From the IMG/VR virus record IMGVR_UViG_3300045988_135886: a stretch of 64,000 bases of DNA. The stretch is one strand, 5' to 3'. A model generated the notes under the pieces. It was not told the origin of the DNA. It worked only from the letters and a program-made list of their open reading frames with translations, and did not search any database. Position numbers and translations under genes: made by a program. This stretch comes from a virus. This document shows, one piece after another, positions 1 through 64,000 of the stretch. Within the stretch, counting starts at the first letter, position 1, and each line of letters starts with the position of its first letter.

Positions 1-2
1 CA

Positions 3-2465
3 CCAGAAACTACTCAGGTACGTGCAAAAGCCGGACAAGAATATCAGATTACTACGGACTTAACAAATATGGATGATACAGCTATTCTTATCTATGCTGC
101 ATCAAGAATTGAGGCACTAAATGACCTCTCTGCTTGTTATATTCATGATAATGATTTCTCAAAGGCTTCTAAGCTGAAAACTCTTATCATTGGTAATAAT
201 ACAGCTGGATATCAGAATACTTTTATGACATCTCTTAATATGGGTAATAATACTCTTCTTGAGACTTTGGATATTCGTAATTGTCCAAATCTTACAGGAT
301 CTGTTAACCTGTCTGCATGTGAAAATCTTATTAATCTTTATGCTGATGGAACTATTGTAACATCTGTATTATTTGCTAATCATGGTAAGATTGCTCATGC
401 TTCTCTCCCATCTTCTATCAACACTCTTACACTCAAGAACCTCAAAGACTTAACTGATCTTAAGGTTGCAGGATACGATAATTTACAGACATTTGTATGT
501 CAGAATTCTATCGTAGATGCTCTTGCTATCTTAAATGCTGCTATTAATACTCTTCGTACCGTAACAATTACTGGTATCTCATGGAATCTTGATGATACTA
601 CGCTTCTTCTGAAATTATCAAAACTTGCCGGTATTGATGATAATGGCGCTACTACTGAGCAGTCAATTCTTACTGGATCTGTTCATGTTCCTGTAGTCAG
701 ACAGCAGGAATATAAAGAATTTGTTGGTTCTGAAGATGAACCTGGAATCTGGACAGACCTTGTTCTTACTTACGATTCAATCATTACTCAGTTTAAAATT
801 ACATTTATAAATGATGATGAAAGTAATACTATCCTTGATATCCAGTACGTAGATAAAGGTGGAAACGCTGTTGATCCTACTACAAGAGAAGTTAATCCGA
901 TTCCTATTCCTACAAAGAAAAGCACAATTAAGCTTGATTATACCTTCAAAGGATGGGAAGGTTCAATGACAGGAATCTTTGCTGACAGAACTATTACTGC
1001 TGTATATGACAGTAAAATTCGTGAATATACTGTAAAATATGTTTCTAAAGGATTATCTCTTCAAGAATCTACTGCCCAGTATGGTTCTTATGTAAAATAT
1101 ACAGGTGATACTCCTGTATATACTGCTGAGGAATCTGCTTATAAGTACAATCTGTTTAAAGGATGGGATAAGTCAGGATTTGTCGATGGAAATAAAACGA
1201 TCAATGCAGTATATGAAACCTGCGAATATGTAGATGGATATTTTGATGGTAAGGATCTGGCCAATATGACACAGGTTGAGCTTTATACTCTTATGAAAAT
1301 GGGACTTGAAGCAAAATTATTATCATTAAAAGATACATTAGATTTCAAACTTGGTGTTGATTATAGCTATGGCGACATTGAAGAGCATGAAGTTATTTCA
1401 ACTGCGACTAAATTTGATGGAACAAACTATATTGACACCGGATTAAAGATCATGGAAAAAGACAGAGACTTTACGATTGCTATTGACTTTGAATTTGATT
1501 CAGGAAATAGTGTAAACTCCACTCTTGCTCAGTGTTTTCAGGGTGATGGTTCAAATGGATTCAGACTTTGGTATTCTCAGGAACCTCGTTTCTCATGGAA
1601 TACTGATAGTATAACTCCATCTGCTGGAACAAATCGAGAGATTATTGTATTCCGTCATGAAGCTGGAAGTCAGAAGCTTTATGTATACAATTCAAACATG
1701 ACTGGGAAAGAAGTGTCTTCTACTACTCTGAATGCGATTAGGATTCCAGAGCATAGTTCCACTCTCGTATTTGGATGTTCTAAAGCTGACGACGGAGCAT
1801 ATGAAAACTTTGCAAAAGGCACTATACATTGGGCTAAAGTATGGTACGCAGATCTTGGTGAAGAACAATGTATGGATATTGCTGCATGGATCCACGAAAT
1901 AATCCCTATGGAAGTGGCTAAGTTTAAAGGATATTATCTGTCTGACGTTGCTTCAAAGAGAGCTAACATTACATTTGTTGCTTCAAACCTGTTAGGTACT
2001 GAAAAGCCTTATAATAATAAGAGCACAAATGCAGGTGGATGGGCTGATTCTACATTAAATACATGGTTGAATACTCGTATGGTTAAGGCAATCTCTCCTT
2101 TATGGAAAGCTCTGATCAAACCTGTAAAAGTATACTCTTCTATTGGTAATAAATCAAATGATACATCCGTATCTAATTGCAGATTCTATGTTCCATCTCT
2201 GTACGAAATTGATCCTACTGCTACTTCTGAACCATATATTTCTGAAACAAATGCTCCTATTGCTTATTTCACAGATGATGATACCAGAAAGAAAGCAAAT
2301 TCTTCTACTCCTACGGAGTATAAATCTTACTGGACCAGATCTCCAAATGCTACAGTTGCAAACTGGCTGTATACAGTCAATGAAGCCGGTGGAACATATG
2401 GGTTCTCTTATCCAGGACAGAATTCTGGAATCTTACTTATGTTCTCAATTTCAAGTGAGGGGTAA
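3..2465 (+). CDS. Receptor-binding / tail-fibre protein with N-terminal leucine-rich-repeat region; 5' end probably outside the window
   Basis: The frame is open from nt 3 with no stop before the first Met at 69. LRR-like periodicity is visible ('NTLLETLDIRNCPNLTGSVNLSACENLINLYADGT', 'LTLKNLKDLTDLKVAGYDNLQTF'). The gene heads a run of fibre genes. Confidence 0.5.
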   Translation, partial: PETTQVRAKAGQEYQITTDLTNMDDTAILIYAASRIEALNDLSACYIHDNDFSKASKLKTLIIGNNTAGYQNTFMTSLNMGNNTLLETLDIRNCPNLTGSVNLSACENLINLYADGTIVTSVLFANHGKIAHASLPSSINTLTLKNLKDLTDLKVAGYDNLQTFVCQNSIVDALAILNAAINTLRTVTITGISWNLDDTTLLLKLSKLAGIDDNGATTEQSILTGSVHVPVVRQQEYKEFVGSEDEPGIWTDLVLTYDSIITQFKITFINDDESNTILDIQYVDKGGNAVDPTTREVNPIPIPTKKSTIKLDYTFKGWEGSMTGIFADRTITAVYDSKIREYTVKYVSKGLSLQESTAQYGSYVKYTGDTPVYTAEESAYKYNLFKGWDKSGFVDGNKTINAVYETCEYVDGYFDGKDLANMTQVELYTLMKMGLEAKLLSLKDTLDFKLGVDYSYGDIEEHEVISTATKFDGTNYIDTGLKIMEKDRDFTIAIDFEFDSGNSVNSTLAQCFQGDGSNGFRLWYSQEPRFSWNTDSITPSAGTNREIIVFRHEAGSQKLYVYNSNMTGKEVSSTTLNAIRIPEHSSTLVFGCSKADDGAYENFAKGTIHWAKVWYADLGEEQCMDIAAWIHEIIPMEVAKFKGYYLSDVASKRANITFVASNLLGTEKPYNNKSTNAGGWADSTLNTWLNTRMVKAISPLWKALIKPVKVYSSIGNKSNDTSVSNCRFYVPSLYEIDPTATSEPYISETNAPIAYFTDDDTRKKANSSTPTEYKSYWTRSPNATVANWLYTVNEAGGTYGFSYPGQNSGILLMFSISSEG

Positions 2466-2494
2466 CCATTCCCATCTTATAAGGAGGATATCAC

Positions 2495-2737
2495 ATGTAT
2501 TATAAAGTAATCAAAAATGATGAAGTCGTAGATGTCCTTAATCATATCCTGTATATCAAATATCAGGAGAAACATAGTCTGTTGCTTCTATGTGATATCA
2601 CAGAAGCACAGGCTATTTTAAGTTCAGACGGAAAATATGGATGGCACATTGAAGGTCTCTATAATTTTCCGCCTGATAATGACATCTATGCAATAAAAGA
2701 AATTTCAAAATATGAATATGACAAATTGAAGAGGTGA
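2495..2737 (+). CDS. Hypothetical protein (80 aa)
   Basis: ORF with an AAGGAGG SD about 8 nt upstream of the ATG. No recognisable motif. Confidence 0.5.
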   Translation: MYYKVIKNDEVVDVLNHILYIKYQEKHSLLLLCDITEAQAILSSDGKYGWHIEGLYNFPPDNDIYAIKEISKYEYDKLKR

Positions 2738-2744
2738 TCACAGC

Positions 2745-3608
2745 ATGGCGTTAATTCCAACCTGGTATTCTGCATCAACTAAGCAAATTGCAGAAAAGGC
2801 TTTACAAAGAGGGGTGCTAAAATACCCAGGACTTTGTTACATCCAAGACAGTAAGAGTATAGCGTGGGTGACCATCGACAACACATTAGAATATGTCAAA
2901 GGAGATAAACAGATTACAGATGTAAAATGCATCGGATCAAATCTTATGTTTTTCTCTGGAGATAAACTGCTTTTCTCTTATGACATATCTATGACTGACG
3001 AAGATAAAGGTCATATTATTGAAGAGGTCAAGAAAACAATCGGATTGGATAATTATGTCAAGTCTTCTGAGCTTTCTACTCTTTTAGATAATATAATCGG
3101 TAATCTTGAAGATAAGTCCACTGTTGTAGACTATATCAACAGCTTATCTTATAACAAATTATTTGACGTACCTATTGTAAATCTTATAGGTACACTTACT
3201 GTTCCTGTGAAGATATCATCACTCGATGATGGTATTTATAAAGTAAAAGGCCAATGTATCATTGGCGGAAACAATACTACTGTTCAATCTTCTGCAGACG
3301 ATGTTCTGTATCTTGTATCTCATGATGCTGATACTTCCAGCACAACAATCACAAAAATGCAAGGAAAATCTATTACATTGTATTTCATTCAGCAAGATGG
3401 TGAATATACGACTGATCGTTATGTCACTGAAAGCTGGATTAATGAACAGAATTTTGCAAGTGCTGATTCTGTAAAAGAATATGTTTCAAATATCATTGAA
3501 GAAACTGTTCTGGATGTTTTAGATGAACATATTGACTCTGCTTTAGACCGAAAACTCGGAGGTATTGATTCCGAAGATTTAACAAATATATTTCAAGGAG
3601 GAAACTAA
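2745..3608 (+). CDS. Hypothetical virion-module protein
   Basis: ORF tightly packed between neighbours with a GAGGTG SD. No recognisable motif. Confidence 0.45.
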   Translation: MALIPTWYSASTKQIAEKALQRGVLKYPGLCYIQDSKSIAWVTIDNTLEYVKGDKQITDVKCIGSNLMFFSGDKLLFSYDISMTDEDKGHIIEEVKKTIGLDNYVKSSELSTLLDNIIGNLEDKSTVVDYINSLSYNKLFDVPIVNLIGTLTVPVKISSLDDGIYKVKGQCIIGGNNTTVQSSADDVLYLVSHDADTSSTTITKMQGKSITLYFIQQDGEYTTDRYVTESWINEQNFASADSVKEYVSNIIEETVLDVLDEHIDSALDRKLGGIDSEDLTNIFQGGN

Positions 3609-3610
3609 TT

Positions 3611-4681
3611 ATGGCAAAATTACAGTTCGCTACACTTTCTAATCTTCAGGAGTTTTTAAATCTGCATAACGTACAGATCGACTCTAAAATCAGTGAGGCT
3701 GTCAAAAACTCAATTAAAACAGTATCTCAGTCAGAAGACGGATACACACTTTATTTCTACACAAAAACTGCTCCAGTAACTATTGATGAAGCAGCATTTA
3801 CTATTACTATTCCTCAGCCAACAGGAAAAGCTGACAAAGTAAAAGGTGCAGTAAAAGGTCATCTTGCAGGATTAGATGAAAATGGTAATCTGGTAGATTC
3901 TGGAAAGACTGTTGCAGATTTCGATGCTGCTGGCGCTGCTAACACAGCAAAAACAGAAGTAATGTCTTATGTTGGTACCATTCCTGCTGATGCAAAAGCT
4001 AAAAATGTAGTTGCTTATATCAAAGAAGCTGTTACTACTGGTCAGTATGATGATTCTGCATTAAAAGCAAGCGTTGCAGCTAATACAGCAGCTATTGGAA
4101 CACTGAATGGCACTGGTGACGGATCAGTAAAGAAAGCTGTTGCAGATGCAGTCGCTAAAATCGTCGCAGATGCTCCAGAAGCATATGATACACTGAAAGA
4201 GATTTCTGATTGGATTTCTACACATACATCTGATGCTGCTACAATGAATTCTCAGATCAAAACAAATAAAGAGGATATCACAAAGCTGAAGACTCTTATC
4301 GGTACTCTTCCAGAATCTGCTACATCTAAAGATATCGTAGGTTATATTGCAGAATACGTATCTAAAGCTCTTGCTGATTCTGATCTTTCTAAGTATGCAA
4401 AAGCTGCTGATCTTGAAGCTGCTGTAGGCAGAATTGATGCTATCGAAAAGAAATTACCTACATTAGAGGCTGCTGATAAAAAGAATGCCGAAGATATTAC
4501 TGCTGTTAAAGGTAGAATGGATACAGCGGAAGGCAAAATTACTGCTGTAGAAAAAGATCTTGCTACTGAAAAACCGAAGATTGCTAAAAACACATCTGAT
4601 ATTGCCGCTCTTAAGGGACTTGTTGGAGATGGATATGAAGCAATTCCAAGTGCGTCTATCAAAGGTTTATTTAGTGCGTAA
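3611..4681 (+). CDS. Ala/Lys/Asp-rich fibrous (coiled-coil-like) virion protein
   Basis: AAGGAGG SD. Long low-complexity helical segments such as 'AADLEAAVGRIDAIEKKLPTLEAADKKNAEDITAVKGRMDTAEGKITAVEKDLATEK'. Confidence 0.45.
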   Translation: MAKLQFATLSNLQEFLNLHNVQIDSKISEAVKNSIKTVSQSEDGYTLYFYTKTAPVTIDEAAFTITIPQPTGKADKVKGAVKGHLAGLDENGNLVDSGKTVADFDAAGAANTAKTEVMSYVGTIPADAKAKNVVAYIKEAVTTGQYDDSALKASVAANTAAIGTLNGTGDGSVKKAVADAVAKIVADAPEAYDTLKEISDWISTHTSDAATMNSQIKTNKEDITKLKTLIGTLPESATSKDIVGYIAEYVSKALADSDLSKYAKAADLEAAVGRIDAIEKKLPTLEAADKKNAEDITAVKGRMDTAEGKITAVEKDLATEKPKIAKNTSDIAALKGLVGDGYEAIPSASIKGLFSA

Positions 4682-4684
4682 AGT

Positions 4685-4701
4685 AAGGGGTTACTCCCCT
4701 T
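4685..4701 (+). terminator. Weak hairpin after the coiled-coil fibre gene
   Basis: AAGGGG-ttact-CCCCTT stem-loop 4 nt after the stop codon. The downstream T tract is poor (gctttaatt). Confidence 0.3.
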
Positions 4702-4732
4702 GCTTTAATTAAAGCGAAGGGATGTGCAGATA

Positions 4733-4990
4733 ATGAAAGAACAATTTCTTAATTTACAAGGTCTTACTGAGCTTGTTGATTATATTAAAAAATATATAGC
4801 TGATCAGCAAGAAGTCATCCCTTATGCATCTTATACATTGTTTCCAACAATTGGTAAAACAAACGCAATTTATGTGGACACAACCACAAATGCAATCTAT
4901 AGATGGGATGATAATAATATCAAATATTATGCATTGGCATTTGATCCTGAAAAGGAATTCATCATGCAATGCGGTAGCTCGAAAGGATGA
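4733..4990 (+). CDS. Hypothetical small protein
   Basis: The track ORF starts at GTG 4724. The ATG at 4733 has a GAAGGGA SD about 10 nt upstream. Confidence 0.4.
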   Translation: MKEQFLNLQGLTELVDYIKKYIADQQEVIPYASYTLFPTIGKTNAIYVDTTTNAIYRWDDNNIKYYALAFDPEKEFIMQCGSSKG

Positions 4991-4995
4991 TGTAA

Positions 4996-6765
4996 ATGGC
5001 TACACAGACATTGAATACTCGTATTGCCCTTAAATCGGATACAACCGCTAATTGGGCGAAATCTACGCTTGTTCTTTTAAAGGGTGAACAAGCGATTGAA
5101 ATTACAGAATCTGGTGCTTACAAAATTAAAATTGGTGATGGAGTTAAAACATTTGCTGAATTGCCATATGCAACTATGACACCAGAAGAAATCTCTGCAC
5201 TGATTGGTGATGGTTCAGTACAGAACGTAACTCTTGCTTCCGGTACTAACAACGGTACATTAAAACTGACTGTAGATGGAACAACTACAGATAATATTGC
5301 GGTAAAAGGATTAGGAAGTGCTGCATATACAAATACTTCTGCTTATGCAACTGCCGCACAGGGTGCTCTTGCTACAAACGCAGTCCGTAAAGTAGTTTCT
5401 GGCACTGCGAACGGTACAATCTCTGTAACAACAGGAACTGGAGCAGCAACAGATATAGCAGTAAAAGGATTGGGATCTGCTGCATATAAAGGAGCTGGAG
5501 CTTCACAGGGACAAGTTCCTGTAAATGGAGCCGCTCTTGGAACGACAGCCAATGTTCCTGTAGTAACAAATACTTCCGGACAGTTAGTTCCGCATGCCTC
5601 TGGTGCTCTTGGTTCTGCCGCATTTAAAGGTGCCGAGACATTTGCAACAGCTGCACAAGGTGCTAAAGCAGATAAATCAGTTCAGTCTGTATCTATTACT
5701 TCTGGAACTAATAACGGCACAATTAAATTAACTGTTAACGGCAATGCTACTGACAATATTGCTGTTAAAGGGCTAGGTTCTGCTGCTTACACAGCTTCAG
5801 GTGCCTATGCTACATCCGCTCAGGGTGCAAAAGCAGACGCGGCTATGCCAAAAGCCGGTGGTACATTCACAGGTACAGTAACGCTTGCAGCCGATCCAAC
5901 TGATGCTTTACAGCCAACAACAAAACAGTATGTAGATGCCAAAATTTCAAGTTCTATTGCTGCTTCTGATGCAATGGTGTTTAAAGGAACACTTGGAACT
6001 AATGGTACTGCTACTGCTCTTCCTACATCTTCTGTTGTAATAGGCGATACATATAAAGTAATTACTCAGGTTTCTGTAGTTGCTGATAATTCTTATACAG
6101 GAGCTGCTGTGACAGCTAAGGTCGGTGACTTAGTAGTCGCTATGTCAAAGGATCCAAAATGGATTGTTGTACCATCTGGTGATGAAATCGTTACTACTGT
6201 TAAGTATTCCACTACAACACAGAATCTTACAACAAGTGCTAAATCTGGAGAAATTACAGTAGGTGAAGCTGCTACAAAACAGGTAGATTCTTCTATCGCA
6301 GCCGCTTCTACTTCTACTAAGCTTCCAACTTCAAAAGCTGTTGCCGCTTTTGTTGAAGGAAAAGGTTACAAAACAACTGACCAGAAAGTAAAGAATACTC
6401 TTAATACTACTGCAAAGGCTTATGTAACTGGTACTACAAGTGCAACAACTGGTATTGGAGAACAGGTATTTGATACAGGTGTATATCTTGATACAACTGC
6501 TGGGAAACTTGTTGCTACTACTTTTGCAGGTGCTCTTCAGGGTAACGCAACGACTGCTACTTCTGCGGCTGCTTGTACAGGTAATGCTGCTTCTGCAACA
6601 AAACTTGCAGCATCAAGAAATTTCTCTCTTACTGGAGGTGCCGTTGCTGATGCTGTAGCATTTAACGGTGGAGGAAATGTTGCTCTTAGTGTTAAAAGTT
6701 TAAATACTGATTATTTAACTAATGGAGCCAATACTCTTATTTTAAATTGTGGGACATCTGTTTAA
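4996..6765 (+). CDS. Tail fibre protein with internal repeats
   Basis: The N-terminal motif 'LNTRIALKSDTTANWAKSTLVLLKGEQAIE..GDGVKTFAELPYA' is shared with the next gene. There are three copies of '..SGT.NGT(L/I)..T..G..TD(N)IAVKGLGSAAY..'. Composition is Ala/Thr/Gly-rich. Confidence 0.65.
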   Translation: MATQTLNTRIALKSDTTANWAKSTLVLLKGEQAIEITESGAYKIKIGDGVKTFAELPYATMTPEEISALIGDGSVQNVTLASGTNNGTLKLTVDGTTTDNIAVKGLGSAAYTNTSAYATAAQGALATNAVRKVVSGTANGTISVTTGTGAATDIAVKGLGSAAYKGAGASQGQVPVNGAALGTTANVPVVTNTSGQLVPHASGALGSAAFKGAETFATAAQGAKADKSVQSVSITSGTNNGTIKLTVNGNATDNIAVKGLGSAAYTASGAYATSAQGAKADAAMPKAGGTFTGTVTLAADPTDALQPTTKQYVDAKISSSIAASDAMVFKGTLGTNGTATALPTSSVVIGDTYKVITQVSVVADNSYTGAAVTAKVGDLVVAMSKDPKWIVVPSGDEIVTTVKYSTTTQNLTTSAKSGEITVGEAATKQVDSSIAAASTSTKLPTSKAVAAFVEGKGYKTTDQKVKNTLNTTAKAYVTGTTSATTGIGEQVFDTGVYLDTTAGKLVATTFAGALQGNATTATSAAACTGNAASATKLAASRNFSLTGGAVADAVAFNGGGNVALSVKSLNTDYLTNGANTLILNCGTSV

Positions 6766-6858
6766 ATGAAAGTGGCCTCTTTTATGGGGCTGCTTTACTA
6801 AATATGAAAATTATAGATTATATCTATTTAAATAAAAATTAAAAAAGGGAGGTGCACA

Positions 6859-8274
6859 ATGGGAGAACAAAATCTCAATATACGAATCAAACATAAATAT
6901 GATACGGAAGCTAATTGGAATAAAAATAATCCTGTTCTTTTAAGTGGAGAAATAGCAATTACAAGTGATAAATTCGGTAAACATAAAGTGGGAGATGGAA
7001 CACATAAATGGTCTGAACTATCTTATGCAAAAGCTGAACTTACAAAAGGCGATGTAACAGGCGCTCTTGGCTATACGCCTCCTTCAAGTGACACTTGGCG
7101 AGGTATTCAGGATAATCTAATAAGCAGCTCTACAACTGAGTCTCTATCTGCTGCACAGGGTAAAATATTAAAAGAGTTAGTTGACGGGAAAGCTCCGTCT
7201 TCACATACGCATACTAAAAGCGAAGTCGGATTAGGCAACGTTGACAATACTGCTGATGCCACAAAAAGTGTTAAATATGCTATTTCTGCAGGTAGCGCAT
7301 CATCTGCCGCTGCTCTTACTTCTAATGCTGGATCATCAACTCAGCCAGTATATTTCTCAGGTGGTAAACCAGTAGCTTGTTCATATACACTTGGTAAGTC
7401 AGTGCCTGCAGATGCATTATTTACCGATCATACTTATGGAAACATGAAGGGTGCTACTTCTTCTTCTGCCGGAAGTGCTGGTCTTGTTCCTGCACCTAAT
7501 ATAGGAGAACAATTAAAGTTTCTTCGTGCAGATGGTGCATGGGTAATCCCTACAAATACGACATATTCTGTAGGTACATCAAGTTACTTAGGAATAACTA
7601 AGCTTTATACTGAAACTGGGTCGGCTACAGATGGTACCATGACTCAAAATGCTATTACTTCTGCTCTTAACGGGAAATCTCCTACCTCTCATACGCACAA
7701 TTATGCAGGAAGTTCTTCTGCTGGCGGTGCTGCTACATCAGCAATTAAATTATCCACACCTAGAAAAATTGGTAACGCATCTTTTGATGGTACTGCTGAT
7801 ATTACCTTATCTCAGATGGGACTTAATGTTCCTGTTGAAATTACAAAAGCTAACTATCTTGCAAAAAAGAAAGCTGGAACTTTAAATGCAAATACCTATT
7901 ACAATGTTATTGATGAATATGATTCTGCAAATGTTATTAACGACTCATCTGTAACAGCCAACAGTGCGTTTTCAAGTACTAAATCAGAAAAAACATATGC
8001 GAAGAAAAGTACACTTGTTAATACTACTCTCACAGCAAGTAAATGGACTGGATCTTCTGCTCCATATAGTTATGTATTATCCGTATCTGGAGTAACTTCT
8101 TCAAATATTGTAGAAATAGATTATGCTTCTAATGCTTCATCTGCTGCTATTGAAGCTTATCAAAATGCAATGTTAGCTGACGGAGGACAGACTACAAATC
8201 AAATTACTATAAAAGCAACCGAGAAACCAACTGTAGATATTCCCATTACTATTGTTATAAGAAATGATTTATAA
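6859..8274 (+). CDS. Tail fibre protein (paralogous N-terminus)
   Basis: 'LNIRIKHKYDTEANWNKNNPVLLSGEIAI..GDGTHKWSELSYA' parallels the N-terminus of the 4996 gene. Fibre-type motifs include 'SHTHTKSEVGLGNVDNTADATK', 'SHTHNYAG' and 'KLSTPRKIGNASFDGTADIT'. Confidence 0.65.
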   Translation: MGEQNLNIRIKHKYDTEANWNKNNPVLLSGEIAITSDKFGKHKVGDGTHKWSELSYAKAELTKGDVTGALGYTPPSSDTWRGIQDNLISSSTTESLSAAQGKILKELVDGKAPSSHTHTKSEVGLGNVDNTADATKSVKYAISAGSASSAAALTSNAGSSTQPVYFSGGKPVACSYTLGKSVPADALFTDHTYGNMKGATSSSAGSAGLVPAPNIGEQLKFLRADGAWVIPTNTTYSVGTSSYLGITKLYTETGSATDGTMTQNAITSALNGKSPTSHTHNYAGSSSAGGAATSAIKLSTPRKIGNASFDGTADITLSQMGLNVPVEITKANYLAKKKAGTLNANTYYNVIDEYDSANVINDSSVTANSAFSSTKSEKTYAKKSTLVNTTLTASKWTGSSAPYSYVLSVSGVTSSNIVEIDYASNASSAAIEAYQNAMLADGGQTTNQITIKATEKPTVDIPITIVIRNDL

Positions 8275-8288
8275 AAGGAGGCGATAAC

Positions 8289-8831
8289 ATGGCAATTTAT
8301 AAAGGTGAACAATGTCTTGCCGGAGTTGGTAAGAATGCAACTATTAAAATTGGTACTGCTAAAACAGGTACTTCGGCTGCGGTAACTAATTCTGGTACTG
8401 ATACAGATGCTATATTGAATTTTACATTACCTAAAGGTGATCAGGGAGTTGGAATTTCAAGTGTTATCCCTCATTATCTTGCAAGTCCTAAATCGCAGGG
8501 AGTGACCAGATCAACTACTGGATGGGCGACTTCCGCTCAAGTTATGACATCTACAAATAAATATTTGTGGTGTTATCATGAATTTGTTTTGACAAACAAT
8601 AATCATTTGTATACAGATGCAACCGTTATAGGTGTTTATGGAGATAAAGGTGATCCGGGTACAACTGATTACAATGGATTGAAGAATAAACCGGTCGTTA
8701 ATGGAGCTGTAACTGCTTATCAGTCAGATATTATGAAATCTCAGTTGAGAAATGTGACATTCTCTACTGAAGAACCTAAGACAACTGATGGTAAACCTGG
8801 TGATATGTGGGTGGTGTATGGCGATGAGTAA
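8289..8831 (+). CDS. Small fibre-associated protein
   Basis: AAGGAGG SD. Ends in 'EEPKTTDGKPGDMWVVYGDE', a motif repeated at the C-terminus of the 10606 gene. Its stop overlaps the start region of the next gene. Confidence 0.45.
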   Translation: MAIYKGEQCLAGVGKNATIKIGTAKTGTSAAVTNSGTDTDAILNFTLPKGDQGVGISSVIPHYLASPKSQGVTRSTTGWATSAQVMTSTNKYLWCYHEFVLTNNNHLYTDATVIGVYGDKGDPGTTDYNGLKNKPVVNGAVTAYQSDIMKSQLRNVTFSTEEPKTTDGKPGDMWVVYGDE

Positions 8832-10590
8832 TATTAAAACTGGAGATATATTGAACTTTGATTATACTGGTGCTGTTCAGAGCGTAACATTGAAACCTGG
8901 AAAATATGTGCTTGAGTGTTGGGGTGCTCAAGGTGGAAATGGATGTACGGGAAATTCATATAAAGGCGGTGCCGGAGGATATTCCAAAGGTACTCTCACA
9001 CTAGCCAAAACAGAAACTTTATACATATATGTTGGTGGACAAGGAGTTAGCGCTGCAGCTTCTGGCAATGGAAATATTCGAGAAGGTGGATTCAACGGTG
9101 GTGGATCTGGACGTGATTGGGGTAGTACTGGTAATGGCGGTGGCGGAGGTGGTGGCGCCTCTGATATTCGAATTATAACTGATAACTTCTATGCTCGTGT
9201 TATAGTCGCCGGCGCTGGTGGTGGAGCTTCTGATAATGGAGCAGGCGGTGCTGGCGGCGGCACTTCTGGGATTTCATCATCCTCTTCCGCTGGAACAGCA
9301 ACTGGAGGCAGCGGTTTTGGTCAAGCGGCGGCATCAAGTTACACTTCAGGTGAATGTGGTGGCGGTGGCGGTGGCTGGTATGGAGGTTATGGCGGATCCT
9401 CAGAAAATTATTCTGGCGGTGGTGGATCAGGTTATGTCTACACTTCTTCTTCTGCTTCTAACTACCCTTCTGGATGCCTACTAAATTCTACTTATTATCT
9501 TTCTAATGCTCAAACCATTGCAGGAAATCAAACTTTTAAATCGCCTACTAATACAAATGAAACCGGTCACTCTGGTAACGGCTATTGTCGAATTACTGTT
9601 ATTGAATGCAGTAATACAGCACTATATGTCAGAATAAACAATTCTATGAAAAAAGCTACTGCTTTCTATTTCAAATTAAATAACAACAAAATGTACGGTG
9701 TTGGTTCTGCTAATTATAATGGTTCTGTTATGAATTTTGATTATACTGGTTCGGTTCAAACTGCTACATTGACTCCTGGTACATATACAATAGAATGCTG
9801 GGGTGGCCAAGGAGGAAGTTATAATAGTTACATAGGCGGATATGGTGGTTACTCCAAAGGCACAATTACTCTTACTAAAGCAACTACTGTTTATATATCT
9901 GTTGGTGGAGCTGGATCTTCCTCTTCTACTGCTGCAGGATTCAATGGTGGAGGAACTGGTATTTCTTCTGGTAGAGGTGGTGGAGGAGCTACAGATGTTC
10001 GTATAGGTCAAAATTCTCTATATTCAAGAGTTATCGTAGCCGGAGGTGGCGGCGGAGCTGGTGTAACAAGTGCCAATGCTAATCCTTGTGGTTGTGGTGG
10101 TGGAGAATATGGTGGAGATGGCTATTATAATAACACTACCGGTTCTTATACTACTGGTCAAAATAGATCTGGCGGTAGTGCCTCACAAACTGCAGGTGGT
10201 ATAACTTGGAGTACAGGCACCCAGGCTACTTTTGGTCAAGGCGGAAATGCTTCCGGCTACTCTTGTGGTGGCGGCGGAGGCGGCTGGTATGGAGGCGGCG
10301 GAGCCTATGACAATGATTCTGACTCTGATGGACGTTGGGGTGGAGGAGGATCAGGATATGTTTATACCTCTTCTACAGCTAAAAATTACCCTAACGGATG
10401 CCTACTAAATTCTACTTATTATCTTTCTAATGCTCAAACCATCGCAGGAAACACTTCTTTTACTTCTCCTACAGGATCAGCAGAAACTGGTCACACAGGC
10501 AGTGGATTCTGCAGAATTACAAATTTGAACCCAACACAATATGGATTATACGTAAAAACGAACTCTGGTTGGAAACACATAGATTTATAA
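8824..10590 (+). CDS. Glycine-rich protein with two tandem ALK/LTK-type glycine-rich domains
   Basis: Two copies of 'FDYTG.VQ..TL.PG.Y..ECWG.QGG ... YVGG.G ... GFNGGG ... GGGA(S/T)D(I/V)RI ... ARVIVAGGGGG ... GGGGGWYGG ... GGGSGYVYT ... YYLSNAQTIAGN..F.SP....ETGH.G.G.CRIT'. The start was chosen at ATG 8824 (7 nt after GGGTGGTG). ATG 8818 is also possible. Confidence 0.7.
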   Translation: MSNIKTGDILNFDYTGAVQSVTLKPGKYVLECWGAQGGNGCTGNSYKGGAGGYSKGTLTLAKTETLYIYVGGQGVSAAASGNGNIREGGFNGGGSGRDWGSTGNGGGGGGGASDIRIITDNFYARVIVAGAGGGASDNGAGGAGGGTSGISSSSSAGTATGGSGFGQAAASSYTSGECGGGGGGWYGGYGGSSENYSGGGGSGYVYTSSSASNYPSGCLLNSTYYLSNAQTIAGNQTFKSPTNTNETGHSGNGYCRITVIECSNTALYVRINNSMKKATAFYFKLNNNKMYGVGSANYNGSVMNFDYTGSVQTATLTPGTYTIECWGGQGGSYNSYIGGYGGYSKGTITLTKATTVYISVGGAGSSSSTAAGFNGGGTGISSGRGGGGATDVRIGQNSLYSRVIVAGGGGGAGVTSANANPCGCGGGEYGGDGYYNNTTGSYTTGQNRSGGSASQTAGGITWSTGTQATFGQGGNASGYSCGGGGGGWYGGGGAYDNDSDSDGRWGGGGSGYVYTSSTAKNYPNGCLLNSTYYLSNAQTIAGNTSFTSPTGSAETGHTGSGFCRITNLNPTQYGLYVKTNSGWKHIDL

Positions 10591-10605
10591 AAGGAGGGCT
10601 TAACT

Positions 10606-10881
10606 ATGCCGATTATATTTCACGGAACAGGTAGTGGCGGCTCTGCTAAAAAACTAAAAACCGCACGAACTATTAATGGTACGAATTTTGATGGTACAGC
10701 TAATATTACTACTGCTAATTGGGGAACAACAAGAACCGTTACTGTAGGAAATACAAGTAAATCTGTAAATGGATCTGGAAACGTAAGTTGGTCGTTAGCT
10801 GAAATAGGTATTCATCTTTCAACAACGGAACCTGCAGCTAGTGACGGAAAGAATGGAGATATTTGGATTACTTATGAATAA
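10606..10881 (+). CDS. Small fibre-associated protein (paralogous role to the 8289 gene)
   Basis: AAGGAGG SD. Contains 'KLKTARTINGTNFDGTANIT' (compare the 6859 gene). The C-terminal 'EPAASDGKNGDIWITYE' matches the C-terminus of the 8289 gene. Confidence 0.45.
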   Translation: MPIIFHGTGSGGSAKKLKTARTINGTNFDGTANITTANWGTTRTVTVGNTSKSVNGSGNVSWSLAEIGIHLSTTEPAASDGKNGDIWITYE

Positions 10882-10905
10882 AAGACTGAAAGGAAGGTGA
10901 GGCTT

Positions 10906-13347
10906 ATGGCTTGTTCTGGTGGATGTGGAACTTCTTGTTCTACTGACTGCACTCATTCATCATCTGGTGGATGTGGTGGTTCTTGTGGTGGTTCTTGCTC
11001 TACTAACTGTACTGGTGGATGTTCTGGATATTGTGATGGAACTTGTAAGGGAGGTTCAGGAAGTACTTGTTCTGACTGTACTGCCAAATGTGCTAATGAC
11101 TGTACCGGAGCTTGTACAAATGCTTGTGTAACCGGATGCACTGGCTGTGGGAACAACTGTGATGGAGACTGTACAAGCGCCTGTGCTCAAAGGTGCTCTA
11201 ATGATTGCAATGCTGCATGTACTGCTACTTGTGCTTATGATTGCGAACATACTTGCACTGCTTCTTGTGCCAACGACTGCACCAGTTGTGGTGGATCTTG
11301 CTCAAGTAATTGCTCAGGAAATTGTGATTCCGGTTGTTATACTGGTTGTTCCGGTTGTGATTCTACCTGTTCTGGATCCTGCACTGGTACTTGTAATACT
11401 ACTTGCACTACCACTTGTGCCAATGACTGCACTGGCGGGTGCAAAGGAACCTGTACAGGTGGATGTGGTGGTTCTTGTGATAATTCATGCGGCTTTTCTT
11501 GTGAAGCTTCATGTGATAACAATTGTACTGCTGTTTGTTCTGTATCTTCTGTGTATGGTGGAAACTCAGAGAAGAGTGTATTGAATTTTGCTTATACAGG
11601 TAAAGCTCAATCTGTAACCCTTGAGCCTGGAAAATATGTTCTTGAATGCTGGGGAGCACAGGGAGGTTATCGTTCTAATTCTAGTTATGGTGGAAAAGGT
11701 GGCTATTCTACAGGGACTTTAACATTGACTCAAAAAACTACTATATACATATATGTCGGTGGATCTGGAAATTCTGTTACATCAGCATCAAATTCAATCT
11801 ATCCCGGAGGTTTCAATGGTGGTGGATATAGATACAATTATAAAGGTGGTGGTGGCGCTACTGATATTCGTATTGGAAGTGCTTCTTTATATGCCCGTGT
11901 TATCGTTGCAGGTGGCGGTGGTTCTGATGGTAGTCCTAATTATAGTGGTGGGTATGCAGGTGGTGTATCTGGTACTAGGGGAAATTTTGGATGTGGTTCA
12001 TATGGATATGGTGGATCTCAAACTGCTTCATATTCATCTTTAAGTGCTATTAATTCACAAGGCACCACAAATTCTTCTTCTAACTGTGCTGCTGGTTTTG
12101 GTTTCGGTGGTTTTGGATGTTATTACGCTTCAGGTTACGGTGGAGCTGGCGGCGGAGGATGGTACGGTGGACAAGGTACTTATCCTGATGGTTCTGGAGA
12201 TGATGATGGCGGTGGCGGAGGTGGATCTGGTTACGTTTATACTTCCTCTTCTGCTTCTAACTATCCTCAAGGCTGTCTCCTAAATTCATCTTACTATCTT
12301 TCTGATGCTTCTAATTTATCTGGCAATGAATCTTTCAAATCTCCTTCTGGTGCTACAGAAACTGGTCATTCTGATAATGGCTATTGTAGGATTACCTGTT
12401 ATATCAAAAAGAAAACTCTACATTGTAAAATGAACAATGAAATTAAAAAAGCAGCTCCAGTATTTATGAAAATGAACAATAAAATTTATGATGCTGGCGC
12501 TAATGCTGTAATGGATTTTGCTTATACAGGAACAGCTCAAGCTATATCACTTCCAAGAGGAAAATATATTATAGAATGCTGGGGCGCTCAAGGCGGTTCA
12601 TATAGTAGTTATTATGGTGGTGCTGGAGGATATTCTGTCGGAACCATAACTCTAACTAAAAATTCTACGGATTTATATATTTATGTTGGTGGACAACCAG
12701 AAGCTACAACTTCAACAGGTGAAACACCTGGTGGATTTAACGGAGGAGGAAAAGGTTGTTCAAGAACTTATAATTATAGTAGTTATGGACAAGGTGGCGG
12801 CGGTGCAACCGATGTTCGTATAGGAAAAAATGATCTTTATGCTAGAGTTATTGTCGCTGGTGGCGGCGGAGGTTCATCATCAGAAAATTCGCTTACAACA
12901 AAATATGGCGGTGGAACTACTGGTGGTTCTTCTGCTTCTGGATATGGAGCTACACAAACTGCTGCAGGTACAAATGGTTCGTTTGGTCAAGGTGGTTCTG
13001 CAACAACTTCTGGAACTAATTATAATTATGGTTCCGGCGGTGGTGGAGGTGGATGGTATGGTGGTGGTGCATGTTCTGATTATAGTGACAGCACTAACTA
13101 CCAAGGCTATAATGGCGGAGGTTCAGGATATGTTTACACTTCAGCTACTGCTGCTAATTATCCAAGTGGTAATTATGTAAATTCTTCTTACTACCTTACC
13201 GATGCGCAAACTATAGCAGGAAATCAATCATTTAAATCACCTAATGGAACAAATGAAACAGGCCATACCGGAAATGGTTTCTGTCGTATCACACGTAAAT
13301 CAGGAAAAATATTTGTAAAACAAAACGGTTCATGGATCAAAGTATAA
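10906..13347 (+). CDS. Virion-module protein: N-terminal CXXX (Cys-every-4th-residue) array fused to two ALK-type glycine-rich domains
   Basis: The ATG at 10906 lies 8 nt after AGGAAGG (the track uses GTG 10897). The first ~210 aa contain 52 Cys, mostly spaced CX3. They are followed by two glycine-rich domain copies with the same motifs as the 8824 gene. Confidence 0.75.
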   Translation: MACSGGCGTSCSTDCTHSSSGGCGGSCGGSCSTNCTGGCSGYCDGTCKGGSGSTCSDCTAKCANDCTGACTNACVTGCTGCGNNCDGDCTSACAQRCSNDCNAACTATCAYDCEHTCTASCANDCTSCGGSCSSNCSGNCDSGCYTGCSGCDSTCSGSCTGTCNTTCTTTCANDCTGGCKGTCTGGCGGSCDNSCGFSCEASCDNNCTAVCSVSSVYGGNSEKSVLNFAYTGKAQSVTLEPGKYVLECWGAQGGYRSNSSYGGKGGYSTGTLTLTQKTTIYIYVGGSGNSVTSASNSIYPGGFNGGGYRYNYKGGGGATDIRIGSASLYARVIVAGGGGSDGSPNYSGGYAGGVSGTRGNFGCGSYGYGGSQTASYSSLSAINSQGTTNSSSNCAAGFGFGGFGCYYASGYGGAGGGGWYGGQGTYPDGSGDDDGGGGGGSGYVYTSSSASNYPQGCLLNSSYYLSDASNLSGNESFKSPSGATETGHSDNGYCRITCYIKKKTLHCKMNNEIKKAAPVFMKMNNKIYDAGANAVMDFAYTGTAQAISLPRGKYIIECWGAQGGSYSSYYGGAGGYSVGTITLTKNSTDLYIYVGGQPEATTSTGETPGGFNGGGKGCSRTYNYSSYGQGGGGATDVRIGKNDLYARVIVAGGGGGSSSENSLTTKYGGGTTGGSSASGYGATQTAAGTNGSFGQGGSATTSGTNYNYGSGGGGGGWYGGGACSDYSDSTNYQGYNGGGSGYVYTSATAANYPSGNYVNSSYYLTDAQTIAGNQSFKSPNGTNETGHTGNGFCRITRKSGKIFVKQNGSWIKV
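10912..11538 (+). repeat. Coding-level CXXX repeat array (TGT/TGC about every 12 nt)
   Basis: 52 Cys codons give 51 spacers: 45 of three residues, 4 of two (SD, TG, TS, SG) and 2 of seven (THSSSGG, KGGSGST). Spacers are almost entirely G/S/T/D/N/A. Confidence 0.9.
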
Positions 13348-13385
13348 CACTTTGGTCCATATTTAAATTACAAGGAGGAATTGTT

Positions 13386-13784
13386 ATGAAACTTATTTTG
13401 AAAGACGGACAAGAATTAGTTATTACTCGTGCTAACGATACATATTCATATGAAGGATATAAAGATGGGTTGGGAAATGATATGAACAAAAATATTGTAG
13501 CTACTATTTCTATCTTCAATTCTGATAAATCTTTAAACACTATTAAGGATATGATTACTGATGACAATAGAACAGGTTTTAAAATTATTTATGGGAATAC
13601 CCAGAAAGATTATACTGGAATGAAAATTGAAAGTATTTCAGAAGAAATCTCCAATGAAAGAAGTGTTATTAATATCTCATTAGCTACAGATAAAACCATA
13701 GCTCCTACTGAGACCACTGGAACAACAACAGAAAAAACTAAAGAAGAAACTAAAGAAAAAACGGAAACAGCTTCTGATAAATAA
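13386..13784 (+). CDS. Hypothetical protein with Thr/Glu/Lys-rich tail
   Basis: The ATG at 13386 is preceded by AAGGAGG (the track start at 13332 is an alternative codon without an SD). No recognisable motif. Confidence 0.45.
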   Translation: MKLILKDGQELVITRANDTYSYEGYKDGLGNDMNKNIVATISIFNSDKSLNTIKDMITDDNRTGFKIIYGNTQKDYTGMKIESISEEISNERSVINISLATDKTIAPTETTGTTTEKTKEETKEKTETASDK

Positions 13785-13809
13785 TTAAGAATGAAAGGAA
13801 TATAAGGAT

Positions 13810-14148
13810 ATGAGAAAAATAATCGTAAAGATTGATAAAGAAAAAGCTACAGAGCTTGAAAGAGTTAATTTTGAATTAAACTTCGTAAAAGACATTGTAC
13901 AGAGAGTTATTGAATCACATCCAAGCGATTTAGAACTCATCAATGGAGATACTCTTATGTCTTACAATAAACGTGGTGCAGAATTACAGAGAAAGTATGC
14001 TGCTCTTGCAAATGAGATGGAAAAGGAATACATCCCAGAATACCTCGAAGGTCATCAGTATAGTTGGATTATTCCAAATAATTCTGATGAAATGACTATT
14101 ACTATTAAATGTAATTGTGAGATTCCAGAATTAGAGGAAATAGCATGA
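13810..14148 (+). CDS. Small acidic protein translationally coupled to the radical SAM gene (candidate maturase accessory protein)
   Basis: GAAAGGA SD. ATGA stop/start overlap with the radical SAM gene at 14145-14148. No catalytic motif. Ends '..TIKCNCEIPELEEIA'. Confidence 0.4.
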   Translation: MRKIIVKIDKEKATELERVNFELNFVKDIVQRVIESHPSDLELINGDTLMSYNKRGAELQRKYAALANEMEKEYIPEYLEGHQYSWIIPNNSDEMTITIKCNCEIPELEEIA

Positions 14149-16544
14149 AAAGGACAGAACAATATTCGGATCAGATAGCTAGACTTTATCCATCTAAGAA
14201 GGTAAAAACCGATGACGGACAAAGAATATTAACACAGAGTATCACTTTTCAAGTAACTGATGATTGTAACCTTGCATGTAGTTATTGCCTTAGTGGAGAT
14301 ACAAAAATCCGTATGGCAGATTATTCGTTAAAATCAATCAAAGATATTCAGTTGGGAGATAAAGTGTTAGGATTTGAGGAATATCCTCAAAAAGGGAAAC
14401 AGACTAAGGTAATTGTTTCAGACGTAGAGAAATTATATTGTCATGAAGCATCAACTATCGAGTTAACATTTAATGACGGACAAATTCTTAATATTACTCC
14501 TAATCATAAAATTTTAGTTCGAAGAAATTCTTATGATAATAGATATGACTATGTTGAAGCTGGTAAACTAAATATAGGCAGTGAAGTGTATTACCTCCCT
14601 ATTATTGATTCAAAATTACATATAGAAGAGCCGATACATGACATAAATTATAAAATAGGATACCTTATTGCAATGATTAAAGGTGACGGTTCATTAAAAC
14701 ATTATAATCGAAAGTCTGATGGTTGTGATGTATTCAAGTTTAGAATAGCTGTAAAAGATACGGAAATAATCGAACGTTGTAAGAAGTATCTTGATGATTT
14801 AGATATTCCGGTTTATTTGAAACCGTATAATGTATCTAAAAAATACGATATATGGAACAATGCTATTTTTGCAAATACAAGATACGTATATAATAAATTA
14901 AATCAATTAATTAGCGATAATTTCTCTCAAAATACTTCTCTTTCATATTATCAAGGATATCTTGCAGGATTTTACGATGCTGAAGGTCATATTTCAAAAG
15001 AACGTGTTATCAGAATTTGCAATACAGATATTAAGATGATTAATGAGGCTACCTTAGGATTGGATTTGTTAAAGATTCCATACATAATCGAAGTTGATGC
15101 AAAAGGAACTGTGAATAAACCATTAAAATACAATATTCGAATAACTGATAACTTAAATTCTATATCTACATATCGTTTTATCAAATCTGTTCATCCAGCA
15201 ATAAAAAGAAAATCTTTTGATAATTTCCTTAATTATTCTCCATTAAAAAAGACTAAAATTATAGATATAAAAAAAAATCCTATTAGTACTACGGTATATA
15301 ACATAGGAACTTCATCTCGTACTTATATCGCAAACACTATTGCTGTACATAATTGTTACCAAGGACATAAAGGAAAAAATCGAATGTCGTTTGAAACAGC
15401 TAAGAAATTCTTTGATTTAGTTGTATCAGGTGAAAAAGGTTTTAAATCTTATATCAATCCAGAGAAATCTCCTGGATTGGTTGTAGATTTCATTGGAGGA
15501 GAACCTTTTCTTGAGATAGAGCTTATAGATCAAATCTGTACTTATATTATGGATAAACTCATAGAGTTGGATCATCCTTGGGCCATGAAAACTATGTTCT
15601 CTATTTGTTCAAATGGTGTTTTATACAGGGACGAAAAAGTACAAGCATTTCTTCGTAAGTGGGCCAATAGATTATCTTTCTCAGTTACTATTGATGGGAA
15701 TAAAGAATTACATGATTCCTGTCGAGTATTCCCAGATGGCAGTCCAAGTTATGACATAGCTGTCGATGCTGCGTCTGATTGGATGAAACGTGGAAATCAT
15801 ATGGGAAGCAAGATCACAATTGCTCCAGGTAATATCAGCTTTCTATACGATGCTATTAAGCATATGGTCGATCTTGGATATGATGAAATCAATGCCAATT
15901 GTGTATATGAAAAGGGTTGGACACCTGTACATGCAACTGTTCTTTACGATCAAATGAAACGCATATCTGATTATTTCTTGGAACAGAATTTTGATTTTGA
16001 ACGTGATTTCTTCTGTTCCCTTTATAATGAAGATTTCTTTCATCCTAAAGATCCTGATGATTTACAAAGCTGGTGCGGAGGCGTTGGTAATTCAATGATT
16101 GCTTGCGATCCTCAAGGTCGCATATTTCCATGTATCAGATATATGGAATCTTCTCTTAATGGAGAGCAAGAACCGTACTCTATTGGTGATGTAGATAATG
16201 GTATAGGATGCACAGAATGTTATAAATGCAGAATTAATTGTATGGCAAAAATAGATAGAAGGACACAGAGTACAGATGAATGTTTCTATTGTCCTATAGC
16301 TGCAGGATGTTCTAATTGTTCTGGTTATGATTATCAAGTGAATGGTACTCCTGACTCAAAAGCTACTTATATATGTGTTATGCATAAAGCTCGTGCTCTT
16401 GGAAACCTGTATTTCTGGAATAAATATTATAGAAAAAATAATATGAATAAACGAATGAAAAACTATGTGCCAGATGAATGGGCGCTTGAGATTATTTCTG
16501 AATCAGAACTTAATATGTTGAAAGAACTTGAAAGAGAGGATTAA
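14145..16544 (+). CDS. Radical SAM / SPASM-domain enzyme (anSME/peptide-maturase-like) interrupted by an intein
   Basis: After removing the intein the cluster motif reads 'CNLACSY|CYQGH' (CX3CX2C). Also present: 'DFIGGEPFL', 'SICSNG' and a C-terminal Cys-rich SPASM-like region ('CGGVGNSMIACDPQGRIFPCIRY', 'CFYCPIAAGCSNCSG'). Confidence 0.8.
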   Translation: MKRTEQYSDQIARLYPSKKVKTDDGQRILTQSITFQVTDDCNLACSYCLSGDTKIRMADYSLKSIKDIQLGDKVLGFEEYPQKGKQTKVIVSDVEKLYCHEASTIELTFNDGQILNITPNHKILVRRNSYDNRYDYVEAGKLNIGSEVYYLPIIDSKLHIEEPIHDINYKIGYLIAMIKGDGSLKHYNRKSDGCDVFKFRIAVKDTEIIERCKKYLDDLDIPVYLKPYNVSKKYDIWNNAIFANTRYVYNKLNQLISDNFSQNTSLSYYQGYLAGFYDAEGHISKERVIRICNTDIKMINEATLGLDLLKIPYIIEVDAKGTVNKPLKYNIRITDNLNSISTYRFIKSVHPAIKRKSFDNFLNYSPLKKTKIIDIKKNPISTTVYNIGTSSRTYIANTIAVHNCYQGHKGKNRMSFETAKKFFDLVVSGEKGFKSYINPEKSPGLVVDFIGGEPFLEIELIDQICTYIMDKLIELDHPWAMKTMFSICSNGVLYRDEKVQAFLRKWANRLSFSVTIDGNKELHDSCRVFPDGSPSYDIAVDAASDWMKRGNHMGSKITIAPGNISFLYDAIKHMVDLGYDEINANCVYEKGWTPVHATVLYDQMKRISDYFLEQNFDFERDFFCSLYNEDFFHPKDPDDLQSWCGGVGNSMIACDPQGRIFPCIRYMESSLNGEQEPYSIGDVDNGIGCTECYKCRINCMAKIDRRTQSTDECFYCPIAAGCSNCSGYDYQVNGTPDSKATYICVMHKARALGNLYFWNKYYRKNNMNKRMKNYVPDEWALEIISESELNMLKELERED
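14286..15353 (+). mobile_element. Intein (356 aa) with LAGLIDADG homing-endonuclease domain
   Basis: Begins 'CLSGDTKIRMADYS' (block A) and ends 'AVHN' followed by a +1 Cys. Two LAGLIDADG motifs are present ('IGYLIAMIKGDGSL', 'YLAGFYDAEGHI'). It is in frame with no stop codons. Confidence 0.85.
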
Positions 16545-16561
16545 AAGCCTCTCTTTTTTAT
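16533..16561 (+). terminator. Candidate intrinsic terminator after the radical SAM gene
   Basis: AGAGAGG-attaaaag-CCTCTCT followed by TTTTTTATT. It overlaps the stop codon. Confidence 0.45.
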
Positions 16562-16584
16562 TGACTAAAAGGAGGCTTGATATT

Positions 16585-18255
16585 ATGGCAGAAATTAAAG
16601 GAATTGATGTTTCCAGATGGAATGGAAACATCGACTGGAAAACTGTTGCTAGTTATGGAATGGGCTTCGCTATCCTAAGAATTACAGAAAAAGGAAATAT
16701 TGTTGATAGCACATTCGAACCTAATTATAAAGGCTGTATTGAGAATAAAATTCCTGTTGGAGTCTATAAATACAGCTATGCTACTACTATTGCTCAAATT
16801 AAAAATGAAGCAAATGTAGTTATTAAAACATTGAATAAAAGAAAACTGGATTATCCAGTGTTTCTTGATATAGAGGATAAATGTCAGGAGAATTTATCTG
16901 ACAATTTAATGATGAAAATGATCGAAGCGTTTAGAGCTATTATTGTCAAAGCTGGATATAAATTTGGTATTTACTGTGGTTATTCTTGGTATCAGTATCA
17001 ACTACCAGAAGGTGCTAAAAAGTATGATTGTTGGGTTGCCCGATATCCTAATAATGATACCGGTGAATTACAGGAAAGATTAAGAGTTCCTGCTTCTACT
17101 GGTGTTATTGGATGGCAATATTCTAGTAAGGCAACCATTCCTGGAATTCCAACAAAAACTGATCGAAGTGTATTCTATAAAGACTATTCTAAATCTTCTA
17201 CTACTTCTACAGACTCTCCCAAACCAACAACTACACAAGGAAGTGATACTATGAATAAAGATAAAGCTATTGATGCTCTTATTGCTTGCGCTGAAAATGA
17301 GGTTGGATATTTAGAGAAGAAATCTAATTCTCAGCTTGATGATAAAACTGCAAATGCAGGTTACAATAACTACACTAAATACTGGAGAGACGTATATCCT
17401 CAGTATCAGGCACAGGCTTGGTGTGCAGCGTTTGTGAGTTGGTGCATGATGAAAACATTCGGTCTTGATGTAGCTAAAAAACTCCTTAAACATTGGCCTT
17501 ATGTATACTGTCCTACTCTTGGAAATCTCTTTACAAAGTATGCAAATCCACAGCGAGGAGACATTGTGATCTTCTATCGTAACGGTACTTTTGCACATAC
17601 AGGAATTGTCACAAAAGTTGAAGGTGATAAGTTTTATACTATTGAAGGGAATACTTCAGCTGGCTCTACTGTTGTTCCAAATGGTGGAGGAGTTTTTGCT
17701 AAATCTTATTACAATTCTAATCTTCCAGGCACTAAATTCTGTCGTCCAGACTATTCTATTGTCACATCTATTTTAACATCTACTGCACCTGTACAGCCAT
17801 CTTATACTGCATGGGTAGGTTCTTGTACAGCTAATGGAACAGATGTATTCTCAGGCGCTACAGGAGCTTCTAAGTTAAGTACATATCCTAAACTTAATGC
17901 AGGTAATCTTGTGGATATCATCGGTGAATCTGGTACAAGATATCAGGTTCGTATCGCTGCAAAATATATAGGGTATGTAGAAAAATCTAACATTAAAAAT
18001 CCTAATACTCCTGCTGCAACAACTACAAAAAAATATCCATTTGTAGGAAAAGTAACTGCAAGTAAATTGAATGTTCGCAAAAAACCCGGTACTGAACATC
18101 CGGTACTTCCAGAGTATCCGATGTTAAATAAAGACAATCTTATTAATGTCCTCGGAGTTACAAAAGATACTAAAGGTGACAGATGGTACAAAGTATCAAT
18201 CACTAAAAAAGAATATGTTGGCTATGTATCAGCCAAATATATTACTAAGGCATAA
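16585..18255 (+). CDS. Multidomain endolysin: GH25 muramidase + CHAP/NlpC-P60-like amidase/peptidase + two SH3-like wall-binding domains
   Basis: The ATG at 16585 follows AAAGGAGG. The sequence shows 'IKGIDVSRWNGNIDW..FLDIED' (GH25-like), 'AWCAAFVSWC...FAHTGIV' (Cys/His of a CHAP/NlpC fold) and two C-terminal SH3-like repeats ('..RYQVRIAAKYIGYVEKSNI', '..RWYKVSITKKEYVGYVSAKYI'). Confidence 0.75.
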   Translation: MAEIKGIDVSRWNGNIDWKTVASYGMGFAILRITEKGNIVDSTFEPNYKGCIENKIPVGVYKYSYATTIAQIKNEANVVIKTLNKRKLDYPVFLDIEDKCQENLSDNLMMKMIEAFRAIIVKAGYKFGIYCGYSWYQYQLPEGAKKYDCWVARYPNNDTGELQERLRVPASTGVIGWQYSSKATIPGIPTKTDRSVFYKDYSKSSTTSTDSPKPTTTQGSDTMNKDKAIDALIACAENEVGYLEKKSNSQLDDKTANAGYNNYTKYWRDVYPQYQAQAWCAAFVSWCMMKTFGLDVAKKLLKHWPYVYCPTLGNLFTKYANPQRGDIVIFYRNGTFAHTGIVTKVEGDKFYTIEGNTSAGSTVVPNGGGVFAKSYYNSNLPGTKFCRPDYSIVTSILTSTAPVQPSYTAWVGSCTANGTDVFSGATGASKLSTYPKLNAGNLVDIIGESGTRYQVRIAAKYIGYVEKSNIKNPNTPAATTTKKYPFVGKVTASKLNVRKKPGTEHPVLPEYPMLNKDNLINVLGVTKDTKGDRWYKVSITKKEYVGYVSAKYITKA

Positions 18256-18266
18256 GGAGGTATATC

Positions 18267-18815
18267 ATGGGTATTGAACAGATACAGAAAATCCATGAGT
18301 TTGGTGAGATCAATGTGATCATATCTTTACTTCTTTGTGCAATGCTTGTTATAGCTTTAAAAGCTGGATGGGAGAAACTTCTTGATGTTCTTGGTCTCGA
18401 AACAAAAGCATCTCTACAGAAGAAAGCTTTAGAGAAGAAGTTGTCTGATATGGAACAGAAAATTGCTGATTTTGAGCAGTCTCAACATAATTATCATGAC
18501 CAGTCCATTAATATCAGAGATGATCTGAGAACAAATCAAAATACTCTAAGCACACAGCTTACTGATCTTACAACTTTGATGCAGAACTTTATAACTAATC
18601 AAGATGAGTGTACTGTAGCATCATTTAGAAGTTCTCTCTGGAGAATGCATAGAGACTTTATGGCACAAGGGTACATCACACCGGATGGATTAAAGACATT
18701 CCTAGAGATGGGAAAGCTTTATGAAAAGGCTGGTGGAAATGATATTTATCATGAGAAATTACTTCCAGATATTGAATCTCTGGAAGTCAGATATACAAAA
18801 GACAATGTACTATAA
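18267..18815 (+). CDS. Membrane-anchored protein next to the endolysin (candidate holin / lysis accessory)
   Basis: AAGGAGG SD. One N-terminal hydrophobic helix ('INVIISLLLCAMLVIALKAGW') followed by a soluble coiled-coil-like region. The lysis role is suggested by position only. Confidence 0.3.
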   Translation: MGIEQIQKIHEFGEINVIISLLLCAMLVIALKAGWEKLLDVLGLETKASLQKKALEKKLSDMEQKIADFEQSQHNYHDQSINIRDDLRTNQNTLSTQLTDLTTLMQNFITNQDECTVASFRSSLWRMHRDFMAQGYITPDGLKTFLEMGKLYEKAGGNDIYHEKLLPDIESLEVRYTKDNVL

Positions 18816-18820
18816 TTTAT

Positions 18821-18858
18821 GGGTAGTCAAGCATTATACTTGGCTACCCATTTTTTTA
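18821..18858. terminator. Bidirectional intrinsic terminator between convergent genes
   Basis: 12-bp stem TGGGTAGTCAAG / CTTGGCTACCCA (one G-U pair) with a 7-nt loop and a TTTTTTT tract. It lies between the + gene ending at 18815 and the - gene ending at 18856. Confidence 0.7.
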
Positions 18859-19122
18859 CTTTGATTCTTTATCAAGCATATTCCGAACGTCTTCTACAGA
18901 AAGTCCTTTTTCTCGAAGTAATTTGGCAAGATCTTTCATAGACTGTTCTTCTTTTACGGCTGCTTCTTTCTTCTCTGCTGCAACAAGATCTTTAGAAAGA
19001 TTCTTTTTCTGCACTCTCAAGCCTTTGATATCTTCTGTAAGCTTAGTAATTTGTTCTTCTATAGATGTAATTTGTGCCTTAATTTCTTCTGATGTAAGCT
19101 CTACTTTTCTTACTCTTGCCAT
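18856..19122 (-). CDS. Small Lys/Glu-rich coiled-coil protein with a C-terminal HeH/SAP-like motif
   Basis: Isolated reverse-strand ORF between the lysis genes and attP. 'LAKLLREKGLSVEDVRNML' resembles a helix-extension-helix motif. Function unknown. Confidence 0.35.
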   Translation of the reverse strand: MARVRKVELTSEEIKAQITSIEEQITKLTEDIKGLRVQKKNLSKDLVAAEKKEAAVKEEQSMKDLAKLLREKGLSVEDVRNMLDKESK

Positions 19123-19146
19123 TTTTTAACTACCTCTTTTCGATTT

Positions 19147-19170
19147 AATAAGGGTGAAATAAGGGTGAAG
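19147..19170. repeat. Two 11-bp-phased copies of TAAGGGTGAA (candidate arm-type integrase sites, left arm)
   Basis: TAAGGGTGAA occurs at 19149-19158 and 19160-19169. The units are related to those at 19385-19467. Confidence 0.6.
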
Positions 19171-19217
19171 TTTTTAAGAAGTGCTTGTTTTATAAGGCTC
19201 TAAGTCGGTTTTTCATG

Positions 19218-19258
19218 GGTACCGGAAACCACTGCTCTATCCACTGAGCTACAGGCGC
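19218..19258 (-). other. 5' fragment (~41 nt) of a tRNA-Arg(CCG)-like gene; candidate attP core
   Basis: The minus strand reads GCGCCTG-TA-GCTC-AGTGGATA-GAGC-A-GTGGT-TTCCGGT-ACC, i.e. acceptor 5' strand, complete D arm, anticodon stem and a loop with CCG. No T arm or acceptor 3' strand follows. Confidence 0.6.
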
Positions 19259-19384
19259 GTATCTTGAAAATCAATCTTTTGAAACCTTTGTAAATACTGA
19301 AAAGTATTGATTTTACTGGCTTTAAAGCCACTTTATAAGAGATATTCAGTTGTCAAACTTGATACCTAGTCGTGTTAGTTTATA

Positions 19385-19467
19385 CCCTTTTCACCCTATT
19401 AAATTTAATTCATAAGGGGGAAATAAGGGGGAATATTTCATTTTCCGCATTGATAAGGGGGAAATAA
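19385..19467. repeat. Cluster of TAAGGGGGAA / AGGGTGAAAAGGG-type repeats (candidate arm-type sites, right arm)
   Basis: An inverted copy lies at 19385-19399 (reverse complement ATAGGGTGAAAAGGG). Direct copies of TAAGGGGGAA lie at 19413-19422, 19424-19433 (11-bp phase) and 19454-19463. Confidence 0.6.
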
Positions 19468-19470
19468 TTA

Positions 19471-19499
19471 TTGCTTCATCCTTATCCTTATGCTATAAT
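19471..19499 (+). promoter_or_regulatory. Candidate sigma-70-type promoter with extended -10, upstream of the integrase
   Basis: TTGCTT, then a 17-nt spacer ending in TGc, then TATAAT (19494-19499). It lies about 100 nt upstream of the int start. Confidence 0.4.
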
Positions 19500-19600
19500 T
19501 TACTTAACACATAATTCATATTATCATAATTTTGGAAAAAAGTAAAGTTTTTTATTTTGTAAGTAAAATTAGTGTAATTTTGTACAACGGAGGGATGTAT

Positions 19601-20794
19601 ATGGCAAGAAGGGAAAAAGGTTCAGGATCATGGGATACTGTAACAAAGAATGACATTACATACTATAGGTACCGTAAGAAATATAATGGTATGACAAGCC
19701 GGAAAGAATTTGTAGGAAGGACAAAAGCTGATGTAAAACGCAAGATACAAGAATTTGAAGCTAAGAGTATGAGGGTTAACCAAAAAGATTATCGTAAGAT
19801 GACTCTTGGGGAATGTATAGATAATATCCTGCAGACGTTGGAGCCGACTTTCAAGACAAATAACTATGCTACTCTTCAGTCTACAAATCGCTGCTATATT
19901 AAAACTAATCCGATTGCTGATGTTCAGATGGCTGCTATAGACAAGATTGTCATTCAAACATACTATACAAATATGTCGAAGAAATATTCTGAGAGCACTG
20001 TTAAAAAGACACGCACTCTTTTCAATATTGTTTTCGACTATCTTGTATCCTGTAACATTATCACAGAGAATCCTGCAAAAGGGATTAAGATGCCGCATAA
20101 GTCAAAATATGCAGTACAGAAGAAAGAACACTCTTTCTTATCTTTAGAAGAAGCTGAGAAGTTTTATAAGACGGCTCTTATGAAAGCAAATTCTGCTTTG
20201 CCAGGCGTAAAGACAGGTGATTACATCTATGGACGTAATGCTAGGTTCTGTCTGTTAGTTCTTTATACTGGTATGCGTATAGGAGAAGCTTATGCTCTCA
20301 CATGGAAAGATATAGATTTTAAGAATAATACCATTAACATAGATAAGACAATGGAGCGTATCAAAGTAGATAGCAAATATCAGTGGCTCATAGATACACC
20401 AAAACGTCCTAAGTCAATCAGAGTTATTCCTCTGGCAAATCGTGCAAAGGAACAGCTGCTCTGGCTTAAAACTGTGTCTCCTGGACTGGAAGCATCCGGA
20501 GATGACCATATATTCGTAACTAAGAACAATATTCCACCATCACAGTCAACTCTTACCAGGACGCTTAAAGCGATCCTCAAGAGAGCCGGCATCGAATCTA
20601 ATGGTTTCGGCCTACATGATCTTAGGCATTCGTTCGGATCTATGCTGCTGCAGAAAGGATGGGAACAGAACCAGCCTGTAGATATTAAGGTAATATCAGA
20701 GATACTTGGACATGAAGATGTTTCCACAACTTATAACATATATATGCATATCATGAATAAACATAAATCAGAAGTCATAAATTTACTTGATTAA
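19601..20794 (+). CDS. int: Tyrosine recombinase / phage integrase
   Basis: The ATG at 19601 lies 6 nt after GGAGGG (the track start at 19532 is TTG without an SD). Catalytic-region motifs are 'YTGMRIGEAYALTWKDID', 'HDLRHSFGS' and 'LGHEDVSTTYNIYMH'. Confidence 0.85.
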   Translation: MARREKGSGSWDTVTKNDITYYRYRKKYNGMTSRKEFVGRTKADVKRKIQEFEAKSMRVNQKDYRKMTLGECIDNILQTLEPTFKTNNYATLQSTNRCYIKTNPIADVQMAAIDKIVIQTYYTNMSKKYSESTVKKTRTLFNIVFDYLVSCNIITENPAKGIKMPHKSKYAVQKKEHSFLSLEEAEKFYKTALMKANSALPGVKTGDYIYGRNARFCLLVLYTGMRIGEAYALTWKDIDFKNNTINIDKTMERIKVDSKYQWLIDTPKRPKSIRVIPLANRAKEQLLWLKTVSPGLEASGDDHIFVTKNNIPPSQSTLTRTLKAILKRAGIESNGFGLHDLRHSFGSMLLQKGWEQNQPVDIKVISEILGHEDVSTTYNIYMHIMNKHKSEVINLLD

Positions 20795-20800
20795 AAATAA

Positions 20801-20836
20801 GGGAGTTATATCATTTCGATATAGCTCCCATTTTTT
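20801..20836. terminator. Bidirectional intrinsic terminator between int and the Xis-like gene
   Basis: GGGAGTTATATC-atttc-GATATAGCTCCC followed by TTTTTT. An A-rich tract lies on the other side. Confidence 0.7.
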
Positions 20837-20837
20837 A

Positions 20838-21011
20838 CTATAAAAATATTGTTTTACGTATATTATCAGATATCCATTTAAGATACTTTTCTTTAGGAAT
20901 CCTGTATGTATTTCCTATTTTTATTTTAGGAAAAGAACTTAGTTGAATAAGCTGATATGTTTTGTTACGTCCTATTTTTAGATGTTTTTGTATATCTGTT
21001 GGAGTTAACAT
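20838..21011 (-). CDS. Excisionase-like / HTH_17-type DNA-binding protein
   Basis: 'MLTPTDIQKHLKIGRNKTYQLIQLSSFPKIKIGNTYRIPKEKYLKWI' has the typical Xis/MerR-like winged-helix pattern. The start is moved to ATG 21011, which overlaps the stop of the upstream gene. Confidence 0.55.
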   Translation of the reverse strand: MLTPTDIQKHLKIGRNKTYQLIQLSSFPKIKIGNTYRIPKEKYLKWISDNIRKTIFL

Positions 21012-21538
21012 TTCATCCATTCCATACTCCTTTTGATTATATGAGCCATATTTAAAGGACTCCATGAATAGCCTTTATTTGAAATTACATAATCTACTTC
21101 ATCCTTAATACCATCAAATTGACCCACATCAGATAGATTTCTCCTATAGGCTTCTTCTATGTCGTCACCACGTTCCAGAATTTTAATTAATCTATCCCTT
21201 CGAGGAACATCAATATAGAAAGATATAATATGCAAATCTTTGTTCTTCTTTAATTGTCTGAGCCCATGAGGAGTCAAGACAACTACTTTATCATCTGTAC
21301 AGTCTTCTTTGGCTGTTCCATATTGCCAACCATTGTAAGAAGCATGTTCAGCAAAAAGATCTTTTTCTATCATATCATTAAATTGCTCTTCTGTAATAAA
21401 ATGATATGTTTCTCCATCTACATCTTCTTTTCTCATAGGTCTAGTAGTATATGTAACTATTTTATTAAAACCTAAAGCAATAAGCTCTCTTTCGATAGAA
21501 CTTTTACCTGATGCTGATTCTCCTACAAGTACTATCAT
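21005..21538 (-). CDS. Guanylate-kinase-like nucleoside/deoxynucleoside monophosphate kinase
   Basis: P-loop 'GESASGKSS' followed by 'TTRPMRKEDVDGETYHF', the guanylate-kinase signature region. Confidence 0.65.
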   Translation of the reverse strand: MIVLVGESASGKSSIERELIALGFNKIVTYTTRPMRKEDVDGETYHFITEEQFNDMIEKDLFAEHASYNGWQYGTAKEDCTDDKVVVLTPHGLRQLKKNKDLHIISFYIDVPRRDRLIKILERGDDIEEAYRRNLSDVGQFDGIKDEVDYVISNKGYSWSPLNMAHIIKRSMEWMKC

Positions 21539-22215
21539 TCTTTAGTCTCCTTTGTATAAGTAATTAACTCTTTAGCATAAGGAAGAGTTAAAATCCAATC
21601 ACAGAACTGATGCCATTCAGTTAATTTATGAGACTTCCTCTGAAAATACATAGAACGAAGATTCTCATAATTCAAACTGAGAGTTCTTGTCTGAAGCCAT
21701 CCATTAGGCAACCAACGTACTAAAGCTTTCCAATAGCGTTTGTCTTTAGTCTCAAGATATTTCTGTCTATAATGCTCACACTGATTAATAATAGTTGTTG
21801 GGTCTTCAATCTCTGAATCGAAATCGTCTGTTTCAAAACATTCCAAAGTAATAGGTGTACTAGCAAGTTTGTGCATTGTACTGGAACTATTAGCTACTGT
21901 TCCTACTTTGTATGTATCGTACTCTTTCCACCAATAAAGCGGTGCGGTAATAGTAACAGCTACAGAAATCTGTCTTAAAAATTTTCTATGCTCTGGTCCG
22001 GCACTGATAAGTCTCTGACATAAATCCATATCGTTTGGACCAATAATATAATCCGTCATACCACACTGGTCATAAGGCCCGTCATCAAATGGGCATTCAC
22101 CACATTCGGCAAGCACACAAGAAACACTATCACTCTTATTATGAGACATTAACGGCAGTCTCATTCCATAAAGTGCTTCCTCAAAGTTATATACATGTGT
22201 TCTTTCAAATTTCAT
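21535..22215 (-). CDS. Divergent ThyX-like (flavin-dependent thymidylate synthase family) protein
   Basis: The ATG at 22215 follows GGAGGG. 'GPEHRKFLRQISVAVTITAPLYWWKEYDTYKVGTVANSSSTMH' loosely parallels the ThyX core (…GH.S..EH..F.F…RH…S..S.RY). The canonical RHR motif is not present. Confidence 0.4.
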   Translation of the reverse strand: MKFERTHVYNFEEALYGMRLPLMSHNKSDSVSCVLAECGECPFDDGPYDQCGMTDYIIGPNDMDLCQRLISAGPEHRKFLRQISVAVTITAPLYWWKEYDTYKVGTVANSSSTMHKLASTPITLECFETDDFDSEIEDPTTIINQCEHYRQKYLETKDKRYWKALVRWLPNGWLQTRTLSLNYENLRSMYFQRKSHKLTEWHQFCDWILTLPYAKELITYTKETKE

Positions 22216-22217
22216 AA

Positions 22218-22445
22218 TTAAACCCTCCACTTTTTAATAGCTTTATTAAAAATTTCTATATCTATTTCTGGACCCATAATATTTATGTCAATATCTTTTG
22301 GTAATCCAAAAGATAAGACTCCCAGAATAGACTTTAAATCAATAACATATCTTCCGAACTGTGCATCAATATCACAATTTTTAAATCTATTGGCAATACT
22401 GACGATTTCTGTAGCATCTGTTGAATCATTCAGTCGAATTTTCAT
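22218..22445 (-). CDS. HPr/Crh-like protein lacking the His15 phosphorylation site
   Basis: 'ATEIVSIANRFKNCDIDAQFGRYVIDLKSILGVLSFGLPKDIDINI' aligns by eye with HPr '..[45 protein letters not shown]'. The N-terminal 'GIHARPA' region is replaced by 'NDSTDA'. Confidence 0.55.
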   Translation of the reverse strand: MKIRLNDSTDATEIVSIANRFKNCDIDAQFGRYVIDLKSILGVLSFGLPKDIDINIMGPEIDIEIFNKAIKKWRV

Positions 22446-22537
22446 CTTTATCCTTTCTTTTTGTTAAATAGTATGATATAGCGTAGATGGTTGTTCTATA
22501 CGCTTCACTTATACACAACCAATACACATTTTTCTTT

Positions 22538-22568
22538 AGAGGCACTCTATTCAGCGCCTCTATTTTTT
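22538..22568 (+). terminator. Hairpin plus T tract oriented for the + strand in a minus-strand gene region
   Basis: AGAGGCaCT...AGcGCCTCT followed by ATTTTTTAT. On the minus strand the hairpin is followed by A residues and so is not a canonical terminator there. Confidence 0.3.
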
Positions 22569-23082
22569 ATTTATCTGTACTTCCAAATCCACCATTACGA
22601 GTACCCTCAGTATTATCATCTTCTGTAATTCCATAAGGTAAGAAAATCCCCTGACAGAAGCCATCACCTTTAGCTACTTTCATAGTTTTAACTCCTTCAT
22701 TGGTAATTTTAACCATAATATGGCCTTCGTTATCTGAATAGAAATAATCACTGTCAATGATGCCAACTGTGTTCTCAAGTCTTATTCTATATTTAAAACC
22801 TAAACCACTTCTTGGAAACAACATTAGCACCCAATCATTGTTCATTCCGCAACGAATACCAGTTGGAATCTTAATTGTTTCTCCCGGCTCTAACACAAAT
22901 GACAATGGTGAATAGAAGTCATAGCCAGCACTACCTTTAGTTGCTCTCTGAGGAAGTTCAATAGGGTAATATGCATCTTTAATTGTTTTATCAGTAATCA
23001 TTGATGGCTTACTGAATGAATCTTTCCATGCTGTTTCAAACTGTTCATAAGATACTTTTTCAAATTTTGCAACTCTTTTCAT
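22567..23082 (-). CDS. dut: dUTP diphosphatase (trimeric dUTPase family)
   Basis: 'GSAGYDFYSP', 'FPRSGLG', 'GIIDSDY' and the C-terminal 'RNGGFGSTDK' match dUTPase motifs. Confidence 0.8.
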   Translation of the reverse strand: MKRVAKFEKVSYEQFETAWKDSFSKPSMITDKTIKDAYYPIELPQRATKGSAGYDFYSPLSFVLEPGETIKIPTGIRCGMNNDWVLMLFPRSGLGFKYRIRLENTVGIIDSDYFYSDNEGHIMVKITNEGVKTMKVAKGDGFCQGIFLPYGITEDDNTEGTRNGGFGSTDK

Positions 23083-23771
23083 TTACAAATCTCCTTTTTT
23101 AAATATTCAATATATTTGTCCCATTCACCCAATGAATGGATATATTCTTTAGTTTTTAAACATTTTTTCTTCATATCTTTTTTCAAATCAATTGTCCTAT
23201 ACTGCTTACTTTTTTGAAGTTTATTGGTCAAAAAAGCGTCAGTTACCCTAGAGACTAACAAGTAATCCTTGTTGTCCATAGAATCCAAAATAGCATTGTA
23301 TTCTGCTAAATCTTCCTCAGGAATAGGGTAATCACATTTGGGTAAGTTCTTAGTCGAGAAAGGACTAATATCTGATCCTGCAGTTGCAGGTTTAAGAAAA
23401 GATGCTATGTATTCTAACTTACGAGCATGGAACTTAAATTCTATTTCTTTATCATTTTCCATGATACTTCGTACAGTTCCTTCATCTTCAAGTGCTTTGT
23501 ATAATTCTTCATAAGTCTTATATTCCGGCAACCCAATATCATTAGCTATAGCTTTTAAAATATTGTGTCCTCTTCCTATAGATGGGATATAAGCTACAAG
23601 AGTAGAAAAACCATAATGATATATCTGAGCACCACCATAACATTTAATATAAATATCATCAAAACTTGGATCTATTCCTCCAGAATCATCTCTGGGATAA
23701 TCATTGGTACTTTGATCTATTGCAGCTTTTAGTCTGTAAGTACCTTTATATTTCATTAGATATTTTGCCAT
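23079..23771 (-). CDS. Hypothetical protein
   Basis: 230-aa ORF with ATGA-type coupling to dut. No recognisable motif. Confidence 0.4.
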   Translation of the reverse strand: MAKYLMKYKGTYRLKAAIDQSTNDYPRDDSGGIDPSFDDIYIKCYGGAQIYHYGFSTLVAYIPSIGRGHNILKAIANDIGLPEYKTYEELYKALEDEGTVRSIMENDKEIEFKFHARKLEYIASFLKPATAGSDISPFSTKNLPKCDYPIPEEDLAEYNAILDSMDNKDYLLVSRVTDAFLTNKLQKSKQYRTIDLKKDMKKKCLKTKEYIHSLGEWDKYIEYLKKEICK

Positions 23772-23962
23772 TTAAAAACCTCTTTAGAATCAGTTCCTTT
23801 CTTAAATCCAAAGAACGGAACATCTTCTTTAAAAATATAATCATCATTAATATAGTAACATGGATGCTCTTTTGTTTTTATAAAGAAGCATTCCTCTTGC
23901 GTTAACTCACAACAGTTAAATAAATAGCTTTCTCTATAATAATCACAATTGAGACAATTCAT
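23756..23962 (-). CDS. Small Cys-rich hypothetical protein
   Basis: 'MNCLNCDYYRESYLFNCCELTQEEC' suggests a possible metal-binding protein. Packed in the operon. Confidence 0.35.
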   Translation of the reverse strand: MNCLNCDYYRESYLFNCCELTQEECFFIKTKEHPCYYINDDYIFKEDVPFFGFKKGTDSKEVFKWQNI

Positions 23963-23966
23963 TAAA

Positions 23967-24224
23967 TCACTGTCCTCTCATTTCCTTAATAATTTCTTTA
24001 TATATTGGATTGCAATCTTTATATTTACTTGATTGCAAAATTTCTAAGACCAATGTTTCTTTGTCTGTATTAAATCCAAGCGTAAATTTAGGAAATAATA
24101 TACCTCCTGATACTCTAAATGGAGGACTAATTTTTACTGAATTAATCTTTTTTAGTCTTTTGATACAGTCGTGATATGAATATACTGGATTCACTTGATA
24201 ATACTTTCTATTTCTCCAATCCAT
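23967..24224 (-). CDS. Hypothetical protein
   Basis: ORF in an operon context. No motif. Confidence 0.35.
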   Translation of the reverse strand: MDWRNRKYYQVNPVYSYHDCIKRLKKINSVKISPPFRVSGGILFPKFTLGFNTDKETLVLEILQSSKYKDCNPIYKEIIKEMRGQ

Positions 24225-24442
24225 TAAATCCTTGCCTCCATATTTATAAAATCTATAATCTCACCATTGTCTTTCTTCTCTTCCATATCCTTTATAGCAT
24301 CTTCAATTGAATCAAATTTACAAGTGCAAATGTGTCCTTTTGTAAGATTTACGAAAGAATATGTATGGTCTAATTTATTCATCATAATAGACACAACTAC
24401 ATTATCTTTTTCTCTTATAACTAAATATATATTATCCTTCAT
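24224..24442 (-). CDS. Hypothetical protein
   Basis: ORF with a 1-nt overlap with its downstream neighbour. No motif. Confidence 0.35.
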   Translation of the reverse strand: MKDNIYLVIREKDNVVVSIMMNKLDHTYSFVNLTKGHICTCKFDSIEDAIKDMEEKKDNGEIIDFINMEARI

Positions 24443-24497
24443 CTTTTAAACTCCTCTGCTAAGATTTCAAATTCCACATCCACATTATCACGTAACT

Positions 24498-24617
24498 TTA
24501 ACTCATTAATAATGGTAATAAAAACGCCCATAAGCACCATGGCGATTCTGTAATTTTCATACCTATTATTACTGCTACAGCAGTTGAAATCCATGCTATT
24601 GCTTTTGCAAATTCCAT
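24498..24617 (-). CDS. Possible 39-aa membrane peptide (below the ORF-track threshold)
   Basis: 'MEFAKAIAWISTAVAVIIGMKITESPWCLWAFLLPLLMS' fills the gap between 24442 and 24621. Hydrophobic. Confidence 0.3.
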   Translation of the reverse strand: MEFAKAIAWISTAVAVIIGMKITESPWCLWAFLLPLLMS

Positions 24618-24620
24618 ATT

Positions 24621-24842
24621 CTAATTCTCCTTCAATACCATAATAACTGCATTACACATACCAATAATCTTTTGAAATTTTTCATCTTTCGAATGAACGT
24701 TTGCACTAGATAAGGCATATCCATTTTCTGCAATTTCTTTTATTGCTGACATCCATTCAACAACAATGTTACTACCAGATTTTTCTTTAAGCTGATTTTC
24801 AGCATACATTCTTTCTTTATCAATAACTTCTTTATCAATCAT
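24621..24842 (-). CDS. Hypothetical protein
   Basis: ORF in an operon context. No motif. Confidence 0.35.
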   Translation of the reverse strand: MIDKEVIDKERMYAENQLKEKSGSNIVVEWMSAIKEIAENGYALSSANVHSKDEKFQKIIGMCNAVIMVLKEN

Positions 24843-24844
24843 TG

Positions 24845-25114
24845 TTAATATTCCTCATAGTCAGTCTCATCACTGATATTTAATTTATGTTTCTCAGCTT
24901 CATGTACTTTATTCAATGCGACTTTTTTACTATCAAATACTACTTCTCCTACAGTATTAAATCCTAAGAGATACTCATGTTTATCTCTTTTATCCATACC
25001 TACAAAGTAGGTGTCTGTGACTGTACGAACAGTCAAATCACAGACATCATAGATACCTACTGTAGGGAAAATTCTTGTATAATAGAGCTTGTCACCTTTT
25101 TCTATTACTTTCAT
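24845..25114 (-). CDS. Hypothetical protein
   Basis: ORF with a 1-nt overlap with the RNR gene stop. No motif. Confidence 0.35.
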   Translation of the reverse strand: MKVIEKGDKLYYTRIFPTVGIYDVCDLTVRTVTDTYFVGMDKRDKHEYLLGFNTVGEVVFDSKKVALNKVHEAEKHKLNISDETDYEEY

Positions 25115-27363
25115 TAATCACATTTACTCCATCCACAATTCTTGCAAGTGTTACAGCCACCTTCAAAGACTAATTCTCCACCACACTGAGGACATTTCGC
25201 CTTAGAAACTGGTACAATTTTAGGTGTAATAACTTCTAATTCTTTTTCTTCAATATCTGAAAAACCTACTTCATCCATCATCTCTTCATACATTTCAAGA
25301 AGAGCATTTCCAATAGCTACAGGGCAACTGCTGCCTTTAGATGTATCGTGCTTAGTAGCTGTTCTAACCGCATATGATGGACAGGTACCAGAAGATTTTA
25401 ACTGATCTACTATGGAATAAACATCAATTCCGCCTCTAGCTGCCAAAGAAATCATTCTCGAAAGTCCAATCATAAAATTATTACACCCACCGGAAGACCC
25501 TTTACTGAAATAAGTTTCAAGCAACTGGCCATTGTCTGGATCAAAGAAAGCTTCACAATGGAGTGTTCCACAACCTGTCCTAAGAGTTCTCTTTTTGCCA
25601 ATGCAATTATCATCTGCTTTGATGATCATTCCTCTTTCTAATCTGTGAGGTTTTTCTACAATATCTTCTACATTCTCTTTAATAGTAAGAATACCTGCAC
25701 GTTTACATCCATCTCTAAAGATAGTTACACCTTTTAATCCTGCATCCCATGCAGTCATGTATAATCCTTCCACCTGTTCAACTGTAAAATCATTTGGAAC
25801 ATTAACAGTAGAACTGATAGATGCATCAATGTGTGACTGCCAAATACTTTGCATATAGATTCTGTTCTTATAATCCAGTGTCTGAGCTGTTACAAAGTAA
25901 TCTGGTAATTCAGAATCATCTTTTAATCCATGTTTATCCATATATTCTTTTACAATTGAAGTGTAGACTTTATAATATTCATCATGACCTTTAAGAGACT
26001 CTGTTTTTCTTGTATAGTAGTTTGCAAAAATAGGTTCAATACCACCAGACACACCAAGCATAGTTGAAAGAGATCCAGTTGGTGCAATTGTAAGTAACTG
26101 AGAGTTTCTAAGTCCAAATGATTCTACTAATTCTTTTGTTTCTCCTAATGCATTTTTACTATAAAACGCTGATTGTTCTACCGCTTCTGGTTTATATTTA
26201 GGATATACACCATATTCTTTTGCTAACACAGCAGATGTTTTAATTGCCATATCTGCCATAGTATGTCCAATCATGTCACATAAATCAATGGCTTCTGGAC
26301 TACCATATTTAATTCCCAGTTTAATAAGCAAATCGGCAAGACCAAAGATTCCAAGTCCAATCTGTCTCCAATCATATACAGATTCTCTTTGTTCTTTTAA
26401 TGGATGGAGTGGAAGTCCTTCATCTAATACTTCATTTAATGCAATAACAGACGATTTGACACAATGCTTAAAACTCTCAAAATCAAATCCTGTATCACAT
26501 GCAAATTCAGCTAGGTTAATGCTACCAAGAAGGCATGAACCTCCCGCTGGCAAAGGTTCTTCTGCGCATGGATTTGTTCCTGCATATTCAAACTCATCAT
26601 CACAACTAAGTAAATTCCAGTTATTGATTCTGTCCCAGAAAAGCATTCCAGGTTCAGCATAATCCCAGTTCATTTCACACATTTTATGAAACATTTCATA
26701 TGCATCAATTTCTTTAGTGATGGTTTCTCCTGTTTCTAACCTAGTAAATGATAAAGTAAATGGAGTTTTATTCTTTACCGCAGCCATAAACTTGTCTGTA
26801 ATTCTAATAGAAATATTAGCTTTTGTGACTCTATCAAGGTCTGATTTAATACCAATAAACTCTTCTAAGTCTGGATGCTCACATGAAAGACTAAGCATTA
26901 AAGCTCCTCTACGTCCCGCTTGCCCGATTAATCCAGTAACCATAGAATATAAGTCCATAAATGATACAGAACCAGTTGTTTCTTTAGCGGCATTATTGAC
27001 CTTTGCACCTCTTGGAGATAATTTACTAATATCAACTCCACATCCACCACCATAGCTATATGTACGAGCAAGTTTTTTAGCGCAGTCAAAGATACTTTCA
27101 ATATTGTCTTCCGGTGGTTCAATTACATAGCAATTACTGAGACTAATTTTACGTCCTTTATTCTCAAGACCTCTATTAGCAAGAATGCGACCTCCAAATA
27201 AGAACTTTTTCTCTTTAATTAAATTAGCAATTTCTGAATTTCCACCAGATACACGATTAATCCACTCATCAAAAGTTTCATTTTCATATCTGTATTTTCT
27301 TTCCCAAATATCTTGTCCTAATTGATTCTCTGTTCCTAACCATTCCTGTACTGTCATACACAT
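25114..27363 (-). CDS. nrdJ: Class II (adenosylcobalamin-dependent) ribonucleotide reductase
   Basis: 'LSNCYVIEPPEDNIESIF', 'GGGCGVDISKLSPRGA', 'GTNPCAEEPLPAGGSCLLGSINL' and the C-terminal Zn-ribbon 'CPQCGGELVFEGGCNTCKNCGWSKC' are characteristic of monomeric class II RNRs. Confidence 0.8.
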   Translation of the reverse strand: MCMTVQEWLGTENQLGQDIWERKYRYENETFDEWINRVSGGNSEIANLIKEKKFLFGGRILANRGLENKGRKISLSNCYVIEPPEDNIESIFDCAKKLARTYSYGGGCGVDISKLSPRGAKVNNAAKETTGSVSFMDLYSMVTGLIGQAGRRGALMLSLSCEHPDLEEFIGIKSDLDRVTKANISIRITDKFMAAVKNKTPFTLSFTRLETGETITKEIDAYEMFHKMCEMNWDYAEPGMLFWDRINNWNLLSCDDEFEYAGTNPCAEEPLPAGGSCLLGSINLAEFACDTGFDFESFKHCVKSSVIALNEVLDEGLPLHPLKEQRESVYDWRQIGLGIFGLADLLIKLGIKYGSPEAIDLCDMIGHTMADMAIKTSAVLAKEYGVYPKYKPEAVEQSAFYSKNALGETKELVESFGLRNSQLLTIAPTGSLSTMLGVSGGIEPIFANYYTRKTESLKGHDEYYKVYTSIVKEYMDKHGLKDDSELPDYFVTAQTLDYKNRIYMQSIWQSHIDASISSTVNVPNDFTVEQVEGLYMTAWDAGLKGVTIFRDGCKRAGILTIKENVEDIVEKPHRLERGMIIKADDNCIGKKRTLRTGCGTLHCEAFFDPDNGQLLETYFSKGSSGGCNNFMIGLSRMISLAARGGIDVYSIVDQLKSSGTCPSYAVRTATKHDTSKGSSCPVAIGNALLEMYEEMMDEVGFSDIEEKELEVITPKIVPVSKAKCPQCGGELVFEGGCNTCKNCGWSKCD

Positions 27364-27368
27364 TCTCC

Positions 27369-27794
27369 TTAATCGTAATAATTAATAATATAATCAACAG
27401 CTTCTTCAAGAGTATCAAACACTACATCACAATCTTCAGGAAGCCATTCATATACATTCTGTTTCCCAAATCCAATAACAGGTATCCCTTTATCAACTGC
27501 ATATTGTAATTCCTGTCCAGTTCCCACAGAATTTTCAGTATTATTAAGGTTTACTAAAATCAAATCACTATTGGCGATGAGATACTTTATATAGAAATTT
27601 TTTGTCTGCTTGGCTGTAATAGATTTAGAGCCATCTCTAGGAAAATACTCTGTTGGATCATATAAGTGATATGCAATAAGATCTAAATACTTTTGTGCTA
27701 AAATAAATCTCTCAAAAGCTTCATTCCTCCAAGATGTCCCTTCATCAACTAATCCTTTGCAAGCACCAGCTAAATAAATATTTAATCTTTTCAT
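27369..27794 (-). CDS. Nucleoside 2-deoxyribosyltransferase-like protein
   Basis: The 'MKRLNIYLAGA' N-terminus, the size (141 aa) and '..GTGQELQYAVDKGIPVIGF' fit the Rossmann-like NDT fold pattern. Confidence 0.5.
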   Translation of the reverse strand: MKRLNIYLAGACKGLVDEGTSWRNEAFERFILAQKYLDLIAYHLYDPTEYFPRDGSKSITAKQTKNFYIKYLIANSDLILVNLNNTENSVGTGQELQYAVDKGIPVIGFGKQNVYEWLPEDCDVVFDTLEEAVDYIINYYD

Positions 27795-27795
27795 T

Positions 27796-28032
27796 TTATT
27801 CCTCCATCATATATTTAATAAACAAAGCTGCATCATCAGGGTTCTCACAATGCAATTCAAGAGTATCTAATAAAGTGTCCCCTGACTGTACCAAAGCAGT
27901 TAAAACAAATCTGCATAACTGACTGTTAAGGACAATATTGTCACCTTCCGGTGAGACAATATCTACTCTTCCTTTACATTTATCTACTACTTTAAAAAAT
28001 GATTCAAAATCTTTAATTCTATTAATTTTCAC
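27796..28032 (-). CDS. Hypothetical protein, possibly a second HPr-fold paralogue
   Basis: 'FFKVVDKCKGRVDIVSPEGDNIVLNSQLCRFVLTALVQSGDTLLDTLELHCENPDDAALF' has the same hydrophobic pattern as the HPr core. The similarity is weak. Confidence 0.25.
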   Translation of the reverse strand: MKINRIKDFESFFKVVDKCKGRVDIVSPEGDNIVLNSQLCRFVLTALVQSGDTLLDTLELHCENPDDAALFIKYMMEE

Positions 28033-28050
28033 TCTTGTCCTCCTTATCTC

Positions 28051-28404
28051 TCAAATCATCTTTTCTAAACATACTGCGTAATCAACTTTTCGTGAAATTT
28101 CATTGAATACTACATCCTCAGATACTTTGCCAACATACCAAAAATAAGGACTAATACCTTCGTTCATTTTTTCTGCTAATTTATCTGCTCTTTCCTGGTG
28201 CTCATATGCTATATTGCCATATTTAAGTTTCTCTGAATCCCATACAGTATTCCCTATTTTTGTTTTAAATGTTAAATATGATTCATACTCTTTAATATAT
28301 TCTTTAACTACCGAAAGCATTTTAGGGATATTTTCTTCTAGCACTGGATCACCAATAAATTCCACTGGATACACGACAATGATGTTGATATGTGGCGGTT
28401 CCAT
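28051..28404 (-). CDS. Hypothetical protein
   Basis: ORF in an operon context. No motif. Confidence 0.35.
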   Translation of the reverse strand: MEPPHINIIVVYPVEFIGDPVLEENIPKMLSVVKEYIKEYESYLTFKTKIGNTVWDSEKLKYGNIAYEHQERADKLAEKMNEGISPYFWYVGKVSEDVVFNEISRKVDYAVCLEKMI

Positions 28405-28457
28405 ACTAGCAACTTCTTTTACACAAAAGTTTTTGTCATCTAAAACTATTATTTTAG

Positions 28458-28730
28458 TTACTTCCCTTCTACTAATTCAAATTCTTCTTTAAATTCTTCG
28501 TCTGTATAGCAACTCCATGTATAATCTTCTAATCCTAAAACATACCACCGATTATAGAAGTAATATGATCTATACCAACCAAGATGTTCAACAATACAAT
28601 GCCTGTCATTATCTTCTTTGATAAATATATGTTCACCATCAATATTAGGCTCAAATATTTTCAAAACTTCTTCTCGATTTTGTTTTGTTAAATATATACA
28701 TTCATATTGTTCTTTCCTCACACATTTCAT
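28458..28730 (-). CDS. Hypothetical protein
   Basis: ORF in an operon context. No motif. Confidence 0.35.
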   Translation of the reverse strand: MKCVRKEQYECIYLTKQNREEVLKIFEPNIDGEHIFIKEDNDRHCIVEHLGWYRSYYFYNRWYVLGLEDYTWSCYTDEEFKEEFELVEGK

Positions 28731-28914
28731 TGTTGTCTCCTATAAATAATTGAAAATCATTAGCTTCACAACAAGCTGCTTTATATAGAGTAGCCATAGA
28801 AAATACTTCTCCTGGCTGGAATCTATCTACTTCTTTGTATCTATAACAGGATTCTTTTTTAGGACAATCCACTAACTCTCCTGCACAGAAAGTAATATCG
28901 TGACTAAACGCCAT
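28702..28914 (-). CDS. Small Cys-containing hypothetical protein
   Basis: The start is moved to ATG 28914 ('MAFSHDITFCAGELVDCPKKESC'), which removes most of the overlap with the upstream gene. Confidence 0.35.
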   Translation of the reverse strand: MAFSHDITFCAGELVDCPKKESCYRYKEVDRFQPGEVFSMATLYKAACCEANDFQLFIGDNNEMCEERTI

Positions 28915-29101
28915 AATACCCGCCTCCCATCGGTTCATTAATAAATTCATCTATTGATCTATAGTCTTTAAGCATAGCAATTGCTCTACATAAGATGCCT
29001 TCTATTTCACAATATTGAGCACTATCAGCAATATCTGATAATCTATCAATCACCTGTGTAATTGTCATATTCTTATATGATGGCTCTTTGTATTCATCCA
29101 T
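28904..29101 (-). CDS. Hypothetical protein
   Basis: ORF in an operon context. No motif. Confidence 0.35.
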   Translation of the reverse strand: MDEYKEPSYKNMTITQVIDRLSDIADSAQYCEIEGILCRAIAMLKDYRSIDEFINEPMGGGYYGV

Positions 29102-29112
29102 ATTTATACCTC

Positions 29113-31272
29113 CTAAAAATCAAATTTCTTGTTACATAATTCATCTAAATCATCCATAAGATAAGTTTGTCTATGGATAATCTGTTCTTTAGTAATTGCG
29201 TATTGCAGAGCCTTAGTCTGAGCACATAGTATAAATTTTTTACTGGCTCTAGTAATCATGGTGTATAAGAGTTCTTTATTAAGCATAATAAACATTGAAA
29301 AGTCTATTCCTCCAATAACTGTATCAAACTGACTTCCTTGAGCTGAATGACAAGTTATTGCATATCCAAGCTCTATATAAGGAGCATGTGATTTAGGTAC
29401 TTCTACATAGCCAATTCCTTGAAAATCTATCAGGATATAGTCATTTTTTATATCTTTTATGATGCCTAAATTCCCGTTGAAAATATCTACAACTGAACCA
29501 TCAGAATTAATTATCTGGTACTTATTCTGTTTGTTTATAACTTTATCTCCTACTTTTAATACCCATTGAACTACTCCACTTTTCATAATTTTGTATTGCT
29601 TTTTTGATTTGGGGTTGTATATCTGTTGAGCTATATGATTTAAAGAAGCTACTGAAGACACTCCTTGTTTACAAGGAACAATGATTTGCACATCCAGAAT
29701 AGATTTAGCATGTTTGATTTCTTCTTTAAAATACTGCACTATATTATGATATGTATTAGATTTATCAGTATAGCAATTAAGAATCATGTCCTGAAGTTCA
29801 CCTCTTGTTTCTTCTCCAGTCCACCCATCAGAAGTTAATTGTTTTCCTTGTCTCACTCGAATACTTTCAGTAATAATCGCTGATTTCTGAGCTTGTCTAT
29901 GAATTTTATCAAGGAAAATTGAAGATATATATTTAGATTCAAGCATATCAGCAGCTACTGCACAGGAACCTATAGATTCTAGCTGCCCCACATCTCCAAT
30001 AAAGATTACTTTTGTTCCAGTAGCACACGCTTTCAGTAATTGCTTAAAAAGATAACCATCAATCATAGACATTTCGTCCACTACAATAATGTCATAATCT
30101 AAAGGATCATACTCATAGTCAAATGGTGTTCTTGGATCTCCATATTTGAGTTTGAGTAACTTATGAATTGTTTGACTTTCTTTACCAGAAGCTTCACTAA
30201 TTCTCGCCGCAGCTCTTCCGGCTAAAGCTACTGTTACACTTTTATAATCTTGCAGGATAGTAAGAATACCATCAATAATACTCGTCTTACCTGTTCCGCC
30301 GTAACCGGAGATACAGCATAACTGATTATCGAGAACCATTTTAATACCCTCAAGCTGTTGCTCTGTATAATCCCATCCTTGAGCTTTTTCTTTCTTTTTA
30401 ATTATCTCTAGCCAGTTACTATACTTAAATTTATTAGGGGCATTTTTTAATCTTACTAAATGTTCAGCTATCGAATATTCTAAGTCATAATACCATTTCA
30501 ATCCTATCTTAGTTTTTTCTTTATTCCATACAATCATTTGGGAATCTTGTAAATCATGTATCGCTTCAGCGATATTCAAATCAGGTACTTCTTCTCCTAT
30601 TTTATCTATTAACTCTTGCATGATTTCTTCTGAATAACTAAATGATTTTCCATTCTCTCCTTGATTCCTTAGAAACATTTTAATACAAGTTTCAATCCGA
30701 TCTATACCATAAGGATCAGCTCCATTCTGCAGTGCTATATCATCGGCTGTTTTCCAACCTATCCCTCTTATGATTGTCAAATCATATGGATGATTTTTTA
30801 CTACATCAACGGCTTTATCTACATCTTCATGATAGTATTTAATAATCTTTTCTATCAATTTATCAGTAATAGAATATCTGGCTAAATCAATATAAGCTTT
30901 GTGTTTGTCATAAGTATCATTAAATTTCTCAATCCACTTAGTAGCTACGTTAGGGCCACATCCTTTAATTTTTGTAAGTTCTTTTACGTTCCCTTCTTTT
31001 AAAGCTAAGTAAGGATTATCTAAAGTCTCATACATTCTTTGTACATGTTTGGGGAATAGTTTGCAGAGAATATATTTTTGACCTCTAATATCAGTTTCAG
31101 CTAAATCATTATTCATAGAGCTTTCAAGAATACTAATTTGCTCTCCCCAGGTGGGGCTATAATCCATTTCACCTTTTATGTCGTAAACTTTTCCTATAAT
31201 AGGCGTATGAATATTTCCTTTAATACAATATCTCATGCCTTTTGTAAGATTTCCTACAGTTATTTCTCTCAC
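29113..31272 (-). CDS. RecD/RecD2-like SF1 helicase
   Basis: Walker A 'ISGYGGTGKTS', Walker B 'IIVVDEMSMID' and an HhH-like region 'IRGIGWKTADDIA'. The open frame extends 32 codons upstream of the GTG with no canonical start codon. Confidence 0.75.
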   Translation of the reverse strand: MREITVGNLTKGMRYCIKGNIHTPIIGKVYDIKGEMDYSPTWGEQISILESSMNNDLAETDIRGQKYILCKLFPKHVQRMYETLDNPYLALKEGNVKELTKIKGCGPNVATKWIEKFNDTYDKHKAYIDLARYSITDKLIEKIIKYYHEDVDKAVDVVKNHPYDLTIIRGIGWKTADDIALQNGADPYGIDRIETCIKMFLRNQGENGKSFSYSEEIMQELIDKIGEEVPDLNIAEAIHDLQDSQMIVWNKEKTKIGLKWYYDLEYSIAEHLVRLKNAPNKFKYSNWLEIIKKKEKAQGWDYTEQQLEGIKMVLDNQLCCISGYGGTGKTSIIDGILTILQDYKSVTVALAGRAAARISEASGKESQTIHKLLKLKYGDPRTPFDYEYDPLDYDIIVVDEMSMIDGYLFKQLLKACATGTKVIFIGDVGQLESIGSCAVAADMLESKYISSIFLDKIHRQAQKSAIITESIRVRQGKQLTSDGWTGEETRGELQDMILNCYTDKSNTYHNIVQYFKEEIKHAKSILDVQIIVPCKQGVSSVASLNHIAQQIYNPKSKKQYKIMKSGVVQWVLKVGDKVINKQNKYQIINSDGSVVDIFNGNLGIIKDIKNDYILIDFQGIGYVEVPKSHAPYIELGYAITCHSAQGSQFDTVIGGIDFSMFIMLNKELLYTMITRASKKFILCAQTKALQYAITKEQIIHRQTYLMDDLDELCNKKFDF

Positions 31273-31367
31273 TGTTGCATAAAATATGCCCCAGTGAGTA
31301 GAATCATTATAGTATTTTTGCTCTTCTAAAAGACCTTTGAACTGTACCTGTTCAACTACAGTTTCTA

Positions 31368-33935
31368 TTATCCTTCACCAACTTTCTTTCTATCTGTTTG
31401 AGCCAATATTGTTCCATCATTGTAAATTTCCTCAATTCTATTAGTTGTATGAGTATAAACAGTGTCTGCATATTTCGTGACAACAAATTGATCCTCACGC
31501 CTATAACCACAAACAATGATTTTAGAACCTCTTTTAAACCAAGACTCTTCCAGAACTTTTTTCTTGCCTGCAGGTGTCTGCTCAGAAATTCTTTTATTAT
31601 AATAACTATACTGACCTTTGTTATATTTACAGGTCACTACACCATGATTAGTGAGTAAAGTTACCAAATGTTTGTTGTTATCAGAATCTAAAACAGTTCC
31701 AGCTAATCGAACAATCTGGAATTTAGGAGTATGCTTAATTTCTCCTCGTATTCTTCTCGTAATATATTGATATACGAGAGGAGTTTCAGAGAGTGAATTA
31801 TAATCAACTACTCCATATTTTGGCTCATTCAAATTCCACAACTCATGTCGATCCGGGTAATAGCTTAATGATTCCATATCCCATTGTTCTAATGATCCAG
31901 ATGCATAAGATTCCATTGTTGAGTCAAGTTTTTTCTGGTTATATAATTGAAGTGTCTCAGGTAAAGCCATATAATCTTTCAATGGTTGGATAAGAGCGTC
32001 CCATTCTTTATTAAAGAGCTTCTCTGAAATAATTACTCCATCCTCCTTTGTACCCACAATACATGTATTAAAGTGCTCCATCAAAAATTCTGTACCTCTT
32101 TCATCAAGAGCAAAATATCTGTCATGATATCCTTTTTTAGGTACCTTTTTTTCTTCGTCTATTATGTTTTTCAAGAAGAAACTCTCATGTAAAGCATACG
32201 CTTTGAAATTCTTGATTCTAATCATTGTTTCCATCTCTTTTGGAAAGATGTCATATTCCAACGCTGAGTTAAACTGTTGCATAGTCAGCTTATCTGTAGG
32301 CGTAAATACATTACGAGAAAGAAACTTTTTCATTGTTTCCATGCGATCTGGAGAATCAAGTTCATTGAAACAACCAGCTTTAATTAGAATAATCATTTTA
32401 GCAGTACCAATAATCTTAGTGTCTACCATACGTTTACAGAAATCTTCAAATGAACTATAAGGCTGGTGCTCTACAATGGCACGAGCTATATCATCACCTA
32501 TTCCACAAAGTCCTTTAAAAGAGAAAATAATACGATTGTTCTTTTCATCTGGGACAAAAGAAAACTTTGCTTCATTGATAAGAGGTCTGTCTACTATGAT
32601 TGAACGCTGCTTAAAATTGGCTATTGCTGAAGCTATCTTTCCATACTTAGTCGATTTATTATCTTCTATCTCTTCATTAGCACCAGCATCAACAATAAGG
32701 TTAGCTGCATTCCAATAAATCAATGGATAATGATAAGCTAAATTCATTTCTTGTACTGCAATAGTTGAATAAGCAACGATATGAGGGAGACTAAAACTAT
32801 ATCCAAGCTGTTTTCTTATAACTTCGTTCCATACATAATCAAGCATATTAATTCGTGTACCTATCTCTAATCCATGCTTATAAAATTTATCATGTGCTTC
32901 TTTCTGTAGTTTTTTCTTTTTCTTTGCGATACTTTTACGTAAGTAGTTAGCTTCAGTCATAGTAAAATCTGATATATGTTTATCCATAGATAGTTGCATT
33001 ACTTCTTCCTGCATTGTTGCCATACCATGAACAGATTTCAAATATTTTTCTATAATTCCTATTTCGCTATCATTTAACTGATATTTTTGCTTCATACATT
33101 TGTACCATTCATTGATATTGTTTTTATACCTAACAAAGGTATCAATTGGCTGTTCTTCATCTTCTCCCTGTACCATAAGACGCATAGCAGCATTAGCAGT
33201 ACCCAGTTCAGTTAAAGATCTAGGTTTAATTGTTTGGATAGCTTTAGCTCCTACCTGAGTCTGAAACTGGAATAAGTTTACAATTTCAAGATTCTCTGCC
33301 ATCTTCCACATCTCTTCTGAATCATAATCTAATACATCAGGATGAAGATATTTATTATAGGTATCTCTTAAAGTACCTTGCCATTCAATATATCCATATT
33401 TGGCTAAAAAGTCTAAACATAAATGCATGGCATCTAAGTTTTGAATAGTTAAGTAATCAAATTTAAGTCCACCACAATAAGATGAATTATCCATATCCCA
33501 TTGTGTAACAGGCTGTCCATTTGGGGCCTTCATCATTGCATTGTGTTCTAAGTAAGGAGCATCAAATATGATTACTCCACTGGCATGTATTGATCTGCCA
33601 CAAACTAGGCCCTCTATTGCCATAGCAGTATCCAATAAGCCAGGATATTTCTTACATTCATTTAAAAATTCTGTTGCAGGTTTCACATTATCTTCTTCGT
33701 TACCATATTTCATTTCAGTCAAAGAAGCTGTTTTTCCTCTGGTAACCGGAATCATTCCAGCTAAATATTGTGCTATGTCATTATCTATCCTCATTCCTCT
33801 AGCAGTAGTAAGAATTGCCGATTTACTTCCTTCTGTCTTAAATGTACAAATGTTAAGTACTTTATCATATCCATATCTTTTTCTTGTTGCTTCTATAATC
33901 CTTTGCCTTTTTGAGGCTTCTGTATCAATATCTAC
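31368..33935 (-). CDS. dnaE: DNA polymerase III alpha subunit (DnaE-type), exon 2
   Basis: The frame is open from 33935 ('VDIDTEASKRQRIIEATRKRYGYDKVLNICTFKTEGSKSAIL...'), 47 codons upstream of the track Met. This continues the 'PD(F/I)D(I/V)D' motif begun in exon 1. A stop codon lies 4 codons upstream of the junction. Confidence 0.75.
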   Translation of the reverse strand, partial: VDIDTEASKRQRIIEATRKRYGYDKVLNICTFKTEGSKSAILTTARGMRIDNDIAQYLAGMIPVTRGKTASLTEMKYGNEEDNVKPATEFLNECKKYPGLLDTAMAIEGLVCGRSIHASGVIIFDAPYLEHNAMMKAPNGQPVTQWDMDNSSYCGGLKFDYLTIQNLDAMHLCLDFLAKYGYIEWQGTLRDTYNKYLHPDVLDYDSEEMWKMAENLEIVNLFQFQTQVGAKAIQTIKPRSLTELGTANAAMRLMVQGEDEEQPIDTFVRYKNNINEWYKCMKQKYQLNDSEIGIIEKYLKSVHGMATMQEEVMQLSMDKHISDFTMTEANYLRKSIAKKKKKLQKEAHDKFYKHGLEIGTRINMLDYVWNEVIRKQLGYSFSLPHIVAYSTIAVQEMNLAYHYPLIYWNAANLIVDAGANEEIEDNKSTKYGKIASAIANFKQRSIIVDRPLINEAKFSFVPDEKNNRIIFSFKGLCGIGDDIARAIVEHQPYSSFEDFCKRMVDTKIIGTAKMIILIKAGCFNELDSPDRMETMKKFLSRNVFTPTDKLTMQQFNSALEYDIFPKEMETMIRIKNFKAYALHESFFLKNIIDEEKKVPKKGYHDRYFALDERGTEFLMEHFNTCIVGTKEDGVIISEKLFNKEWDALIQPLKDYMALPETLQLYNQKKLDSTMESYASGSLEQWDMESLSYYPDRHELWNLNEPKYGVVDYNSLSETPLVYQYITRRIRGEIKHTPKFQIVRLAGTVLDSDNNKHLVTLLTNHGVVTCKYNKGQYSYYNKRISEQTPAGKKKVLEESWFKRGSKIIVCGYRREDQFVVTKYADTVYTHTTNRIEEIYNDGTILAQTDRKKVGEG

Positions 33936-35187
33936 CGAGATACTTTATGTTTCCATAAAGACTAGACTATATTTTCACCTTCGTCTTTAGCGGTCAGGTG
34001 TTTCATCTTTCAAGTGGTAGCAATCTCCACCTTACTCTCCTTTGAGATAGTCGTTACACATACATCTTGTATAGCACGGTATTACCACAGCTATCTTACG
34101 AAAGACCTTCAGGTTCTCTTAGTCAGCTTATTCGCCTTTGGACAAATGGCTTATAATTGTCATATAAGCAGTCTTAGTTCACTGATACCGTTAGCAGCTT
34201 TCGCTACACCTCTTTGCAATCAGAGTTTATGAAACTTAACACCAAATATTTCTATTCAGCTCGACCCGTTTTAAAATACTCATTTACTATTAATCTATAC
34301 TTCTGATATTTTCTATCCATATAAGTTGTAGCATGTCCATAGAGCCTATAGCACATTTCAATTGTTTGCATTGAACCGCCAATATTAAGTGCATAAATAT
34401 TGTCGTTTCTGTCCCTATATCTTTTGTCTAATTCTAATTTACTTTTTCCAAGATAGTTTTTTAGTCCGGTTAAAAATTCTTTTGTGCCAGTAAAACCAAT
34501 ATAAGCATTAATGACCTTATCATTTTTTATATCAACCGTTATACTTCCATCCCCGTCTAAATATCCACGTATAAAATCATACTTATATTGTTTTGGTACA
34601 ATAGAATCGTCTGGGAAAACAAGTTGTTTGGTCTTTTGCTCAATGCAGCCTTTTTCGATAAGTTGTTGGGCCATATGTTCACTCGCAATCAATACTCTTC
34701 CATAAACAGTATTTTCTTTATAAGAACTATTGGTGGTATATATTTTTATAGGTCCGGTAAAATTAATATCTTCTGTAAAAGCTTCTAATCGTTCCATATC
34801 TTTAATGCTTAAAGCAAGTCCCACTTTTCTGCTGTTGTGTTTTCTTTTGGATACTATATAGCCGTCTGCATATAAGAATCCCAACCAATAAGCTTTATGC
34901 TCGGAATCTATTACATCAAAATAATGTTCATTAGCACTATATTTTAAAGCTTGTTCCCTATCTGTTCTTATGTGTATATTATTTTCTTTTAATTTTTTAG
35001 ACACTGAACCCGGAGAAGTTTTAATTTCTTTTGCTATATTTGCTATTGATTTTTTATTATTGACATATTGTTCAACAATATAATTTATGCACTCTTGAGT
35101 CCATAATATTTTATTGTTAATACGCTCAACCTCCATCTAGCACTCCCTCCTTTCTTTAGATTTTTATGAGTATTTTAAATAAATTGA
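33936..35187 (-). mobile_element. Group-I-like self-splicing intron carrying a homing endonuclease ORF
   Basis: Exon 1 ends in ..GAU (U before the 5' splice site). The intron's last base is G. The 3' part contains S-like 'AAAATATAGTCT' and R-like 'GTGAACTAAGACTG' elements that can pair (AGACT/AGTCT, P7) and a GAAA-capped hairpin (AGC-GAAA-GCT). Confidence 0.65.
34252..35136 (-). CDS. LAGLIDADG homing endonuclease (double-motif) with N-terminal HTH
   Basis: 'YWLGFLYADGYI' and 'FIRGYLDGDGSI' motifs, plus an N-terminal 'SIANIAKEIKTSPGSVSKKLKEN' HTH. It lies entirely inside the dnaE interruption. Confidence 0.8.
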   Translation of the reverse strand: MEVERINNKILWTQECINYIVEQYVNNKKSIANIAKEIKTSPGSVSKKLKENNIHIRTDREQALKYSANEHYFDVIDSEHKAYWLGFLYADGYIVSKRKHNSRKVGLALSIKDMERLEAFTEDINFTGPIKIYTTNSSYKENTVYGRVLIASEHMAQQLIEKGCIEQKTKQLVFPDDSIVPKQYKYDFIRGYLDGDGSITVDIKNDKVINAYIGFTGTKEFLTGLKNYLGKSKLELDKRYRDRNDNIYALNIGGSMQTIEMCYRLYGHATTYMDRKYQKYRLIVNEYFKTGRAE

Positions 35188-36549
35188 ATCTGGCATCTCT
35201 GGTCTACTGGCATGTAAATGCCTCCACCAAGGGATGTTATATTTTAAAGGATTAATTTGTTGCAAATTTATAAGATATGATATATAAAAAGAAGCAATAG
35301 ATCCTCGTGATGGACCAACTAAAGATCCCCCACCATCTTCTGAGTCATCCCACATCATATTGATAATATCCAATGCTGTAATATAATAAGAAGAAACTCT
35401 ATCATTTAATTTTTCACTGGTTTCCCAAATGGCTCCCAACTCATCATTAATTCTTAACATCATTGATTTTATTTCTTCTTTTGTAAGTGACTCCGAATAT
35501 TGCTTTGTCCACCATCCATCTTCGATAAGATATAATAAATATCTGTCACTCTTTTCCTTTGAGTAGGCAAAATTCTTAATATAAGGACAAAAGTCATAAG
35601 CTGTTTCAAAAGAATGACTCATTGTAAATTCTGGTATTTTAGCTTTAGGTACAATTTGTGTATGATACAAGTCATACTCTTCAACCTTCTCACCAATCTC
35701 CAGAGAACACTTCAATGCATCTTCCACTTCTTCATACCCAAGATAATCCATCCTCTGATGAATTTGCTCATTGGTCATCATCCAAGTTGATTCATAGAAA
35801 TCACCTAACTCTCTTTCTTCATCATCGCGACTGTTAAGATAAGCAGCATGAATTTCTCTATCCTCTTGTTTCAAATAGTGAACATCACAGGCAATAGTAG
35901 CTTTTATTCCTAATTGATGCTTTAATTTTACAATCTCTCGATTCAACTTTATCTGTTCTTCTGACAGCCCCGGTTGCATTTCTAAATAGAAATCTTTACC
36001 AAATAACTGCTGGTTCCAGAGGAGAAAATCCATATAATTTTCTCCTGCCAATAGAGACTTGCCTAATTCTCCTCCTAAACATGCTGTCGTTGAAATCAGA
36101 TGTCCAGGATTAGATTTAACCACATGTTCCAGATCACTTTTCAATGTAGGAACACGTTCCATCCTTCCTGTATAAAAACTGTTATCCCATGCTAATGAAC
36201 TAAGTTCTCTTAACTGCTTATGCCCTATTTCATCTTTAGCCAGAAGAATATAATGATAAAATGGAGAATCACAAGACTTCTTTCCATCTTCTGATATATT
36301 TAATTTGTCAACTAAATATATTTCATTACCAAGTATTCCTTTGAAATCTTCCGGCAGTTCACCGGAAGACTTCATGGATTTAATTGTTTGAATAAATCTC
36401 ACATGACCAGATACAGACTCATGGTCAGTGATAGCAACTCCTGAAAGTCCAAGAGATGCAGCTTGTTTTATTAATTGAGGTACTTTTACGATGCAGTCCA
36501 ACATACGAAGCTGACTAAATTCTGTATGCGCATGTGTCTCTATTCTCAC
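35188..36549 (-). CDS. dnaE: DNA polymerase III alpha subunit (DnaE-type), exon 1 (PHP domain and start of the polymerase core)
   Basis: PHP motifs 'HAHTEFSQL..D' and 'GVAITDHESVSGH'. The exon ends '...WWRHLHASRPEMPD'. The track ORF then runs 7 more codons into the intron before a stop. Confidence 0.75.
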
Positions 36550-37535
36550 TAGAACACCAACTTTCTCTTAGTTTCTTTCTTTATTTCTTGTCCATAAGGA
36601 TTAAGTACTGCAAATGATTTTTTCTCAGGTGTCCATAAGCTATGATACTGGCATAGACCAGAAAACTTAGGATCAGCATTTGGGGAAGTGCTGTGGAATG
36701 GACACCAGTAGCATAATGGAGTTGGTTTGGGAGGATACTCGCCTTTAATTTCCATTTCATCCATTTCATTTAAGACCTTGTCCAGTTTCTTAATTCCTCT
36801 GTTAAGATAACCTTTGGTACATACACCTTCGTCAGCTCCTTGAATAGCATCTATAAGAATAAAATCATACACATGGTCTGTTGCAGGTTGTCCATATAAG
36901 TGAATACATGCCAGATCATAAATTACATGTTGCATAGGTGTTTTTATATCTGCATCTCTAAACACGGCCTTTGAGGATTTATAGTCAGTAATCCTTAGCT
37001 GTTCTTTTGCATTCTTATCCACTCTATCAATAAAACCATGTATAATAACTCTGTCGTCATATACAAATTCAAATCTCTGTTCTACTGCTACGGGAGTCCA
37101 CTCTTTACTATCAATCCTAGATGGCAATACTTTGTTATAAAAGATATCCATCTTTTCTGAATAGTTCATACCTGACTTACTATCAGCAGTAAAAAACTCA
37201 TCAAAATATTTCTTTTTGAGGTCTTTTATACCGAGAATGTGATTATCCGACTTCTCATCAGTCTCTAAATAGCCCTCTTCTGTAATGCTTTTAAGATAGT
37301 CATAATCTACTGTCTTACCTTCCATTATCATTCTCCCCTTAAGCTCTAATGCCTTATGTAAAATAGAACCAATTTCCATAGGAAGAGACGATTTCTTTGA
37401 AAAGTTTTTGTCTACATATTTTAATTTGTGACTCAGTGGACAGTGATCAAAGTTACTCTCTTTACTGTAGGAGAGATAAGGCAGCCCCTTATCCTCCTCA
37501 GTTACTTGTCGGATTTTCTGACTGATTTCAGTCAA
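36549..37535 (-). CDS. PD-(D/E)XK nuclease, Cas4/RecB-like, with a 4-Cys cluster
   Basis: 'GFIDRVD...LRITDYKSSK' (D..D.K core). One N-terminal Cys ('FDHCPLSHKL') and three C-terminal Cys ('CYWCPF...GLCQYH') match the Fe-S arrangement of Cas4/AddB-type nucleases. Confidence 0.65.
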   Translation of the reverse strand: MTEISQKIRQVTEEDKGLPYLSYSKESNFDHCPLSHKLKYVDKNFSKKSSLPMEIGSILHKALELKGRMIMEGKTVDYDYLKSITEEGYLETDEKSDNHILGIKDLKKKYFDEFFTADSKSGMNYSEKMDIFYNKVLPSRIDSKEWTPVAVEQRFEFVYDDRVIIHGFIDRVDKNAKEQLRITDYKSSKAVFRDADIKTPMQHVIYDLACIHLYGQPATDHVYDFILIDAIQGADEGVCTKGYLNRGIKKLDKVLNEMDEMEIKGEYPPKPTPLCYWCPFHSTSPNADPKFSGLCQYHSLWTPEKKSFAVLNPYGQEIKKETKRKLVF

Positions 37536-37546
37536 TTAATGCCTTT

Positions 37547-38683
37547 CTATACATAATACGTTCCCTCCAACGCGATATCTTCCATAGTTATTTCTACTTT
37601 GTTGTCAAGCAGTTTTAATAATGTTTCTTTGCCTTTATCTGTAGGCGCATCCTTATAATCTAATACCCCATCTTTATCCCATAAGATTGATACTTTACAA
37701 TATGGAATAATCGGACGTATTTTCTTAAACAATTTATTTTTGTACAGCTCACCGTCCCATCCATACGGATCCTTATATTCCTTGTCAAAACCAAGAATTA
37801 ATTCTTCTATCTTCAAATAATCGAGTAGCAATTTGATTTGTTCATCTGAAATTTCACTGCCACATACAGCTAAAGAAAAGTCATCATCACCAAAATACGA
37901 ATGATTTTGCATAACTCCTTTCTCAGACTCAAGTAGTAAACATTTCCTACAAGTCTTAATCTTATTCTGGTTAATATGAATACCATAAAGATTATGTGAT
38001 AACTTGTGGCTTAGAAATTTTCCTTCTATATTAAGAGGTACATATTTTCCAATGTTCTCTACGTCTTCTTCATCGAGATATCTTCCTCTTATACCAATAA
38101 GATTTTGATGTCTATCTCTATGAGGAATAACTATTTGATTTGTATTACCCCAATAAGATATTTCAAATGTAGATAACGTCTCTCTGGAAATATGGTCGTT
38201 TAAAAACACTTCATGAGGAGTATATTCAAACATTTCTAATACATGCTCATCTATAGGTTCACAGTCTATAATGTCTGTAGATTTGTTTTTCCCAAACTTC
38301 TTGAGCCACGACATATCACATATATGTTTTGGTCTCTCAATATGTTCAACAGCTTTCATATCTATTTGATTAGCAATATAAGATACCGCCTGATACCAAG
38401 TATAAGTAATCCCTTGTACTCTTTTAGCTCTGATTACTAATTCAAAAATAGAGAATGATTCGCTACATGAGGTGTAGCAATGAAATGTTCTTCCAGAATA
38501 CTGATCTGTAGGTTCATGATAGTAATAAAGCTTATAACTATCGCCACCATGACAGATTGTTTGAAAGATAAGATTCCCAGATGAGTCTGTTCTATATCCT
38601 TTTGATCCTAAATCGGTAACTATCTTGATTACCTGTTCCTTTGTAAGAGCCTTTAATATTGCATTTTTATCATAGTAAGGCAT
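37547..38683 (-). CDS. dnaG: DnaG-like DNA primase (zinc-binding + TOPRIM)
   Basis: 'CHGGDSYKLYYY....FHCYTSC' zinc-finger-like motif and a downstream 'LLLESEKG' TOPRIM-like Glu. Adjacent to the helicase gene. Confidence 0.6.
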   Translation of the reverse strand: MPYYDKNAILKALTKEQVIKIVTDLGSKGYRTDSSGNLIFQTICHGGDSYKLYYYHEPTDQYSGRTFHCYTSCSESFSIFELVIRAKRVQGITYTWYQAVSYIANQIDMKAVEHIERPKHICDMSWLKKFGKNKSTDIIDCEPIDEHVLEMFEYTPHEVFLNDHISRETLSTFEISYWGNTNQIVIPHRDRHQNLIGIRGRYLDEEDVENIGKYVPLNIEGKFLSHKLSHNLYGIHINQNKIKTCRKCLLLESEKGVMQNHSYFGDDDFSLAVCGSEISDEQIKLLLDYLKIEELILGFDKEYKDPYGWDGELYKNKLFKKIRPIIPYCKVSILWDKDGVLDYKDAPTDKGKETLLKLLDNKVEITMEDIALEGTYYV

Positions 38684-38691
38684 CAGTACAC

Positions 38692-40308
38692 CTAAAAATC
38701 AAATGGCATTGATCCCAATAAAGTACTCGTAGCTTCTTGTTGCTCATCATCAGTAATCTGGATATCATCAAGGCTCTCAGAATGTTCCTCAATTACTTTC
38801 TCAATTTGAGCTACAGCCACTTCAGTTTCGATCAGGTTATAATAGTTGTCTGTAATAAATAAATCTTTAGTTCTACCAGTAGAGAGATCAGCATATTGCC
38901 ATAAACGGATTTTTGTCAGTTTTCCTCTTCGTACTTTATATATGTGTCTTACAAGATTGGGTATTGGCACTCCATACATATTGTGCATAAGTTTCTTTAC
39001 ACACTCTAACTCTGCACTTGTTGGCCTCAGTGAAATTTCACCTAAGTCAATTCTATCTGCTAGAGATTTTGCACCTCTTAACATTGTTTCGTCTTTAATC
39101 TGACTATCTTTGTATGTACCATTTAACTGAGTCATTGTTAGAATAAAGATATCCAATTTCATAGCCAAATTCTTAAGAGTGTCCATGAATAAGAACAAAG
39201 TCTGATCTTCTCTCAATTTCATTCCTTTACTCATAGAAGCAACTTCAGCAATTAATTTAGCTGACATATGTATATAATCGAATACGAAATAATGACATCC
39301 TTTTTCTCTCTTATAAGTTTTAATGATATTTGATATATCTTCTATACCAAAATCATTAATAATTTCTATATATAAAGGATAAGTAGCAATATATTCAATA
39401 GCTTTATCTACTCGTTCTTCCTCATCTCCTTCATAGTCTCCATCAAGAATCTTGTTCTCTGGTACTCCGGAAACGTATGCCATAATGATAGTCTGTACTT
39501 CGTCTTCCTCTAACTCAGTAGAGATGAATAGAGATGGTTCCTCACACCCAGTGTAAATCCATTCTTTTTTATCTGTATCATAGAAATAAGGGATTGAAAT
39601 ATTACAGATATCTGCCAATGCAGTCCTTGTCTTTCCTCCACCAGAATCAGCAGAACGAAGATAGACCTTTTTAAGTCTCGCCCCTCTAGCAATAGTAGTC
39701 ATCATAGGGCTCTGTAAAGGTATTCCAAACTCTGGTTCTTCTTTCAATCTTTCTTTCAGTTCTTTCATCCCCTTACCGGCAAGCTGACCCTTTCTCGAAG
39801 AATCCATTCCATAGAGCATTTTTGCTTTCGTAATGAGCAGATCCTCTTCTTCCAGAATCATATCATTTATTGAAGTTGCATCTAATTTAGCTGCTTGCTG
39901 TTCTTGTCTGCTAGGATCAATGATTGTTTGATCATAGATGTTCCTTATGTCTACTCCACATGAATCCCAATATCTTAAAAGACTAAATTTCTTCAAGCGT
40001 TCCAGGTAGTAACTAAAATTTTCCAATTCAGCCAAACGAATGGCATCGTCACAATAATCAATTCCTTGATTATCGTTGAAAATTTTATATTGTTTCTCAT
40101 ATCTTGAAAGAAAACTATCTATAGCAAATGTATCTATAATCTCTACCCCTTGGTTGTAGAGATTATACACACATGAAAATAATATTGCGTAAAATTGTTC
40201 TTCTTCAAAGTCATACTGTGTAAGTGTGTATTCTTCCAAAAGGGAAGGTTTCTTCATAATACATCCTAAACATTGAAGAGTGGCGTGTTTGTCAATTAAC
40301 ATATTCAC
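38692..40308 (-). CDS. dnaB: DnaB-like replicative helicase
   Basis: An N-terminal DnaB-type helical domain ('LQCLGCIMKKPSLL') and a RecA-like core with 'RSADSGGGKTRTAL' (Walker A). Confidence 0.7.
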   Translation of the reverse strand: MNMLIDKHATLQCLGCIMKKPSLLEEYTLTQYDFEEEQFYAILFSCVYNLYNQGVEIIDTFAIDSFLSRYEKQYKIFNDNQGIDYCDDAIRLAELENFSYYLERLKKFSLLRYWDSCGVDIRNIYDQTIIDPSRQEQQAAKLDATSINDMILEEEDLLITKAKMLYGMDSSRKGQLAGKGMKELKERLKEEPEFGIPLQSPMMTTIARGARLKKVYLRSADSGGGKTRTALADICNISIPYFYDTDKKEWIYTGCEEPSLFISTELEEDEVQTIIMAYVSGVPENKILDGDYEGDEEERVDKAIEYIATYPLYIEIINDFGIEDISNIIKTYKREKGCHYFVFDYIHMSAKLIAEVASMSKGMKLREDQTLFLFMDTLKNLAMKLDIFILTMTQLNGTYKDSQIKDETMLRGAKSLADRIDLGEISLRPTSAELECVKKLMHNMYGVPIPNLVRHIYKVRRGKLTKIRLWQYADLSTGRTKDLFITDNYYNLIETEVAVAQIEKVIEEHSESLDDIQITDDEQQEATSTLLGSMPFDF

Positions 40309-40898
40309 TCCCCTATTTTGCTTATATCAATCAAATCTACATTTTTCTTTTTAGGCGATACTTTTATATGCTTCTTTTTATAAATCTTATCCAAATCTAC
40401 TTTTGAAGGTTCTATACTGTCTAGCTGTGCATAAAATGCCTGAGCTTGATCATAATACCAAGGAATTAATCCAACAATGTCACTATCTTCATCTTTCCTG
40501 GCTTCTAATCCAACTATAGAAAAACAATATTCTAAAGTCTGTTCCATTCCTTCCCAAGTAAATCCTTCATACATTTTTTTGTATTTATAAGCCATTGCTG
40601 AACTTTTCGCTGTGCATTTACCCTGTATTTGCTCCACTTTACTAAAGAATTTTTCTGCTGCCTGGGCTTCACTTTCTGGAACTGCTTCAGGGATTTCAGG
40701 GAGAGCACTTTGTTTCAGCGCTCTCTCATATTGTTCCCTTTGCTTCTTCGTCAGTTTATCATTGTCAATCTTTTCTTTTTCTTTCTTGATTTTTTTATCA
40801 AGACAAGCTTTATGATAGTATCTGGTTTTTATATGAATAGCTTTCGAAGCAAGTACATTTTTATGACATACCGGGCAAATGTACATTGCCCTTGGCAT
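40305..40898 (-). CDS. Zn-ribbon protein of the replication module (function unknown)
   Basis: 'CPVCHKNV...YYHKAC' at the N-terminus and a basic linker. ATGA-coupled to both neighbours. Confidence 0.3.
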   Translation of the reverse strand: MPRAMYICPVCHKNVLASKAIHIKTRYYHKACLDKKIKKEKEKIDNDKLTKKQREQYERALKQSALPEIPEAVPESEAQAAEKFFSKVEQIQGKCTAKSSAMAYKYKKMYEGFTWEGMEQTLEYCFSIVGLEARKDEDSDIVGLIPWYYDQAQAFYAQLDSIEPSKVDLDKIYKKKHIKVSPKKKNVDLIDISKIGE

Positions 40899-41896
40899 TA
40901 CGCCACTCCTAATTCAGCACAAGCATCCTTAATGTCTTCGAGAATAATACTCATAGCCTCAGTCTGCTTTTTAGTACACTGAGATACTTTCTTCCCGACA
41001 CCAAGAGTCTGCTCTACAATATCTGTCAATGTTTCCATATGATCTGAGGCAGCTAGTTTACCTCCCCAAAGGGCAATCTCTTCCTGAAGCTGTTCAAAGG
41101 ACATTGTTTCTTTTTCTTCATACATAGACTGCTGCTCATCATAGGATACTGATTTAATACCGTCAGCTTCTTCCTGTTTAGTGATTGCATCAGAAATTGC
41201 TTTCTCTAAATTATCTGCTGTAAACTCTTCAATTTTAGTTACCATGAAATCATATCTTGAACGAGCGAAGAACTTATCTGTCTGTGCAAAATAAGCAGAA
41301 GATTTAATTACATGTCCATCTTCATCTACGCCATTTGGCTCAAGGTAAGCCACTACGTCACAATTATCTACAATTGGTTTAATACAGCGCTTGTCTCCCT
41401 TAGGCTGAATAAAGCCATCTTTTTCGTCTGCATGTGCAACGAATACCACTGTATACCCGGAAGTTACTAATTTCTGAATCTGTTCCCAATAAATACGTTC
41501 ATAAATCTGATAAAGATTTACTTTGCTGTTTTCATTGGCTCCAAGAGAAATGCATCCTCCACCATATGTGTCACATACGAATTTCTGGCAAAACAGAGAG
41601 GAAGCATATACTTCATCAATAACAATAGTGGAATAAATCTCTTTAGCTCTTTCTACTGTTTTAGGATCAGTAAGTTCTTTGATGTACTTAGTGAACATTC
41701 TCCAGTTGTTAATCATTTTATGTTTAACTCCTGCCTGAGCACCTAAACCATTCTCACACATGAAGAACAAAGCATTCTTCATCTTTGCGCAATTATAAGT
41801 TTTTCCCGTATTGTTTGTGCCATAAAGCATAATTACTTTTCCTTCAAGACCATGTGCTACAACGCTTACTTCTGGTTCAAAAATACTATCTGTCAT
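40898..41896 (-). CDS. Sak4-like / AAA_24-type recombination ATPase
   Basis: Walker A 'LYGTNNTGKTYN' and Walker B-like 'TIVIDEV'. Size and position next to an SSB-like gene fit this call. Confidence 0.55.
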   Translation of the reverse strand: MTDSIFEPEVSVVAHGLEGKVIMLYGTNNTGKTYNCAKMKNALFFMCENGLGAQAGVKHKMINNWRMFTKYIKELTDPKTVERAKEIYSTIVIDEVYASSLFCQKFVCDTYGGGCISLGANENSKVNLYQIYERIYWEQIQKLVTSGYTVVFVAHADEKDGFIQPKGDKRCIKPIVDNCDVVAYLEPNGVDEDGHVIKSSAYFAQTDKFFARSRYDFMVTKIEEFTADNLEKAISDAITKQEEADGIKSVSYDEQQSMYEEKETMSFEQLQEEIALWGGKLAASDHMETLTDIVEQTLGVGKKVSQCTKKQTEAMSIILEDIKDACAELGVA

Positions 41897-41949
41897 ATGT
41901 AATCTCCTTTGATTTTACTATTTATATTTTTTACAAACTTGTTTATAGA

Positions 41950-42870
41950 TTAAAAATTAGGAAGTTTTGGTCTAGCTTTAGTTGTTGCGGCAGAAGCTGC
42001 TGTCTCTGGCTGTTTAGCTTTTGCTTTCTCTTCCTCTAAGCGAACTTCTCTATCAGTAATTGCCTGAGAAATTGCACCAATGTCATATGGTTCTGGAGTT
42101 GGTGTTTCACTATCCTCGCCGTAAGCATCAGAAGCATTTGTAATAATCATCTCATTTTTATAGATAGTTTTCTTCTCAAATCTTGGTTTACCAATTTTTA
42201 CAGGAATTTCTTTTGTGATTTCTGCACGACTATTTACAATATCACCATAGAACTTAACAGTCTGATTTGGTGTATAATCATCTAAAATTGCTTCTGCAAT
42301 TCCATCTTCTGCTGGAGCAACTAAAGTCATTGGTTCAATTCCTGAATAAGTAGGAACCCATCCTTTTACGATAGCACGACCTGTCTCTTCACCTTTATTC
42401 TCGCCAGATGTATAAAGTTCTGGTGTAATAGAAGCAATTGCCATTTCTACTTCAAACCAAGCACGAGGCTCAAATTTCTCTGGATCTCCATCATAACGAT
42501 TAAAAAACATTGTCTGGTAGGAGACACCTACATGCACCTGTTTGTCTTTTCCGACATAAGAGCGAGGTCTGATCTGACCATTTGTAACAGTTACTCTTGT
42601 AGCTGCATCTTTACCAACTTTAGCAATAGACTGATATTCTCTCATTACAGTTTCAATGCCTGCATAACAGCCATTATCTGTACCGTCATTTTTCTTTTCA
42701 TTCACATATACTCTAAATGTTACGAAATTAATGTCTCCTGTCTGCACTGTAATGTCACCACTAATGACTTTTTTACCATCTCTTACTGATTCTTCCAGTG
42801 TGTTTTCGCTTACAATACCAACTACTTCTACTTTTGTGTCTGCCTGTCTTAAATTTGTTTTTTCACTCAT
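41950..42870 (-). CDS. Putative ssDNA-binding protein
   Basis: The call rests on position beside the Sak4-like ATPase, a beta-rich N-terminal half, and a low-complexity C-terminal tail ending in '..PKLPNF'. No diagnostic motif. Confidence 0.3.
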   Translation of the reverse strand: MSEKTNLRQADTKVEVVGIVSENTLEESVRDGKKVISGDITVQTGDINFVTFRVYVNEKKNDGTDNGCYAGIETVMREYQSIAKVGKDAATRVTVTNGQIRPRSYVGKDKQVHVGVSYQTMFFNRYDGDPEKFEPRAWFEVEMAIASITPELYTSGENKGEETGRAIVKGWVPTYSGIEPMTLVAPAEDGIAEAILDDYTPNQTVKFYGDIVNSRAEITKEIPVKIGKPRFEKKTIYKNEMIITNASDAYGEDSETPTPEPYDIGAISQAITDREVRLEEEKAKAKQPETAASAATTKARPKLPNF

Positions 42871-42935
42871 AAATAATGTCTCCTCTTATAAATAATATTG
42901 TTTGGTATATTGATAAGCGTTCATGATTGAACGAC

Positions 42936-43109
42936 TTATTCACTAAATCTCATGCTAACTCTATCTAAATATTCTTCATCTGACAGATTAGCGAATCTAA
43001 TAACTGTATATATGCCTTTGCATTCTGGGCATCTATTATTTTTTCTTTCATTCCATTCAAATACTGAAGCACAACGAGTGCACTGGCATAATGTTGTTCG
43101 TGTTTCCAT
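42936..43109 (-). CDS. Small Zn-ribbon protein
   Basis: The ATG at 43109 lies 6 nt after GAGGAGG. Motif 'CQCTRC....NRCPEC'. Confidence 0.4.
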   Translation of the reverse strand: METRTTLCQCTRCASVFEWNERKNNRCPECKGIYTVIRFANLSDEEYLDRVSMRFSE

Positions 43110-43110
43110 C

Positions 43111-43881
43111 TCATGCCTCCTCTTCAAAGATGCTTCCGCTAATGCCTAAGGCTTCAGCAAGTAGTGTTTTCAGAGGCTCTGATGGATTCTGATCATTCAA
43201 CCATCCTAAATAACTATCTGGAATTTCAGAGAGTGGTTCTCCCTTATGTTTGCCGAATGGCATAAGATATGTTTCTGGTGTAGGTTTGAATTCTTTCATC
43301 AGTTCATCTACTTCAGTTTCATCAAAAGATACTGTTAAATCTTTTCTTGATGCTAAATAATCTGCTAAGTGAACTATCATCTGACCTTTTGTTTCTGGTA
43401 ATGGCAGCTCATCTTTACTTCTTTTATCTGTGTTCCATTCACCCATATGTGAGGCGCAACAGTTTGCAATATAATCCAATTCTTCATCTGGCAACCATTC
43501 AAATCCTTTATAGGATTTTATTCTCTCAGCTATAAGTAACGGGTGTTTAAAAAGAGTATATTGACTGCCATTACGCCCAAGTTTTTCATCATCATGGTTC
43601 ATAATAGCTGTTCGTAGCATATCTCTTTCTCTTGATGTAAACTGACTCTTGATACAATCAATTGACAGCATATGGTTTAAGAATCTAGTTGCCCCTTTTA
43701 CATGTTTAGCAAGTCCCATAAAACCAACTGTATAATCAGGGTGATACTTGTTAGTACTTGAAGCAGACACTTGCCAGAAATATGTAGGCGCAGTATCTAG
43801 TAATTCAATACAAAATTCCTGAATATCATCATTTTCAAATACTTCTAATTCTTCCTTAAAAAATCTCTCTGCTAATGTCAT
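43111..43881 (-). CDS. HD-domain phosphohydrolase with a C-terminal DUF3820-like motif
   Basis: 'KYHPDY' ... 'IMNHDDEK' (H..HD..D pattern). The C-terminal 'MPFGKHKGEPLSEIPDSYLGWL' resembles the DUF3820 signature. Confidence 0.55.
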   Translation of the reverse strand: MTLAERFFKEELEVFENDDIQEFCIELLDTAPTYFWQVSASSTNKYHPDYTVGFMGLAKHVKGATRFLNHMLSIDCIKSQFTSRERDMLRTAIMNHDDEKLGRNGSQYTLFKHPLLIAERIKSYKGFEWLPDEELDYIANCCASHMGEWNTDKRSKDELPLPETKGQMIVHLADYLASRKDLTVSFDETEVDELMKEFKPTPETYLMPFGKHKGEPLSEIPDSYLGWLNDQNPSEPLKTLLAEALGISGSIFEEEA

Positions 43882-45167
43882 ACAGTTTCCTCCTCAATAA
43901 TTTCTTGTGCCTCTTCCATATCCGGTGTATCAGAGGAATCTTTTATCAATCCTTCAAGGACCTTGAAAGTGAAATTCTTGTGCTTATAAGCCTTAAAGCT
44001 ACTTCTATTATCAATTCTTACAACTACACCTTCTCTAACATGTGTCACCCCTATTGGATCAGGCCCATCATAATATTTTTCCACACGCTCCATAAGATCT
44101 TCTTTAGTAGTAAACAGGAATTTATCAAATTCAGGTACATGTTTAACTCCTAAACGATCACACCAATTCTTTACTTCTTCCCATGGAATCTCTGTAATAA
44201 CTCCATCTTCATTGGTCATAGTCATTCTATAAACATAAATATCAGAAGTACCAGGAGTACACCCATAAGAGAACACTGTTTCATCACCGTAAAGCTTCTT
44301 AACTTCTTTATCTTTAATTTTAGCGTTGGAACAGGTTCCCATAATGGTCTGCTCTGTACCATCAACCCATCCTACAATTTCATAAAATACTTCCATTCCT
44401 TTTGGCAGTCTGTCAATAAAGTAGTCATGATATTTCTGTCTAAATTTATCATTCCCATAGTAACCGCCTTCAAATACAACTCTTCTTGTTCCAGTAACTA
44501 TTTTCCATTCTTTGATAACAGGAGCCGGTCTACAAAAAAGTTTCTGTAGTAGAGTCTTTTTCTTAGTAGTTACTTCTATTGCATTTGCTGTTCGACCAGA
44601 TGTGCCATGCATTTTCAAAGTAATGTAACAAGTATCTCCTGGTTTAAAGGCATTTAAGTTATATGCTAACTGTTCTGTATCAGCATGTTCTTTAAAATAA
44701 GGAAATTTGTTTTTTAAATTTGGAGTTTTTACTTTCGGACCATTGTTAGATTTTTTATGATTTGATCTTGGAATATATTTTTTACAGATAACTGTCCCAT
44801 TAAGTACAGTAATTTGATCTCCTAAAGATAACTTATTTATATCAGTCCATTTGCTAAGAGATTCTACTGGTAAAACCAATCCTTCTGATTTTTCACCTCG
44901 CAGTCTCATAGCTTTAATGTTTCGTTTTACAGGATCAAGATATCCACCTGTAGTTGTTCCATCTTCATTTTTAATACGCAGCAAATTGTTTTCTTTTGCA
45001 AATTCTTCTCCTAGCTGACCATCAACCGGGAAAAATACAACTTTCTGCCCTTCGTAATAACTTAAATCAACAATAACCGTATTTCCAAAAACGGTACCAA
45101 GCTGGAGCCTATCAGCATTGCTGTGTTTACGAAGTTGCTTAAGCTCAGTAATGTAAGCACAATACAT
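43878..45167 (-). CDS. ATP-dependent RNA ligase-like nucleotidyltransferase with an N-terminal OB/tRNA-binding-like domain
   Basis: 'KHSNADRLQLGTVFGNTVIV' (tRNA_bind-like) and 'ITLKMHGTSGR' (lysine nucleotidyltransferase motif I, K-x-(D/H)-G). Confidence 0.5.
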   Translation of the reverse strand: MYCAYITELKQLRKHSNADRLQLGTVFGNTVIVDLSYYEGQKVVFFPVDGQLGEEFAKENNLLRIKNEDGTTTGGYLDPVKRNIKAMRLRGEKSEGLVLPVESLSKWTDINKLSLGDQITVLNGTVICKKYIPRSNHKKSNNGPKVKTPNLKNKFPYFKEHADTEQLAYNLNAFKPGDTCYITLKMHGTSGRTANAIEVTTKKKTLLQKLFCRPAPVIKEWKIVTGTRRVVFEGGYYGNDKFRQKYHDYFIDRLPKGMEVFYEIVGWVDGTEQTIMGTCSNAKIKDKEVKKLYGDETVFSYGCTPGTSDIYVYRMTMTNEDGVITEIPWEEVKNWCDRLGVKHVPEFDKFLFTTKEDLMERVEKYYDGPDPIGVTHVREGVVVRIDNRSSFKAYKHKNFTFKVLEGLIKDSSDTPDMEEAQEIIEEETV

Positions 45168-45322
45168 TAAGTATTGAATACCTCTTTCTCACTCATAATT
45201 CTCTTGCACAGATCAATTACATCTGTGTTGCCTCCTTTTACTTCGTTATATATTTTAGTAACACCATAAAGTTTTCCTATATGGAATCCTTTGTTATATG
45301 TATCAGTAATTTTCTTTTTCAT
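45167..45322 (-). CDS. Possible 51-aa protein (below the ORF-track threshold)
   Basis: 'MKKKITDTYNKGFHIGKLYGVTKIYNEVKGGNTDVIDLCKRIMSEKEVFNT'. Its stop overlaps the ligase ATG (TAATG). It fills an otherwise empty gap. Confidence 0.4.
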   Translation of the reverse strand: MKKKITDTYNKGFHIGKLYGVTKIYNEVKGGNTDVIDLCKRIMSEKEVFNT

Positions 45323-45333
45323 CTTTTTTCTAG

Positions 45334-45891
45334 TTATAAACACGTAGCTCCTCCTGTTATTTCTTCTAAAGTTCTAGGAGTATAATTCAGCAGCATTGCT
45401 CCGACATTATACATTTTACATGGTGTATTATATAGATTTTCCATTTCATACTTTGTTCTTTGCATCATATTATTTTCAAAACCTGTATGTACATGTCCAT
45501 ATAAATGATACCAACCATAGTAATGATTCTTAAAACAAGGAATCGGATAATGACAGAGAATAATACTCTCTTTTGGATTAAGGTATAGTTCTTTATAATC
45601 AACTATTTCTACAAACAAATTCTGTAAATCTTTGTTTTTCAGAATCTTATTATCATGATTTCCTTTTATTAAATGAATCCTACCATTTAGCTGGCTATAA
45701 TACTCTAATGTTTTAGTTGATCCATACCAACTAATATCTCCCAAAAGATAAACATCATCATCTAAGCCAACTACTGAATTCCAATTATTTTTAATAGTTT
45801 CATCGTTCTCTTCTATTGTCTTAAATGGTCTAGCATCGAATGCCAATGCATTTGTGTGACCAATATGTAAGTCTGAAATATAATAATTCAT
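45334..45891 (-). CDS. Calcineurin-like metallophosphoesterase
   Basis: The 'ISDLHIGH', 'LGDISW', 'GNHD' and 'GHVH' motif series. Confidence 0.7.
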   Translation of the reverse strand: MNYYISDLHIGHTNALAFDARPFKTIEENDETIKNNWNSVVGLDDDVYLLGDISWYGSTKTLEYYSQLNGRIHLIKGNHDNKILKNKDLQNLFVEIVDYKELYLNPKESIILCHYPIPCFKNHYYGWYHLYGHVHTGFENNMMQRTKYEMENLYNTPCKMYNVGAMLLNYTPRTLEEITGGATCL

Positions 45892-46040
45892 AAACTACTC
45901 ACCACAACACTAAGTATATCAATAACGCCAACAATTAGTAATATTATATAAAATCTTGTTCCATGTATCCCTATTGATGAACAATAAGCTCCTAGAATAC
46001 CCCAGCATAGAATATTCAAAATTGATAAAAATGTTTTCAT
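45888..46040 (-). CDS. Possible 50-aa membrane peptide (below the ORF-track threshold)
   Basis: 'MKTFLSILNILCWGILGAYCSSIGIHGTRFYIILLIVGVIDILSVVVSSL'. ATGA overlaps at both ends. Confidence 0.45.
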   Translation of the reverse strand: MKTFLSILNILCWGILGAYCSSIGIHGTRFYIILLIVGVIDILSVVVSSL

Positions 46041-46258
46041 AGCTCACCTACCCAATCCTCATAAATATTATCTGCATGTGCTTCAATGTCATCATGTAAC
46101 GTCTCTTCTGGATAATCAATAAGAGAATCTATTACATAAGAATCCATAACTAAACTTGATACTTTACTGTCTGACAACTGATATTTTGTTTTTAATGTAT
46201 CTTTCAAGGCTTCAATATAAGTTTTGGCACTTTTCGTAAGTTTTAATGCATCCGTCAT
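46037..46258 (-). CDS. Hypothetical acidic protein
   Basis: ORF in an operon context. No motif. Confidence 0.35.
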   Translation of the reverse strand: MTDALKLTKSAKTYIEALKDTLKTKYQLSDSKVSSLVMDSYVIDSLIDYPEETLHDDIEAHADNIYEDWVGEL

Positions 46259-46262
46259 CGTT

Positions 46263-47039
46263 CTACTCCTGTAATTTTCGTGCTGAATAACAAATTTCTT
46301 TATATTTCATGACTGCATCATACACTTCATCTGGAATTATATTTTTATATTGTTTGACGACAATTTCTATAATTTTCTTTTTAGCAATGTTATACGAATT
46401 ACTTGCTTCCTCTTCTGACTCGAAACGTCCCAAATAAATTTTTTCTCCATTAACTCCATTGCAACTTGCTATATATGCTCCAGACTTTATTTTTTGTACT
46501 CCTAAAGCATAATTACCTCTATCATTTTTTCTATCTAGCACAATTGTATTTAATCTATGGGGTAATAACAAACAGGTGTCGGGACTATATATTTTATTTC
46601 CAATAACTTTTATATCTTTGTCCAATTCAAGTGAGTCGTCCTTTGATAAGGCATATTTATGTTCGCTGTACCATTTTGCAAAATTTTGATAATTTTTCCA
46701 TTCGTCGCATACATAGCAATCAATATAATTTTGATTTTTAATATATTTATCGCTATAACATCTTGTTAACATAGATCCCCATTTTGTATATTCTTCTGTA
46801 TGAGAAACACCAACTTTAGTTTTAAAAGGACCATAACCTCTATAACCAACACCTAAATAAGTGGGAATATTATAGTTCATAATATTTCCTTTTTTGAAAT
46901 ATTGATAATAAGTGTGTCTCACAATAATTCCATCTTCGAATTGGATATCAATATCGTGGACATTTTTATATCTAATAATTTGCATCTTTAATCCTTGTTT
47001 ATTAATATTTTCTTCTCCGGTTCGGTCTATTTTTTGCAT
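46263..47039 (-). CDS. Free-standing AP2-domain homing-endonuclease-like protein
   Basis: The C-terminal 'YIASCNGVNGEKIYLGRFESEEEASNSYNIAKKK' is an AP2 DNA-binding signature typical of phage HNH/AP2 endonucleases. The nuclease motif itself was not confidently seen. Confidence 0.5.
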   Translation of the reverse strand: MQKIDRTGEENINKQGLKMQIIRYKNVHDIDIQFEDGIIVRHTYYQYFKKGNIMNYNIPTYLGVGYRGYGPFKTKVGVSHTEEYTKWGSMLTRCYSDKYIKNQNYIDCYVCDEWKNYQNFAKWYSEHKYALSKDDSLELDKDIKVIGNKIYSPDTCLLLPHRLNTIVLDRKNDRGNYALGVQKIKSGAYIASCNGVNGEKIYLGRFESEEEASNSYNIAKKKIIEIVVKQYKNIIPDEVYDAVMKYKEICYSARKLQE

Positions 47040-47041
47040 AG

Positions 47042-47887
47042 TTAATTCACCCTTATAATCTGTTCATACAAACAAATATCCTTATCAGAAACTGCAAGAT
47101 TTTGATGATAATGTCCAAAAATATTTTTTCTATAATCAACATTGCACCTTACTTCTTCCAGATAATTAGTTAACTTATCCGGTTTATACAATCCATGTGA
47201 TAATAATGCTGCTGTAGAAGAAGCTGTACAATGTGTTAGGATAAAATCTACTTTATTATCATGTTCTGCCAGGTTCTTTATACCTTCATCCATCTCTTCT
47301 TGATTCGGCATTTCTCGCTCCCACCATGAAATGTGATTGATGCGGTACATTTTATCCGGATCATCCCTCCATTCCTTTACTCTTGGATCGTCAATCTCTA
47401 ATACTCCATCTGAAATATCATGACTTGCAGCCCCTCCAAAGGTAAAGAATTTTAAATCGTCTATCTCAAACACCTGTCCTCTCATAAGATGAATTATTGA
47501 TGGTTTAATAAAATGCACCTTACCACCATGCCATTCTTCTACTGGATAAGAATCTAATATGTCGTAATTTTCATGATTACCATCAATAAAGAGTGTTGTG
47601 AAATGCTTCTCTTCAAGCCAATTCAAATACCATCTCTGTTGTGGTGAATCTCTCCATATCCCAAAATCTCCAAGAACAATTACATAATCATCTTTAGTCA
47701 TCTCTCTTTGTTCTGGGAACGAGTCCATATTTAATCTATGGATCCAACCCCCATGTGTATCACCCGTAATCCAAATTATTTCCACCACCTCCAACAATAT
47801 GTAGCGATTGAAAATCCTATAAGAATCATGAAATATGCTATAGGTATCGCAAAAAACATTTTCATAATTGAAATTAGTAAAATACAC
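47042..47887 (-). CDS. Calcineurin-like metallophosphoesterase (start uncertain)
   Basis: The 'ITGDTHGG', 'LGDFG', 'GNHEN' and 'GHYH' motifs. The track start overlaps the upstream membrane gene by ~110 nt. A TTG/GTG start near 47785-47797 is more plausible. Confidence 0.65.
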   Translation of the reverse strand: MYFTNFNYENVFCDTYSIFHDSYRIFNRYILLEVVEIIWITGDTHGGWIHRLNMDSFPEQREMTKDDYVIVLGDFGIWRDSPQQRWYLNWLEEKHFTTLFIDGNHENYDILDSYPVEEWHGGKVHFIKPSIIHLMRGQVFEIDDLKFFTFGGAASHDISDGVLEIDDPRVKEWRDDPDKMYRINHISWWEREMPNQEEMDEGIKNLAEHDNKVDFILTHCTASSTAALLSHGLYKPDKLTNYLEEVRCNVDYRKNIFGHYHQNLAVSDKDICLYEQIIRVN

Positions 47888-48018
47888 AGGTCTAATTTTT
47901 TATCCGCAATCATGTTTAATATTCTTACTACTGGCAAAAGCATTAACTTCCAACCACTACATATAGCTCCAATTACTCCACATATAGCAGAAATCCATCC
48001 CATGGTTTGCTTAATCAC
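47776..48018 (-). CDS. Small membrane protein
   Basis: GTG start 6 nt after TAGGAGGAA, with a GTGA overlap with the lipoprotein stop. Two to three hydrophobic helices. Confidence 0.5.
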   Translation of the reverse strand: MIKQTMGWISAICGVIGAICSGWKLMLLPVVRILNMIADKKLDLCILLISIMKMFFAIPIAYFMILIGFSIATYCWRWWK

Positions 48019-48380
48019 TTAATTCCTCCTAAACTATCAATCCATTGTTTTACCTTGCCATTATCGTATGTTTTTGTAATCAATACGGCAGACACTGTTT
48101 GCCCTATTCTTCCATGATATTTACGATATGTACTTTCATCACTAAGTGAATATTCAGTTCCGTTATAATTTACCGTAATTTCATATTCAGCATAATCAGT
48201 TCGAAATTGCGGAACATGATTAACCATACCTGTAAAACGGGTTTCTTTAGGTTTATAATATTCATTTACAACTGTGACCTTCACGCTTTCCTCTTTTTTA
48301 TCAATGCATTTAGCGCAACCAGTTAATGTTGAAATACTTATCAATAAAACTCCTAAAATACTTAATACTTTCTTTTTCAT
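48015..48380 (-). CDS. Lipoprotein
   Basis: From ATG 48380: 'MKKKVLSILGVLLISISTLTGC', a signal peptide plus lipobox (LTGC). Confidence 0.65.
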   Translation of the reverse strand: MKKKVLSILGVLLISISTLTGCAKCIDKKEESVKVTVVNEYYKPKETRFTGMVNHVPQFRTDYAEYEITVNYNGTEYSLSDESTYRKYHGRIGQTVSAVLITKTYDNGKVKQWIDSLGGIK

Positions 48381-48550
48381 AAACTCTCTCCTACATTTGT
48401 AGTTAAGGTCCAATCTTTTTGAGTTCCATAAGGATAAGAACCATATGTTATAGTATTATCCTCAGTAGTTTCAGTTCTGGTCGTCTCCTCAATAAGATGA
48501 CCTTCTTTATCATATTTCTTAGTAGTTTCCGTAATCGTAGTTTTTACCAT
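48377..48550 (-). CDS. Small Thr/Glu-rich hypothetical protein
   Basis: The ATG at 48550 follows AAAGGAGG (the track start at 48583 lacks an SD). ATGA overlap with the lipoprotein gene. Confidence 0.4.
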   Translation of the reverse strand: MVKTTITETTKKYDKEGHLIEETTRTETTEDNTITYGSYPYGTQKDWTLTTNVGESL

Positions 48551-48691
48551 TGTCTCCTCCTTTATATTGACAAACCACCTCACCTAAAGTACAATACGAT
48601 TGATCCCAGGTCTGTACCGGGTGAGGATCTTCTGAATGGGTAATGTGATATGGGATTGTATCACACATTATTTTTGAAGGAGGTGTTGCCT

Positions 48692-48847
48692 ATGGCAGCA
48701 GATATCATAACTATACTTACTTGCTTTTGGCCGACATTACAATTCGTAGTTGTTAACGTTATCCTCACCCTACGCAGCCACCTCATTATTACTGACGCAA
48801 AATCCCTATATTCGCTGTTTTTTCTACTACCGTCAGTGTTGGTATAG
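48692..48847 (+). CDS. Candidate 51-aa hydrophobic peptide encoded antisense to the surrounding operon
   Basis: The ATG at 48692 lies 8 nt after GAAGGAGGTG. 'MAADIITILTCFWPTLQFVVVNVILTLRSHLIITDAKSLYSLFFLLPSVLV'. It is the only + strand candidate in >25 kb of minus-strand genes. Confidence 0.3.
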   Translation: MAADIITILTCFWPTLQFVVVNVILTLRSHLIITDAKSLYSLFFLLPSVLV

Positions 48848-48922
48848 CTCCACACCGTTATTTTTAACAGCACTGTAATTACAGCCGGCTCCTATCTCGC
48901 TATACGTTACCCTCATTATTAA

Positions 48923-49894
48923 TTATTTATTTTCAACAGTTGCTACATTGCCTGATGTTAATTCTCCTGCGTCAACAATTGTTGCAGCGTTTCCACCCTG
49001 TACCTTCGGCACATCACCATTCCATTTATCAATTTTCTGTTTCTCAATAAGCTCTGGAGTAAGAGACTCGGCAATTTTCTTATTTGCTTCTGCTTCAGCA
49101 TCCGCTTTAATTCTTGTTGCTTCCGCTTTACCTTCAGCAGTAATCTTCGCCTGTTCAGCCTCAATAGCGGCCTTTTCTTTATCCTGTTCTGCTGCAATAA
49201 GAGCAACTTCTTTATCTTTATCTGCCTGTACCTTTGCAGTCTTAGCTTCAATATTTGCAAGTTCCAGTTCCTGCTGTGCATTTACTTTCTTCTGAATAGC
49301 TGCCTGAGTTTCGTCATCGGTTGAAATCGAAGTAAAGTTTACAGTATCAATGATAATTCCATATGGCTCAAATTTCTTTTTTAAGTATTTGTCAAGTGCT
49401 TCATTCAGTTCCTGGCGTTTATCACCAAATACATCTGTTACCGGATACTTAGCAGTCACTTCCTGTGTCCACGCTTTCATCTTTGGTTTAATGAAAGTAT
49501 TTTTTACACTTTCTCCGGACTGACCTTTAAATTTTGTAAATACATCAGCAACTTGATCCTGATCGAACTTATAAGAGAATTCCAAATCAACAAGAAGCTG
49601 TTTTCCATCAGCAGTAGGTGTCTTAAAACTCTCATCTTTTGGTGAATCACCTTTATCTTCTGAAGTCAGATAAGACTGTTCAATACCAATTGAATACAGT
49701 GATGTTTTTACTGTAGGTGAAATCAAATTCCATCCCTGTGGAAGAGTATCTTTTGAAATTCCACCGTTCATCTTGTATTCTACAGCTACATAACCAGCAG
49801 GAACTCTTACTGTGCACTTTGCTATACAAATTAATCCTGCTGCAATTATTACTGCTAATCCAACCCCACCTAAAAAACCTTTTTTCTTTTTCAT
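48923..49894 (-). CDS. SPFH/Band-7 (prohibitin/HflKC-like) membrane scaffold protein
   Basis: N-terminal TM ('GGVGLAVIIAAGLICIA'), an SPFH-like core ('VPAGYVAVEYKMNGG..') and a C-terminal Ala/Glu/Lys coiled coil ('EAEQAKITAEGKAEATRIKADAEAEANKKIAES'). Confidence 0.65.
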   Translation of the reverse strand: MKKKKGFLGGVGLAVIIAAGLICIAKCTVRVPAGYVAVEYKMNGGISKDTLPQGWNLISPTVKTSLYSIGIEQSYLTSEDKGDSPKDESFKTPTADGKQLLVDLEFSYKFDQDQVADVFTKFKGQSGESVKNTFIKPKMKAWTQEVTAKYPVTDVFGDKRQELNEALDKYLKKKFEPYGIIIDTVNFTSISTDDETQAAIQKKVNAQQELELANIEAKTAKVQADKDKEVALIAAEQDKEKAAIEAEQAKITAEGKAEATRIKADAEAEANKKIAESLTPELIEKQKIDKWNGDVPKVQGGNAATIVDAGELTSGNVATVENK

Positions 49895-50061
49895 TACTCA
49901 TTCCCCTTATCTTTTTCTTTATTTTCTTCTCTATTTATTTCGTCTGTTGCATCTTTCCAAATTCTATACAAGAATCGTCCGAATGGATAAAACAATGCAG
50001 ATAATAGGAACCATAAAATTACTGCTCCAACCAATACTAAAAATACAAATACTGGATTCAT
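49894..50061 (-). CDS. Small single-TM protein upstream of the SPFH gene
   Basis: The ATG at 50061 follows GGAGAGAG. 'MNPVFVFLVLVGAVILWFLLSALFYPFGRFLY' followed by an acidic/basic tail. 1-nt overlap with the SPFH start. Confidence 0.45.
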   Translation of the reverse strand: MNPVFVFLVLVGAVILWFLLSALFYPFGRFLYRIWKDATDEINREENKEKDKGNE

Positions 50062-50071
50062 ACTCTCTCCT

Positions 50072-50323
50072 TTATAATTCAATACCTTCCATAACAGCTC
50101 TAGCTTCTAAGATAGCTAAATAGTTTGCCATAGCATCAATCTGAATATTATAAGTACTTCTTGGACATGTTGGCTCAAAACTAAGAGTTCCATTGTCCCA
50201 TTTAAAAAGCATAGACTGTAAACCTCTGAATCTAAGCATTAACTGATAATACTCAGCTTTAAATCTTTCTTTATAATCTGGGCTAACCATCATTTCTGTT
50301 GTTTCTTTTAATGTTTTTACCAT
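50072..50323 (-). CDS. Hypothetical protein
   Basis: The ATG at 50323 follows AAAGGAG. No motif that could be confidently named. Confidence 0.4.
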   Translation of the reverse strand: MVKTLKETTEMMVSPDYKERFKAEYYQLMLRFRGLQSMLFKWDNGTLSFEPTCPRSTYNIQIDAMANYLAILEARAVMEGIEL

Positions 50324-50474
50324 GTTATTTATCTCCTTTATGTTCTTTAATATCATTTACGAGTGTCCAAGTGAAAAAAGCTACTAGCATTAAACTAAAT
50401 AAATTTTTATAAGTAATAAGATCTACTAATGATATTGCTATAAAAATAGCATATCAAGGATGATAAAAAATTTG

Positions 50475-50897
50475 TTAAACTTCATTTAATTCATCTCTCA
50501 CTCTCATAAGTATCTTCCCAAGCCTATTTTCACCAACTCCATCTACAGTTCCCCAAATAGTGTCTCCCCAAGTATTACCCTCTTCCAAATATTCATCTCC
50601 TGTAGCAAGTAATTTTTCCTTAAGGTCTGGATTCTGAGTGAATTTAGCCAGTACGATTTCATACATTACTTTATCTTTCACTTCTTCCCAATCTGATCTC
50701 AAATCAATCTTTCTACCTGCTGCCTTTGCCTCTGATGGGCTAGCTTGAGAAAATAACTGGAATTTTAGTCTACGATTTTTTGTTTTCTGTGCTTGAAAAG
50801 CTGCTTCATTATTTGTATAGTCCCATCCGTTATAACTTACCGGTGCCATATAAAAGTTACTTAAAAAGTAATAATCTCCAGTAAAACTATTAATCAT
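50475..50897 (-). CDS. NADAR (YbiA/DUF1768) family protein
   Basis: 'YFLSNFYMAPVSYNGWDYTNNEAAFQAQKT' and '..GNTWGDTIWG' match the NADAR signature. The ATG at 50897 lies 7 nt after AAGGAAGGA. Confidence 0.7.
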   Translation of the reverse strand: MINSFTGDYYFLSNFYMAPVSYNGWDYTNNEAAFQAQKTKNRRLKFQLFSQASPSEAKAAGRKIDLRSDWEEVKDKVMYEIVLAKFTQNPDLKEKLLATGDEYLEEGNTWGDTIWGTVDGVGENRLGKILMRVRDELNEV

Positions 50898-50910
50898 TCT
50901 TTTTCCTTCC

Positions 50911-51093
50911 TTAATAATCACTACAAGTTACTGTCAAACTTACAAATCCATCATTTTGCTCAAAAGATGTAATAAGCTCATCTTTTACCAATTCTTCTAC
51001 TATATCTCTGTCAGTTATTTTTGTTCCAATTAATTCAGGATCAGTCAAGTTGTATTCAGCTTCTACAGTGATCACTCTTTTTGTTGGTATCAA
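50911..51093 (-). CDS. Small hypothetical protein (start unclear)
   Basis: The track start is TTG. The frame is open much further upstream but has no ATG/GTG/TTG there. Confidence 0.25.
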   Translation of the reverse strand: MIPTKRVITVEAEYNLTDPELIGTKITDRDIVEELVKDELITSFEQNDGFVSLTVTCSDY

Positions 51094-51200
51094 AATTTCT
51101 TTCTCACATGCATCATCAATTGGTTTATTTAATATTCTTTTTCCTCTTTGCGTAATATCACCTCCATATTTTATTTCATTGTTTAACCTCCTTAAGTGTA

Positions 51201-51221
51201 GGTGAGGAATCGAACCTCACC
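51201..51221 (-). other. tRNA T-arm-like hairpin (not an intact tRNA)
   Basis: The minus strand reads GGTGAGG-TTCGATT-CCTCACC, a perfect T-loop consensus. No D arm or anticodon arm could be folded upstream. Confidence 0.4.
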
Positions 51222-51326
51222 TTAACCTTTTGTTACTACACTTATTTTCTCTTCCCTACAAAGAACCCAACTAAGAAACAGGCTAATAAGCATACCGCAA
51301 ACACGCCTATATTCAACACTATCATT

Positions 51327-52076
51327 TTATTTGCCTTTCTTTGCTTTCAGTTCCTGCAGCTTTTTATCAATTTCATCATCTTTCATTTTCTTATCCAGAC
51401 GCTGTTTCTGTACAGTAGTAGAACTTTCATAAGCGATCCTAGCTCCATCAGCAGCTTCTTTCTGCTTTTTAACTCCGTCACGTACTTTCTCTAACATCTT
51501 TTCCTCTTCGCTGGAACATACTCCTGGCGTTACATTAAAAGCTTTTGATGCCTGAGCAGTCTCCAAAGTTAAAACAGCACTTTCTTTTTCTGCTTTTAAA
51601 TCATTAAGTTGCTGCTGTAATACTTCTACTTTTTCTTTCTGTACATCAGCATTTTCTTTCCATTCTTTTAATGTATTTTTAATAAAATCAATCTTATCAT
51701 TCAGCTCCTGTTGTTCTTTTAAGTAGACTTTTGCCGCTTCGTCATCTCCTCGATCCACACAAGCATTTACATTTACATCTGCTTTCATGGCATCTTTCTT
51801 CAAATGGAACAAATCATCTTCATAATTAGAAATCTTACCAAGCATCTGCTGATATCTTACATTTTCCTGCTGAAGTTCATCTTCTTTCTTCTCAATAGCG
51901 GCATTATAATATGCTTTAGCTCCTTCAGGTGTAGACGCATCTTTCTGAATCGCTTCGTTTGCCGTGCCAGATGCTCTTATCCTTACTCTTTTTCCAATTT
52001 TACTATTAAAAAAGAAACAAAGTCCTACGAGTACTAAAATAACAATTATAATAATTGCTCCAGCTGTAATATTCAT
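51327..52076 (-). CDS. PspA/IM30-like coiled-coil protein with an N-terminal TM helix
   Basis: N-terminal 'AGAIIIIVILVLVGLCFFF', then a long heptad-rich helix with PspA-like segments ('..CVDRGDDEAAKVYLKEQQELNDKI..', '..QQQLNDLKAEKESAVLTLETAQASKAF'). Confidence 0.45.
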   Translation of the reverse strand: MNITAGAIIIIVILVLVGLCFFFNSKIGKRVRIRASGTANEAIQKDASTPEGAKAYYNAAIEKKEDELQQENVRYQQMLGKISNYEDDLFHLKKDAMKADVNVNACVDRGDDEAAKVYLKEQQELNDKIDFIKNTLKEWKENADVQKEKVEVLQQQLNDLKAEKESAVLTLETAQASKAFNVTPGVCSSEEEKMLEKVRDGVKKQKEAADGARIAYESSTTVQKQRLDKKMKDDEIDKKLQELKAKKGK

Positions 52077-52714
52077 TAGTCTCTCCCCTCATCAATATCA
52101 AGCCCAAAGTTTTTAAACAGTTCTGTCATACCTCCTACATAACCGGAACCTAATGCCTGGAATTTGAATCCATCTCCGTAACGGTATAATTTACCCATTT
52201 CTACTGCATTCAATTTTTCAAAGTTTTCATTCTCAGACAGATCATATTCATACTTATCACCATCTGGATTGTCGTAATCACAAATTGTCATAATTGCATT
52301 GGAGACCATTCCAAAATTCTGCATACGCTGTAAGGCCCTAAAAATTGTTAAGCAGATAGTAAATTCTGTTTTATCTTTCGGGAAAGTATCAGCATGCACA
52401 ATGAAATATTCGTCATAATGCTTTCCATTGAAAATCATTCCCTGAGAATCATCACCAGTTTTATTGTCTCCTGAATAGTCTACCCAAGGATATGCAGAAC
52501 CATCTTCATAGGTTTTATAGTTTACTAAATCTTCTGGATACACTACTTTACGACTTGAATCTGTTAAAAATCCATTGATATCAAAGTCAATGTCTGCTTC
52601 ACCAGCATAACGGTTCTGATCCCAATTGACTCCAATAAAGAAATTCTTAATGCCTGTACCATCTTCTTTTACCATACTAATTTTCTGATTTTTGCTCATG
52701 TTGATTACTGCCAT
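52076..52714 (-). CDS. TerD-family (tellurium-resistance/stress, Ca2+-binding fold) protein
   Basis: 'FFIGVNWD', 'DIDFDINGFL' and 'SGDNKTGDDSQG' correspond to the TerD signature (..GLGWD.., ..DLD.., ..GDN.TG.G.GD). Confidence 0.75.
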   Translation of the reverse strand: MAVINMSKNQKISMVKEDGTGIKNFFIGVNWDQNRYAGEADIDFDINGFLTDSSRKVVYPEDLVNYKTYEDGSAYPWVDYSGDNKTGDDSQGMIFNGKHYDEYFIVHADTFPKDKTEFTICLTIFRALQRMQNFGMVSNAIMTICDYDNPDGDKYEYDLSENENFEKLNAVEMGKLYRYGDGFKFQALGSGYVGGMTELFKNFGLDIDEGRD

Positions 52715-52731
52715 ATTTCTTTATCTCCTTT

Positions 52732-53499
52732 TTATTTATTATTCAGCCAGTCTTTATACTGACGAAGAATCTCTGTATATAACTGTTCATCAGACATTTT
52801 ATTCATGTCTTTTACTGCTGTAAAACCAGTGTTATCATGTTTTCTACCTTTCATATCATCAAGAGATTTTAAATAGTCAAAATCTTCATCTCCAATTCCT
52901 ATGAACTGCACGAAGATGTTGTACTCTGAAAGCTCTTTAATAACTGCATTGGTGGCAAAAGTATCACTGTTCTCACCATCTGTAATAAAAATGATAAATG
53001 CTGGAATCTCACTTGGCTCAATATCTTTATAATATGTAACCATTTCTTTCAATACAGGAGCATAATTAGTACCACCCATATACATATGAGCTTTTTTCAT
53101 AACATTTTTAACATAACTACTATAATTATCAGCGTTAGCAGCTTTTAAGCGCTCTGCTCCATTTGAGAACAGCCAACTCTCAAGTTCTCCATTATCGTCA
53201 AATCTTAGAGCAATAGGCAACAAACGAGAAATGGTTTCCTGTACAGATCCATTATCATACAGCCAATCCATACTTCCTGAATAATCCATTGCAAGAGCTA
53301 CTCTAGCCGTATGTTTTGTCATATCAATCTTGCTTCCCTTAGACATATCAATAAGTACTTTGCCAAGATTTTCATTGTGCTTAGACATATCAATTGTCTG
53401 TAACTTTTCTTCATATACAGGTTGCTGAGTTACAGCAGAAGATAACTCTACTGCTGCTTCCTCATCTTTTTTTCCGAATAATTTTCCCAAAAATCCCAT
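52732..53499 (-). CDS. vWA-domain protein of the TerF-C-terminal/TerY type
   Basis: MIDAS motif 'ALAMDYSGSM', 'GGTNYAPVL' and 'AFIIFITDGEN'. Adjacent to TerD. Confidence 0.65.
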   Translation of the reverse strand: MGFLGKLFGKKDEEAAVELSSAVTQQPVYEEKLQTIDMSKHNENLGKVLIDMSKGSKIDMTKHTARVALAMDYSGSMDWLYDNGSVQETISRLLPIALRFDDNGELESWLFSNGAERLKAANADNYSSYVKNVMKKAHMYMGGTNYAPVLKEMVTYYKDIEPSEIPAFIIFITDGENSDTFATNAVIKELSEYNIFVQFIGIGDEDFDYLKSLDDMKGRKHDNTGFTAVKDMNKMSDEQLYTEILRQYKDWLNNK

Positions 53500-53500
53500 T

Positions 53501-56122
53501 TTAGTTACTTCCTTTCTTACAAATTGCTTTTCTAATCCAATCTACAGGCACAACCATAAATGCTGTCACTAAGACTACAATCCACTGTTTAGCATCCATT
53601 GGAGTTGTCTGTACTAGATTTCCTACAAAGTTACACAAAACTACAGTCATTGCAAAAATACCCAATGCGATATACACAAATAATTTGTTATTTTTAATTC
53701 CTTTGAAAAGATTCATACTATCTGTTCTAATAGTGAATCCATTAAATACTGCCATTAGACACAATAAAGCGAATCTCGCTGTCATAGCCGAAAGTTTTGT
53801 TGTAAACATATTTCCAACTGGACCAAATGTAATTACACCAAATAAAGCAATAAATACAATTGAACTTAATGCAATTCTCCCTTTCGCTCCACGGATAAAT
53901 AATCCGGATCCTTTCATGATAGGCTCTTCATTCATATATTCCTCTTTTGGCGGTTCTCCACCAAAGCTTAATGAGTTAAGTGAATCCATGATGATATTTA
54001 CAATAAGGATCTGAACTGCTGCTAATAGAGCAGAGCCACCAGAAATAATTGGAAATACCATACTTAAGATCAACAACGAAATATTGATAGGTAGCTGGAA
54101 TTCAAGGAACATCATAATGTTATGCATAAATGTTCTACCAAGTTCGACTGCCTTTACCACACTTGCAAAATTATTGTCTGTCAAAACAATATCTGCTGCT
54201 TCTTTTGCTACATCAGATCCGTCTTGCATTCCAAAGCCTACATCTGCTTTCTTTAGTGCAGGAGCATCGTTCACACCGTCTCCGGTCATTGCCACAGACA
54301 TTCCAATTTCTTGCGCTAATGTTACAAGACGAAGCTTCGTATTCGGTGAGCATCTGGAAATTACTCTTAACTGTGGAATAATTTCTTTTACTTTTACATC
54401 TGACATTGCCTCAAACTCATCATTGGTAACTGCTAAGTCTCCAGGCTTATAAATGCCAGCTTCCATAGCAACAGCCTTAGCAGTCTCCATACAGTCACCA
54501 GTAATTTCAATTACCTGAATTCCAGCTTTATGAGCAATTTTTACTGCTTCTGGAACTTCATTCCTAACCGGGTCAACAACTCCAATGACTCCAAGGAGAT
54601 TCATTTCATCGGGGAGACCATCATCAGTTTTATCTGAGATAGTCAATGCAATACATCTCATTGCCTTCTCTGTCAATCCCTTAATATGGCTCTTTAAAGC
54701 TTTTCTTTTTTCTTCTGTCAGCTCAGTTGCAATGCCATCATTATCAAGATAAAATTTACACTTCTCAATTAATTTCTCTGGTGCGCCTTTATAAACAGTA
54801 AAATCATTTGCTCCATTATTTAAAGTAACTGCAGAGAATTTATTTTCACTACTAAATGGAACACGTTTTTTCATGATAGCTTTATTCTGTATTTTTTGTG
54901 CATCTTCAGGAGAAAGCATATCAAGCACTGCTCGATCAATTGAATTGCCACCAGTGATATTCCCATTAGAATCAAACACTGCACTATTATTCATACAAAT
55001 GTTTAAATCAATTAGCTCGTTGAGCGGACTTTCCTTATTAAAAATATCCTGACAGTTACCGTTAATCATAACTGTAGAAGTCATTTCACCTGTTGTGAGA
55101 GTTCCTGTCTTATCCGTACAAATTAAATTAACATATGCCAATTCAGGAATTTTACCAGTATTCTTCGCAAGAATATTGAATTTTTCCATTGTCGATACAT
55201 TCTGTTTAGTTACAAGTTTTACAATGAGTGGCAGACCTTCCGGTACAGCCGCAACAATAATTGTTAATGCATTTGAGATATTCTGTGCTACTTTCTGAAT
55301 ATTTTCAAGAATGTTTCCTGAGAAATACTGACTTAAACTTCCAGCATTTAAGATACCTGTAATTGTCATAATTACAAATGCTAATACTGCCGCAATTGTT
55401 CCCCATTTTGAAATAAAATCACACAAATGATCCAGAGCAATATCAAGAGCTGTCTTAGGAGGCTCTAAAGTCTGCATTTTGACAAGAGTATCACCGTTAA
55501 CTGTATTAACACCAACATCTGTAACAATCATTTTTCCTTCACCAGACATAATAACTGTTCCTGCAAAGAGCGAACACTGATCCGTATATGCAGCAGTAGA
55601 TGTTGTTTTAACATGCTTATAATTAGCACTAGGAATTTTTCTACATTCTTTTGTCTCTCCATTGATAGCGGCATTATTAACAGAAATTTCTCCTTCAACA
55701 ATAAAACCATCTGCAAAAATCTCTTGTCCAGTTCTCAATAAAACTAAATCACCTACTACCAGATCATCTTTATTAATTGTCTGTACGCTTCCATCTCGAA
55801 CAACATCACAATATCTAACTGCCGTTTTTGCTCTTAACTCTGCTGCAGATTTCTGTATTCCTAGACCTGTCTTAACAGCAATTTCAGTAACAATAGCTAA
55901 AACTACTATAATCATTACAGGTTCAGAAAGAGCCATTACTCCCATAGCTCCTAGAACTAACTGGAATAAAGCAATTATTATTAGAATCATAGTAATTGGC
56001 TCAGTTAATGCTTCCTTAGCAAAATGATACCATTTTTTCAATTCAGGTTCCGGAAGCTTATTACTTCCATATGTAGTCCTACTAACCCCTACTTCGCTAC
56101 TTTTTAATCCATTAAAATTCAT
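53501..56122 (-). CDS. P-type cation-transporting ATPase (type IIA, Ca2+-ATPase-like)
   Basis: 'ICTDKTGTLT' (phosphorylation site), 'PEGLPLIV' (the TM4 motif of Ca2+ pumps), 'TGDGVNDAPALKKADVG', and an N-terminal cation-ATPase-N-like segment. Confidence 0.8.
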   Translation of the reverse strand: MNFNGLKSSEVGVSRTTYGSNKLPEPELKKWYHFAKEALTEPITMILIIIALFQLVLGAMGVMALSEPVMIIVVLAIVTEIAVKTGLGIQKSAAELRAKTAVRYCDVVRDGSVQTINKDDLVVGDLVLLRTGQEIFADGFIVEGEISVNNAAINGETKECRKIPSANYKHVKTTSTAAYTDQCSLFAGTVIMSGEGKMIVTDVGVNTVNGDTLVKMQTLEPPKTALDIALDHLCDFISKWGTIAAVLAFVIMTITGILNAGSLSQYFSGNILENIQKVAQNISNALTIIVAAVPEGLPLIVKLVTKQNVSTMEKFNILAKNTGKIPELAYVNLICTDKTGTLTTGEMTSTVMINGNCQDIFNKESPLNELIDLNICMNNSAVFDSNGNITGGNSIDRAVLDMLSPEDAQKIQNKAIMKKRVPFSSENKFSAVTLNNGANDFTVYKGAPEKLIEKCKFYLDNDGIATELTEEKRKALKSHIKGLTEKAMRCIALTISDKTDDGLPDEMNLLGVIGVVDPVRNEVPEAVKIAHKAGIQVIEITGDCMETAKAVAMEAGIYKPGDLAVTNDEFEAMSDVKVKEIIPQLRVISRCSPNTKLRLVTLAQEIGMSVAMTGDGVNDAPALKKADVGFGMQDGSDVAKEAADIVLTDNNFASVVKAVELGRTFMHNIMMFLEFQLPINISLLILSMVFPIISGGSALLAAVQILIVNIIMDSLNSLSFGGEPPKEEYMNEEPIMKGSGLFIRGAKGRIALSSIVFIALFGVITFGPVGNMFTTKLSAMTARFALLCLMAVFNGFTIRTDSMNLFKGIKNNKLFVYIALGIFAMTVVLCNFVGNLVQTTPMDAKQWIVVLVTAFMVVPVDWIRKAICKKGSN

Positions 56123-56124
56123 TC

Positions 56125-57159
56125 TTAAATCTCTCCTAATACAATTCTTTCATTGACAGACATTACAAACTCTTCTATAGCTTTATAATTTGGTTTATCA
56201 GGCAATGAGGTATTCTTTGAATCATACTCAAGTCTTTTCTCTAACTCGTTTACCATTTCAAAAAATTCTGGGATAGGCTGACTGTTTGCATCCAAATATT
56301 CTCCATTACGTAGAGCCATAAGAAGCTCATGATCATCTTCTCTATATGTAATAATTTTGCCTTTTTCAAGAATATCAAAACACATAAGATACAATCTCAC
56401 TAAATGGCACATATGCTTTCCTAGCTTATTATGTTCTATGGCATGTCTGTTTCTTTTTCCAACTTTAGAGTAATCCTTAACAATATTTTTCATTTCAGCC
56501 CACATCCCCTGATAATCATTCAAAGGATAGTGCTTCAACTGGATATCCATAAATACTTCTGTTTCATAATCTTCCTGAATACCTTTATCTACATAAAGCT
56601 TTATTGCATCTTCTGGAAAATTGAAATACTTTTCAGGGAAAGTATAAAAAGCATTCATAATACTATTAAGAACATGCTGCATTCTTTCTTCTTGCCCTAG
56701 CTTTCTAGCAGCTTTATTATCAAGCCTTCTTAGCTGGCTTGTAGCATAGCCTCCAAAAGAATAGATCGCTTTCTTAGATAAAAACATTTCAGCATTATCA
56801 AGAAGTTCTTGACCAATTGGATGAATATAAAGATAATGTTCCGGCTTCAATCCTATCAGCTCAATTGTGTTTGGGTTGCAGTTTGACAATAGAGTTATCA
56901 ATTTATTAAAAGAATAGATTGTTGTATCTGTTGTTTCTTCCGTTACCTGATCAAAATTATGTGTAGGAATCAGGATTTCTTCTCTTTTATTTAAAGCACA
57001 ACCCCTAATATCCAGATCGGAGCTTTCTGTATCTGTACCATAAGCATGAGACCCACCTAAGCCTAATAGAATTATGTTGCTCCCCAGGTGCTCGTCCGCT
57101 CTTAAGAAATCATAATGTTCACTTTTCAACAACTTCTTGATTTTCTCTATCTTCATCAA
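56125..57159 (-). CDS. Pol-beta-superfamily nucleotidyltransferase (RlaP-like?)
   Basis: 'LGLGGSHAYGTDTESSDLDIRG' is the GS...DxD minimal nucleotidyltransferase motif, followed by a ~250-aa helical C-terminal region. Confidence 0.55.
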   Translation of the reverse strand: MMKIEKIKKLLKSEHYDFLRADEHLGSNIILLGLGGSHAYGTDTESSDLDIRGCALNKREEILIPTHNFDQVTEETTDTTIYSFNKLITLLSNCNPNTIELIGLKPEHYLYIHPIGQELLDNAEMFLSKKAIYSFGGYATSQLRRLDNKAARKLGQEERMQHVLNSIMNAFYTFPEKYFNFPEDAIKLYVDKGIQEDYETEVFMDIQLKHYPLNDYQGMWAEMKNIVKDYSKVGKRNRHAIEHNKLGKHMCHLVRLYLMCFDILEKGKIITYREDDHELLMALRNGEYLDANSQPIPEFFEMVNELEKRLEYDSKNTSLPDKPNYKAIEEFVMSVNERIVLGEI

Positions 57160-57637
57160 TTTCTCCTGTTGAATAATAATAATTTACTATATCGTCTAAG
57201 TTCCTTATCTCTTTTTCTAACTCTGCACACTTTTTCTTGCTATCACATGCCCATAACTGTTTTCGTAGCTTCGTTGCAACCTCAGATACCTTTTCTGCTT
57301 CTTCTGTTTTATCAATGGTTTCTATGACATCAACTTCAATTGGTTCTCCGCAAAATGGACAGAATTTAAGAGGGTAATAATAGTCTTCAGGCCATGTATC
57401 TTCCCAGTCTTGGACTTCTTCGCTTACGTAAAAGAAAATTCCAAAAGTTTCATCAGTTTTATAGTCACAACCATGGCATTCTATAGTTTCACAAGTTCTA
57501 CATAAATAGTTATCAGGATATTCATTAGAAATAACTATCCTAGGATTCTCTTCCAATGCTTTGCAACAGAATTTAGGTTTATAATATTTATAAGATGTGC
57601 TCCTATCTACAATTATTTGCTTTGCTTTTATTTCCAT
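57119..57637 (-). CDS. Cys-rich (Zn-binding-like) protein
   Basis: 'FCCKAL', 'CRTCETIECHGCDYK' and 'CPFCGEPIEV' cysteine pairs, with a coiled-coil tail. Confidence 0.4.
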   Translation of the reverse strand: MEIKAKQIIVDRSTSYKYYKPKFCCKALEENPRIVISNEYPDNYLCRTCETIECHGCDYKTDETFGIFFYVSEEVQDWEDTWPEDYYYPLKFCPFCGEPIEVDVIETIDKTEEAEKVSEVATKLRKQLWACDSKKKCAELEKEIRNLDDIVNYYYSTGEIDEDRENQEVVEK

Positions 57638-57646
57638 GTTTACACC

Positions 57647-58030
57647 TCAGATAATCTGTAAGTTTTCATCACCAATAAGCCATGCAGAATCTAAAATAAA
57701 ATTTTCATATGGATCACCATTGTCATTCCAGAACTCATCCGATCCAACCTCCCAATCGCCCAATGTTCCAGCATTAAAGTTACCGTATAAATAATCTGCC
57801 ACATATTCTAAAAACGCATCTGCAGCCTTATCATAATCTTCTTTTCTTATTAACTCTTCTACATCCGGCTCAAGATCAATCCATTTATGCTGTTCAATCA
57901 AAAAAGATTTAGCGTTGTCTCTTACTTTCAGCAGTGAGTTTTTAATGTCTGTCAATGTTGCATCTTTCTTTTTTGCAATGATATAACTTGAAGACGAACT
58001 ATTAGTAACAAATCCTCTTCTTATTTTCAT
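57647..58030 (-). CDS. 'GFVTNSSSSS' N-terminal-motif protein, paralogue A
   Basis: Begins 'MKIRRGFVTNSSSSSYIIAKKK'. The acidic/aromatic C-terminal half has diverged from the neighbouring paralogue. Confidence 0.45.
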   Translation of the reverse strand: MKIRRGFVTNSSSSSYIIAKKKDATLTDIKNSLLKVRDNAKSFLIEQHKWIDLEPDVEELIRKEDYDKAADAFLEYVADYLYGNFNAGTLGDWEVGSDEFWNDNGDPYENFILDSAWLIGDENLQII

Positions 58031-58425
58031 TAACCATCTCTCCCTTCTCCTTCAGCAACTTCTATATCAGCAAATCCATTTACTTCCGTAATAGCATCTA
58101 TTGCTTCATTCATAGAGAAATCATAATCATATACAGCATCACCCCATTCATCATAATAAGCATCGTTCCTGTCCTCAATTACGATATATTCTCCATCAGG
58201 GTGCTTTTCTAAAATGTCATCAACTCCATAAATGACCGCTCCGCACCAACTAGCACCAAGCTCACCGGACCAGTTTCTTTCATCATTTACACCAGTGACA
58301 TCTAATACATCAAGATTGAACTGATCAATTATCTTCTGAGCTTTTTCTTTGTCAGCAATCCTTGCAAAGCAAATAATGAAACTGCTAGAGCTTGAATTAG
58401 TAACAAATCCTTTCCGTATTTTCAT
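58030..58425 (-). CDS. 'GFVTNSSSSS' N-terminal-motif protein, paralogue B
   Basis: Begins 'MKIRKGFVTNSSSSSFIICFARIAD'. 1-nt overlap with paralogue A. Confidence 0.45.
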   Translation of the reverse strand: MKIRKGFVTNSSSSSFIICFARIADKEKAQKIIDQFNLDVLDVTGVNDERNWSGELGASWCGAVIYGVDDILEKHPDGEYIVIEDRNDAYYDEWGDAVYDYDFSMNEAIDAITEVNGFADIEVAEGEGRDG

Positions 58426-58437
58426 GAGCCCTCCTTT

Positions 58438-58626
58438 CTAGTGGCTCTCGCCACTAGATTTCTTATTCCACTTAGGTTTATCGACTTTTATTTTATTTAC
58501 ATGTTTAGAGAATGCAAGTGACTTCTTAGACTGCTTCATTCCATGTTTAACCATCCTAGTATGTTTCTTTCCATTTTTATCTACTTTTGTCTCATACTCT
58601 TTGTTCCAGGAATTCTTTGATCTCAT
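58438..58626 (-). CDS. Very basic small protein (Lys-rich)
   Basis: 'MRSKNSWNKEYETKVDKNGKKHTRMVKHGMKQSKKSLAFSKHVNKIKVDKPKWNKK'. Possible nucleic-acid binder. No motif. Confidence 0.35.
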   Translation of the reverse strand: MRSKNSWNKEYETKVDKNGKKHTRMVKHGMKQSKKSLAFSKHVNKIKVDKPKWNKKSSGESH

Positions 58627-58627
58627 A

Positions 58628-59776
58628 TTACATGTCCTCCATTGAATAAATTACTCTTTCTAAACTTCTTTTTGATTTGAAACACTTCTTAAGTAAACAC
58701 CACATAATGGCTTTTTCAGTATCATCTTCGTCTTCCCAATCATTTAAGACTACAGAAGTCTGTGTTCCATCTTTGAATCCTACAGTAGTTCTAATTTTCC
58801 CTGTAGCAATATCTTTTGTTCTTCCTACAAATGAAATATCATCTTTAGACAATGTTTTATAAACACGTTTATCAAAATCATCTTTAGATATAATGTATAC
58901 ATCAACGCCTAAAGCCTCTTTAATTTGACGTTCACAGCTCCTAAACTCTTTATCGAGTGCATGCTTATGATTAATAGTTTCTTGAGCCTTCTCTAAAGCT
59001 ACAGCAATATCTTCTGGTGAGCAACAATATGTCATATTATTATCCTCCTTGTAATTGAAATACGGCATTGGTTTCATTTTAAACTTATTTTTTGTATGTA
59101 AACGATCAATCCGTCTTTTAATTTCCGGATCATCGCAAATACCTGTACGAATATATCTATCTAATACTGCATAGGTAAATCCGAAGTTATCTTCATCTGA
59201 TTTACCGCATAACCCATCTGATGGTGTTTTCTCTACATATTTTTTAGGTAATCCTAAGTAATAACCGATTCTTTTTACTTCACTCTTTGTGAACTGTGCC
59301 AATGGAGCAAAGTCTCCTGCTGAGTCACCATATCTAGTGGAGTATCCGATGTAATCCTCACTAAGGTTACATGTATTAACCACTCTTCCATTGTGTGACT
59401 GCGATACCCCGTATAGAGTGGCCATTCTTAGTCTAGGAGCGAGATTAATTAATGTCTGATCTGTTACATTAAATGCAGCATCAATTTGATCAATAATATC
59501 ATCATAAGCTGATCCAATATTAATAGTAAGATAATCAATGTTTAATACATGCTGGCAAATATCATAAGCCACACAAATATCATCCTGTTTATAATTTGGC
59601 ATAATTACTCCAAGAACCTTGTCAGCTCCAATAGCTTCTACACATAACTCAGCAGCCACTAAAGAATCAACACCACCGGAGATACCTACTATAAAATTAC
59701 ATCCTGGGCCGTTCTCTTCTCTCCAATCTCTAATCCACTGAATACAATCATTTGTTGCTTTTTCTACATTAAACAT
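58628..59776 (-). CDS. nadE: NH3-dependent NAD+ synthetase (NadE-like) fused in frame to a ~135-aa C-terminal domain
   Basis: PP-loop 'GISGGVDS', 'APRLRMATLYG' and 'TPSDGL' match NadE. An internal AAGGAGG + ATG (59035) precedes the extra C-terminal domain. Confidence 0.7.
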   Translation of the reverse strand: MFNVEKATNDCIQWIRDWREENGPGCNFIVGISGGVDSLVAAELCVEAIGADKVLGVIMPNYKQDDICVAYDICQHVLNIDYLTINIGSAYDDIIDQIDAAFNVTDQTLINLAPRLRMATLYGVSQSHNGRVVNTCNLSEDYIGYSTRYGDSAGDFAPLAQFTKSEVKRIGYYLGLPKKYVEKTPSDGLCGKSDEDNFGFTYAVLDRYIRTGICDDPEIKRRIDRLHTKNKFKMKPMPYFNYKEDNNMTYCCSPEDIAVALEKAQETINHKHALDKEFRSCERQIKEALGVDVYIISKDDFDKRVYKTLSKDDISFVGRTKDIATGKIRTTVGFKDGTQTSVVLNDWEDEDDTEKAIMWCLLKKCFKSKRSLERVIYSMEDM

Positions 59777-60269
59777 TCTGCTCCTCCAATTTCCACAATT
59801 CTACTTTAAAACTACTTAATTCTTCTTCTATAATCTTATAAACCACTTCCCAGTCTGCTCCTCCTCTTCCGCAGCCTATTTTGTATGGGAGTGCAATGGT
59901 TGTCTTATGAGGCCTGTTATCAGCATCAAACCAATAAACAGGTATTTGTTGTTGAATGAAATTTAATCCTTCTCGAAAAGCTTTAACATCAGTATATTGT
60001 TTCCCATCATATTCGTATTTATCTTGTGCAAATAAGGATAATATTCCTTGATTTTTCCTTCTGATAAAGTATTCGTCATATGTTCCAAGAAGTAATTCTG
60101 GATTAAACTCACGTAATTTACAGACGTTTCTATAATGTATATAAATACCTTCGTCATAATCTCTTAATGCTTTAGCAACTCCAGTATTCATTTTTCCTTG
60201 GCAATTAACTTGATGAATTATATAGTCGGTCTGCGCATCTACAATGTTACCTTCAATAATTTTAATCAT
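59769..60269 (-). CDS. Macro-domain protein (ADP-ribose binding/hydrolase fold)
   Basis: From ATG 60269: 'MIKIIEGNIVDAQTDYIIHQVNCQGKMNTGVAKAL' and '..LPYKIGCGRGGADW' are typical macro-domain segments. Confidence 0.65.
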   Translation of the reverse strand: MIKIIEGNIVDAQTDYIIHQVNCQGKMNTGVAKALRDYDEGIYIHYRNVCKLREFNPELLLGTYDEYFIRRKNQGILSLFAQDKYEYDGKQYTDVKAFREGLNFIQQQIPVYWFDADNRPHKTTIALPYKIGCGRGGADWEVVYKIIEEELSSFKVELWKLEEQNV

Positions 60270-60279
60270 AAATCTTTTC

Positions 60280-60687
60280 CTATAAATCCTGAAATGTAAA
60301 CTTCTCGCCACAGGAGCAAATCACTTCTCCAATAGTTCCTATTGATGTTGGTGTAAAGCACCATGTAAGAGAACCGCCTATGCAACCATGTCCCATTGCT
60401 CTCTGTTTAGAAGTTTTCAGACCATGTTTCTCAGCATCATGTTTTAATTCCCACTCTCTGATTTTCTCTTGTTCTTTTTCTGAAATTGGAAATCCTCTAT
60501 ATAAATCGTCTTTTGCTTCTTTTAACTCAGCTTCCATTCTTTGCATTTCAGAATCTTTATAATGCTCATCTTTGAGCTTCTTGTTTTCTTCTTCTAAGTA
60601 TTTAATTCGTTTTTCATAAGTGTCTACTTTATCAACAATCCCCTGACAAAGATCTGAAACTGAATCAGTAAAATATGTACTACTCAT
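60280..60687 (-). CDS. Coiled-coil protein with a C-terminal Cys/Gly motif
   Basis: An N-terminal coiled coil. The C-terminal 'GHGCIGGSLTWCFTPTSIGTIGEVICSCGEKFTF' is unassigned. Confidence 0.35.
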   Translation of the reverse strand: MSSTYFTDSVSDLCQGIVDKVDTYEKRIKYLEEENKKLKDEHYKDSEMQRMEAELKEAKDDLYRGFPISEKEQEKIREWELKHDAEKHGLKTSKQRAMGHGCIGGSLTWCFTPTSIGTIGEVICSCGEKFTFQDL

Positions 60688-60704
60688 TTTTTATACCTCC
60701 ATAT

Positions 60705-61178
60705 CTACTCCATAAATGATGAAACATGTACGGTTACAAAATCACTATGTGCACGAATATAATCCAAAGTTTTAACTGTATCTTCTACAATTGCAATCTG
60801 AGATGGCTTAAGTCCGAGCTTTTGTTGCAGCGTTTGAAGCACAGTAAGTTTTTCTGTCTTTTCTAAAGTGAAATAGATATTATCATCTGGCAGATCATAA
60901 TTGTCTTTTATAAAAGCTCTTTTACCAGGAATTTCATTTAAAGGACTCTTTGAACAGGTATATACTTTATTCACGCCTTTATTCTGAATAAACTCCTGCA
61001 TTAATTTGATCGGACGCACATCTTTATACGGATTCTCACCGGAAGCTACAAGTCTGTCCCATTCATCGTCAGTCATACTATGACTTAATTCAGAAAACTC
61101 ATACGGAGCAAGTACTCCATCTACATCCATTACTACAATCACATCATCTTTTAATAAATAATCTGTAATTTTACTCAT
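60705..61178 (-). CDS. HAD-superfamily phosphatase / 5'(3')-nucleotidase-like
   Basis: The 'VVMDVDGVLA' DxDG motif I at the N-terminus. The size (157 aa) fits a small cap-less HAD or NT5C-like enzyme. Confidence 0.5.
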   Translation of the reverse strand: MSKITDYLLKDDVIVVMDVDGVLAPYEFSELSHSMTDDEWDRLVASGENPYKDVRPIKLMQEFIQNKGVNKVYTCSKSPLNEIPGKRAFIKDNYDLPDDNIYFTLEKTEKLTVLQTLQQKLGLKPSQIAIVEDTVKTLDYIRAHSDFVTVHVSSFME

Positions 61179-62646
61179 CTTTGTTTCTTCCGTTTAATCT
61201 GTCTCTGATTTCTTTAAATATTTCTGTATGATATATTTCACCGTCTTTAAATACAGTTTTTAATGCCCCATCATAAACAAAGCTGTCATATCCATCTCTG
61301 CACCTTAATTCTCCATTTTCATCGTAATATACATGACAACATCCTTTATGAGATTTCTTTAAATGGCTTACATCTGTCTTTGGATCTTTGTAAATCATAA
61401 TCGGTTGTCCGTTAACTTCTCCAAATGTAGCTTTCATAGCAATGCCGAACATATCTCTGGTTACAACGACCATACGTCCATCAGGTTCTACAACTGCCGA
61501 GAAACAAAAAGCCCCAACTCCAAATACAATGTTGTTTGCAGCGAATCCTTTCTTCTCAAGTTCTTCCCATACCTTTTTTACATTGTTAAGAGTACAGCCA
61601 TCACCATAGATAATTCCAATATGAGGGTCCAGTACTTTGTAACCTTTGCTATTTACTGATCCTTTAAATGTATTCCAGAGTTTTTCGATAGTCTTAACTG
61701 AAATCTCTACCATATCACCAGAATCCGGACGAACCAAGAGCTTACCATTGTGCTGCATAATTTCTTTTTTGCAAGCTGGAAGAATATTGTCAATCATGTT
61801 CCAGTAATCATATGTATCAGATACCATGCTGAAAGATGCATTCGGATATAATTCTGTAAGTAGTCTTTTCACAAATGTAATTTCGTCTCCGTCCACAGCA
61901 TAATTTGAAGCCATGACCGCATGTTCGGTAGAAATCGCACCAATTCCAATATGACTCACGCTACAGTCATTGAAATAATATTTGTCCAAATAATCAATTG
62001 CCGGGATCGTACTTGTCTTATCAAAGGATAATAGCCAAGCAACGGAGCATCTCTCTGCTTCTTCCATACAGGACATTCCACGCATTCCAAAGTCTGAGCA
62101 GGCCATTTCAGGTCTTAAAATGTCGTCGCAGGTCTTTTTATAGTAGAAATTTGCCAGTTCTCTGTACATATGTCCAATTGTTGCATGAGCACACGGCTTC
62201 CAAAGCTCAACCTGCAGAATACACTCAATCCACTGCACAACCCATGCAAAATCTGGATGTGTATTCGTGATTTCAATGCATGGCACTCCCATAGGCACTA
62301 ATGTACCTTCCGGCAATGCACGGATCTGAATCGGAAGATACCCTAATTCGTGAAGTTTAAGGATTGGAGAAATATCGTAATTTCCTTCTCCTAACTGAAT
62401 GTCCATACTAATTGTATAAAGTTCTTGAACTTCATCAGTGCTTAATTTAAAGAAATCTCTTTTAAAATATGTAATAAGATATTCTTTAATAAAAGCCTGC
62501 AGTCCGAAGAAAACCATATGATCCTGCTCCTTTAACATTGATCTTCTCGGAGTCCAATAAGAGACTAACTTCGTCAATCCTCTCGGAAACATATTGTGGT
62601 GTACTTGTTTGTAAGTATCGCTTAACAGAATTGCTAAGGTATCCAT
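61171..62646 (-). CDS. Nicotinamide phosphoribosyltransferase family protein (NAMPT/NadV-like; could be a NARP1 Namat)
   Basis: The size (491 aa) and 'LLSDTYKQVHHNMFP', 'FGMRGMS', 'SDTYDYW', 'VRPDSGD' and 'IIYGDG' follow the NAMPT pattern. Confidence 0.7.
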   Translation of the reverse strand: MDTLAILLSDTYKQVHHNMFPRGLTKLVSYWTPRRSMLKEQDHMVFFGLQAFIKEYLITYFKRDFFKLSTDEVQELYTISMDIQLGEGNYDISPILKLHELGYLPIQIRALPEGTLVPMGVPCIEITNTHPDFAWVVQWIECILQVELWKPCAHATIGHMYRELANFYYKKTCDDILRPEMACSDFGMRGMSCMEEAERCSVAWLLSFDKTSTIPAIDYLDKYYFNDCSVSHIGIGAISTEHAVMASNYAVDGDEITFVKRLLTELYPNASFSMVSDTYDYWNMIDNILPACKKEIMQHNGKLLVRPDSGDMVEISVKTIEKLWNTFKGSVNSKGYKVLDPHIGIIYGDGCTLNNVKKVWEELEKKGFAANNIVFGVGAFCFSAVVEPDGRMVVVTRDMFGIAMKATFGEVNGQPIMIYKDPKTDVSHLKKSHKGCCHVYYDENGELRCRDGYDSFVYDGALKTVFKDGEIYHTEIFKEIRDRLNGRNKDE

Positions 62647-63035
62647 TATTTTTTATCCTCCTCTTTGTCGTTTACAACTTTGTCAATCTGGTCAGTAATA
62701 TAATCAACTACATCTTTGCCGGTTTTCCCAATCGCTTGTATATTATCTGTAGTTACATTATCTAATACAATCATTGTATACATTGTGTCTTTCGATGGAA
62801 TTACTGTAAAAAGTAAACTACTAATACAAAACCAAATAATCGATTTCTTTAAATACTTTTTGCATTTAATAATTAAATTATCATCTATATTATATCCCAT
62901 AAAACATGAAAACCGAATAATTAACAAAACCACTATTGCACATCCAAGTGAAAACAATACAACACTAAGCAATACATTTAAATTATCAAACAAATTAATC
63001 AAATAAATCAACCAAGGGTTAATAATTGGTTTCAT
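62646..63035 (-). CDS. Membrane protein
   Basis: Three hydrophobic helices. 1-nt overlap with the NAMPT-like start. Confidence 0.45.
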   Translation of the reverse strand: MKPIINPWLIYLINLFDNLNVLLSVVLFSLGCAIVVLLIIRFSCFMGYNIDDNLIIKCKKYLKKSIIWFCISSLLFTVIPSKDTMYTMIVLDNVTTDNIQAIGKTGKDVVDYITDQIDKVVNDKEEDKK

Positions 63036-63154
63036 AGTTTCTCATCTCCTTTATAATTTTATCAACTTCATATTCTCTTAAAATATCATCCACATCTTCT
63101 GTATGAGAATATCTATTAATGTATCTATATGTAGCAATTTCATAATCCATTGAT

Positions 63155-63361
63155 TCAATCTTCCCATTTGTATGTTTCTGTACAGTAATCTGGTAATTCT
63201 CTTAATGGACATAATTTAGGAATCGTTGAATGTTCTTTCCTTTTTAAAGAATTAATGTATTTATTTAATAATTGGCAATAATATCCATACGTTTCTAATT
63301 CTGAAAATGGGCATTCGTCACATGAATTAGGTTCTTCTATAATCAACATAACTTTACTCAT
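63155..63361 (-). CDS. Small Cys-containing protein
   Basis: 'CDECPF....YYCQL....CPL' suggests a possible Zn-binding protein. Confidence 0.35.
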   Translation of the reverse strand: MSKVMLIIEEPNSCDECPFSELETYGYYCQLLNKYINSLKRKEHSTIPKLCPLRELPDYCTETYKWED

Positions 63362-63413
63362 TATTGCTTTCTCCTGTAATTTCTCTTAAGCAAATACTTA
63401 TATCATCTAACCT

Positions 63414-64000
63414 TTATCTAAACCTCTCAATCAGTTCAATCTTAGGACTTTCCAGATTTGTCAGAATCGTATCTGTCGTATAAATCTTCTCAATCAATCC
63501 ATTGTTTTTCAAAAGCTCACCGTCATAAATCGTGTTCTCGCAATGAGTTACATAGAGATAAATCTTATTCACTCCTGCTTCTTTTAGTTTCTTAGCACTA
63601 TAATAAAAAGTACCGCCTTTGCTGCAGATATCATCTACAATAAGGATATCTTTACCTGGTAACTGATCAATTTCACCTGATAAATCTAAACCTTTAATCT
63701 CTCCAGTTTCCCAATCTCTATTCTTAATACCAAAAGTATATGGAAGATGTACTGCTGAAGAATATCGCTTCATGGATCCCGCATCCGGATAAAACATCAT
63801 AAGATTATTACTCGCAATCTTCTTAACAGTATCCTCAATCATTCGATTCGGGGATTCTACATGTACTTTATTAAATAATGCGGCAGATACATCAGAATGC
63901 GGATCTAAAACTTCTACTCTTCCAAAATGTAATGAATTAATAGTCTGAGCAAAATATTTTAAAGTAAATAATTCGTTCTCATGTTTAACTCGGTCCATAC
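63414..64000 (-). CDS. Ribose-phosphate pyrophosphokinase (Prs)-like protein, C-terminal part; 5' end probably beyond the window
   Basis: 'VEVLDPHSD' and the PRPP-loop 'ILIVDDICSKGGTF' match the second half of Prs-family enzymes. The segment seen aligns only from about residue 100 of a typical Prs. Confidence 0.6.
   Translation of the reverse strand, partial: MDRVKHENELFTLKYFAQTINSLHFGRVEVLDPHSDVSAALFNKVHVESPNRMIEDTVKKIASNNLMMFYPDAGSMKRYSSAVHLPYTFGIKNRDWETGEIKGLDLSGEIDQLPGKDILIVDDICSKGGTFYYSAKKLKEAGVNKIYLYVTHCENTIYDGELLKNNGLIEKIYTTDTILTNLESPKIELIERFR

Follow-up and report, generated by a model that had tools for sequence, protein, structure and literature searches.

Radical SAM/SPASM maturases have been studied as producers of small secreted peptides. 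What, then, is such an enzyme doing in a phage genome, between tail-fibre genes and the endolysin gene, and next to a large protein in which Cys recurs every fourth residue? This question is raised by positions 10906 to 16544 of the viral sequence IMGVR_UViG_3300045988_135886, of which we analysed a stretch of 64,000 nucleotides (the window). It belongs to a temperate phage of gut Lachnospiraceae, for which related contigs reach about 177 kb, and whose host is probably Blautia. The features that we will refer to are the following:

8824..10590 (+): upstream paralogue with two glycine-rich domains and without Cys lattice (PF12810 at 319 bits)
10606..10881 (+): 91-aa ORF with tail-fibre repeat motifs (PHROG tail-fibre matches)
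10906..13347 (+): presumptive substrate, 813 aa (ORF call and RBS), with an N-terminal CXXX lattice followed by two ALK/LTK-type glycine-rich domains
10912..11538 (+): CXXX lattice, residues 3-211, with 52 Cys, 45 of the units being exactly four residues long
11581..12399 (+): first TNF-like plus glycine-rich domain (ALK_LTK_GRD); best Pfam stretch residues 236-498, start estimated from LNFAYTG
12511..13344 (+): second copy of the glycine-rich domain, boundaries approximate; second Pfam stretch, with the start set, as an estimate, by the repeated motif MDFAYTG
13332..13360 (+): 12-bp hairpin that spans the stop of the 813-aa gene (RNAfold, -14.9 kcal/mol)
13386..13784 (+): accessory protein, 132 aa, starting MKLILKDG..., conserved in many, not all, cassettes
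13810..14148 (+): partner protein, 112 aa, divergent TIGR04116-like, ATGA-coupled to the radical SAM gene
14145..16544 (+): radical SAM/SPASM precursor, 799 aa; exteins 14145-14285 and 15354-16544 give a 443-aa TIGR04115 maturase
14286..15353 (+): class-1 intein, 356 aa, containing a LAGLIDADG homing endonuclease; it interrupts the gene at the third Cys of CX3CX2C
16530..16557 (+): 10-bp terminator-like hairpin with a T-rich tail, overlapping the radical SAM stop (-13.3 kcal/mol)
16585..18255 (+): endolysin (PHROG endolysin families, best E 1e-42)

This layout agrees with an earlier note on the same DNA, which had described a protein of about 814 aa (813 here) with Cys at every fourth residue over some 210 aa, two small ORFs on the same strand (13386-13784 and 13810-14148), the second of them coupled to a radical SAM gene, and then a terminator-like hairpin (16530..16557) and an endolysin gene (from 16585). 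The note placed the large protein in a late module; its coordinates hold, but tail-fibre module is the better name, since the ORFs upstream of the cassette match tail-fibre and tail-protein PHROGs.

A cysteine lattice on a fibre-like protein

The ATG of the 813-aa ORF is preceded by the RBS GGAAGGTGAGG, and the ORF shares its reading frame with the 91-aa ORF upstream, a TAA and the RBS lying between the two. No signal peptide is found in the protein. Its first 211 residues hold the 52 Cys of the lattice (a Cys share of 25%), in which the repeat units have lengths of 4 (45 times), 3 (four times) and 8 (twice), so that the C-x3-C spacing is exact in 45 of 51 cases. The spacer residues are nearly all T/S/G/A/N/D, Asp occupies X3 in seven units, and each Cys has another Cys at +4. 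With the spacing kept at four, the CC and CxC motifs typical of metallothioneins are nearly absent. Residues 1-215 stay below the cut-offs of the two curated target models (14.6 bits for TIGR04114, cut-off 20; 19.9 bits for TIGR04117, cut-off 50) and the lattice is weakly matched by phrog_6085. The exact 813-aa sequence falls in a cluster of 3204 members, the sole named one being a 'hypothetical protein', and no confident AF2 model of a Cys array was obtained.

Such an array could in principle be a disulfide-rich or low-complexity linker, lying by chance beside a radical SAM gene that acts elsewhere. Neighbouring phage genes need not interact, and a DNA-pattern search found that 12-nt simple repeats can generate C-x3 periodicities. 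The DNA of the window array is, however, not a tandem or simple repeat, as TRF reports in it no more than four short patches of 12 nt and one of 21 nt. Compared with diverged relatives, the lattice Cys are conserved at 100% (47/47 and 51/51), whereas the spacers are conserved at 33-38%. With no tandem repeat in the DNA, this difference indicates that the periodicity is under selection at the level of the protein. In addition, the hosts of the related loci are strict anaerobes, which makes disulfides unreliable and argues against the linker as well.

The C-terminal two-thirds of the protein consist of two PF12810 domains (325.2 bits in Pfam against a cut-off of 24.5, two copies). The TNF-like plus glycine-rich fold is that of the receptor-binding tip of the tail fibre gp24 of cyanophage Pam3, whose structure has been solved, and the fibre tips of Pam3 gp24 and phage S16 gp38 both pair TNF-like domains with glycine-rich ones as the 813-aa protein does (PMC9608196). 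The proposal of a fibre- or adhesin-like substrate is supported by two domains of a fold known from receptor-binding tips. By analogy with these phages, the 813-aa protein would be a virion tail-fibre component that binds the host. The paralogue at 8824..10590 is 51% identical to its glycine-rich part over 402 aa. The PHROG families of such glycine-rich proteins are all labelled 'unknown function', and no sequence-level PDB match was obtained for the fibre protein. A difference lies in the shaft or attachment part, which is alpha-helical or beta-helical and unmodified in Pam3 and S16, whereas here we find a Cys lattice and a dedicated radical SAM enzyme instead. In Pam3, a small downstream gene encodes a fibre chaperone (PMC9608196); small ORFs also lie downstream of the 813-aa gene, and to see a fibre chaperone in the 132-aa protein is only a guess.

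The radical SAM enzyme, its intein and its neighbours

The 443-aa extein matches TIGR04115, the radical SAM model of the CXXX-repeat system, over its whole length (523.7 bits, E 3e-157, model positions 1-359 of 359; cut-off 350), and the name given by JGI and NCBI to the exact precursor is 'radical SAM peptide maturase (CXXX-repeat target family)'. The other candidates that we tried score far lower: the PapB-family ranthipeptide maturase model NF047865 (169.9 bits, cut-off 340), the CX3D/E substrate motif of which is not that of the lattice, the SCIFF maturase model TIGR03974 (100.7 bits, cut-off 425) and the anaerobic sulfatase maturase (anSME) model TIGR03942 (44.6 bits, cut-off 349) were all rejected, and TIGR03906 (QhpD-type) gives 97.4 bits (cut-off 453). 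The membership that the earlier note had put forward is therefore upheld by the HMM comparison. The CX3CX2C motif lies at extein residues 41/45/48, and the SPASM-like C-terminus announced in that note is found as seven Cys with the pattern CX13GX4C, CX2CX5CX2C and a final Cys, invariant in an 8-sequence family alignment; the Pfam SPASM model gives no match at E <= 0.01. Judged on these features, the enzyme genuinely belongs to the CXXX-repeat-target radical SAM/SPASM family, for which we found no published characterization of any TIGR04115 member.

The named families that score best after TIGR04115 are thioether-forming (PapB, SCIFF, QhpD-type) or other peptide maturases, and the best match among solved structures is the SCIFF maturase CteB (PDB 5WGG, E 1.3e-19). 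Both CteB and the present enzyme have a radical SAM core and a 7-Cys SPASM domain. CteB carries in addition an N-terminal RRE of about 90 aa, whereas the enzyme has no such N-terminal domain and its alignment begins at CteB residue 91.

The precursor is interrupted by an intein with all the expected landmarks, namely Cys1, a block B TxxH, a terminal HN, a +1 Cys and two LAGLIDADG motifs (it reads CLSGD...TPNH...AVHN, with C following the junction), and with matches to PF14528, PF14890 and TIGR01445 in Pfam/NCBIfam. Precisely these 1068 nt are missing from about 27 near-identical phage contigs, and the empty alleles are about 98% identical. The intein at 14286-15353 can thus be considered real by its sequence. 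Its +1 Cys is the cluster-ligand Cys of CX3CX2C, and the enzyme would be inactive before splicing. Intein-free alleles of the enzyme occur naturally.

The stop codon of the 112-aa ORF overlaps the ATG of the radical SAM gene (14145) in an ATGA. It had been suggested that this small protein might be an RRE of the PqqD-like winged-helix type, or else a member of TIGR04116, and neither assignment is supported. The AF2 model (pLDDT 91) consists of a strand, a helical hairpin and a beta-hairpin, which is a different fold from the winged helix, and Foldseek against the PDB returns coiled-coil only (best E 0.82). TIGR04116 gives no match even at E <= 10 (cut-off 50 bits). A more distant kinship with TIGR04116 is nonetheless suggested at the profile level: hhalign of a 51-sequence partner profile against a true TIGR04116 member gives a probability of 70.6% and an E of 3.9e-5 over 81 co-linear columns, while a narrower profile gives no match. 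Five of the 51 partner relatives match TIGR04116 weakly, and no other family recurs; the partner of locus L265 scores 26 bits (cut-off 50). The partner thus appears to be a divergent and remote relative of TIGR04116. It has an invariant C-x-C close to its C-terminus, and a local HMM finds a homologue in 152 of 184 related loci. As for the 132-aa protein, it has no match in Pfam, NCBIfam or PHROG, but it is 37% identical to its homologue in locus L040 (E 5e-20). Such homologues are found by local HMM in 76/184 loci, on either side of the radical SAM gene, and Blautia genomes hold members of its cluster.

A variant of the CXXX system and its linkage across Clostridia phages

NCBIfam/TIGRFAMs list a 'CXXX repeat' system made of the targets TIGR04114 and TIGR04117, the radical SAM enzyme TIGR04115, the modification system protein TIGR04116 and a second maturase, TIGR04119 ('CXXX repeat peptide maturase'); we found no published biochemistry on the system as a whole. 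The trio named in the earlier note (peptide, maturase and modification protein) turns out to be incomplete. Indeed, the one cellular-type locus that we examined (L104, MT837480) also has a TIGR04119 second maturase of SPASM type and TatA/TatC export, and its target is a 174-aa Tat-signal protein, itself sub-threshold for TIGR04114 and TIGR04117 (19 and 43 bits). The phage version is devoid of TIGR04119, Tat signal and TatA/TatC; with the L104 member of TIGR04119 as tblastn query, the best E in the window is 0.08, and none of the 184 other loci gives a homologue at E <= 1e-3. What the phage cassette has in common with the CXXX system is an enzyme with a full TIGR04115 score, a target in which small polar spacers separate Cys at every fourth position, and a partner of some 100 aa, its motifs in the same order, adjoining the enzyme gene. 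What sets it apart is that the partner and the array lie below the curated cut-offs, that the target belongs to a tail-fibre module and has receptor-binding domains fused to it, that there is an extra 'MKLILKDG' protein, and that the enzyme carries an intein. The cassette is thus a new variant of a catalogued but uncharacterized system.

The association between enzyme and array was then followed across 184 related loci, which span 34-100% enzyme identity in genomes of 30-260 kb. A CXXX array lies within 4 kb of the radical SAM gene in 177 of them, with all arrays on the strand of the enzyme gene in 175 of these 177 loci, and the remaining seven have less than 2.8 kb of upstream sequence. The co-occurrence expected in the earlier note is therefore found wherever the upstream flank is long enough. 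The gene order varies but the linkage is kept, even at 34-46% enzyme identity (prophages of Blautia, Anaerobacterium, Oscillospiraceae and others). The pairing of the radical SAM enzyme and the Cys array as enzyme and substrate is well supported by these comparisons. Since, moreover, the enzyme family is defined by this very target, the incidental adjacency considered above is hardly credible.

A conserved N-domain of about 110 aa precedes the array in 131/184 loci, and most phage relatives carry the array behind it on proteins of 150-490 aa. This domain is missing from the 813-aa protein, so if it is a recognition element, recognition of the 813-aa protein must differ. The earlier contrast between a giant structural protein and a short secreted peptide was overstated, in view of these sizes and of the 174 aa of the cellular target; what stands is the fusion to receptor-binding domains, seen in this lineage alone. 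In an independent phage contig of 180 kb, a 54-Cys lattice is fused to a weak F5/8-type-C-like domain.

The cassettes are found in tail-fibre modules of Clostridia phages, and this location can be read in two ways. In L075, L096, L103 and L185, baseplate and fibre genes flank or precede the cassette and lysis genes follow it; in L096, L185 and the window it comes directly ahead of holin or endolysin, a common site for phage cargo, and many prophages have it next to their lysis genes. The cassette might then be a moron, the products of which would be RiPP-like, bacteriocin-like or adhesins, which the radical SAM enzyme would mature and which would be released at lysis or in the course of lysogeny, with the N-domain as a long leader. 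Its layout of target, small protein and radical SAM/SPASM enzyme is that of a RiPP cluster, the annotation sources speak of a peptide maturase, and the cellular-type version exports its product through Tat. We nevertheless hold cargo to be unlikely. In L075, L103 and L265, the cassette is embedded among fibre-like genes and not at the border of the module. Neither a signal peptide nor a protease nor an exporter is encoded in the window cassette, and no leader protease, transporter, immunity gene or signal peptide was seen in any phage cassette examined. The intergenic gaps are short and the cassette has no evident promoter or terminator of its own, which suggests that it is part of the fibre operon. 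Domains of receptor-binding type are fused to the lattice, with a paralogue next door in the fibre module, and arrays of 40-80 Cys on proteins of 200-800 aa resemble no known bacteriocin. Within the operon, the hairpin at 13332..13360 is a possible attenuator; a consensus scan placed the one at 16530..16557 on the minus strand only.

From lattice to a proposed thioether ladder

The reading that we favour, with slightly better than even confidence, is that of a phage-borne variant of CXXX radical SAM maturation, built into the tail-fibre module, which would cross-link the lattice of the fibre into a thioether ladder. Late in infection, the fibre operon would be transcribed as far as the hairpin after the radical SAM gene. 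The precursor would excise its intein, and the joined exteins would then hold the +1 Cys, which completes the CX3CX2C [4Fe-4S] site as its third ligand. The enzyme, devoid of RRE, would probably work with the translationally coupled TIGR04116-like partner, and in the anoxic cytoplasm it would modify the Cys lattice at the N-terminus of the 813-aa fibre protein. Each Cys sulfur would form a bond with a carbon of a spacer residue close by (Thr, Asp, Asn or Ser), by analogy with PapB, SCIFF/CteB and QhpD. About 210 residues of low complexity would in this way become a ladder of small thioether macrocycles, that is, a rigid stalk, insensitive to proteases and redox conditions, bearing the two receptor-binding glycine-rich domains. 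The thioether chemistry is proposed by analogy with these enzymes, and the role of the partner, the incorporation in the virion and the mechanical purpose of the lattice are likewise what we infer.

The second-best scoring family, that of PapB (freyrasin, Paenibacillus polymyxa), also has no long N-terminal RRE extension. PapB links the sulfur of Cys to the C-beta of Asp (or the C-gamma of Glu) in repeated motifs with a four-residue spacing, and it tolerates many spacings and contexts (PMC9413430). Its substrate PapA, a short peptide made of leader and core, has six CX3D motifs, to be compared with 52 Cys in an 813-aa substrate here. As the lattice has Cys, and not Asp, at +4, the CX3D rule does not apply as such. 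A precedent for the modification of a protein subunit is provided by QhpD, a radical SAM/SPASM enzyme that places Cys-to-Asp/Glu thioethers in QhpC, which is not a secreted peptide; QhpC has few cross-links, no repeat lattice and a redox-enzyme context (quinohemoprotein amine dehydrogenase). For a virion part hardened by covalent links, the closest likeness is the 'chainmail' of the HK97 capsid, where Lys-Asn isopeptide bonds form autocatalytically between capsid subunits, whereas in the present case the modification of a fibre protein would fall to a separate radical enzyme.

That the CX3D rule does not apply as such also leaves room for a different chemistry, in which the lattice binds metal or iron-sulfur clusters in the manner of metallothionein, or is loaded with a cofactor, and the radical SAM enzyme carries out another reaction (another cross-link, an epimerization, or the installation of a cluster or cofactor). 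One residue in four of the lattice is Cys, the cellular-type target leaves through Tat, the route of folded or cofactor-bearing proteins, and has TIGR04119 beside it, and we found no biochemistry of the TIGR04115 family in the literature. We find this quite unlikely all the same, given the near lack of CC and CxC motifs, the thioether-forming or other peptide maturases among the next-best families, the structural match to CteB, and spacers rich in Thr, Asp and Asn, which are acceptor residues of ranthipeptide enzymes.

In any case, the tail-fibre module of very common human-gut phages includes a radical SAM maturase, with an evident target of 150-830 aa. If the lattice is cross-linked and in the virion, this would be a new class of post-translational modification of virions, of which we found no description in the literature. 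Under the same condition, it would account for the way in which phages of strict anaerobes come by covalently stabilized, protease-resistant fibres without disulfides; it would give a biological role to an uncharacterized NCBIfam system, and it would provide an enzyme able to staple a leaderless repetitive protein at dozens of positions, of interest for protein engineering. A wider proposition, which we hold as possible but on the doubtful side, is that many phages of strictly anaerobic gut Clostridia build their fibres partly from a Cys lattice made into a thioether ladder by a phage radical SAM enzyme of RiPP type. It would be the first enzyme-installed covalent cross-link of a virion protein, an anaerobic substitute for disulfides, and the NCBIfam CXXX system would in Clostridia be largely phage tail hardware and not a secreted natural product.

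Cultured lysogens of related phages exist, namely Anaerobacterium chartisolvens DSM 27016 and Anaerolentibacter hominis CSJ-1, and the prophage of the former carries proteins in which the N-domain is followed by the array.

Gene neighbourhood and the lattice protein

The window is phage DNA. Its integrase, together with related contigs of up to 130-177 kb that carry DNA polymerase and ribonucleotide reductase genes, indicates a large temperate phage; replication genes, including these two functions, occupy the minus strand of the window. To judge from the 3204 members of the 90%-identity cluster of its 813-aa protein, it is a very common phage in public metagenomes, and the region has no megablast match among GenBank phages. 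The features discussed here are the following.

69-18255, plus strand: tail, tail-fibre and lysis gene block
8824-10590: upstream paralogue of the 813-aa protein (51% identity over 402 aa), with two glycine-rich domains and no lattice
10906-13347, plus strand: lattice protein of 813 aa, its ATG six bases 3' of the RBS GGAAGGTGAGG
13332-13360: 12-bp perfect hairpin (-14.9 kcal/mol) that straddles the stop of the 813-aa gene, just ahead of the accessory genes
13386-13784, plus strand: 132-aa ORF, downstream of the lattice gene
13810-14148, plus strand: 112-aa ORF, its TGA overlapping the radical SAM ATG as ATGA
14145-16544, plus strand: radical SAM gene
Overlapping the radical SAM stop codon: 10-bp hairpin with a T-rich tail
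From 16585: endolysin
19532-20794: integrase, directly after the lysis block

The 813-aa protein carries 52 Cys within residues 3-211, in Cys-to-Cys units of four (45 times), three (four times) or eight residues (twice), and the spacers are almost exclusively T, S, G, A, N and D. We call this part the lattice. Its DNA is not a tandem repeat and holds just short 12-nt and 21-nt patches. In alignments with relatives (maturase about 81% identical), all aligned Cys are retained (47/47 and 51/51), against 33-38% of the spacer residues. The lattice is thus a selected protein feature, and not a product of chance or a repeat artefact. Its length varies even between near-identical phages (L004 and L037, two related contigs, against 10906-11550 in the window). 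An 824-aa version of the protein is longer by an inserted 11 residues of Cys units, and a block of its spacers has locally re-diversified. Its glycine-rich domains are identical at 594 of 601 positions, and the lattice therefore evolves more quickly than the remaining parts.

The remainder of the protein consists of two copies of Pfam PF12810, the ALK/LTK glycine-rich domain (325 bits). This part found no match in phages by tblastn and none in the PDB by phmmer, for which low-complexity filtering is the probable cause. The hairpin at 13332-13360 could set the ratio of the fibre protein to the maturation proteins.

The radical SAM enzyme and its intein

A 356-aa intein (CLSGD...AVHN, then Cys) lies within the 799-aa product of the radical SAM gene. 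It has TPNH as block B and a pair of LAGLIDADG motifs, and its insertion point is precisely the third Cys of CX3CX2C. Its boundaries are proven by natural empty alleles: at ~98% nucleotide identity, about 27 IMG/VR contigs have the gene minus precisely these 1068 nt and four have it with the intein in place. Directly at the junction, the empty alleles show an AGT to CTA (Ser to Leu) change. The intein (14286-15353), which sits on the catalytic third Cys, is polymorphic among ~98%-identical phages. Other members of the enzyme family (proteins P0046-P0140 of relatives) are 549-774 aa long with intein/Hint Pfam domains, which suggests repeated invasion of the family.

Without the intein, the 443-aa extein was scored against NCBIfam models.

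Scores of the extein against NCBIfam models (model; score in bits; cut-off)
TIGR04115, radical SAM peptide maturase, CXXX-repeat target family; 523.7; 350
NF047865, PapB family; 169.9; 340
TIGR03974, SCIFF maturase; 100.7; 425
TIGR03906, QhpD-type; 97.4; 453
TIGR03942, anaerobic sulfatase maturase; 44.6; 349

The earlier note had set a best match to a sulfatase maturase against its reading as a peptide maturase; at 44.6 bits for TIGR03942 and 523.7 for TIGR04115, the scores go the other way. The exact precursor already bears the TIGR04115 family name in JGI and NCBI. Seven C-terminal Cys, invariant in the family, match the SPASM pattern, and the closest solved structure is that of CteB, the SCIFF maturase. 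The phage enzyme has nothing equivalent to CteB's RRE domain, since the alignment starts only at CteB residue 91.

In related viral contigs, in-frame interruptions of the gene are TAG in every case checked (L105, 1778-1780; L152/L153, 7937-7939; L157, 2819-2821; L178, 3459-3461 and 3723-3725; L181, 7706-7708; L182, 7337-7339). This fits TAG-recoded gut phages, in which stops are reassigned in late genes, and would place the maturase among these. The window itself encodes no tRNA, suppressor included.

Linkage of enzyme and array, and the accessory proteins

Related loci were collected by three scans (the extein against viral contigs, the extein against GTDB genomes and a diverse family alignment against viral contigs), which gave 182 loci, brought to 184 by the GenBank phage records L103 and L104. 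Their enzymes are 34% to 100% identical to that of the window, on contigs that span a few kb to 260 kb. Arrays were sought with local HMMs and a regular expression in the 4 kb around the enzyme gene. The earlier note had made its reading depend on the co-occurrence of the two genes in relatives, and this is borne out: a CXXX array lies within 4 kb in 177/184 loci, with all arrays on the enzyme strand in 175 of the 177, and each of the seven array-less loci has less than 2.8 kb upstream of the enzyme gene. The array is upstream in 154 loci and exclusively downstream in 23; the order of the genes thus shifts while their linkage stays.

The reverse search, for lattices without an enzyme, scanned viral contigs for the DNA pattern (TGY N9) x9 TGY (ten Cys codons, one every 12 nt). 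It mostly returned 12-nt simple repeats; L230, L250 and L265 are true-looking lattices among the matches listed. In L265, a 180-kb contig, a 461-aa protein with a weak F5/8-type-C-like N-terminal domain and 54 Cys has as neighbours an enzyme that is TIGR04115-like (341 bits) and a protein that we take as the counterpart of the window's 112-aa partner. L250 (IMGVR_UViG_2595698524_000001, 224 kb) is unrelated; its two Cys-x3 lattice proteins (2-2583, minus strand) come after fibre-like ORFs of 1900 aa and 1102 aa and have in their vicinity a radical SAM gene from another family, incomplete at the locus end. Here a lattice and a radical SAM enzyme may have been paired independently and in parallel. 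The enzyme-lattice pairing is well supported.

The usual phage target is a protein of 150-490 aa in which an N-domain of ~110 aa (L..LK.KVK.EM.RR ... YDF ... EHGQKT, found in 131/184 loci) precedes 13-75 Cys, and it is often followed by a second, pure-array ORF starting MACS. The target of the window's lineage has no N-domain, and its N-terminus, MACSGGCGTSC, resembles this pure-array ORF. Fusion of the lattice to two glycine-rich domains is found only in this lineage, namely the close relatives and L034-L036, whose enzymes are 81-82% identical. The AF2 model of P0307, an N-domain-plus-array protein, has a pLDDT of 44.6 with the array unstructured, and it was not used for a fold search.

For the 112-aa ORF, none of NCBIfam, Pfam and PHROGs gave a match; relatives in 224 clusters came out of a profile search that covered 1.84 billion representative proteins. 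Its AF2 model (17 homologues, pLDDT 91) has a strand, a long helical hairpin and a beta-hairpin, for which Foldseek against the PDB returned coiled-coil matches only (E > 0.8). On this fold, the PqqD-like RRE that the earlier note had considered was rejected. Its other candidate, TIGR04116, the 'CXXX repeat peptide modification system protein', fares better as a remote match: a 51-sequence partner profile aligns co-linearly with a genuine TIGR04116 protein over 81 columns (probability 70.6%, E 3.9e-5), and this is the sole family that relatives of the ORF match repeatedly, though weakly (26 bits for the L265 partner). The signal comes from broader profiles only, the narrow alignment A2 giving none in hhalign. 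From these profile matches, we read the ORF as a probable divergent subfamily of TIGR04116, below its curated threshold.

The 132-aa 'MKLILKDG' protein, which matches no family, is present in 76/184 loci, before or after the enzyme gene, and Blautia genomes contain members of its cluster, on contigs that reach 2.36 Mb. The glycine-rich fibre gene of cyanophage Pam3 is followed by the gene for the fibre chaperone (PMC9608196); a similar role here is only a guess by analogy.

Cellular counterpart, tail-fibre context and a candidate mechanism

The 'Bacteriophage sp.' record MT837480 (L104) holds a CXXX system at 2222-6270 that we take, by eye, to be cellular and of Bacteroidetes type. Its target, a 174-aa CXXX protein with a twin-arginine signal, comes with an enzyme at 630 bits on TIGR04115, a 321-aa 'CXXX repeat peptide maturase' at 235 bits on TIGR04119, a protein at 104.6 bits on TIGR04116 and, judged by eye from their sequences, probable TatA and TatC. 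Export by Tat implies a folded or modified cargo. In contrast, neither TIGR04119 nor TatC has a homologue in the window or in any phage-type locus, and the phage cassette is thus a reduced, rewired variant.

Its context is that of tail fibres. In L096, the prophage of Anaerobacterium chartisolvens DSM 27016, tape measure, baseplate and fibre genes lead up to the CXXX protein, a 185-aa ORF, the partner and the radical SAM gene, after which come holin and amidase; L185 has the same layout by precomputed Pfam labels, and L075, L103 and L265 have further fibre-like genes downstream of the enzyme gene. The probable hosts, from genome hits, are Blautia, Anaerosporobacter, Oscillospiraceae, Anaerobacterium and others, all strict anaerobes. 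In the structure of Pam3 gp24, TNF-like along with glycine-rich domains, structurally resembling the ALK ectodomain, form the receptor-binding tip of the tail fibre (PMC9608196).

We infer the lattice chemistry, the role of the partner and the incorporation of the lattice protein into virions as follows. In the best-supported reading, the cassette would be expressed late, alongside the fibre genes, and intein splicing would join the exteins, the +1 Cys becoming the third cluster ligand. The RRE-less enzyme, probably with its coupled 112-aa partner, would act on the lattice in the anoxic cytoplasm, where thioether cross-links would arise by analogy with PapB, an enzyme that joins Cys to Asp or Glu, with tolerance for spacings of 0-6 residues and for unrelated sequences (PMC9413430). 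The modified protein would then assemble into a fibre whose stalk is the stapled lattice and whose receptor-binding tips are the glycine-rich domains.

That the lattice protein is instead a cargo, or a RiPP-like released product, is disfavoured, as the cassette is embedded among fibre genes, the lattice is fused to other domains, and there is no protease, exporter or signal peptide. The other main rival to a cross-linked fibre is a lattice that binds a metal or cofactor while the enzyme catalyses a different reaction, and the Tat export of the cellular form speaks for it.

The CXXX family is already catalogued and the enzyme auto-annotated. Our literature searches turned up no paper that deals with TIGR04115, with CXXX repeats or with phage structural proteins as targets of a SPASM enzyme, and no description of such a system in work on ranthipeptides or PF12810 in phages. 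We rate the phage cassette as a new form of a known, biochemically uncharacterised kind of system. Its interest is high because a fibre-modifying role, if true, would extend RiPP-type chemistry to virion proteins, and because it is readily testable.

A small tail-fibre-repeat ORF followed by a large glycine-rich-domain protein is seen twice in tandem in the window (8289-8831/8824-10590 and 10606-10881/10906-13347), which suggests two-part fibres, made of an adaptor and a distal protein, or a once-fused gene. The 91-aa ORF (10606-10881) and the 813-aa ORF share one frame and are parted by a single TAA and the RBS; read-through from one into the other is unlikely, since a strong RBS and an ATG come after the TAA.

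Follow-up and report, generated by a model that had tools for sequence, protein, structure and literature searches.

A cysteine array at the N-terminus of a phage tail-fibre-like protein is encoded near a radical SAM maturase of the CXXX-repeat target family

Introduction

The closest described counterpart of the locus reported here is the CXXX-repeat system, which is known as a set of named database models: a target (TIGR04114), a radical SAM maturase (TIGR04115), a small protein (TIGR04116), a second maturase (TIGR04119) and the family PF27846. Our search of the literature found no description of the TIGR04115 family, of its chemistry or of a phage case. There is also a likeness to PapB/PapA (freyrasin), CteB/SCIFF and QhpD/QhpC, in which a radical SAM/SPASM enzyme is paired with a Cys-rich substrate. 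PapB, the SCIFF maturase, QhpD and CteB all make Cys thioethers, and QhpC is an earlier example in which the thioether-stapled product is a protein subunit and not a secreted peptide.

Here we describe a phage version, in which a large, abundant and leaderless candidate substrate is encoded beside its putative enzyme, in a 64,000-nucleotide viral sequence (IMG/VR record IMGVR_UViG_3300045988_135886; hereafter the window). The locus resembles the CXXX-repeat system in having Cys at each fourth residue with small polar spacers, a nearby TIGR04115 maturase scoring above the cutoff and a candidate TIGR04116-like partner, with the genes on one strand. It differs in that the target region makes up the N-terminus of a fibre-like phage protein of 813 aa, with no leader or signal, whereas other targets are about 100–250 aa with a Tat signal, and also in the lack of TIGR04119, the presence of an intein in the maturase, and the tail-fibre and lysis setting. 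Set against the ranthipeptide, sactipeptide and QhpC systems, there are 52 Cys residues here versus 3–6 there, the phage array has no fixed acceptor such as the Asp of CX3D, and the phage enzyme lacks an RRE and scores far under the cutoffs of those families.

Genome organization

The protein that carries the array at its N-terminus is tail-fibre-like and comes from a large gut phage. The gene (10906..13347, + strand) codes for 813 aa, in which two glycine-rich domains come after the CXXX array. Translation probably starts at the ATG at 10906, preceded by AAGGTGAGG, and the product opens MACSGGCG; a 98% identical homologue (P0078), belonging to a cluster of 3204 member sequences, has the identical start call. 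The glycine-rich domains (11578..12420 and 12508..13317, both + strand) are copies of PF12810 (ALK_LTK_GRD) and fill the C-terminal 600 aa of the protein (E 4.5e-97); a run of six A residues at about 12823–12828, within the second, is the site of frameshifted database variants. In Blautia wexlerae, homologues with about 60% identity bear the name glycine rich domain-containing protein, and most homologues of the glycine-rich domains lack a Cys array, unlike the 813-aa protein; these include the upstream paralogue (8788..10590, + strand), which has two glycine-rich domains. Among dozens of variants the glycine-rich cassettes are shuffled, and the array is constantly N-terminal.

The array gene is located in a tail-fibre and lysis module, with ORFs carrying Mtd_N and Phage_fiber_rpt matches upstream and an endolysin gene downstream, and its product is probably a virion component. 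Its stop codon is overlapped by a 150-aa ORF (13332..13784, + strand) that is conserved only in phage clades and in two Clostridia loci. This is followed by genes for a 112-aa partner protein (13810..14148, + strand) and the maturase (14145..16544, + strand), the latter being three genes downstream of the array gene. The endolysin (16528..18255, + strand; GH25, CHAP and SH3 domains) is the next gene of the same + strand block, which ends at a terminator (18819..18851); no convincing terminator was found between the array gene and the radical SAM gene. The single Megablast match among GenBank phages, MT835469, is confined to the endolysin region, and has no array, glycine-rich domain or radical SAM gene within 9 kb of its endolysin.

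The cysteine array

The array (10912..11538, + strand, in the frame of ORF 10897/10906..13347) contains 52 Cys in 209 aa (25% Cys) and is the presumed substrate region of the maturase. It begins at residue 3 (MAC...) with no leader or signal peptide. Translation reproduces exactly the counts given in the original prediction, with 51 spacers, of which 45 are three residues long, four are two residues (SD, TG, TS, SG) and two are seven residues (THSSSGG, KGGSGST); the spacers are, as had been described, mostly G, S, T, D, N and A (142 of the 157 spacer residues). When the 209 residues were shuffled 10,000 times, the number of CX3 spacers averaged 5.4 and reached 15 at most, versus the 45 observed.

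At the DNA level both Cys codons are used, 37 TGT and 15 TGC, and the alternation of the two that had been described is loose, with no strict pattern. Long exact repeats are absent, as predicted: the longest is 22 nt, encoding GGCGGSC at either end of the array, and the longest exact repeat in synonymous recodings is 11–20 nt (5–95%), while TRF reports only 12-nt runs of 2–4 copies with scores of 40–55. DNA identity at lag 12 is 0.485 and becomes 0.383 once the Cys codons are taken out, with other in-frame lags at 0.36–0.41; the Cys codons alone are the source of the period-12 DNA signal, and no longer period is present in the autocorrelation of the spacers. This comparison of DNA and protein autocorrelation, together with the conservation of Cys in diverged homologues, bears out the suggestion that the periodicity is kept at the protein level and not by recent slippage. 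Six ORFs overlap the array in other frames or on the other strand (10919..11131, 10953..11156, 11056..11250, 11147..11584, 11337..11522 and 11408..11659), and they encode low-complexity strings rich in V, L, Q and P; such ORFs had earlier been described as spurious.

In homologues with 33–37% spacer identity, 47 of 48 and 49 of 50 aligned Cys residues are kept. The first CX7 spacer, the second long spacer (CX7 or CX8) and the next CX2 spacer occupy the same aligned positions in these homologues, and the irregular spacers are therefore not random; they had been put forward as markers within the array, and they do behave as conserved landmarks. One indel in the array removes exactly three CXXX units (12 aa) and keeps the phase. 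To judge from these alignments, both the Cys residues and their spacing are under selection. Gly is present at all three spacer positions, so a uniform side-chain acceptor is impossible, and thioether links would have to use an alpha-carbon acceptor or involve only some of the Cys residues.

Structure prediction had been recommended as a check on the array, and AF2 applied to residues 1–265 with a 16-sequence alignment returned neither a solenoid nor any other confident fold (mean pLDDT 36, and about 30 over the array). Searches of the array against Pfam at E ≤ 10, in a set that excludes PF27846, gave no match, and the sole PDB match was a trypsin inhibitor (E 0.14). Scored directly against HMMs, the array stays under the cutoffs of both TIGR04117 (19.9 bits, cutoff 50) and TIGR04114 (14.6 bits, cutoff 20), and PF27846 (tSAM_targ_Cxxx_rpt) is a precomputed match on P0078, listed as 'faint'.

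Maturase, intein and partner protein

The maturase, with a 443-aa extein split by an intein, is a radical SAM/SPASM protein of the CXXX-repeat target family. It matches NCBIfam TIGR04115 ("radical SAM peptide maturase, CXXX-repeat target family") at 504.6 bits (cutoff 350; E 2e-151, intein included), and the next-best models are PapB (151 bits), the SCIFF maturase (94) and QhpD (90), families whose cutoffs are 340–453 bits. The maturase alignment shows no variation at the Cys residues of the CxxxCxxC motif or of SPASM. The closest solved structure is CteB (5WGG, E 1.3e-19), with an alignment that begins at CteB residue 91 (query residue 25) and leaves the N-terminal part of CteB, which we take to be the RRE, with no counterpart. 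By this comparison the phage maturase appears to lack an N-terminal RRE domain.

The intein (14286..15353, + strand; 356 aa, Hint and LAGLIDADG) interrupts the CxxxCxxC motif, being inserted before the third Cys of CNLACSY/C. It is missing in most near-identical phage alleles.

The 112-aa partner has no direct match among NCBIfam models but is probably distantly homologous to TIGR04116 ('CXXX repeat peptide modification system protein'). A jackhmmer search started from the partner matches ORFs in 74 of the 80 genome loci and in every phage clade, and reaches an ORF of locus L049 (E 2e-14) that itself scores 88.7 bits on TIGR04116. The AF2 model of the partner is a helical hairpin with a three-stranded sheet (pLDDT 89). 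We considered whether it could be a stand-alone PqqD-like RRE and rejected this, given the hairpin and small sheet and a best Foldseek match in the PDB of E 0.65; a profile search of PDB sequences was empty and there was no PqqD match. A second, SPASM-only maturase of the TIGR04119 type appears to be absent from the phage system: a jackhmmer search with the 315-aa TIGR04119 protein of L049 (245 bits) matches nothing but the radical SAM protein, both in the window and in the phage loci, and the same search finds a short TIGR04119 paralogue in 63 Bacteroidales-group loci.

Distribution of the array and maturase genes

A scan of viral contigs identified 342 relatives, 80 of which were fetched. 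A CXXX-array ORF lies on the same strand near the radical SAM gene in 70 of 80 genome loci and 75 of 76 viral loci, giving 145 of 156 loci that were fetched by the enzyme. Starting from the array, a radical SAM gene was found nearby for all six array proteins whose context was checked, either adjacent or at most four genes away. The linkage of the two genes is thus conserved.

Array and radical SAM genes occur together in five distinct phage gene layouts. In four phage contexts other than that of the window they lie among tail or other virion genes, and two of these (L201 and L207) have recognisable baseplate genes. Within the phage clade of the window, the leaderless array is fused to two ALK/LTK-type glycine-rich domains; in a sister phage clade there are stand-alone array proteins of 224–265 aa, and elsewhere arrays are fused to CBM_4_9, fn3, LysM or Flg_new domains. 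We found no cultured phage in GenBank carrying the array and radical SAM system, and the radical SAM protein of phage FNU1 is an unrelated 260-aa protein.

Discussion

We propose that the array serves as the substrate domain in a three-part phage CXXX-repeat system consisting of the target, the 112-aa partner and the radical SAM/SPASM maturase, and that it probably forms a thioether stalk for a receptor-binding protein; we put the probability of this reading at roughly 0.6. The array appears to belong to the CXXX-repeat target class, and the gene for a radical SAM enzyme lies three genes downstream, so the array is most likely covalently cross-linked by this enzyme. In an anaerobic host, late in gene expression, splicing of the intein out of the maturase would restore the CxxxCxxC cluster site, and the maturase would then modify Cys residues among the first 209 aa of the fibre protein. 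This modification would most likely consist of intramolecular thioethers joining Cys sulfur to carbon in a neighbouring residue, and the product would be a densely cross-braced stalk that is not opened by reduction and that would bear two exchangeable glycine-rich receptor-binding modules of the ALK/LTK-GRD type at the tail tip. Several points count against this proposal, among them the Gly residues at all three spacer positions, the sub-cutoff direct HMM scores of the array and the absence of TIGR04119. The thioether chemistry would be carried over through enzyme homology at 25–35% identity, and the route of substrate recognition is not explained by an RRE, which is absent from the maturase and which the partner does not resemble.

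The original prediction offered a metallothionein-like domain and a disulfide-laddered beta-solenoid as readings of the array, and neither fits well with the enzyme encoded downstream, whose family is named for such targets. If the array bound metals or Fe-S clusters, the radical SAM/SPASM enzyme and its partner would only help to load or mature them. The 25% Cys content, the few aromatic or hydrophobic residues and the lack of an autonomous fold in the AF2 model agree with metal binding, as do the twin-arginine signals on 77 of the 86 Bacteroidales-group array targets and the TatA/TatC genes that adjoin the system in L049, since export by the Tat pathway is typical of folded or cofactor-loaded proteins; Tat export would suit a cross-linked, Sec-incompatible product equally well, however. 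The spacing is a uniform CX3, whereas the CxC and CxxC pairs that typify metallothioneins and ferredoxins form the minority (CX2 accounts for 7–25% of spacers; in this array it makes up four of the 51, and CxC none), and the array has no metallothionein match in Pfam or the PDB. The closest characterised enzymes bond the Cys sulfur covalently, which would remove the thiolates that metals need, and metal binding would leave a dedicated enzyme unexplained. We regard it as unlikely. A self-folding disulfide-laddered solenoid or rod, with a functionally unrelated radical SAM gene, is very improbable. The regular Cys spacing does recall disulfide-braced repeat proteins, of which the beetle antifreeze beta-helix is an example, and the spacers are mainly small residues, but the AF2 model contains no solenoid, and the pairing in 145 of 156 loci means that the array and the radical SAM gene are not independent. 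The protein would moreover be synthesized in a reducing, anaerobic cytoplasm, the related loci all being from anaerobes (Clostridia and Bacteroidales), and a disulfide ladder is unlikely to form in the cytoplasm of a strict anaerobe. The idea of a covalently laddered rod may nonetheless be close in spirit, with thioethers replacing the disulfides.

The predicted disorder of the array would also be expected of a flexible low-complexity linker, and the stand-alone array proteins of the sister phage clade, together with the short, exported targets of the cellular systems, could point to a separately cleaved RiPP-like peptide; in either case the array would have no structural role in a fibre. A mere linker would not be expected to hold nearly all of its Cys residues and the CX3 phase at such low spacer identity, the fusion is stable over dozens of variants despite the shuffled glycine-rich cassettes, and we saw neither a protease gene nor an exporter gene in the block, so that this alternative appears distinctly improbable.

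If the thioether stalk is correct, it would be a covalently braced protein rod of a new kind and would bring RiPP-type radical chemistry to a virion structural protein; a protein with a cross-linked array would, to our knowledge, be the first phage structural protein known to undergo radical SAM (RiPP-type) maturation. Since the candidate substrate is encoded near its enzyme, the chemistry is directly testable. A more tentative extension is that the first 209 residues become a poly-thioether ladder with up to 52 cross-links, serving as a non-reducible substitute for disulfides in several unrelated phage lineages of anaerobes; we consider this possible, with the balance tilting against it. That the array is conserved while the receptor-binding cassettes are shuffled suggests a modular device for setting host range in common human-gut phages. 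Blautia and other Lachnospiraceae are candidate hosts: the nearest cellular homologues of both the radical SAM protein and the glycine-rich domains are from Blautia, but the GC content of the window is 35%.

The array gene and its neighborhood

The 52-cysteine CXXX array (10912..11538, + strand) is in frame with a single long ORF ending at 13347, whose likely start is the ATG at 10906, directly after AAGGTGAGG, with a GTG also available at 10897; the array occupies residues 3–211 of the 813-aa product. Its translation contains 52 Cys and 51 spacers, exactly as originally counted, with 45 spacers of three residues, four of two (SD, TG, TS, SG), and two of seven (THSSSGG, KGGSGST), and 142 of the 157 spacer residues are G, T, S, N, A, or D. 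In 10,000 shuffles of the 209 residues there were on average 5.4 CX3 spacers, and at most 15, versus the 45 observed.

At the DNA level, identity at lag 12 is 0.485 (autocorrelation) and 0.383 without the Cys codons, equal to that at other in-frame lags (0.36–0.41), so the 12-nt period arises from the Cys codons alone. The original prediction that there are no long DNA repeats is borne out; exact repeats reach 22 nt at most, versus 11–20 nt in synonymous recodings, and the 22-nt repeat codes for GGCGGSC with one copy near each array end, and the tandem runs reported by TRF have a 12-nt unit in 2–4 copies, and nothing more. TGT and TGC, which had been said to alternate, are both used (37 and 15, respectively) but not in strict alternation, and the overlapping ORFs noted in other frames are real, with low-complexity products.

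Two copies of the glycine-rich domain PF12810 (ALK/LTK GRD; E 4.5e-97) lie C-terminal to the array, and a paralogue with two GRDs and no array (8788..10590) is located just 5′ of the array gene. Further upstream are tail-fibre-type ORFs matching Mtd_N, Phage_fiber_rpt, and tail-fibre PHROGs, including those at 4996..6765 and 6859..8274, which open with Mtd_N, the N-terminal domain of the major tropism determinant. Lying between the two GRD genes is a 91-aa ORF (10606..10881) with matches to tail-fibre repeat PHROGs, perhaps a small component of the fibre, perhaps a remnant. Downstream of the array gene are two small ORFs, a 799-aa ORF, and a GH25+CHAP+SH3 endolysin gene, and the + strand block is closed by a strong terminator (18819..18851); the stretch from the array gene to the 799-aa ORF holds none of comparable quality. 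Elsewhere the window codes for DNA polymerase, ribonucleotide reductase, helicases, RNA ligase, and NAMPT; judged by its genes the window is part of a large phage, and related IMG/VR contigs are up to 177 kb. This large phage, with its own polymerase, reductase, and helicases, also carries a tyrosine recombinase/integrase gene (19532..20794).

The maturase and its putative partner protein

The 799-aa ORF (14145..16544) scores 504.6 bits (cutoff 350, E 2e-151) on the NCBIfam model TIGR04115, 'radical SAM peptide maturase, CXXX-repeat target family', with PapB (151 bits), SCIFF maturase (94), and QhpD (90) as runners-up. The nearest solved structure is CteB (5WGG; E 1.3e-19), with the alignment starting at CteB residue 91, so that the CteB N-terminal domain, its RRE, has no counterpart in the phage enzyme.

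The maturase gene is split by a 356-aa intein with Hint and LAGLIDADG domains (14286..15353), inserted directly before the third Cys of CNLACSY|C; near-identical phage alleles without it are 443 aa long, and among about 40 such alleles in IMG/VR about six have the intein and the others lack it. A different, 142-aa mini-intein lies before the second Cys of the CxxxCxxC motif in the maturase (10935..13061) of loci L047/L048, an unrelated large phage-like contig (120–236 kb); two insertions so placed suggest that inteins repeatedly target the radical SAM cluster site. On another phage-like contig (175 kb; L045/L046) the maturase gene (6251..7576) ends in TAA and contains nine in-frame TAG codons where homologues have Gln, indicating that TAG is recoded in that phage.

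No family model matches the 112-aa ORF (13810..14148) directly. Iterative searching connects it with small ORFs of 74 out of 80 genome loci, among them an ORF in locus L049 with a score of 88.7 bits against TIGR04116 ('CXXX repeat peptide modification system protein'). An invariant CxC (C101-x-C103) near its C-terminus is absent from a Bacteroidales TIGR04116 member. In the confident AF2 model (pLDDT 89) a three-stranded sheet caps a helical hairpin; nothing in the PDB matches it significantly, and a PqqD-like assignment was rejected. The array itself scores weakly on the target models TIGR04117 (19.9 bits) and TIGR04114 (14.6 bits), and the newer Pfam model PF27846, 'tSAM_targ_Cxxx_rpt', has a precomputed, faint match on P0078, which is 98% identical to the array protein, and is also carried by many relatives.

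Linkage of arrays and maturases

Alignment A1 of the maturase was used to fetch 80 genome loci and, from 80 viral loci returned, 76 that were new, in all of which we looked near the maturase for same-strand ORFs with at least six CX3 spacers. Such an ORF is present in 70/80 genome loci and 75/76 viral loci, mostly directly upstream of the maturase; conversely, all six array proteins looked up have a radical SAM gene adjacent or no more than four genes away. The pairs include a contractile-tail phage with the array gene 3′ of PAAR, sheath-initiator, and wedge genes (L207), a phage with an SU10-type adaptor (L209), and the 120–236-kb contig of L047/48.

Blautia-type prophages form a sister clade (maturases 67–70% identical) in which the arrays are separate proteins, one of 157–177 aa with 17 Cys and a second of 213–265 aa with 47–60 Cys that also starts MACSKGCGTSC; baseplate-J-like and tail-fibre genes flank the arrays, and the small partner and maturase genes follow them. 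One member, L201, has a 425-aa ORF (12829..14106) that by its sequence may be reverse-transcriptase-like. The array–GRD fusion is limited to the clade of the window, with 34 viral loci and no genome loci. The Bacteroidales-group targets are 58–246 aa long with a twin-arginine signal (SRREFFKKAAK...) in 77 of 86 (L063–L130), and L049 (8001..12459) has TatA/TatC and a second, SPASM-only maturase (TIGR04119) in the same cluster as the target; TIGR04119 is present in the Bacteroidales group and was not found in the phage loci.

Variation of the array and its proposed modification

Among 184 distinct targets, CX3 spacers make up 74–89% of spacers, the second spacer position is Gly-rich, and no Pro occurs in spacers of the phage sets. 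The first CX7, the second long spacer, and the CX2 following it occupy the same aligned positions in homologues. The array ends are its best-conserved parts and the middle is swapped or resized in some variants; the L009 array has 55 Cys, and that of P0094 has lost 12 aa, exactly three of the CXXX units. The array is N-terminal in every variant, while the GRD cassettes vary (two or three GRDs, of different types), and the variant P0120 ends in an SH3 tail. In the 757-aa proteins P0103–P0110, loss of one A from an A6 run in GRD 2 (window ~12823..12828) causes a frameshift into the frame of the 'spurious' ORF at 12830..13180, which may reflect either a sequencing error or phase variation at the receptor-binding end; L033, from an isolate genome, has a separate frameshift, in GRD 1.

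The array is best read as the substrate of the co-encoded radical SAM/SPASM maturase. To our knowledge, the characterised relatives PapB, CteB/SCIFF, QhpD, and SkfB all join a Cys sulfur to a carbon atom in a different residue, and we therefore propose multiple intramolecular thioethers for the array, for which one side-chain acceptor cannot serve all units because Gly is found at all three spacer positions. Thioethers inside the N-terminal 209 aa would yield a cross-braced stalk that reduction could not open, with the GRDs as a putative exchangeable receptor-binding part; such a stalk would be fitting for phages that infect strict anaerobes, in which disulfides would be unreliable.

The original prediction offered instead a metallothionein-like domain or a disulfide-laddered beta-solenoid. 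Binding of metal or clusters by the array is possible, and the Tat signals of the cellular homologues would be compatible with this and with thioethers alike. The counts themselves are confirmed, and the original interpretation is partly supported. A self-folding disulfide solenoid is unlikely; AF2 gives no confident fold (mean pLDDT 36 overall, ~30 over the array). It is also improbable that the array is a mere linker; aligned Cys are kept at 47/48 positions in L035 and 49/50 in L036, where the other residues are 33% and 37% identical, respectively.

Relation to known CXXX-repeat systems

The CXXX-repeat system is already defined in NCBIfam and Pfam, and we found no published account of it in the literature searched; among 50,697 GenBank phage records, maturase relatives occur only in four unannotated faecal contigs, at no more than 36% identity. 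New here are the fusion of a leaderless target to a large fibre-like phage protein, a minimal three-part system without TIGR04119, a maturase split by an intein, and array and maturase pairs that recur in tail modules across several types of phage. Exhaustive searching returned 202 representatives (E <= 1e-3), including proteins of 1.4–2.4 kaa in which arrays as long as ~500 aa are joined to Flg_new, CBM_4_9, fn3, or LysM domains, which suggests that arrays on large surface-binding proteins are a wider, undescribed theme. P0241, P0242, P0269, P0285, and P0247 (673–1803 aa) combine arrays of up to ~500 aa with Flg_new, CBM_4_9, fn3, LysM, or Ig-like domains, and in several of them the array begins at the initiator Met, as in the window protein.

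Follow-up and report, generated by a model that had tools for sequence, protein, structure and literature searches.

We describe an intein inserted in the gene of a phage-encoded radical SAM maturase, found within a stretch of viral DNA of 64,000 nucleotides (IMG/VR record IMGVR_UViG_3300045988_135886; hereafter the window). As judged from its sequence the insert is an intein, the match being far beyond chance. With good confidence we take it for a class-1 intein of canonical type that carries a LAGLIDADG homing endonuclease with two motifs and is lodged directly before the third cysteine of the CX3CX2C motif of a TIGR04115 maturase, and we hold the element to be primarily selfish. A LAGLIDADG intein at this point of a SPASM-type maturase had been proposed in a preliminary description of the DNA, and the proposal is upheld by the profiles, the predicted fold, the existence of empty alleles and the precise restoration of the motif.

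Layout of the interrupted gene

The maturase open reading frame, intein included, encodes 799 aa (14145..16544, on the + strand, as are all features of this locus given below). The N-extein (aa 1–47; 14145..14285) ends in ...TDDCNLACSY; the intein, CLSGDT...IAVHN (14286..15353), delimited by profiles, fold and comparison with empty alleles, measures 356 aa or 1068 nt; and the C-extein (aa 404–799 plus stop; 15354..16544) is defined by the full-length TIGR04115 match of the spliced protein. The precursor reads CNLACSY[CLSGDT...IAVHN]CYQGH across the junctions, and translation confirmed the sequence and coordinates of the insert exactly as they had first been reported. The intein begins with Cys48 (Cys1; codon TGC, 14286–14288) and ends with His402-Asn403 (codons CAT AAT, 15348–15353). 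Immediately after comes Cys404 (codon TGT, 15354..15356), the +1 splice nucleophile and, once the protein is spliced, the third cysteine of CX3CX2C; its column is invariant in alignments of relatives.

Because the intein itself starts with a cysteine, the precursor still spells CX3CX2C: the string CNLACSYC (14265..14288), read from the sequence, consists of Cys41 and Cys45 of the motif plus Cys1 of the intein. The intein nonetheless separates this motif from the remainder of the barrel and keeps Cys404, which is the true third ligand, apart from Cys41 and Cys45. The preliminary description had the Fe-S/SAM site split by 356 residues, which holds for the true third ligand but not for the spelling of the motif, retained in the precursor by way of Cys48. 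It is a sound reading of this layout that the maturase would be strictly dependent on splicing. The intein has a G+C content of 28.5% against 35.0% in the exteins, a foreign composition that we count in favor of a mobile intein.

Alleles without the intein

Removal of the 1068-nt insert in silico yields a protein of 443 aa in which ...TDDCNLACSY is followed directly by CYQGH.... Natural intein-less alleles match this product: two (P0001 and P0002) are exactly 443 aa long and 99% and 98% identical to it, and the N-extein equals the N-terminus of P0001 with L46S as the sole difference. Compared as DNA, four contigs without the intein match window positions 9730–14287 and 15352–18870 with 97–98% identity, leaving a clean gap of 1068 bp. 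The corresponding region of an empty allele (contig L001, ∼6100–6180) reads ...GCATGTCTATATTGTTACCAAGGACAC.... Comparison with these homologues, which the preliminary description had recommended, thus finds CX3CX2C restored precisely and the homologues without the insert 443 aa long; the empty alleles and the restored motif likewise bear out its view that the +1 cysteine doubles as an Fe-S ligand and that the spliced sequence has 443 residues.

Splicing motifs and endonuclease domain

On the insert we found matches to the Pfam profiles Hint (1.5e-9), LAGLIDADG_3 (1e-9, in two stretches), Intein_splicing and Hom_end_hint, together with a match to NCBIfam intein_Nterm (TIGR01445) above its cut-off, and the profile scan that had been suggested as a check was in this way positive. 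The N-terminal splicing region (14286..14519; Pfam Hint, TIGR01445) contains block A, CLSGDTKIRM (14286–14315), and block B, NITPNHKILV (14490–14519), the latter (intein residues 69–78) with the TxxH motif as TPNH at intein residues 71–74. The Thr and His of block B are conserved in at least 90% of relatives, and the Cys1 column is also conserved in the alignments. In the C-terminal splicing region (15288..15353), comprising block F, TTVYNIGTSSRTYIAN, and block G, TIAVHN, the penultimate His and terminal Asn are followed by Cys +1 (IAVHN, then C), and one alignment of relatives shows no variation at V, H, N or C. Nucleophilic Cys1, TxxH, His-Asn with Cys +1, a HINT fold and exact restoration of the host protein are thus all present, as in class-1 inteins.

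Block F deviates. It reads SSRTYIAN and VYNIG and lacks the conserved His/Asp pattern, having Arg in place of the usual His, which is present at this position in nearly all aligned relatives. The position held by Asn in the insert is commonly Asp in inteins. The deviation is common variation and alone not disqualifying; the Arg and Asn could slow C-terminal cleavage.

The LAGLIDADG endonuclease core (14655..14993) is supported by the LAGLIDADG_3 profile, by a sequence alignment to PI-PfuI that spans both motifs, and by a Foldseek match to I-DmoI. Motif 1, IGYLIAMIKGDGSL (14655–14696), and motif 2, YQGYLAGFYDAEGHI (14949–14993), have the cores IGYLIAMIKGDG and YLAGFYDAEG, each retaining its terminal acidic catalytic residue. 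For the fold we took an AlphaFold (AF2) model based on an alignment of 11 sequences (pLDDT 83.7), a single-sequence prediction (pLDDT 31.5) being useless. The top PDB matches of this model in Foldseek are all intein homing endonucleases (TliVMA, PI-PfuI, PI-SceI and PhoVMA; E 3e-17 to 1e-11). The endonuclease domain superimposes on I-DmoI with a target-normalised TM of 0.72–0.82 and an rmsd of ∼2.7–4.3 Å, and shows the alpha-beta-beta-alpha-beta-beta-alpha endonuclease fold. A second LAGLIDADG open reading frame in the window (34252..35136) has only the motif in common with the intein endonuclease and is unrelated.

Host enzyme and gene neighborhood

The spliced product matches TIGR04115 over the whole model (positions 1–359 of 359) in a single stretch with 523.7 bits (cut-off 350); with the unspliced protein the match is broken into two stretches. 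By this match the host enzyme is a full-length, phage-encoded "CXXX-repeat target" radical SAM/SPASM maturase. Its cysteines fit this assignment: besides CNLACSYC, formed on splicing, they comprise a C-x13-G-x4-C motif, WCGG...GRIFPC (16071–16133), and a CX2CX5CX2C motif, CFYCPIAAGCSNC (16281–16319), both of SPASM type, and the GGEP of the radical SAM barrel lies at 15489–15509, all three placed by motif position. The Pfam SPASM model gave no match on the phage maturase, although it does match a relative (P0243).

Two genes upstream lies the likely substrate, a protein of 816 aa (10897..13347) whose first 214 aa contain 52 cysteines at a period of four (CXXX repeats) and which continues with two glycine-rich domains of ALK/LTK type. 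It has a weak match to TIGR04117, and its homologues a faint match to PF27846; the synteny is kept in all related contigs. Between the two, and present in every related contig, is a 112-aa open reading frame (13810..14148) whose stop overlaps the maturase start (ATGA) and for which no family match was found. The maturase presumably modifies the adjacent CXXX-repeat domain of the glycine-rich protein, which is itself probably tail-associated or structural. Biochemical characterisation of the repeat modification by TIGR04115 enzymes was not found in the literature searched. Megablast against GenBank phages returned no annotated phage record for the locus, and tblastn of the extein only homologues with ∼36% identity or less.

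Mobility and population structure

The occupied allele is common: by exact look-up, from which all our frequency statements for it are taken since the homologue search missed its cluster, the 90% cluster to which it belongs counts 151 sequences, including one that occurs on 216 contigs. The same look-up disposes of the idea that the occupied allele is absent or rare in the protein collection. Gut metagenomes are the source of the related contigs, L037 being one from a Hadza sample.

Signatures of recent horizontal spread are visible in a second occupied lineage. The protein P0136 carries the same intein, with 6 nucleotide differences in 1068 (0.6%), in a maturase allele that is 13–15% divergent (18 of 141 nt in the N-extein, 173 of 1191 nt in the C-extein); identity falls off at the intein borders, at most 9 nt before its start and 6 nt past its end. 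At the protein level there are 2 differences in the 356 residues of the intein and 37 in the 443 of the exteins (Fisher p = 5e-8). Differences in the C-extein of this pair are 120 synonymous against 53 non-synonymous. Purifying selection of this kind is to be expected only of a protein that remains functional and hence still splices.

A tract comprising the intein and its immediate flanks (14267..15368) is unlike the empty alleles, with the substitutions TGC>TGT at 14267, CTA>AGT at 14280–14282 (the L46S change) and CAC>CAT at 15368, beyond which the alleles first differ again 148 nt upstream and 333 nt downstream; the clustering of substitutions at the junction is significant (Fisher p = 5e-5). 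Either co-conversion in the course of homing or changes making the target site immune could account for the junction substitutions. Taken together, the coexistence of occupied and empty alleles, the horizontal transfer and the flanking substitutions indirectly fit homing, and the sequences indicate that the intein is or was recently mobile; recombination without cleavage would also fit, and the near-identical intein in divergent exteins could reflect recombination between co-infecting phages without endonuclease action. Same-site relatives without an endonuclease (the mini-inteins P0080, P0123, P0125 and P0130) are as expected from the intein life cycle. The locus may be a clean example of an intein still homing among phages of the human gut.

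Proposed mechanism and alternative readings

From the sequence we infer the following course of events. Cys48 would undergo an N-S acyl shift at the Tyr47 carbonyl, and the resulting thioester would be attacked by Cys404; cyclisation of Asn403, aided by His402, would release the intein, and an S-N shift would join Tyr47 to Cys404. Splicing would thereby recreate CNLACSYC and give a 443-aa enzyme able to bind the [4Fe-4S]/SAM cluster. The freed 356-aa intein would in turn cut intein-less alleles site-specifically, with a predicted target around the junction of ...TGCATGTCTATAT and TGTTACCAAGG..., and repair templated by the occupied allele would copy the intein together with a few flanking bases. 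Read in this way, the element is above all selfish and sits at a site that the host cannot alter, one with conserved DNA and an indispensable +1 cysteine.

It is conceivable that the intein is instead conditional. A disulfide within Cys45-x-x-Cys48 or between Cys48 and Cys404, or a metal or cluster held by Cys41, Cys45 and Cys48, would block the first splicing step; the oxygen-labile maturase would be made only under reducing conditions, and the intein would be retained for its benefit to the phage. We regard this as unlikely, although several observations speak for it. The C-x-x-C geometry is present as C45-S-Y-C48 (Cys-3/Cys1), the spacing required for a redox trap in which an extein cysteine at −3 pairs with Cys1; Cys45 being an essential ligand, any intein inserted here necessarily has such a C-x-x-C. 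There is a published precedent in the MoaA intein of P. abyssi, whose splicing is controlled by a Cys-3/Cys1 disulfide (PMC3922620, PMC10663303). Furthermore, the +1 residue at all six intein sites of the maturase family is a cysteine within or adjoining an Fe-S motif. Against this, the requirement for Cys +1 and the conserved target DNA account for the choice of site without regulation. Intein-less alleles (98–99% identity) are at least as diverse and common, the cluster of P0002 alone having 964 members, and the intein is therefore dispensable. The hosts, from gut metagenomes, are presumably anaerobes with a constantly reducing cytoplasm, and the population data resemble selfish homing. A redox switch in the phage intein is nevertheless plausible. 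Extended to the family, the argument would be that colonisation of multiple sites reflects coupling and not mere tolerance: the thiols that ligate clusters are the thiols that splice, and maturation of the precursor would depend on the redox state or on the supply of Fe-S or metal, by way of the C45-x-x-C48 disulfide or of a cluster or zinc on the Cys41/Cys45/Cys1 triad. If true, such coupling would time the activation of an oxygen-labile enzyme during infection, but we give it little credence.

Less probable still is that the intein has decayed and no longer splices, leaving a non-functional maturase allele that the phage does without. The Arg that replaces the block F His, and the Asn where Asp is usual, would suit such decay, yet Cys1, TxxH, His-Asn and Cys +1 are all intact, as are the endonuclease motifs; the 15 cluster members read contain no frameshifts or stops and vary at just 15 of 356 intein positions; and most extein differences separating the intein-bearing lineages are synonymous (120:53). 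A last reading, which takes the 356 residues for an ordinary accessory domain of the enzyme family and has only their being in frame to speak for it, has practically no chance of being right: it is refuted already by the 1068-bp DNA gap and by natural alleles that lack exactly this segment and are otherwise 98–99% identical, most family members are ∼440 aa long, and both the profile matches and the fold of the segment are those of an intein and a LAGLIDADG enzyme.

Relation to known systems

The conserved active-site motifs of proteins are the normal habitat of inteins, and the TIGR04115 maturases are crowded with them. In a survey of 50%-identity representatives, which may over-represent long proteins, we found at least six intein sites in this family, each directly followed by a cysteine that belongs to an Fe-S motif or borders on one, and up to four inteins per protein; some proteins have two inteins only three residues apart inside CX3CX2C (the junctions of some multi-intein proteins were read by eye where the pairwise aligner mis-parsed them). 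Inteins in phage CXXX-repeat maturases occupy nearly every Fe-S-ligand cysteine. Many "long" metagenomic radical SAM maturases, of 570–1400 aa, are intein-laden forms of the ∼440-aa enzyme, and should be spliced in silico before they are classified. Our maturase shares with the TIGR04115 family a full-length match of its spliced extein and a CXXX-repeat protein in its neighborhood; it differs in being phage-encoded and intein-interrupted, and in that its putative substrate is the N-terminal domain of an 816-aa protein and not a small peptide.

The locus is valuable chiefly as an experimental system provided by nature. Alleles of one phage gene with and without the intein circulate at 97–99% identity and are near-perfect controls for one another; the splice nucleophile is itself an Fe-S ligand; and the family provides six such sites, in mini and endonuclease-bearing versions. 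For these reasons the long-debated question whether native inteins are conditional switches, here responding to redox or metal, or purely selfish becomes directly testable.

The preliminary description knew of no intein at the cluster-binding cysteines of a SPASM maturase. Likewise, no open paper that connects inteins with SPASM maturases or with CX3CX2C came up in the literature searched, only two reviews on MoaA being relevant; the novelty of the position is nonetheless reduced by NCBIfam NF038136, by the frequency of same-site inteins and by the MoaA precedent. NF038136, "intein-containing Rv2578c family radical SAM protein", shares the start of the intein at Cys1 and its end at Asn403 (protein 40–407 aligned to model 68–338; intein 1–356 to model 76–334), and the eight model positions before its intein align to DCNLACSY; the same insertion point is therefore implied in another radical SAM family. 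The match reaches 69 bits against a cut-off of 700, with only the intein and the motif region aligning, and the host enzyme is of another family. Metagenomic radical SAM proteins hold further inteins before the third cysteine, in the arrangement C..xC.{2}[C...HN]C: in RlmN/Cfr-like (P0127, P0129, P0307, P0310) and PapB-like (P0128, L013) enzymes, and in P0122 and P0323. These are homologous to the phage intein, with 27–48% identity over the full length or 35–67% over the N-terminal region, but reside in other enzyme families and are mostly mini-inteins or have diverged endonucleases. None is annotated, and no description of them was found in the literature searched.

The MoaA intein of P. abyssi (Callahan et al. 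2011, as summarised in PMC3922620 and PMC10663303), in which a Cys-3/Cys1 disulfide traps splicing according to the redox state, likewise sits in an oxygen-labile radical SAM enzyme, with an extein cysteine at −3 that can pair with Cys1 in the C-x-x-C spacing of Cys45/Cys48. Unlike the phage intein it resides in an archaeal chromosome, and MoaA does not belong to the SPASM peptide maturases. The MoaA case is backed by experiment whereas the phage intein is known from sequence, and the likeness lies in the Cys-3/Cys1 spacing. A genome scan with the pattern YIANx[IVF]xVHN returned no Pyrococcus, and the intein profile search had no named MoaA among its matches.

With PI-SceI, PI-PfuI and TliVMA/PhoVMA, finally, the phage intein shares the two-part build of a HINT splicing domain interrupted by an endonuclease with two LAGLIDADG motifs. 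It differs from them in sequence (identity only 12–16%), in length (356 aa against ∼450) and in host, these inteins sitting in V-ATPase and RNR, the phage intein in a radical SAM enzyme. The phage intein is thus not unprecedented: what it adds is a genuine new case of an element of known kind, within an enzyme family where inteins abound.

Identity of the insert

The maturase gene (14145..16544, + strand) encodes 799 aa and contains an intein at 14286..15353 (+; 1068 nt, 356 aa, protein residues 48-403), the removal of which leaves 443 aa. The junction DNA reads GAT GAT TGT AAC CTT GCA TGT AGT TAT / TGC CTT AGT GGA GAT ACA ... GCT GTA CAT AAT / TGT TAC CAA GGA CAT, and the translated precursor TDDCNLACSY[CLSGDT...IAVHN]CYQGH. 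The coordinates, sequence and arithmetic of the preliminary description proved right when the window DNA and the ORF were re-read. Its call of a LAGLIDADG intein was borne out by profile scanning: in Pfam the insert matches Hint (1.5e-9), LAGLIDADG_3 (1e-9, in two stretches), Intein_splicing and Hom_end_hint, and the match to NCBIfam intein_Nterm exceeds the model cut-off.

The canonical residues are complete (Cys1; T-P-N-H in block B; His-Asn followed by Cys+1 in block G) and, in alignments with relatives, invariant or nearly so. Both LAGLIDADG motifs, IGYLIAMIKGDG and YLAGFYDAEG, keep their acidic residue. Block F deviates at two positions: SSRTY stands in place of xxHTY, with Arg replacing the His of almost all aligned relatives, and Asn occupies a block-F position at which Asp is common. 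Structure prediction from the single sequence gave a pLDDT of only 31.5 and a model built from an 11-sequence alignment was used instead (pLDDT 83.7, pTM 0.69). Its top PDB matches are all intein homing endonucleases (TliVMA, PI-PfuI, PI-SceI, PhoVMA and PI-TkoII; E 3e-17 to 3e-11), followed by many I-DmoI entries that match the central domain (TM 0.72-0.82, normalised to I-DmoI). The insert is thus an intein carrying a LAGLIDADG endonuclease.

Exactness of the insertion

Spliced in silico, the product matches TIGR04115 ('radical SAM peptide maturase, CXXX-repeat target family') across the entire model in a single stretch (523.7 bits, cut-off 350); the match of the unspliced 799-aa protein is split into two stretches. 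Two natural intein-less alleles, P0001 and P0002, are exactly 443 aa long, are 99% and 98% identical to the spliced product and read CNLACLYCYQGH at the junction, in agreement with precise restoration. Synteny with the window extends over four contigs that encode P0001. Their common gene order is CXXX-repeat/glycine-rich protein, 132-aa ORF, 112-aa ORF, maturase, GH25-CHAP-SH3 endolysin, 182-aa ORF and integrase; the contigs align to window positions 9730-14287 and 15352-18870 at 97-98% identity, with a clean 1068-bp gap between.

The spliced sequence also agrees with the earlier reading of Cys404 (+1) as the third Cys of CX3CX2C. The accompanying statement that the precursor has a split Fe-S site holds in part: the true ligand is displaced together with the remainder of the barrel, but CX3CX2C is still spelled in the precursor, because the intein's Cys1 comes after C41 and C45.

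Signs of present or very recent mobility

Occupied and empty states of the maturase are both in circulation. The notion that the occupied allele is rare was overturned by an exact look-up, which placed the 799-aa protein in a 151-sequence cluster at 90%; one of these sequences occurs on 216 contigs under the JGI name 'radical SAM peptide maturase (CXXX-repeat target family)'. The word-index homologue search with extein and intein queries omits this cluster, and being missing there does not equate to rarity. Empty alleles fall into clusters of 43 and 964 sequences. Compared with empty alleles, the occupied one has five substitutions close to the insertion, none farther than 19 nt on the upstream side or 15 nt on the downstream side (TGC>TGT, CTA>AGT (L46S) and CAC>CAT), and the next differences lie 148 and 333 nt away (Fisher p = 5e-5 for clustering at the junction); such a pattern would be expected from flank co-conversion or from immunisation of the target.

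Evidence of transfer comes from P0136, a diverged maturase with the same intein. Its DNA differs from the window at 6/1068 positions in the intein, 18/141 in the N-extein and 173/1191 in the C-extein, identity falling off no more than 9 nt and 6 nt beyond the intein ends; at the protein level the differences are 2/356 in the intein versus 37/443 in the extein (p = 5e-8). A milder contrast is seen with a second protein, P0145 (9/356 versus 24/443). The intein has a G+C content of 28.5%, versus 35.0% for the exteins. Between the window and P0136 lineages, both intein-bearing, most C-extein differences are synonymous (120 synonymous to 53 non-synonymous), and therefore both host genes are under purifying selection. 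Together, the allele states, flanking changes, P0136 transfer, G+C content and synonymous excess give indirect support for an active selfish homing intein.

Two related contigs, L036 and L037, represent a lineage whose maturase is 13-15% diverged and holds the same intein. Here a free-standing GIY-YIG/NUMOD1 homing endonuclease gene (337 aa, 6492..7505) lies between maturase and endolysin. This gene is absent from the window, where the maturase end (16544) abuts the lysin start.

Splicing, homing and other readings

Standard class-1 splicing combined with LAGLIDADG homing very probably accounts for the intein. Cys48 would undergo an N-S shift, Cys404 would carry out trans-thioesterification, Asn403 would cyclise with the assistance of His402, and an S-N shift would complete the 443-aa maturase and restore CNLACSYC. 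The freed intein would then cut empty alleles as an endonuclease when phages co-infect a cell or a phage meets a prophage. Three features favour the site: the alleles share conserved DNA there, Cys+1 is guaranteed, and an imprecise loss would ruin the enzyme.

That splicing is adaptively gated by redox state or the Fe-S cluster is unlikely. C45-S-Y-C48 forms a CXXC, which would make redox control structurally possible, and the redox idea of the preliminary description is already in print for a related enzyme, P. abyssi MoaA (PMC3922620, PMC10663303). The related contigs come from human-gut samples (e.g., a Hadza metagenome), where a redox switch is less obviously useful. A dead intein is highly improbable given the synonymous excess in the C-extein, as purifying selection on intein-bearing maturases would be expected only if the intein splices. 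The idea that the insert is a normal domain of the enzyme family has next to no probability and is refuted by syntenic contigs that lack exactly 1068 bp.

Phage context and a second LAGLIDADG element

The window belongs to a temperate phage of large size; contigs related to it span 160-196 kb. It encodes tail-fibre-like proteins, endolysin, integrase, class II RNR, RecD2, DnaB, P-type ATPase and NAMPT. Unusual cargo comprises the P-type cation ATPase (53501..56122, -), the nicotinamide/nicotinate phosphoribosyltransferase (61171..62646, -) and the class II-type RNR with TSCPD domain (25114..27363, -). RNR is a classic intein host; domain annotation revealed no intein in this one.

Among the tail-fibre genes is that of an 816-aa CXXX-repeat/glycine-rich protein (10897..13347, +), which has two ALK_LTK_GRD domains and whose N-terminal 214 aa contain 52 Cys at period 4 (~50 CXXX repeats). 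Its paralogue (8788..10590, +) has the glycine-rich domains and lacks the CXXX region. The maturase substrate is likely to be the N-terminal 214 aa of the 816-aa protein rather than a small peptide; a phage structural protein cross-linked by the phage's own radical SAM enzyme would be of interest in itself. All related contigs retain a 112-aa ORF (13810..14148, +) whose stop codon shares an ATGA overlap with the start of the maturase gene; it has no match in Pfam, NCBIfam or PHROG, and it may serve the maturase system as a partner or chaperone.

The DNA polymerase III alpha gene (31368..36549, -) is split in two: the first piece (35164..36549, -) holds PHP and the start of the NTPase domain, and the remainder lies at 31368..33794 (-). 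Between them are a 294-aa LAGLIDADG_3 ORF (34252..35136) and a full-length, sub-threshold match to Group I intron RF00028 (33943..34194; 30.6 bits, gathering score 50, E = 1.9e-5). The interruption is probably a group I intron with its own homing endonuclease, which on sequence comparison has no relation to the intein endonuclease beyond the LAGLIDADG motif.

An intein hot spot in the maturase family

Beyond anything in the preliminary description, the CXXX-repeat maturase family proved to be a hot spot for inteins. When P0001 was searched exhaustively with HMMER against 1.84 billion cluster representatives, 385 proteins were returned at E <= 1e-30; in 49 of the best 150 the match is broken into two to four segments, and the longest of these proteins has 1402 aa. 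The resulting occupancy of ~30% is an upper-biased estimate, because cluster representatives may favour long proteins. Mapping 47 of the 49, together with earlier matches, onto P0001 revealed at least six insertion points, each directly N-terminal to a Cys within or adjoining an Fe-S motif, the ligands being assigned from motifs rather than structures. Three have the first, second or third Cys of CX3CX2C as +1 residue: before C41 (P0233), before C45 (P0097, P0168, P0232, P0239, P0243 and P0282; by eye P0164, P0296 and P0297) and before C48 (~28, including the window intein). A further site follows C45, with a Cys substituted at position 46 (P0003, P0010 and P0015). The remaining two precede C288, the first Cys (W/CGG) of the CX9-15GX4C SPASM signature (21 clear cases and roughly a dozen others read by eye), and C369, the last Cys of CX2CX5CX2C (16).

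Some proteins carry several inteins. P0297 has four Hint modules (1402 aa around a ~440-aa extein), and P0164 and P0167 have three; in P0164, P0296 and P0297 two inteins lie only three residues apart within CX3CX2C. P0243 appears, from its sequence (...CSLT[CFAEDT...YMAHN][CLVAGS...LSQHN]CRYCYE, residues ~190-487; Hint N-termini at ~190 and ~332), to hold two tandem inteins at one site, in which case Cys1 of the second would double as the +1 residue of the first. Such an arrangement is not known to have been described before.

Relation to known radical SAM inteins

Homologous inteins before the third Cys occur in several groups of radical SAM proteins. Other CXXX-family maturases carry mini-inteins (P0080, P0121, P0123, P0125, P0130/131, P0313, P0315, P0318-P0320) or inteins with an endonuclease (P0308, P0311 and, at 48% identity, L009 of a Clostridium sp. 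MAG). The site is also occupied in PapB-like SPASM enzymes (P0128, L013), an unclassified SPASM enzyme (P0122, 45% identity across the endonuclease domain), RlmN/Cfr-like methyltransferases (P0127, P0129, P0307, P0310; CPVRCQF[C...HN]CATG) and P0323. The L009 maturase (NZ_JAENWM010000003.1, 2806..6231) has two LAGLIDADG inteins, one at the third Cys of CX3CX2C and one at W/CGG, and scores 404.9 bits on TIGR04115 with both spliced out in silico; its source hints at a host range in Clostridia.

The curated NCBIfam model NF038136 ('intein-containing Rv2578c family radical SAM protein') aligns its intein start to the window Cys1 and its end to Asn403, with DCNLACSY of the window protein directly ahead of the intein start. 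The preliminary description knew of no intein at the cluster-binding triad of a SPASM maturase. This stands insofar as a literature search found no open paper tying inteins to SPASM maturases, CX3CX2C or 4Fe-4S ligands, and gives way before the same-site inteins elsewhere, NF038136 and the precedent of MoaA, itself a radical SAM enzyme. According to PMC3922620 and PMC10663303, which both cite Callahan et al. 2011, a native Cys-3/Cys1 disulfide of the P. abyssi MoaA intein stops splicing until reduced, and is put forward as protecting an oxygen-labile enzyme. The insertion site of the window intein is not unique to this protein.
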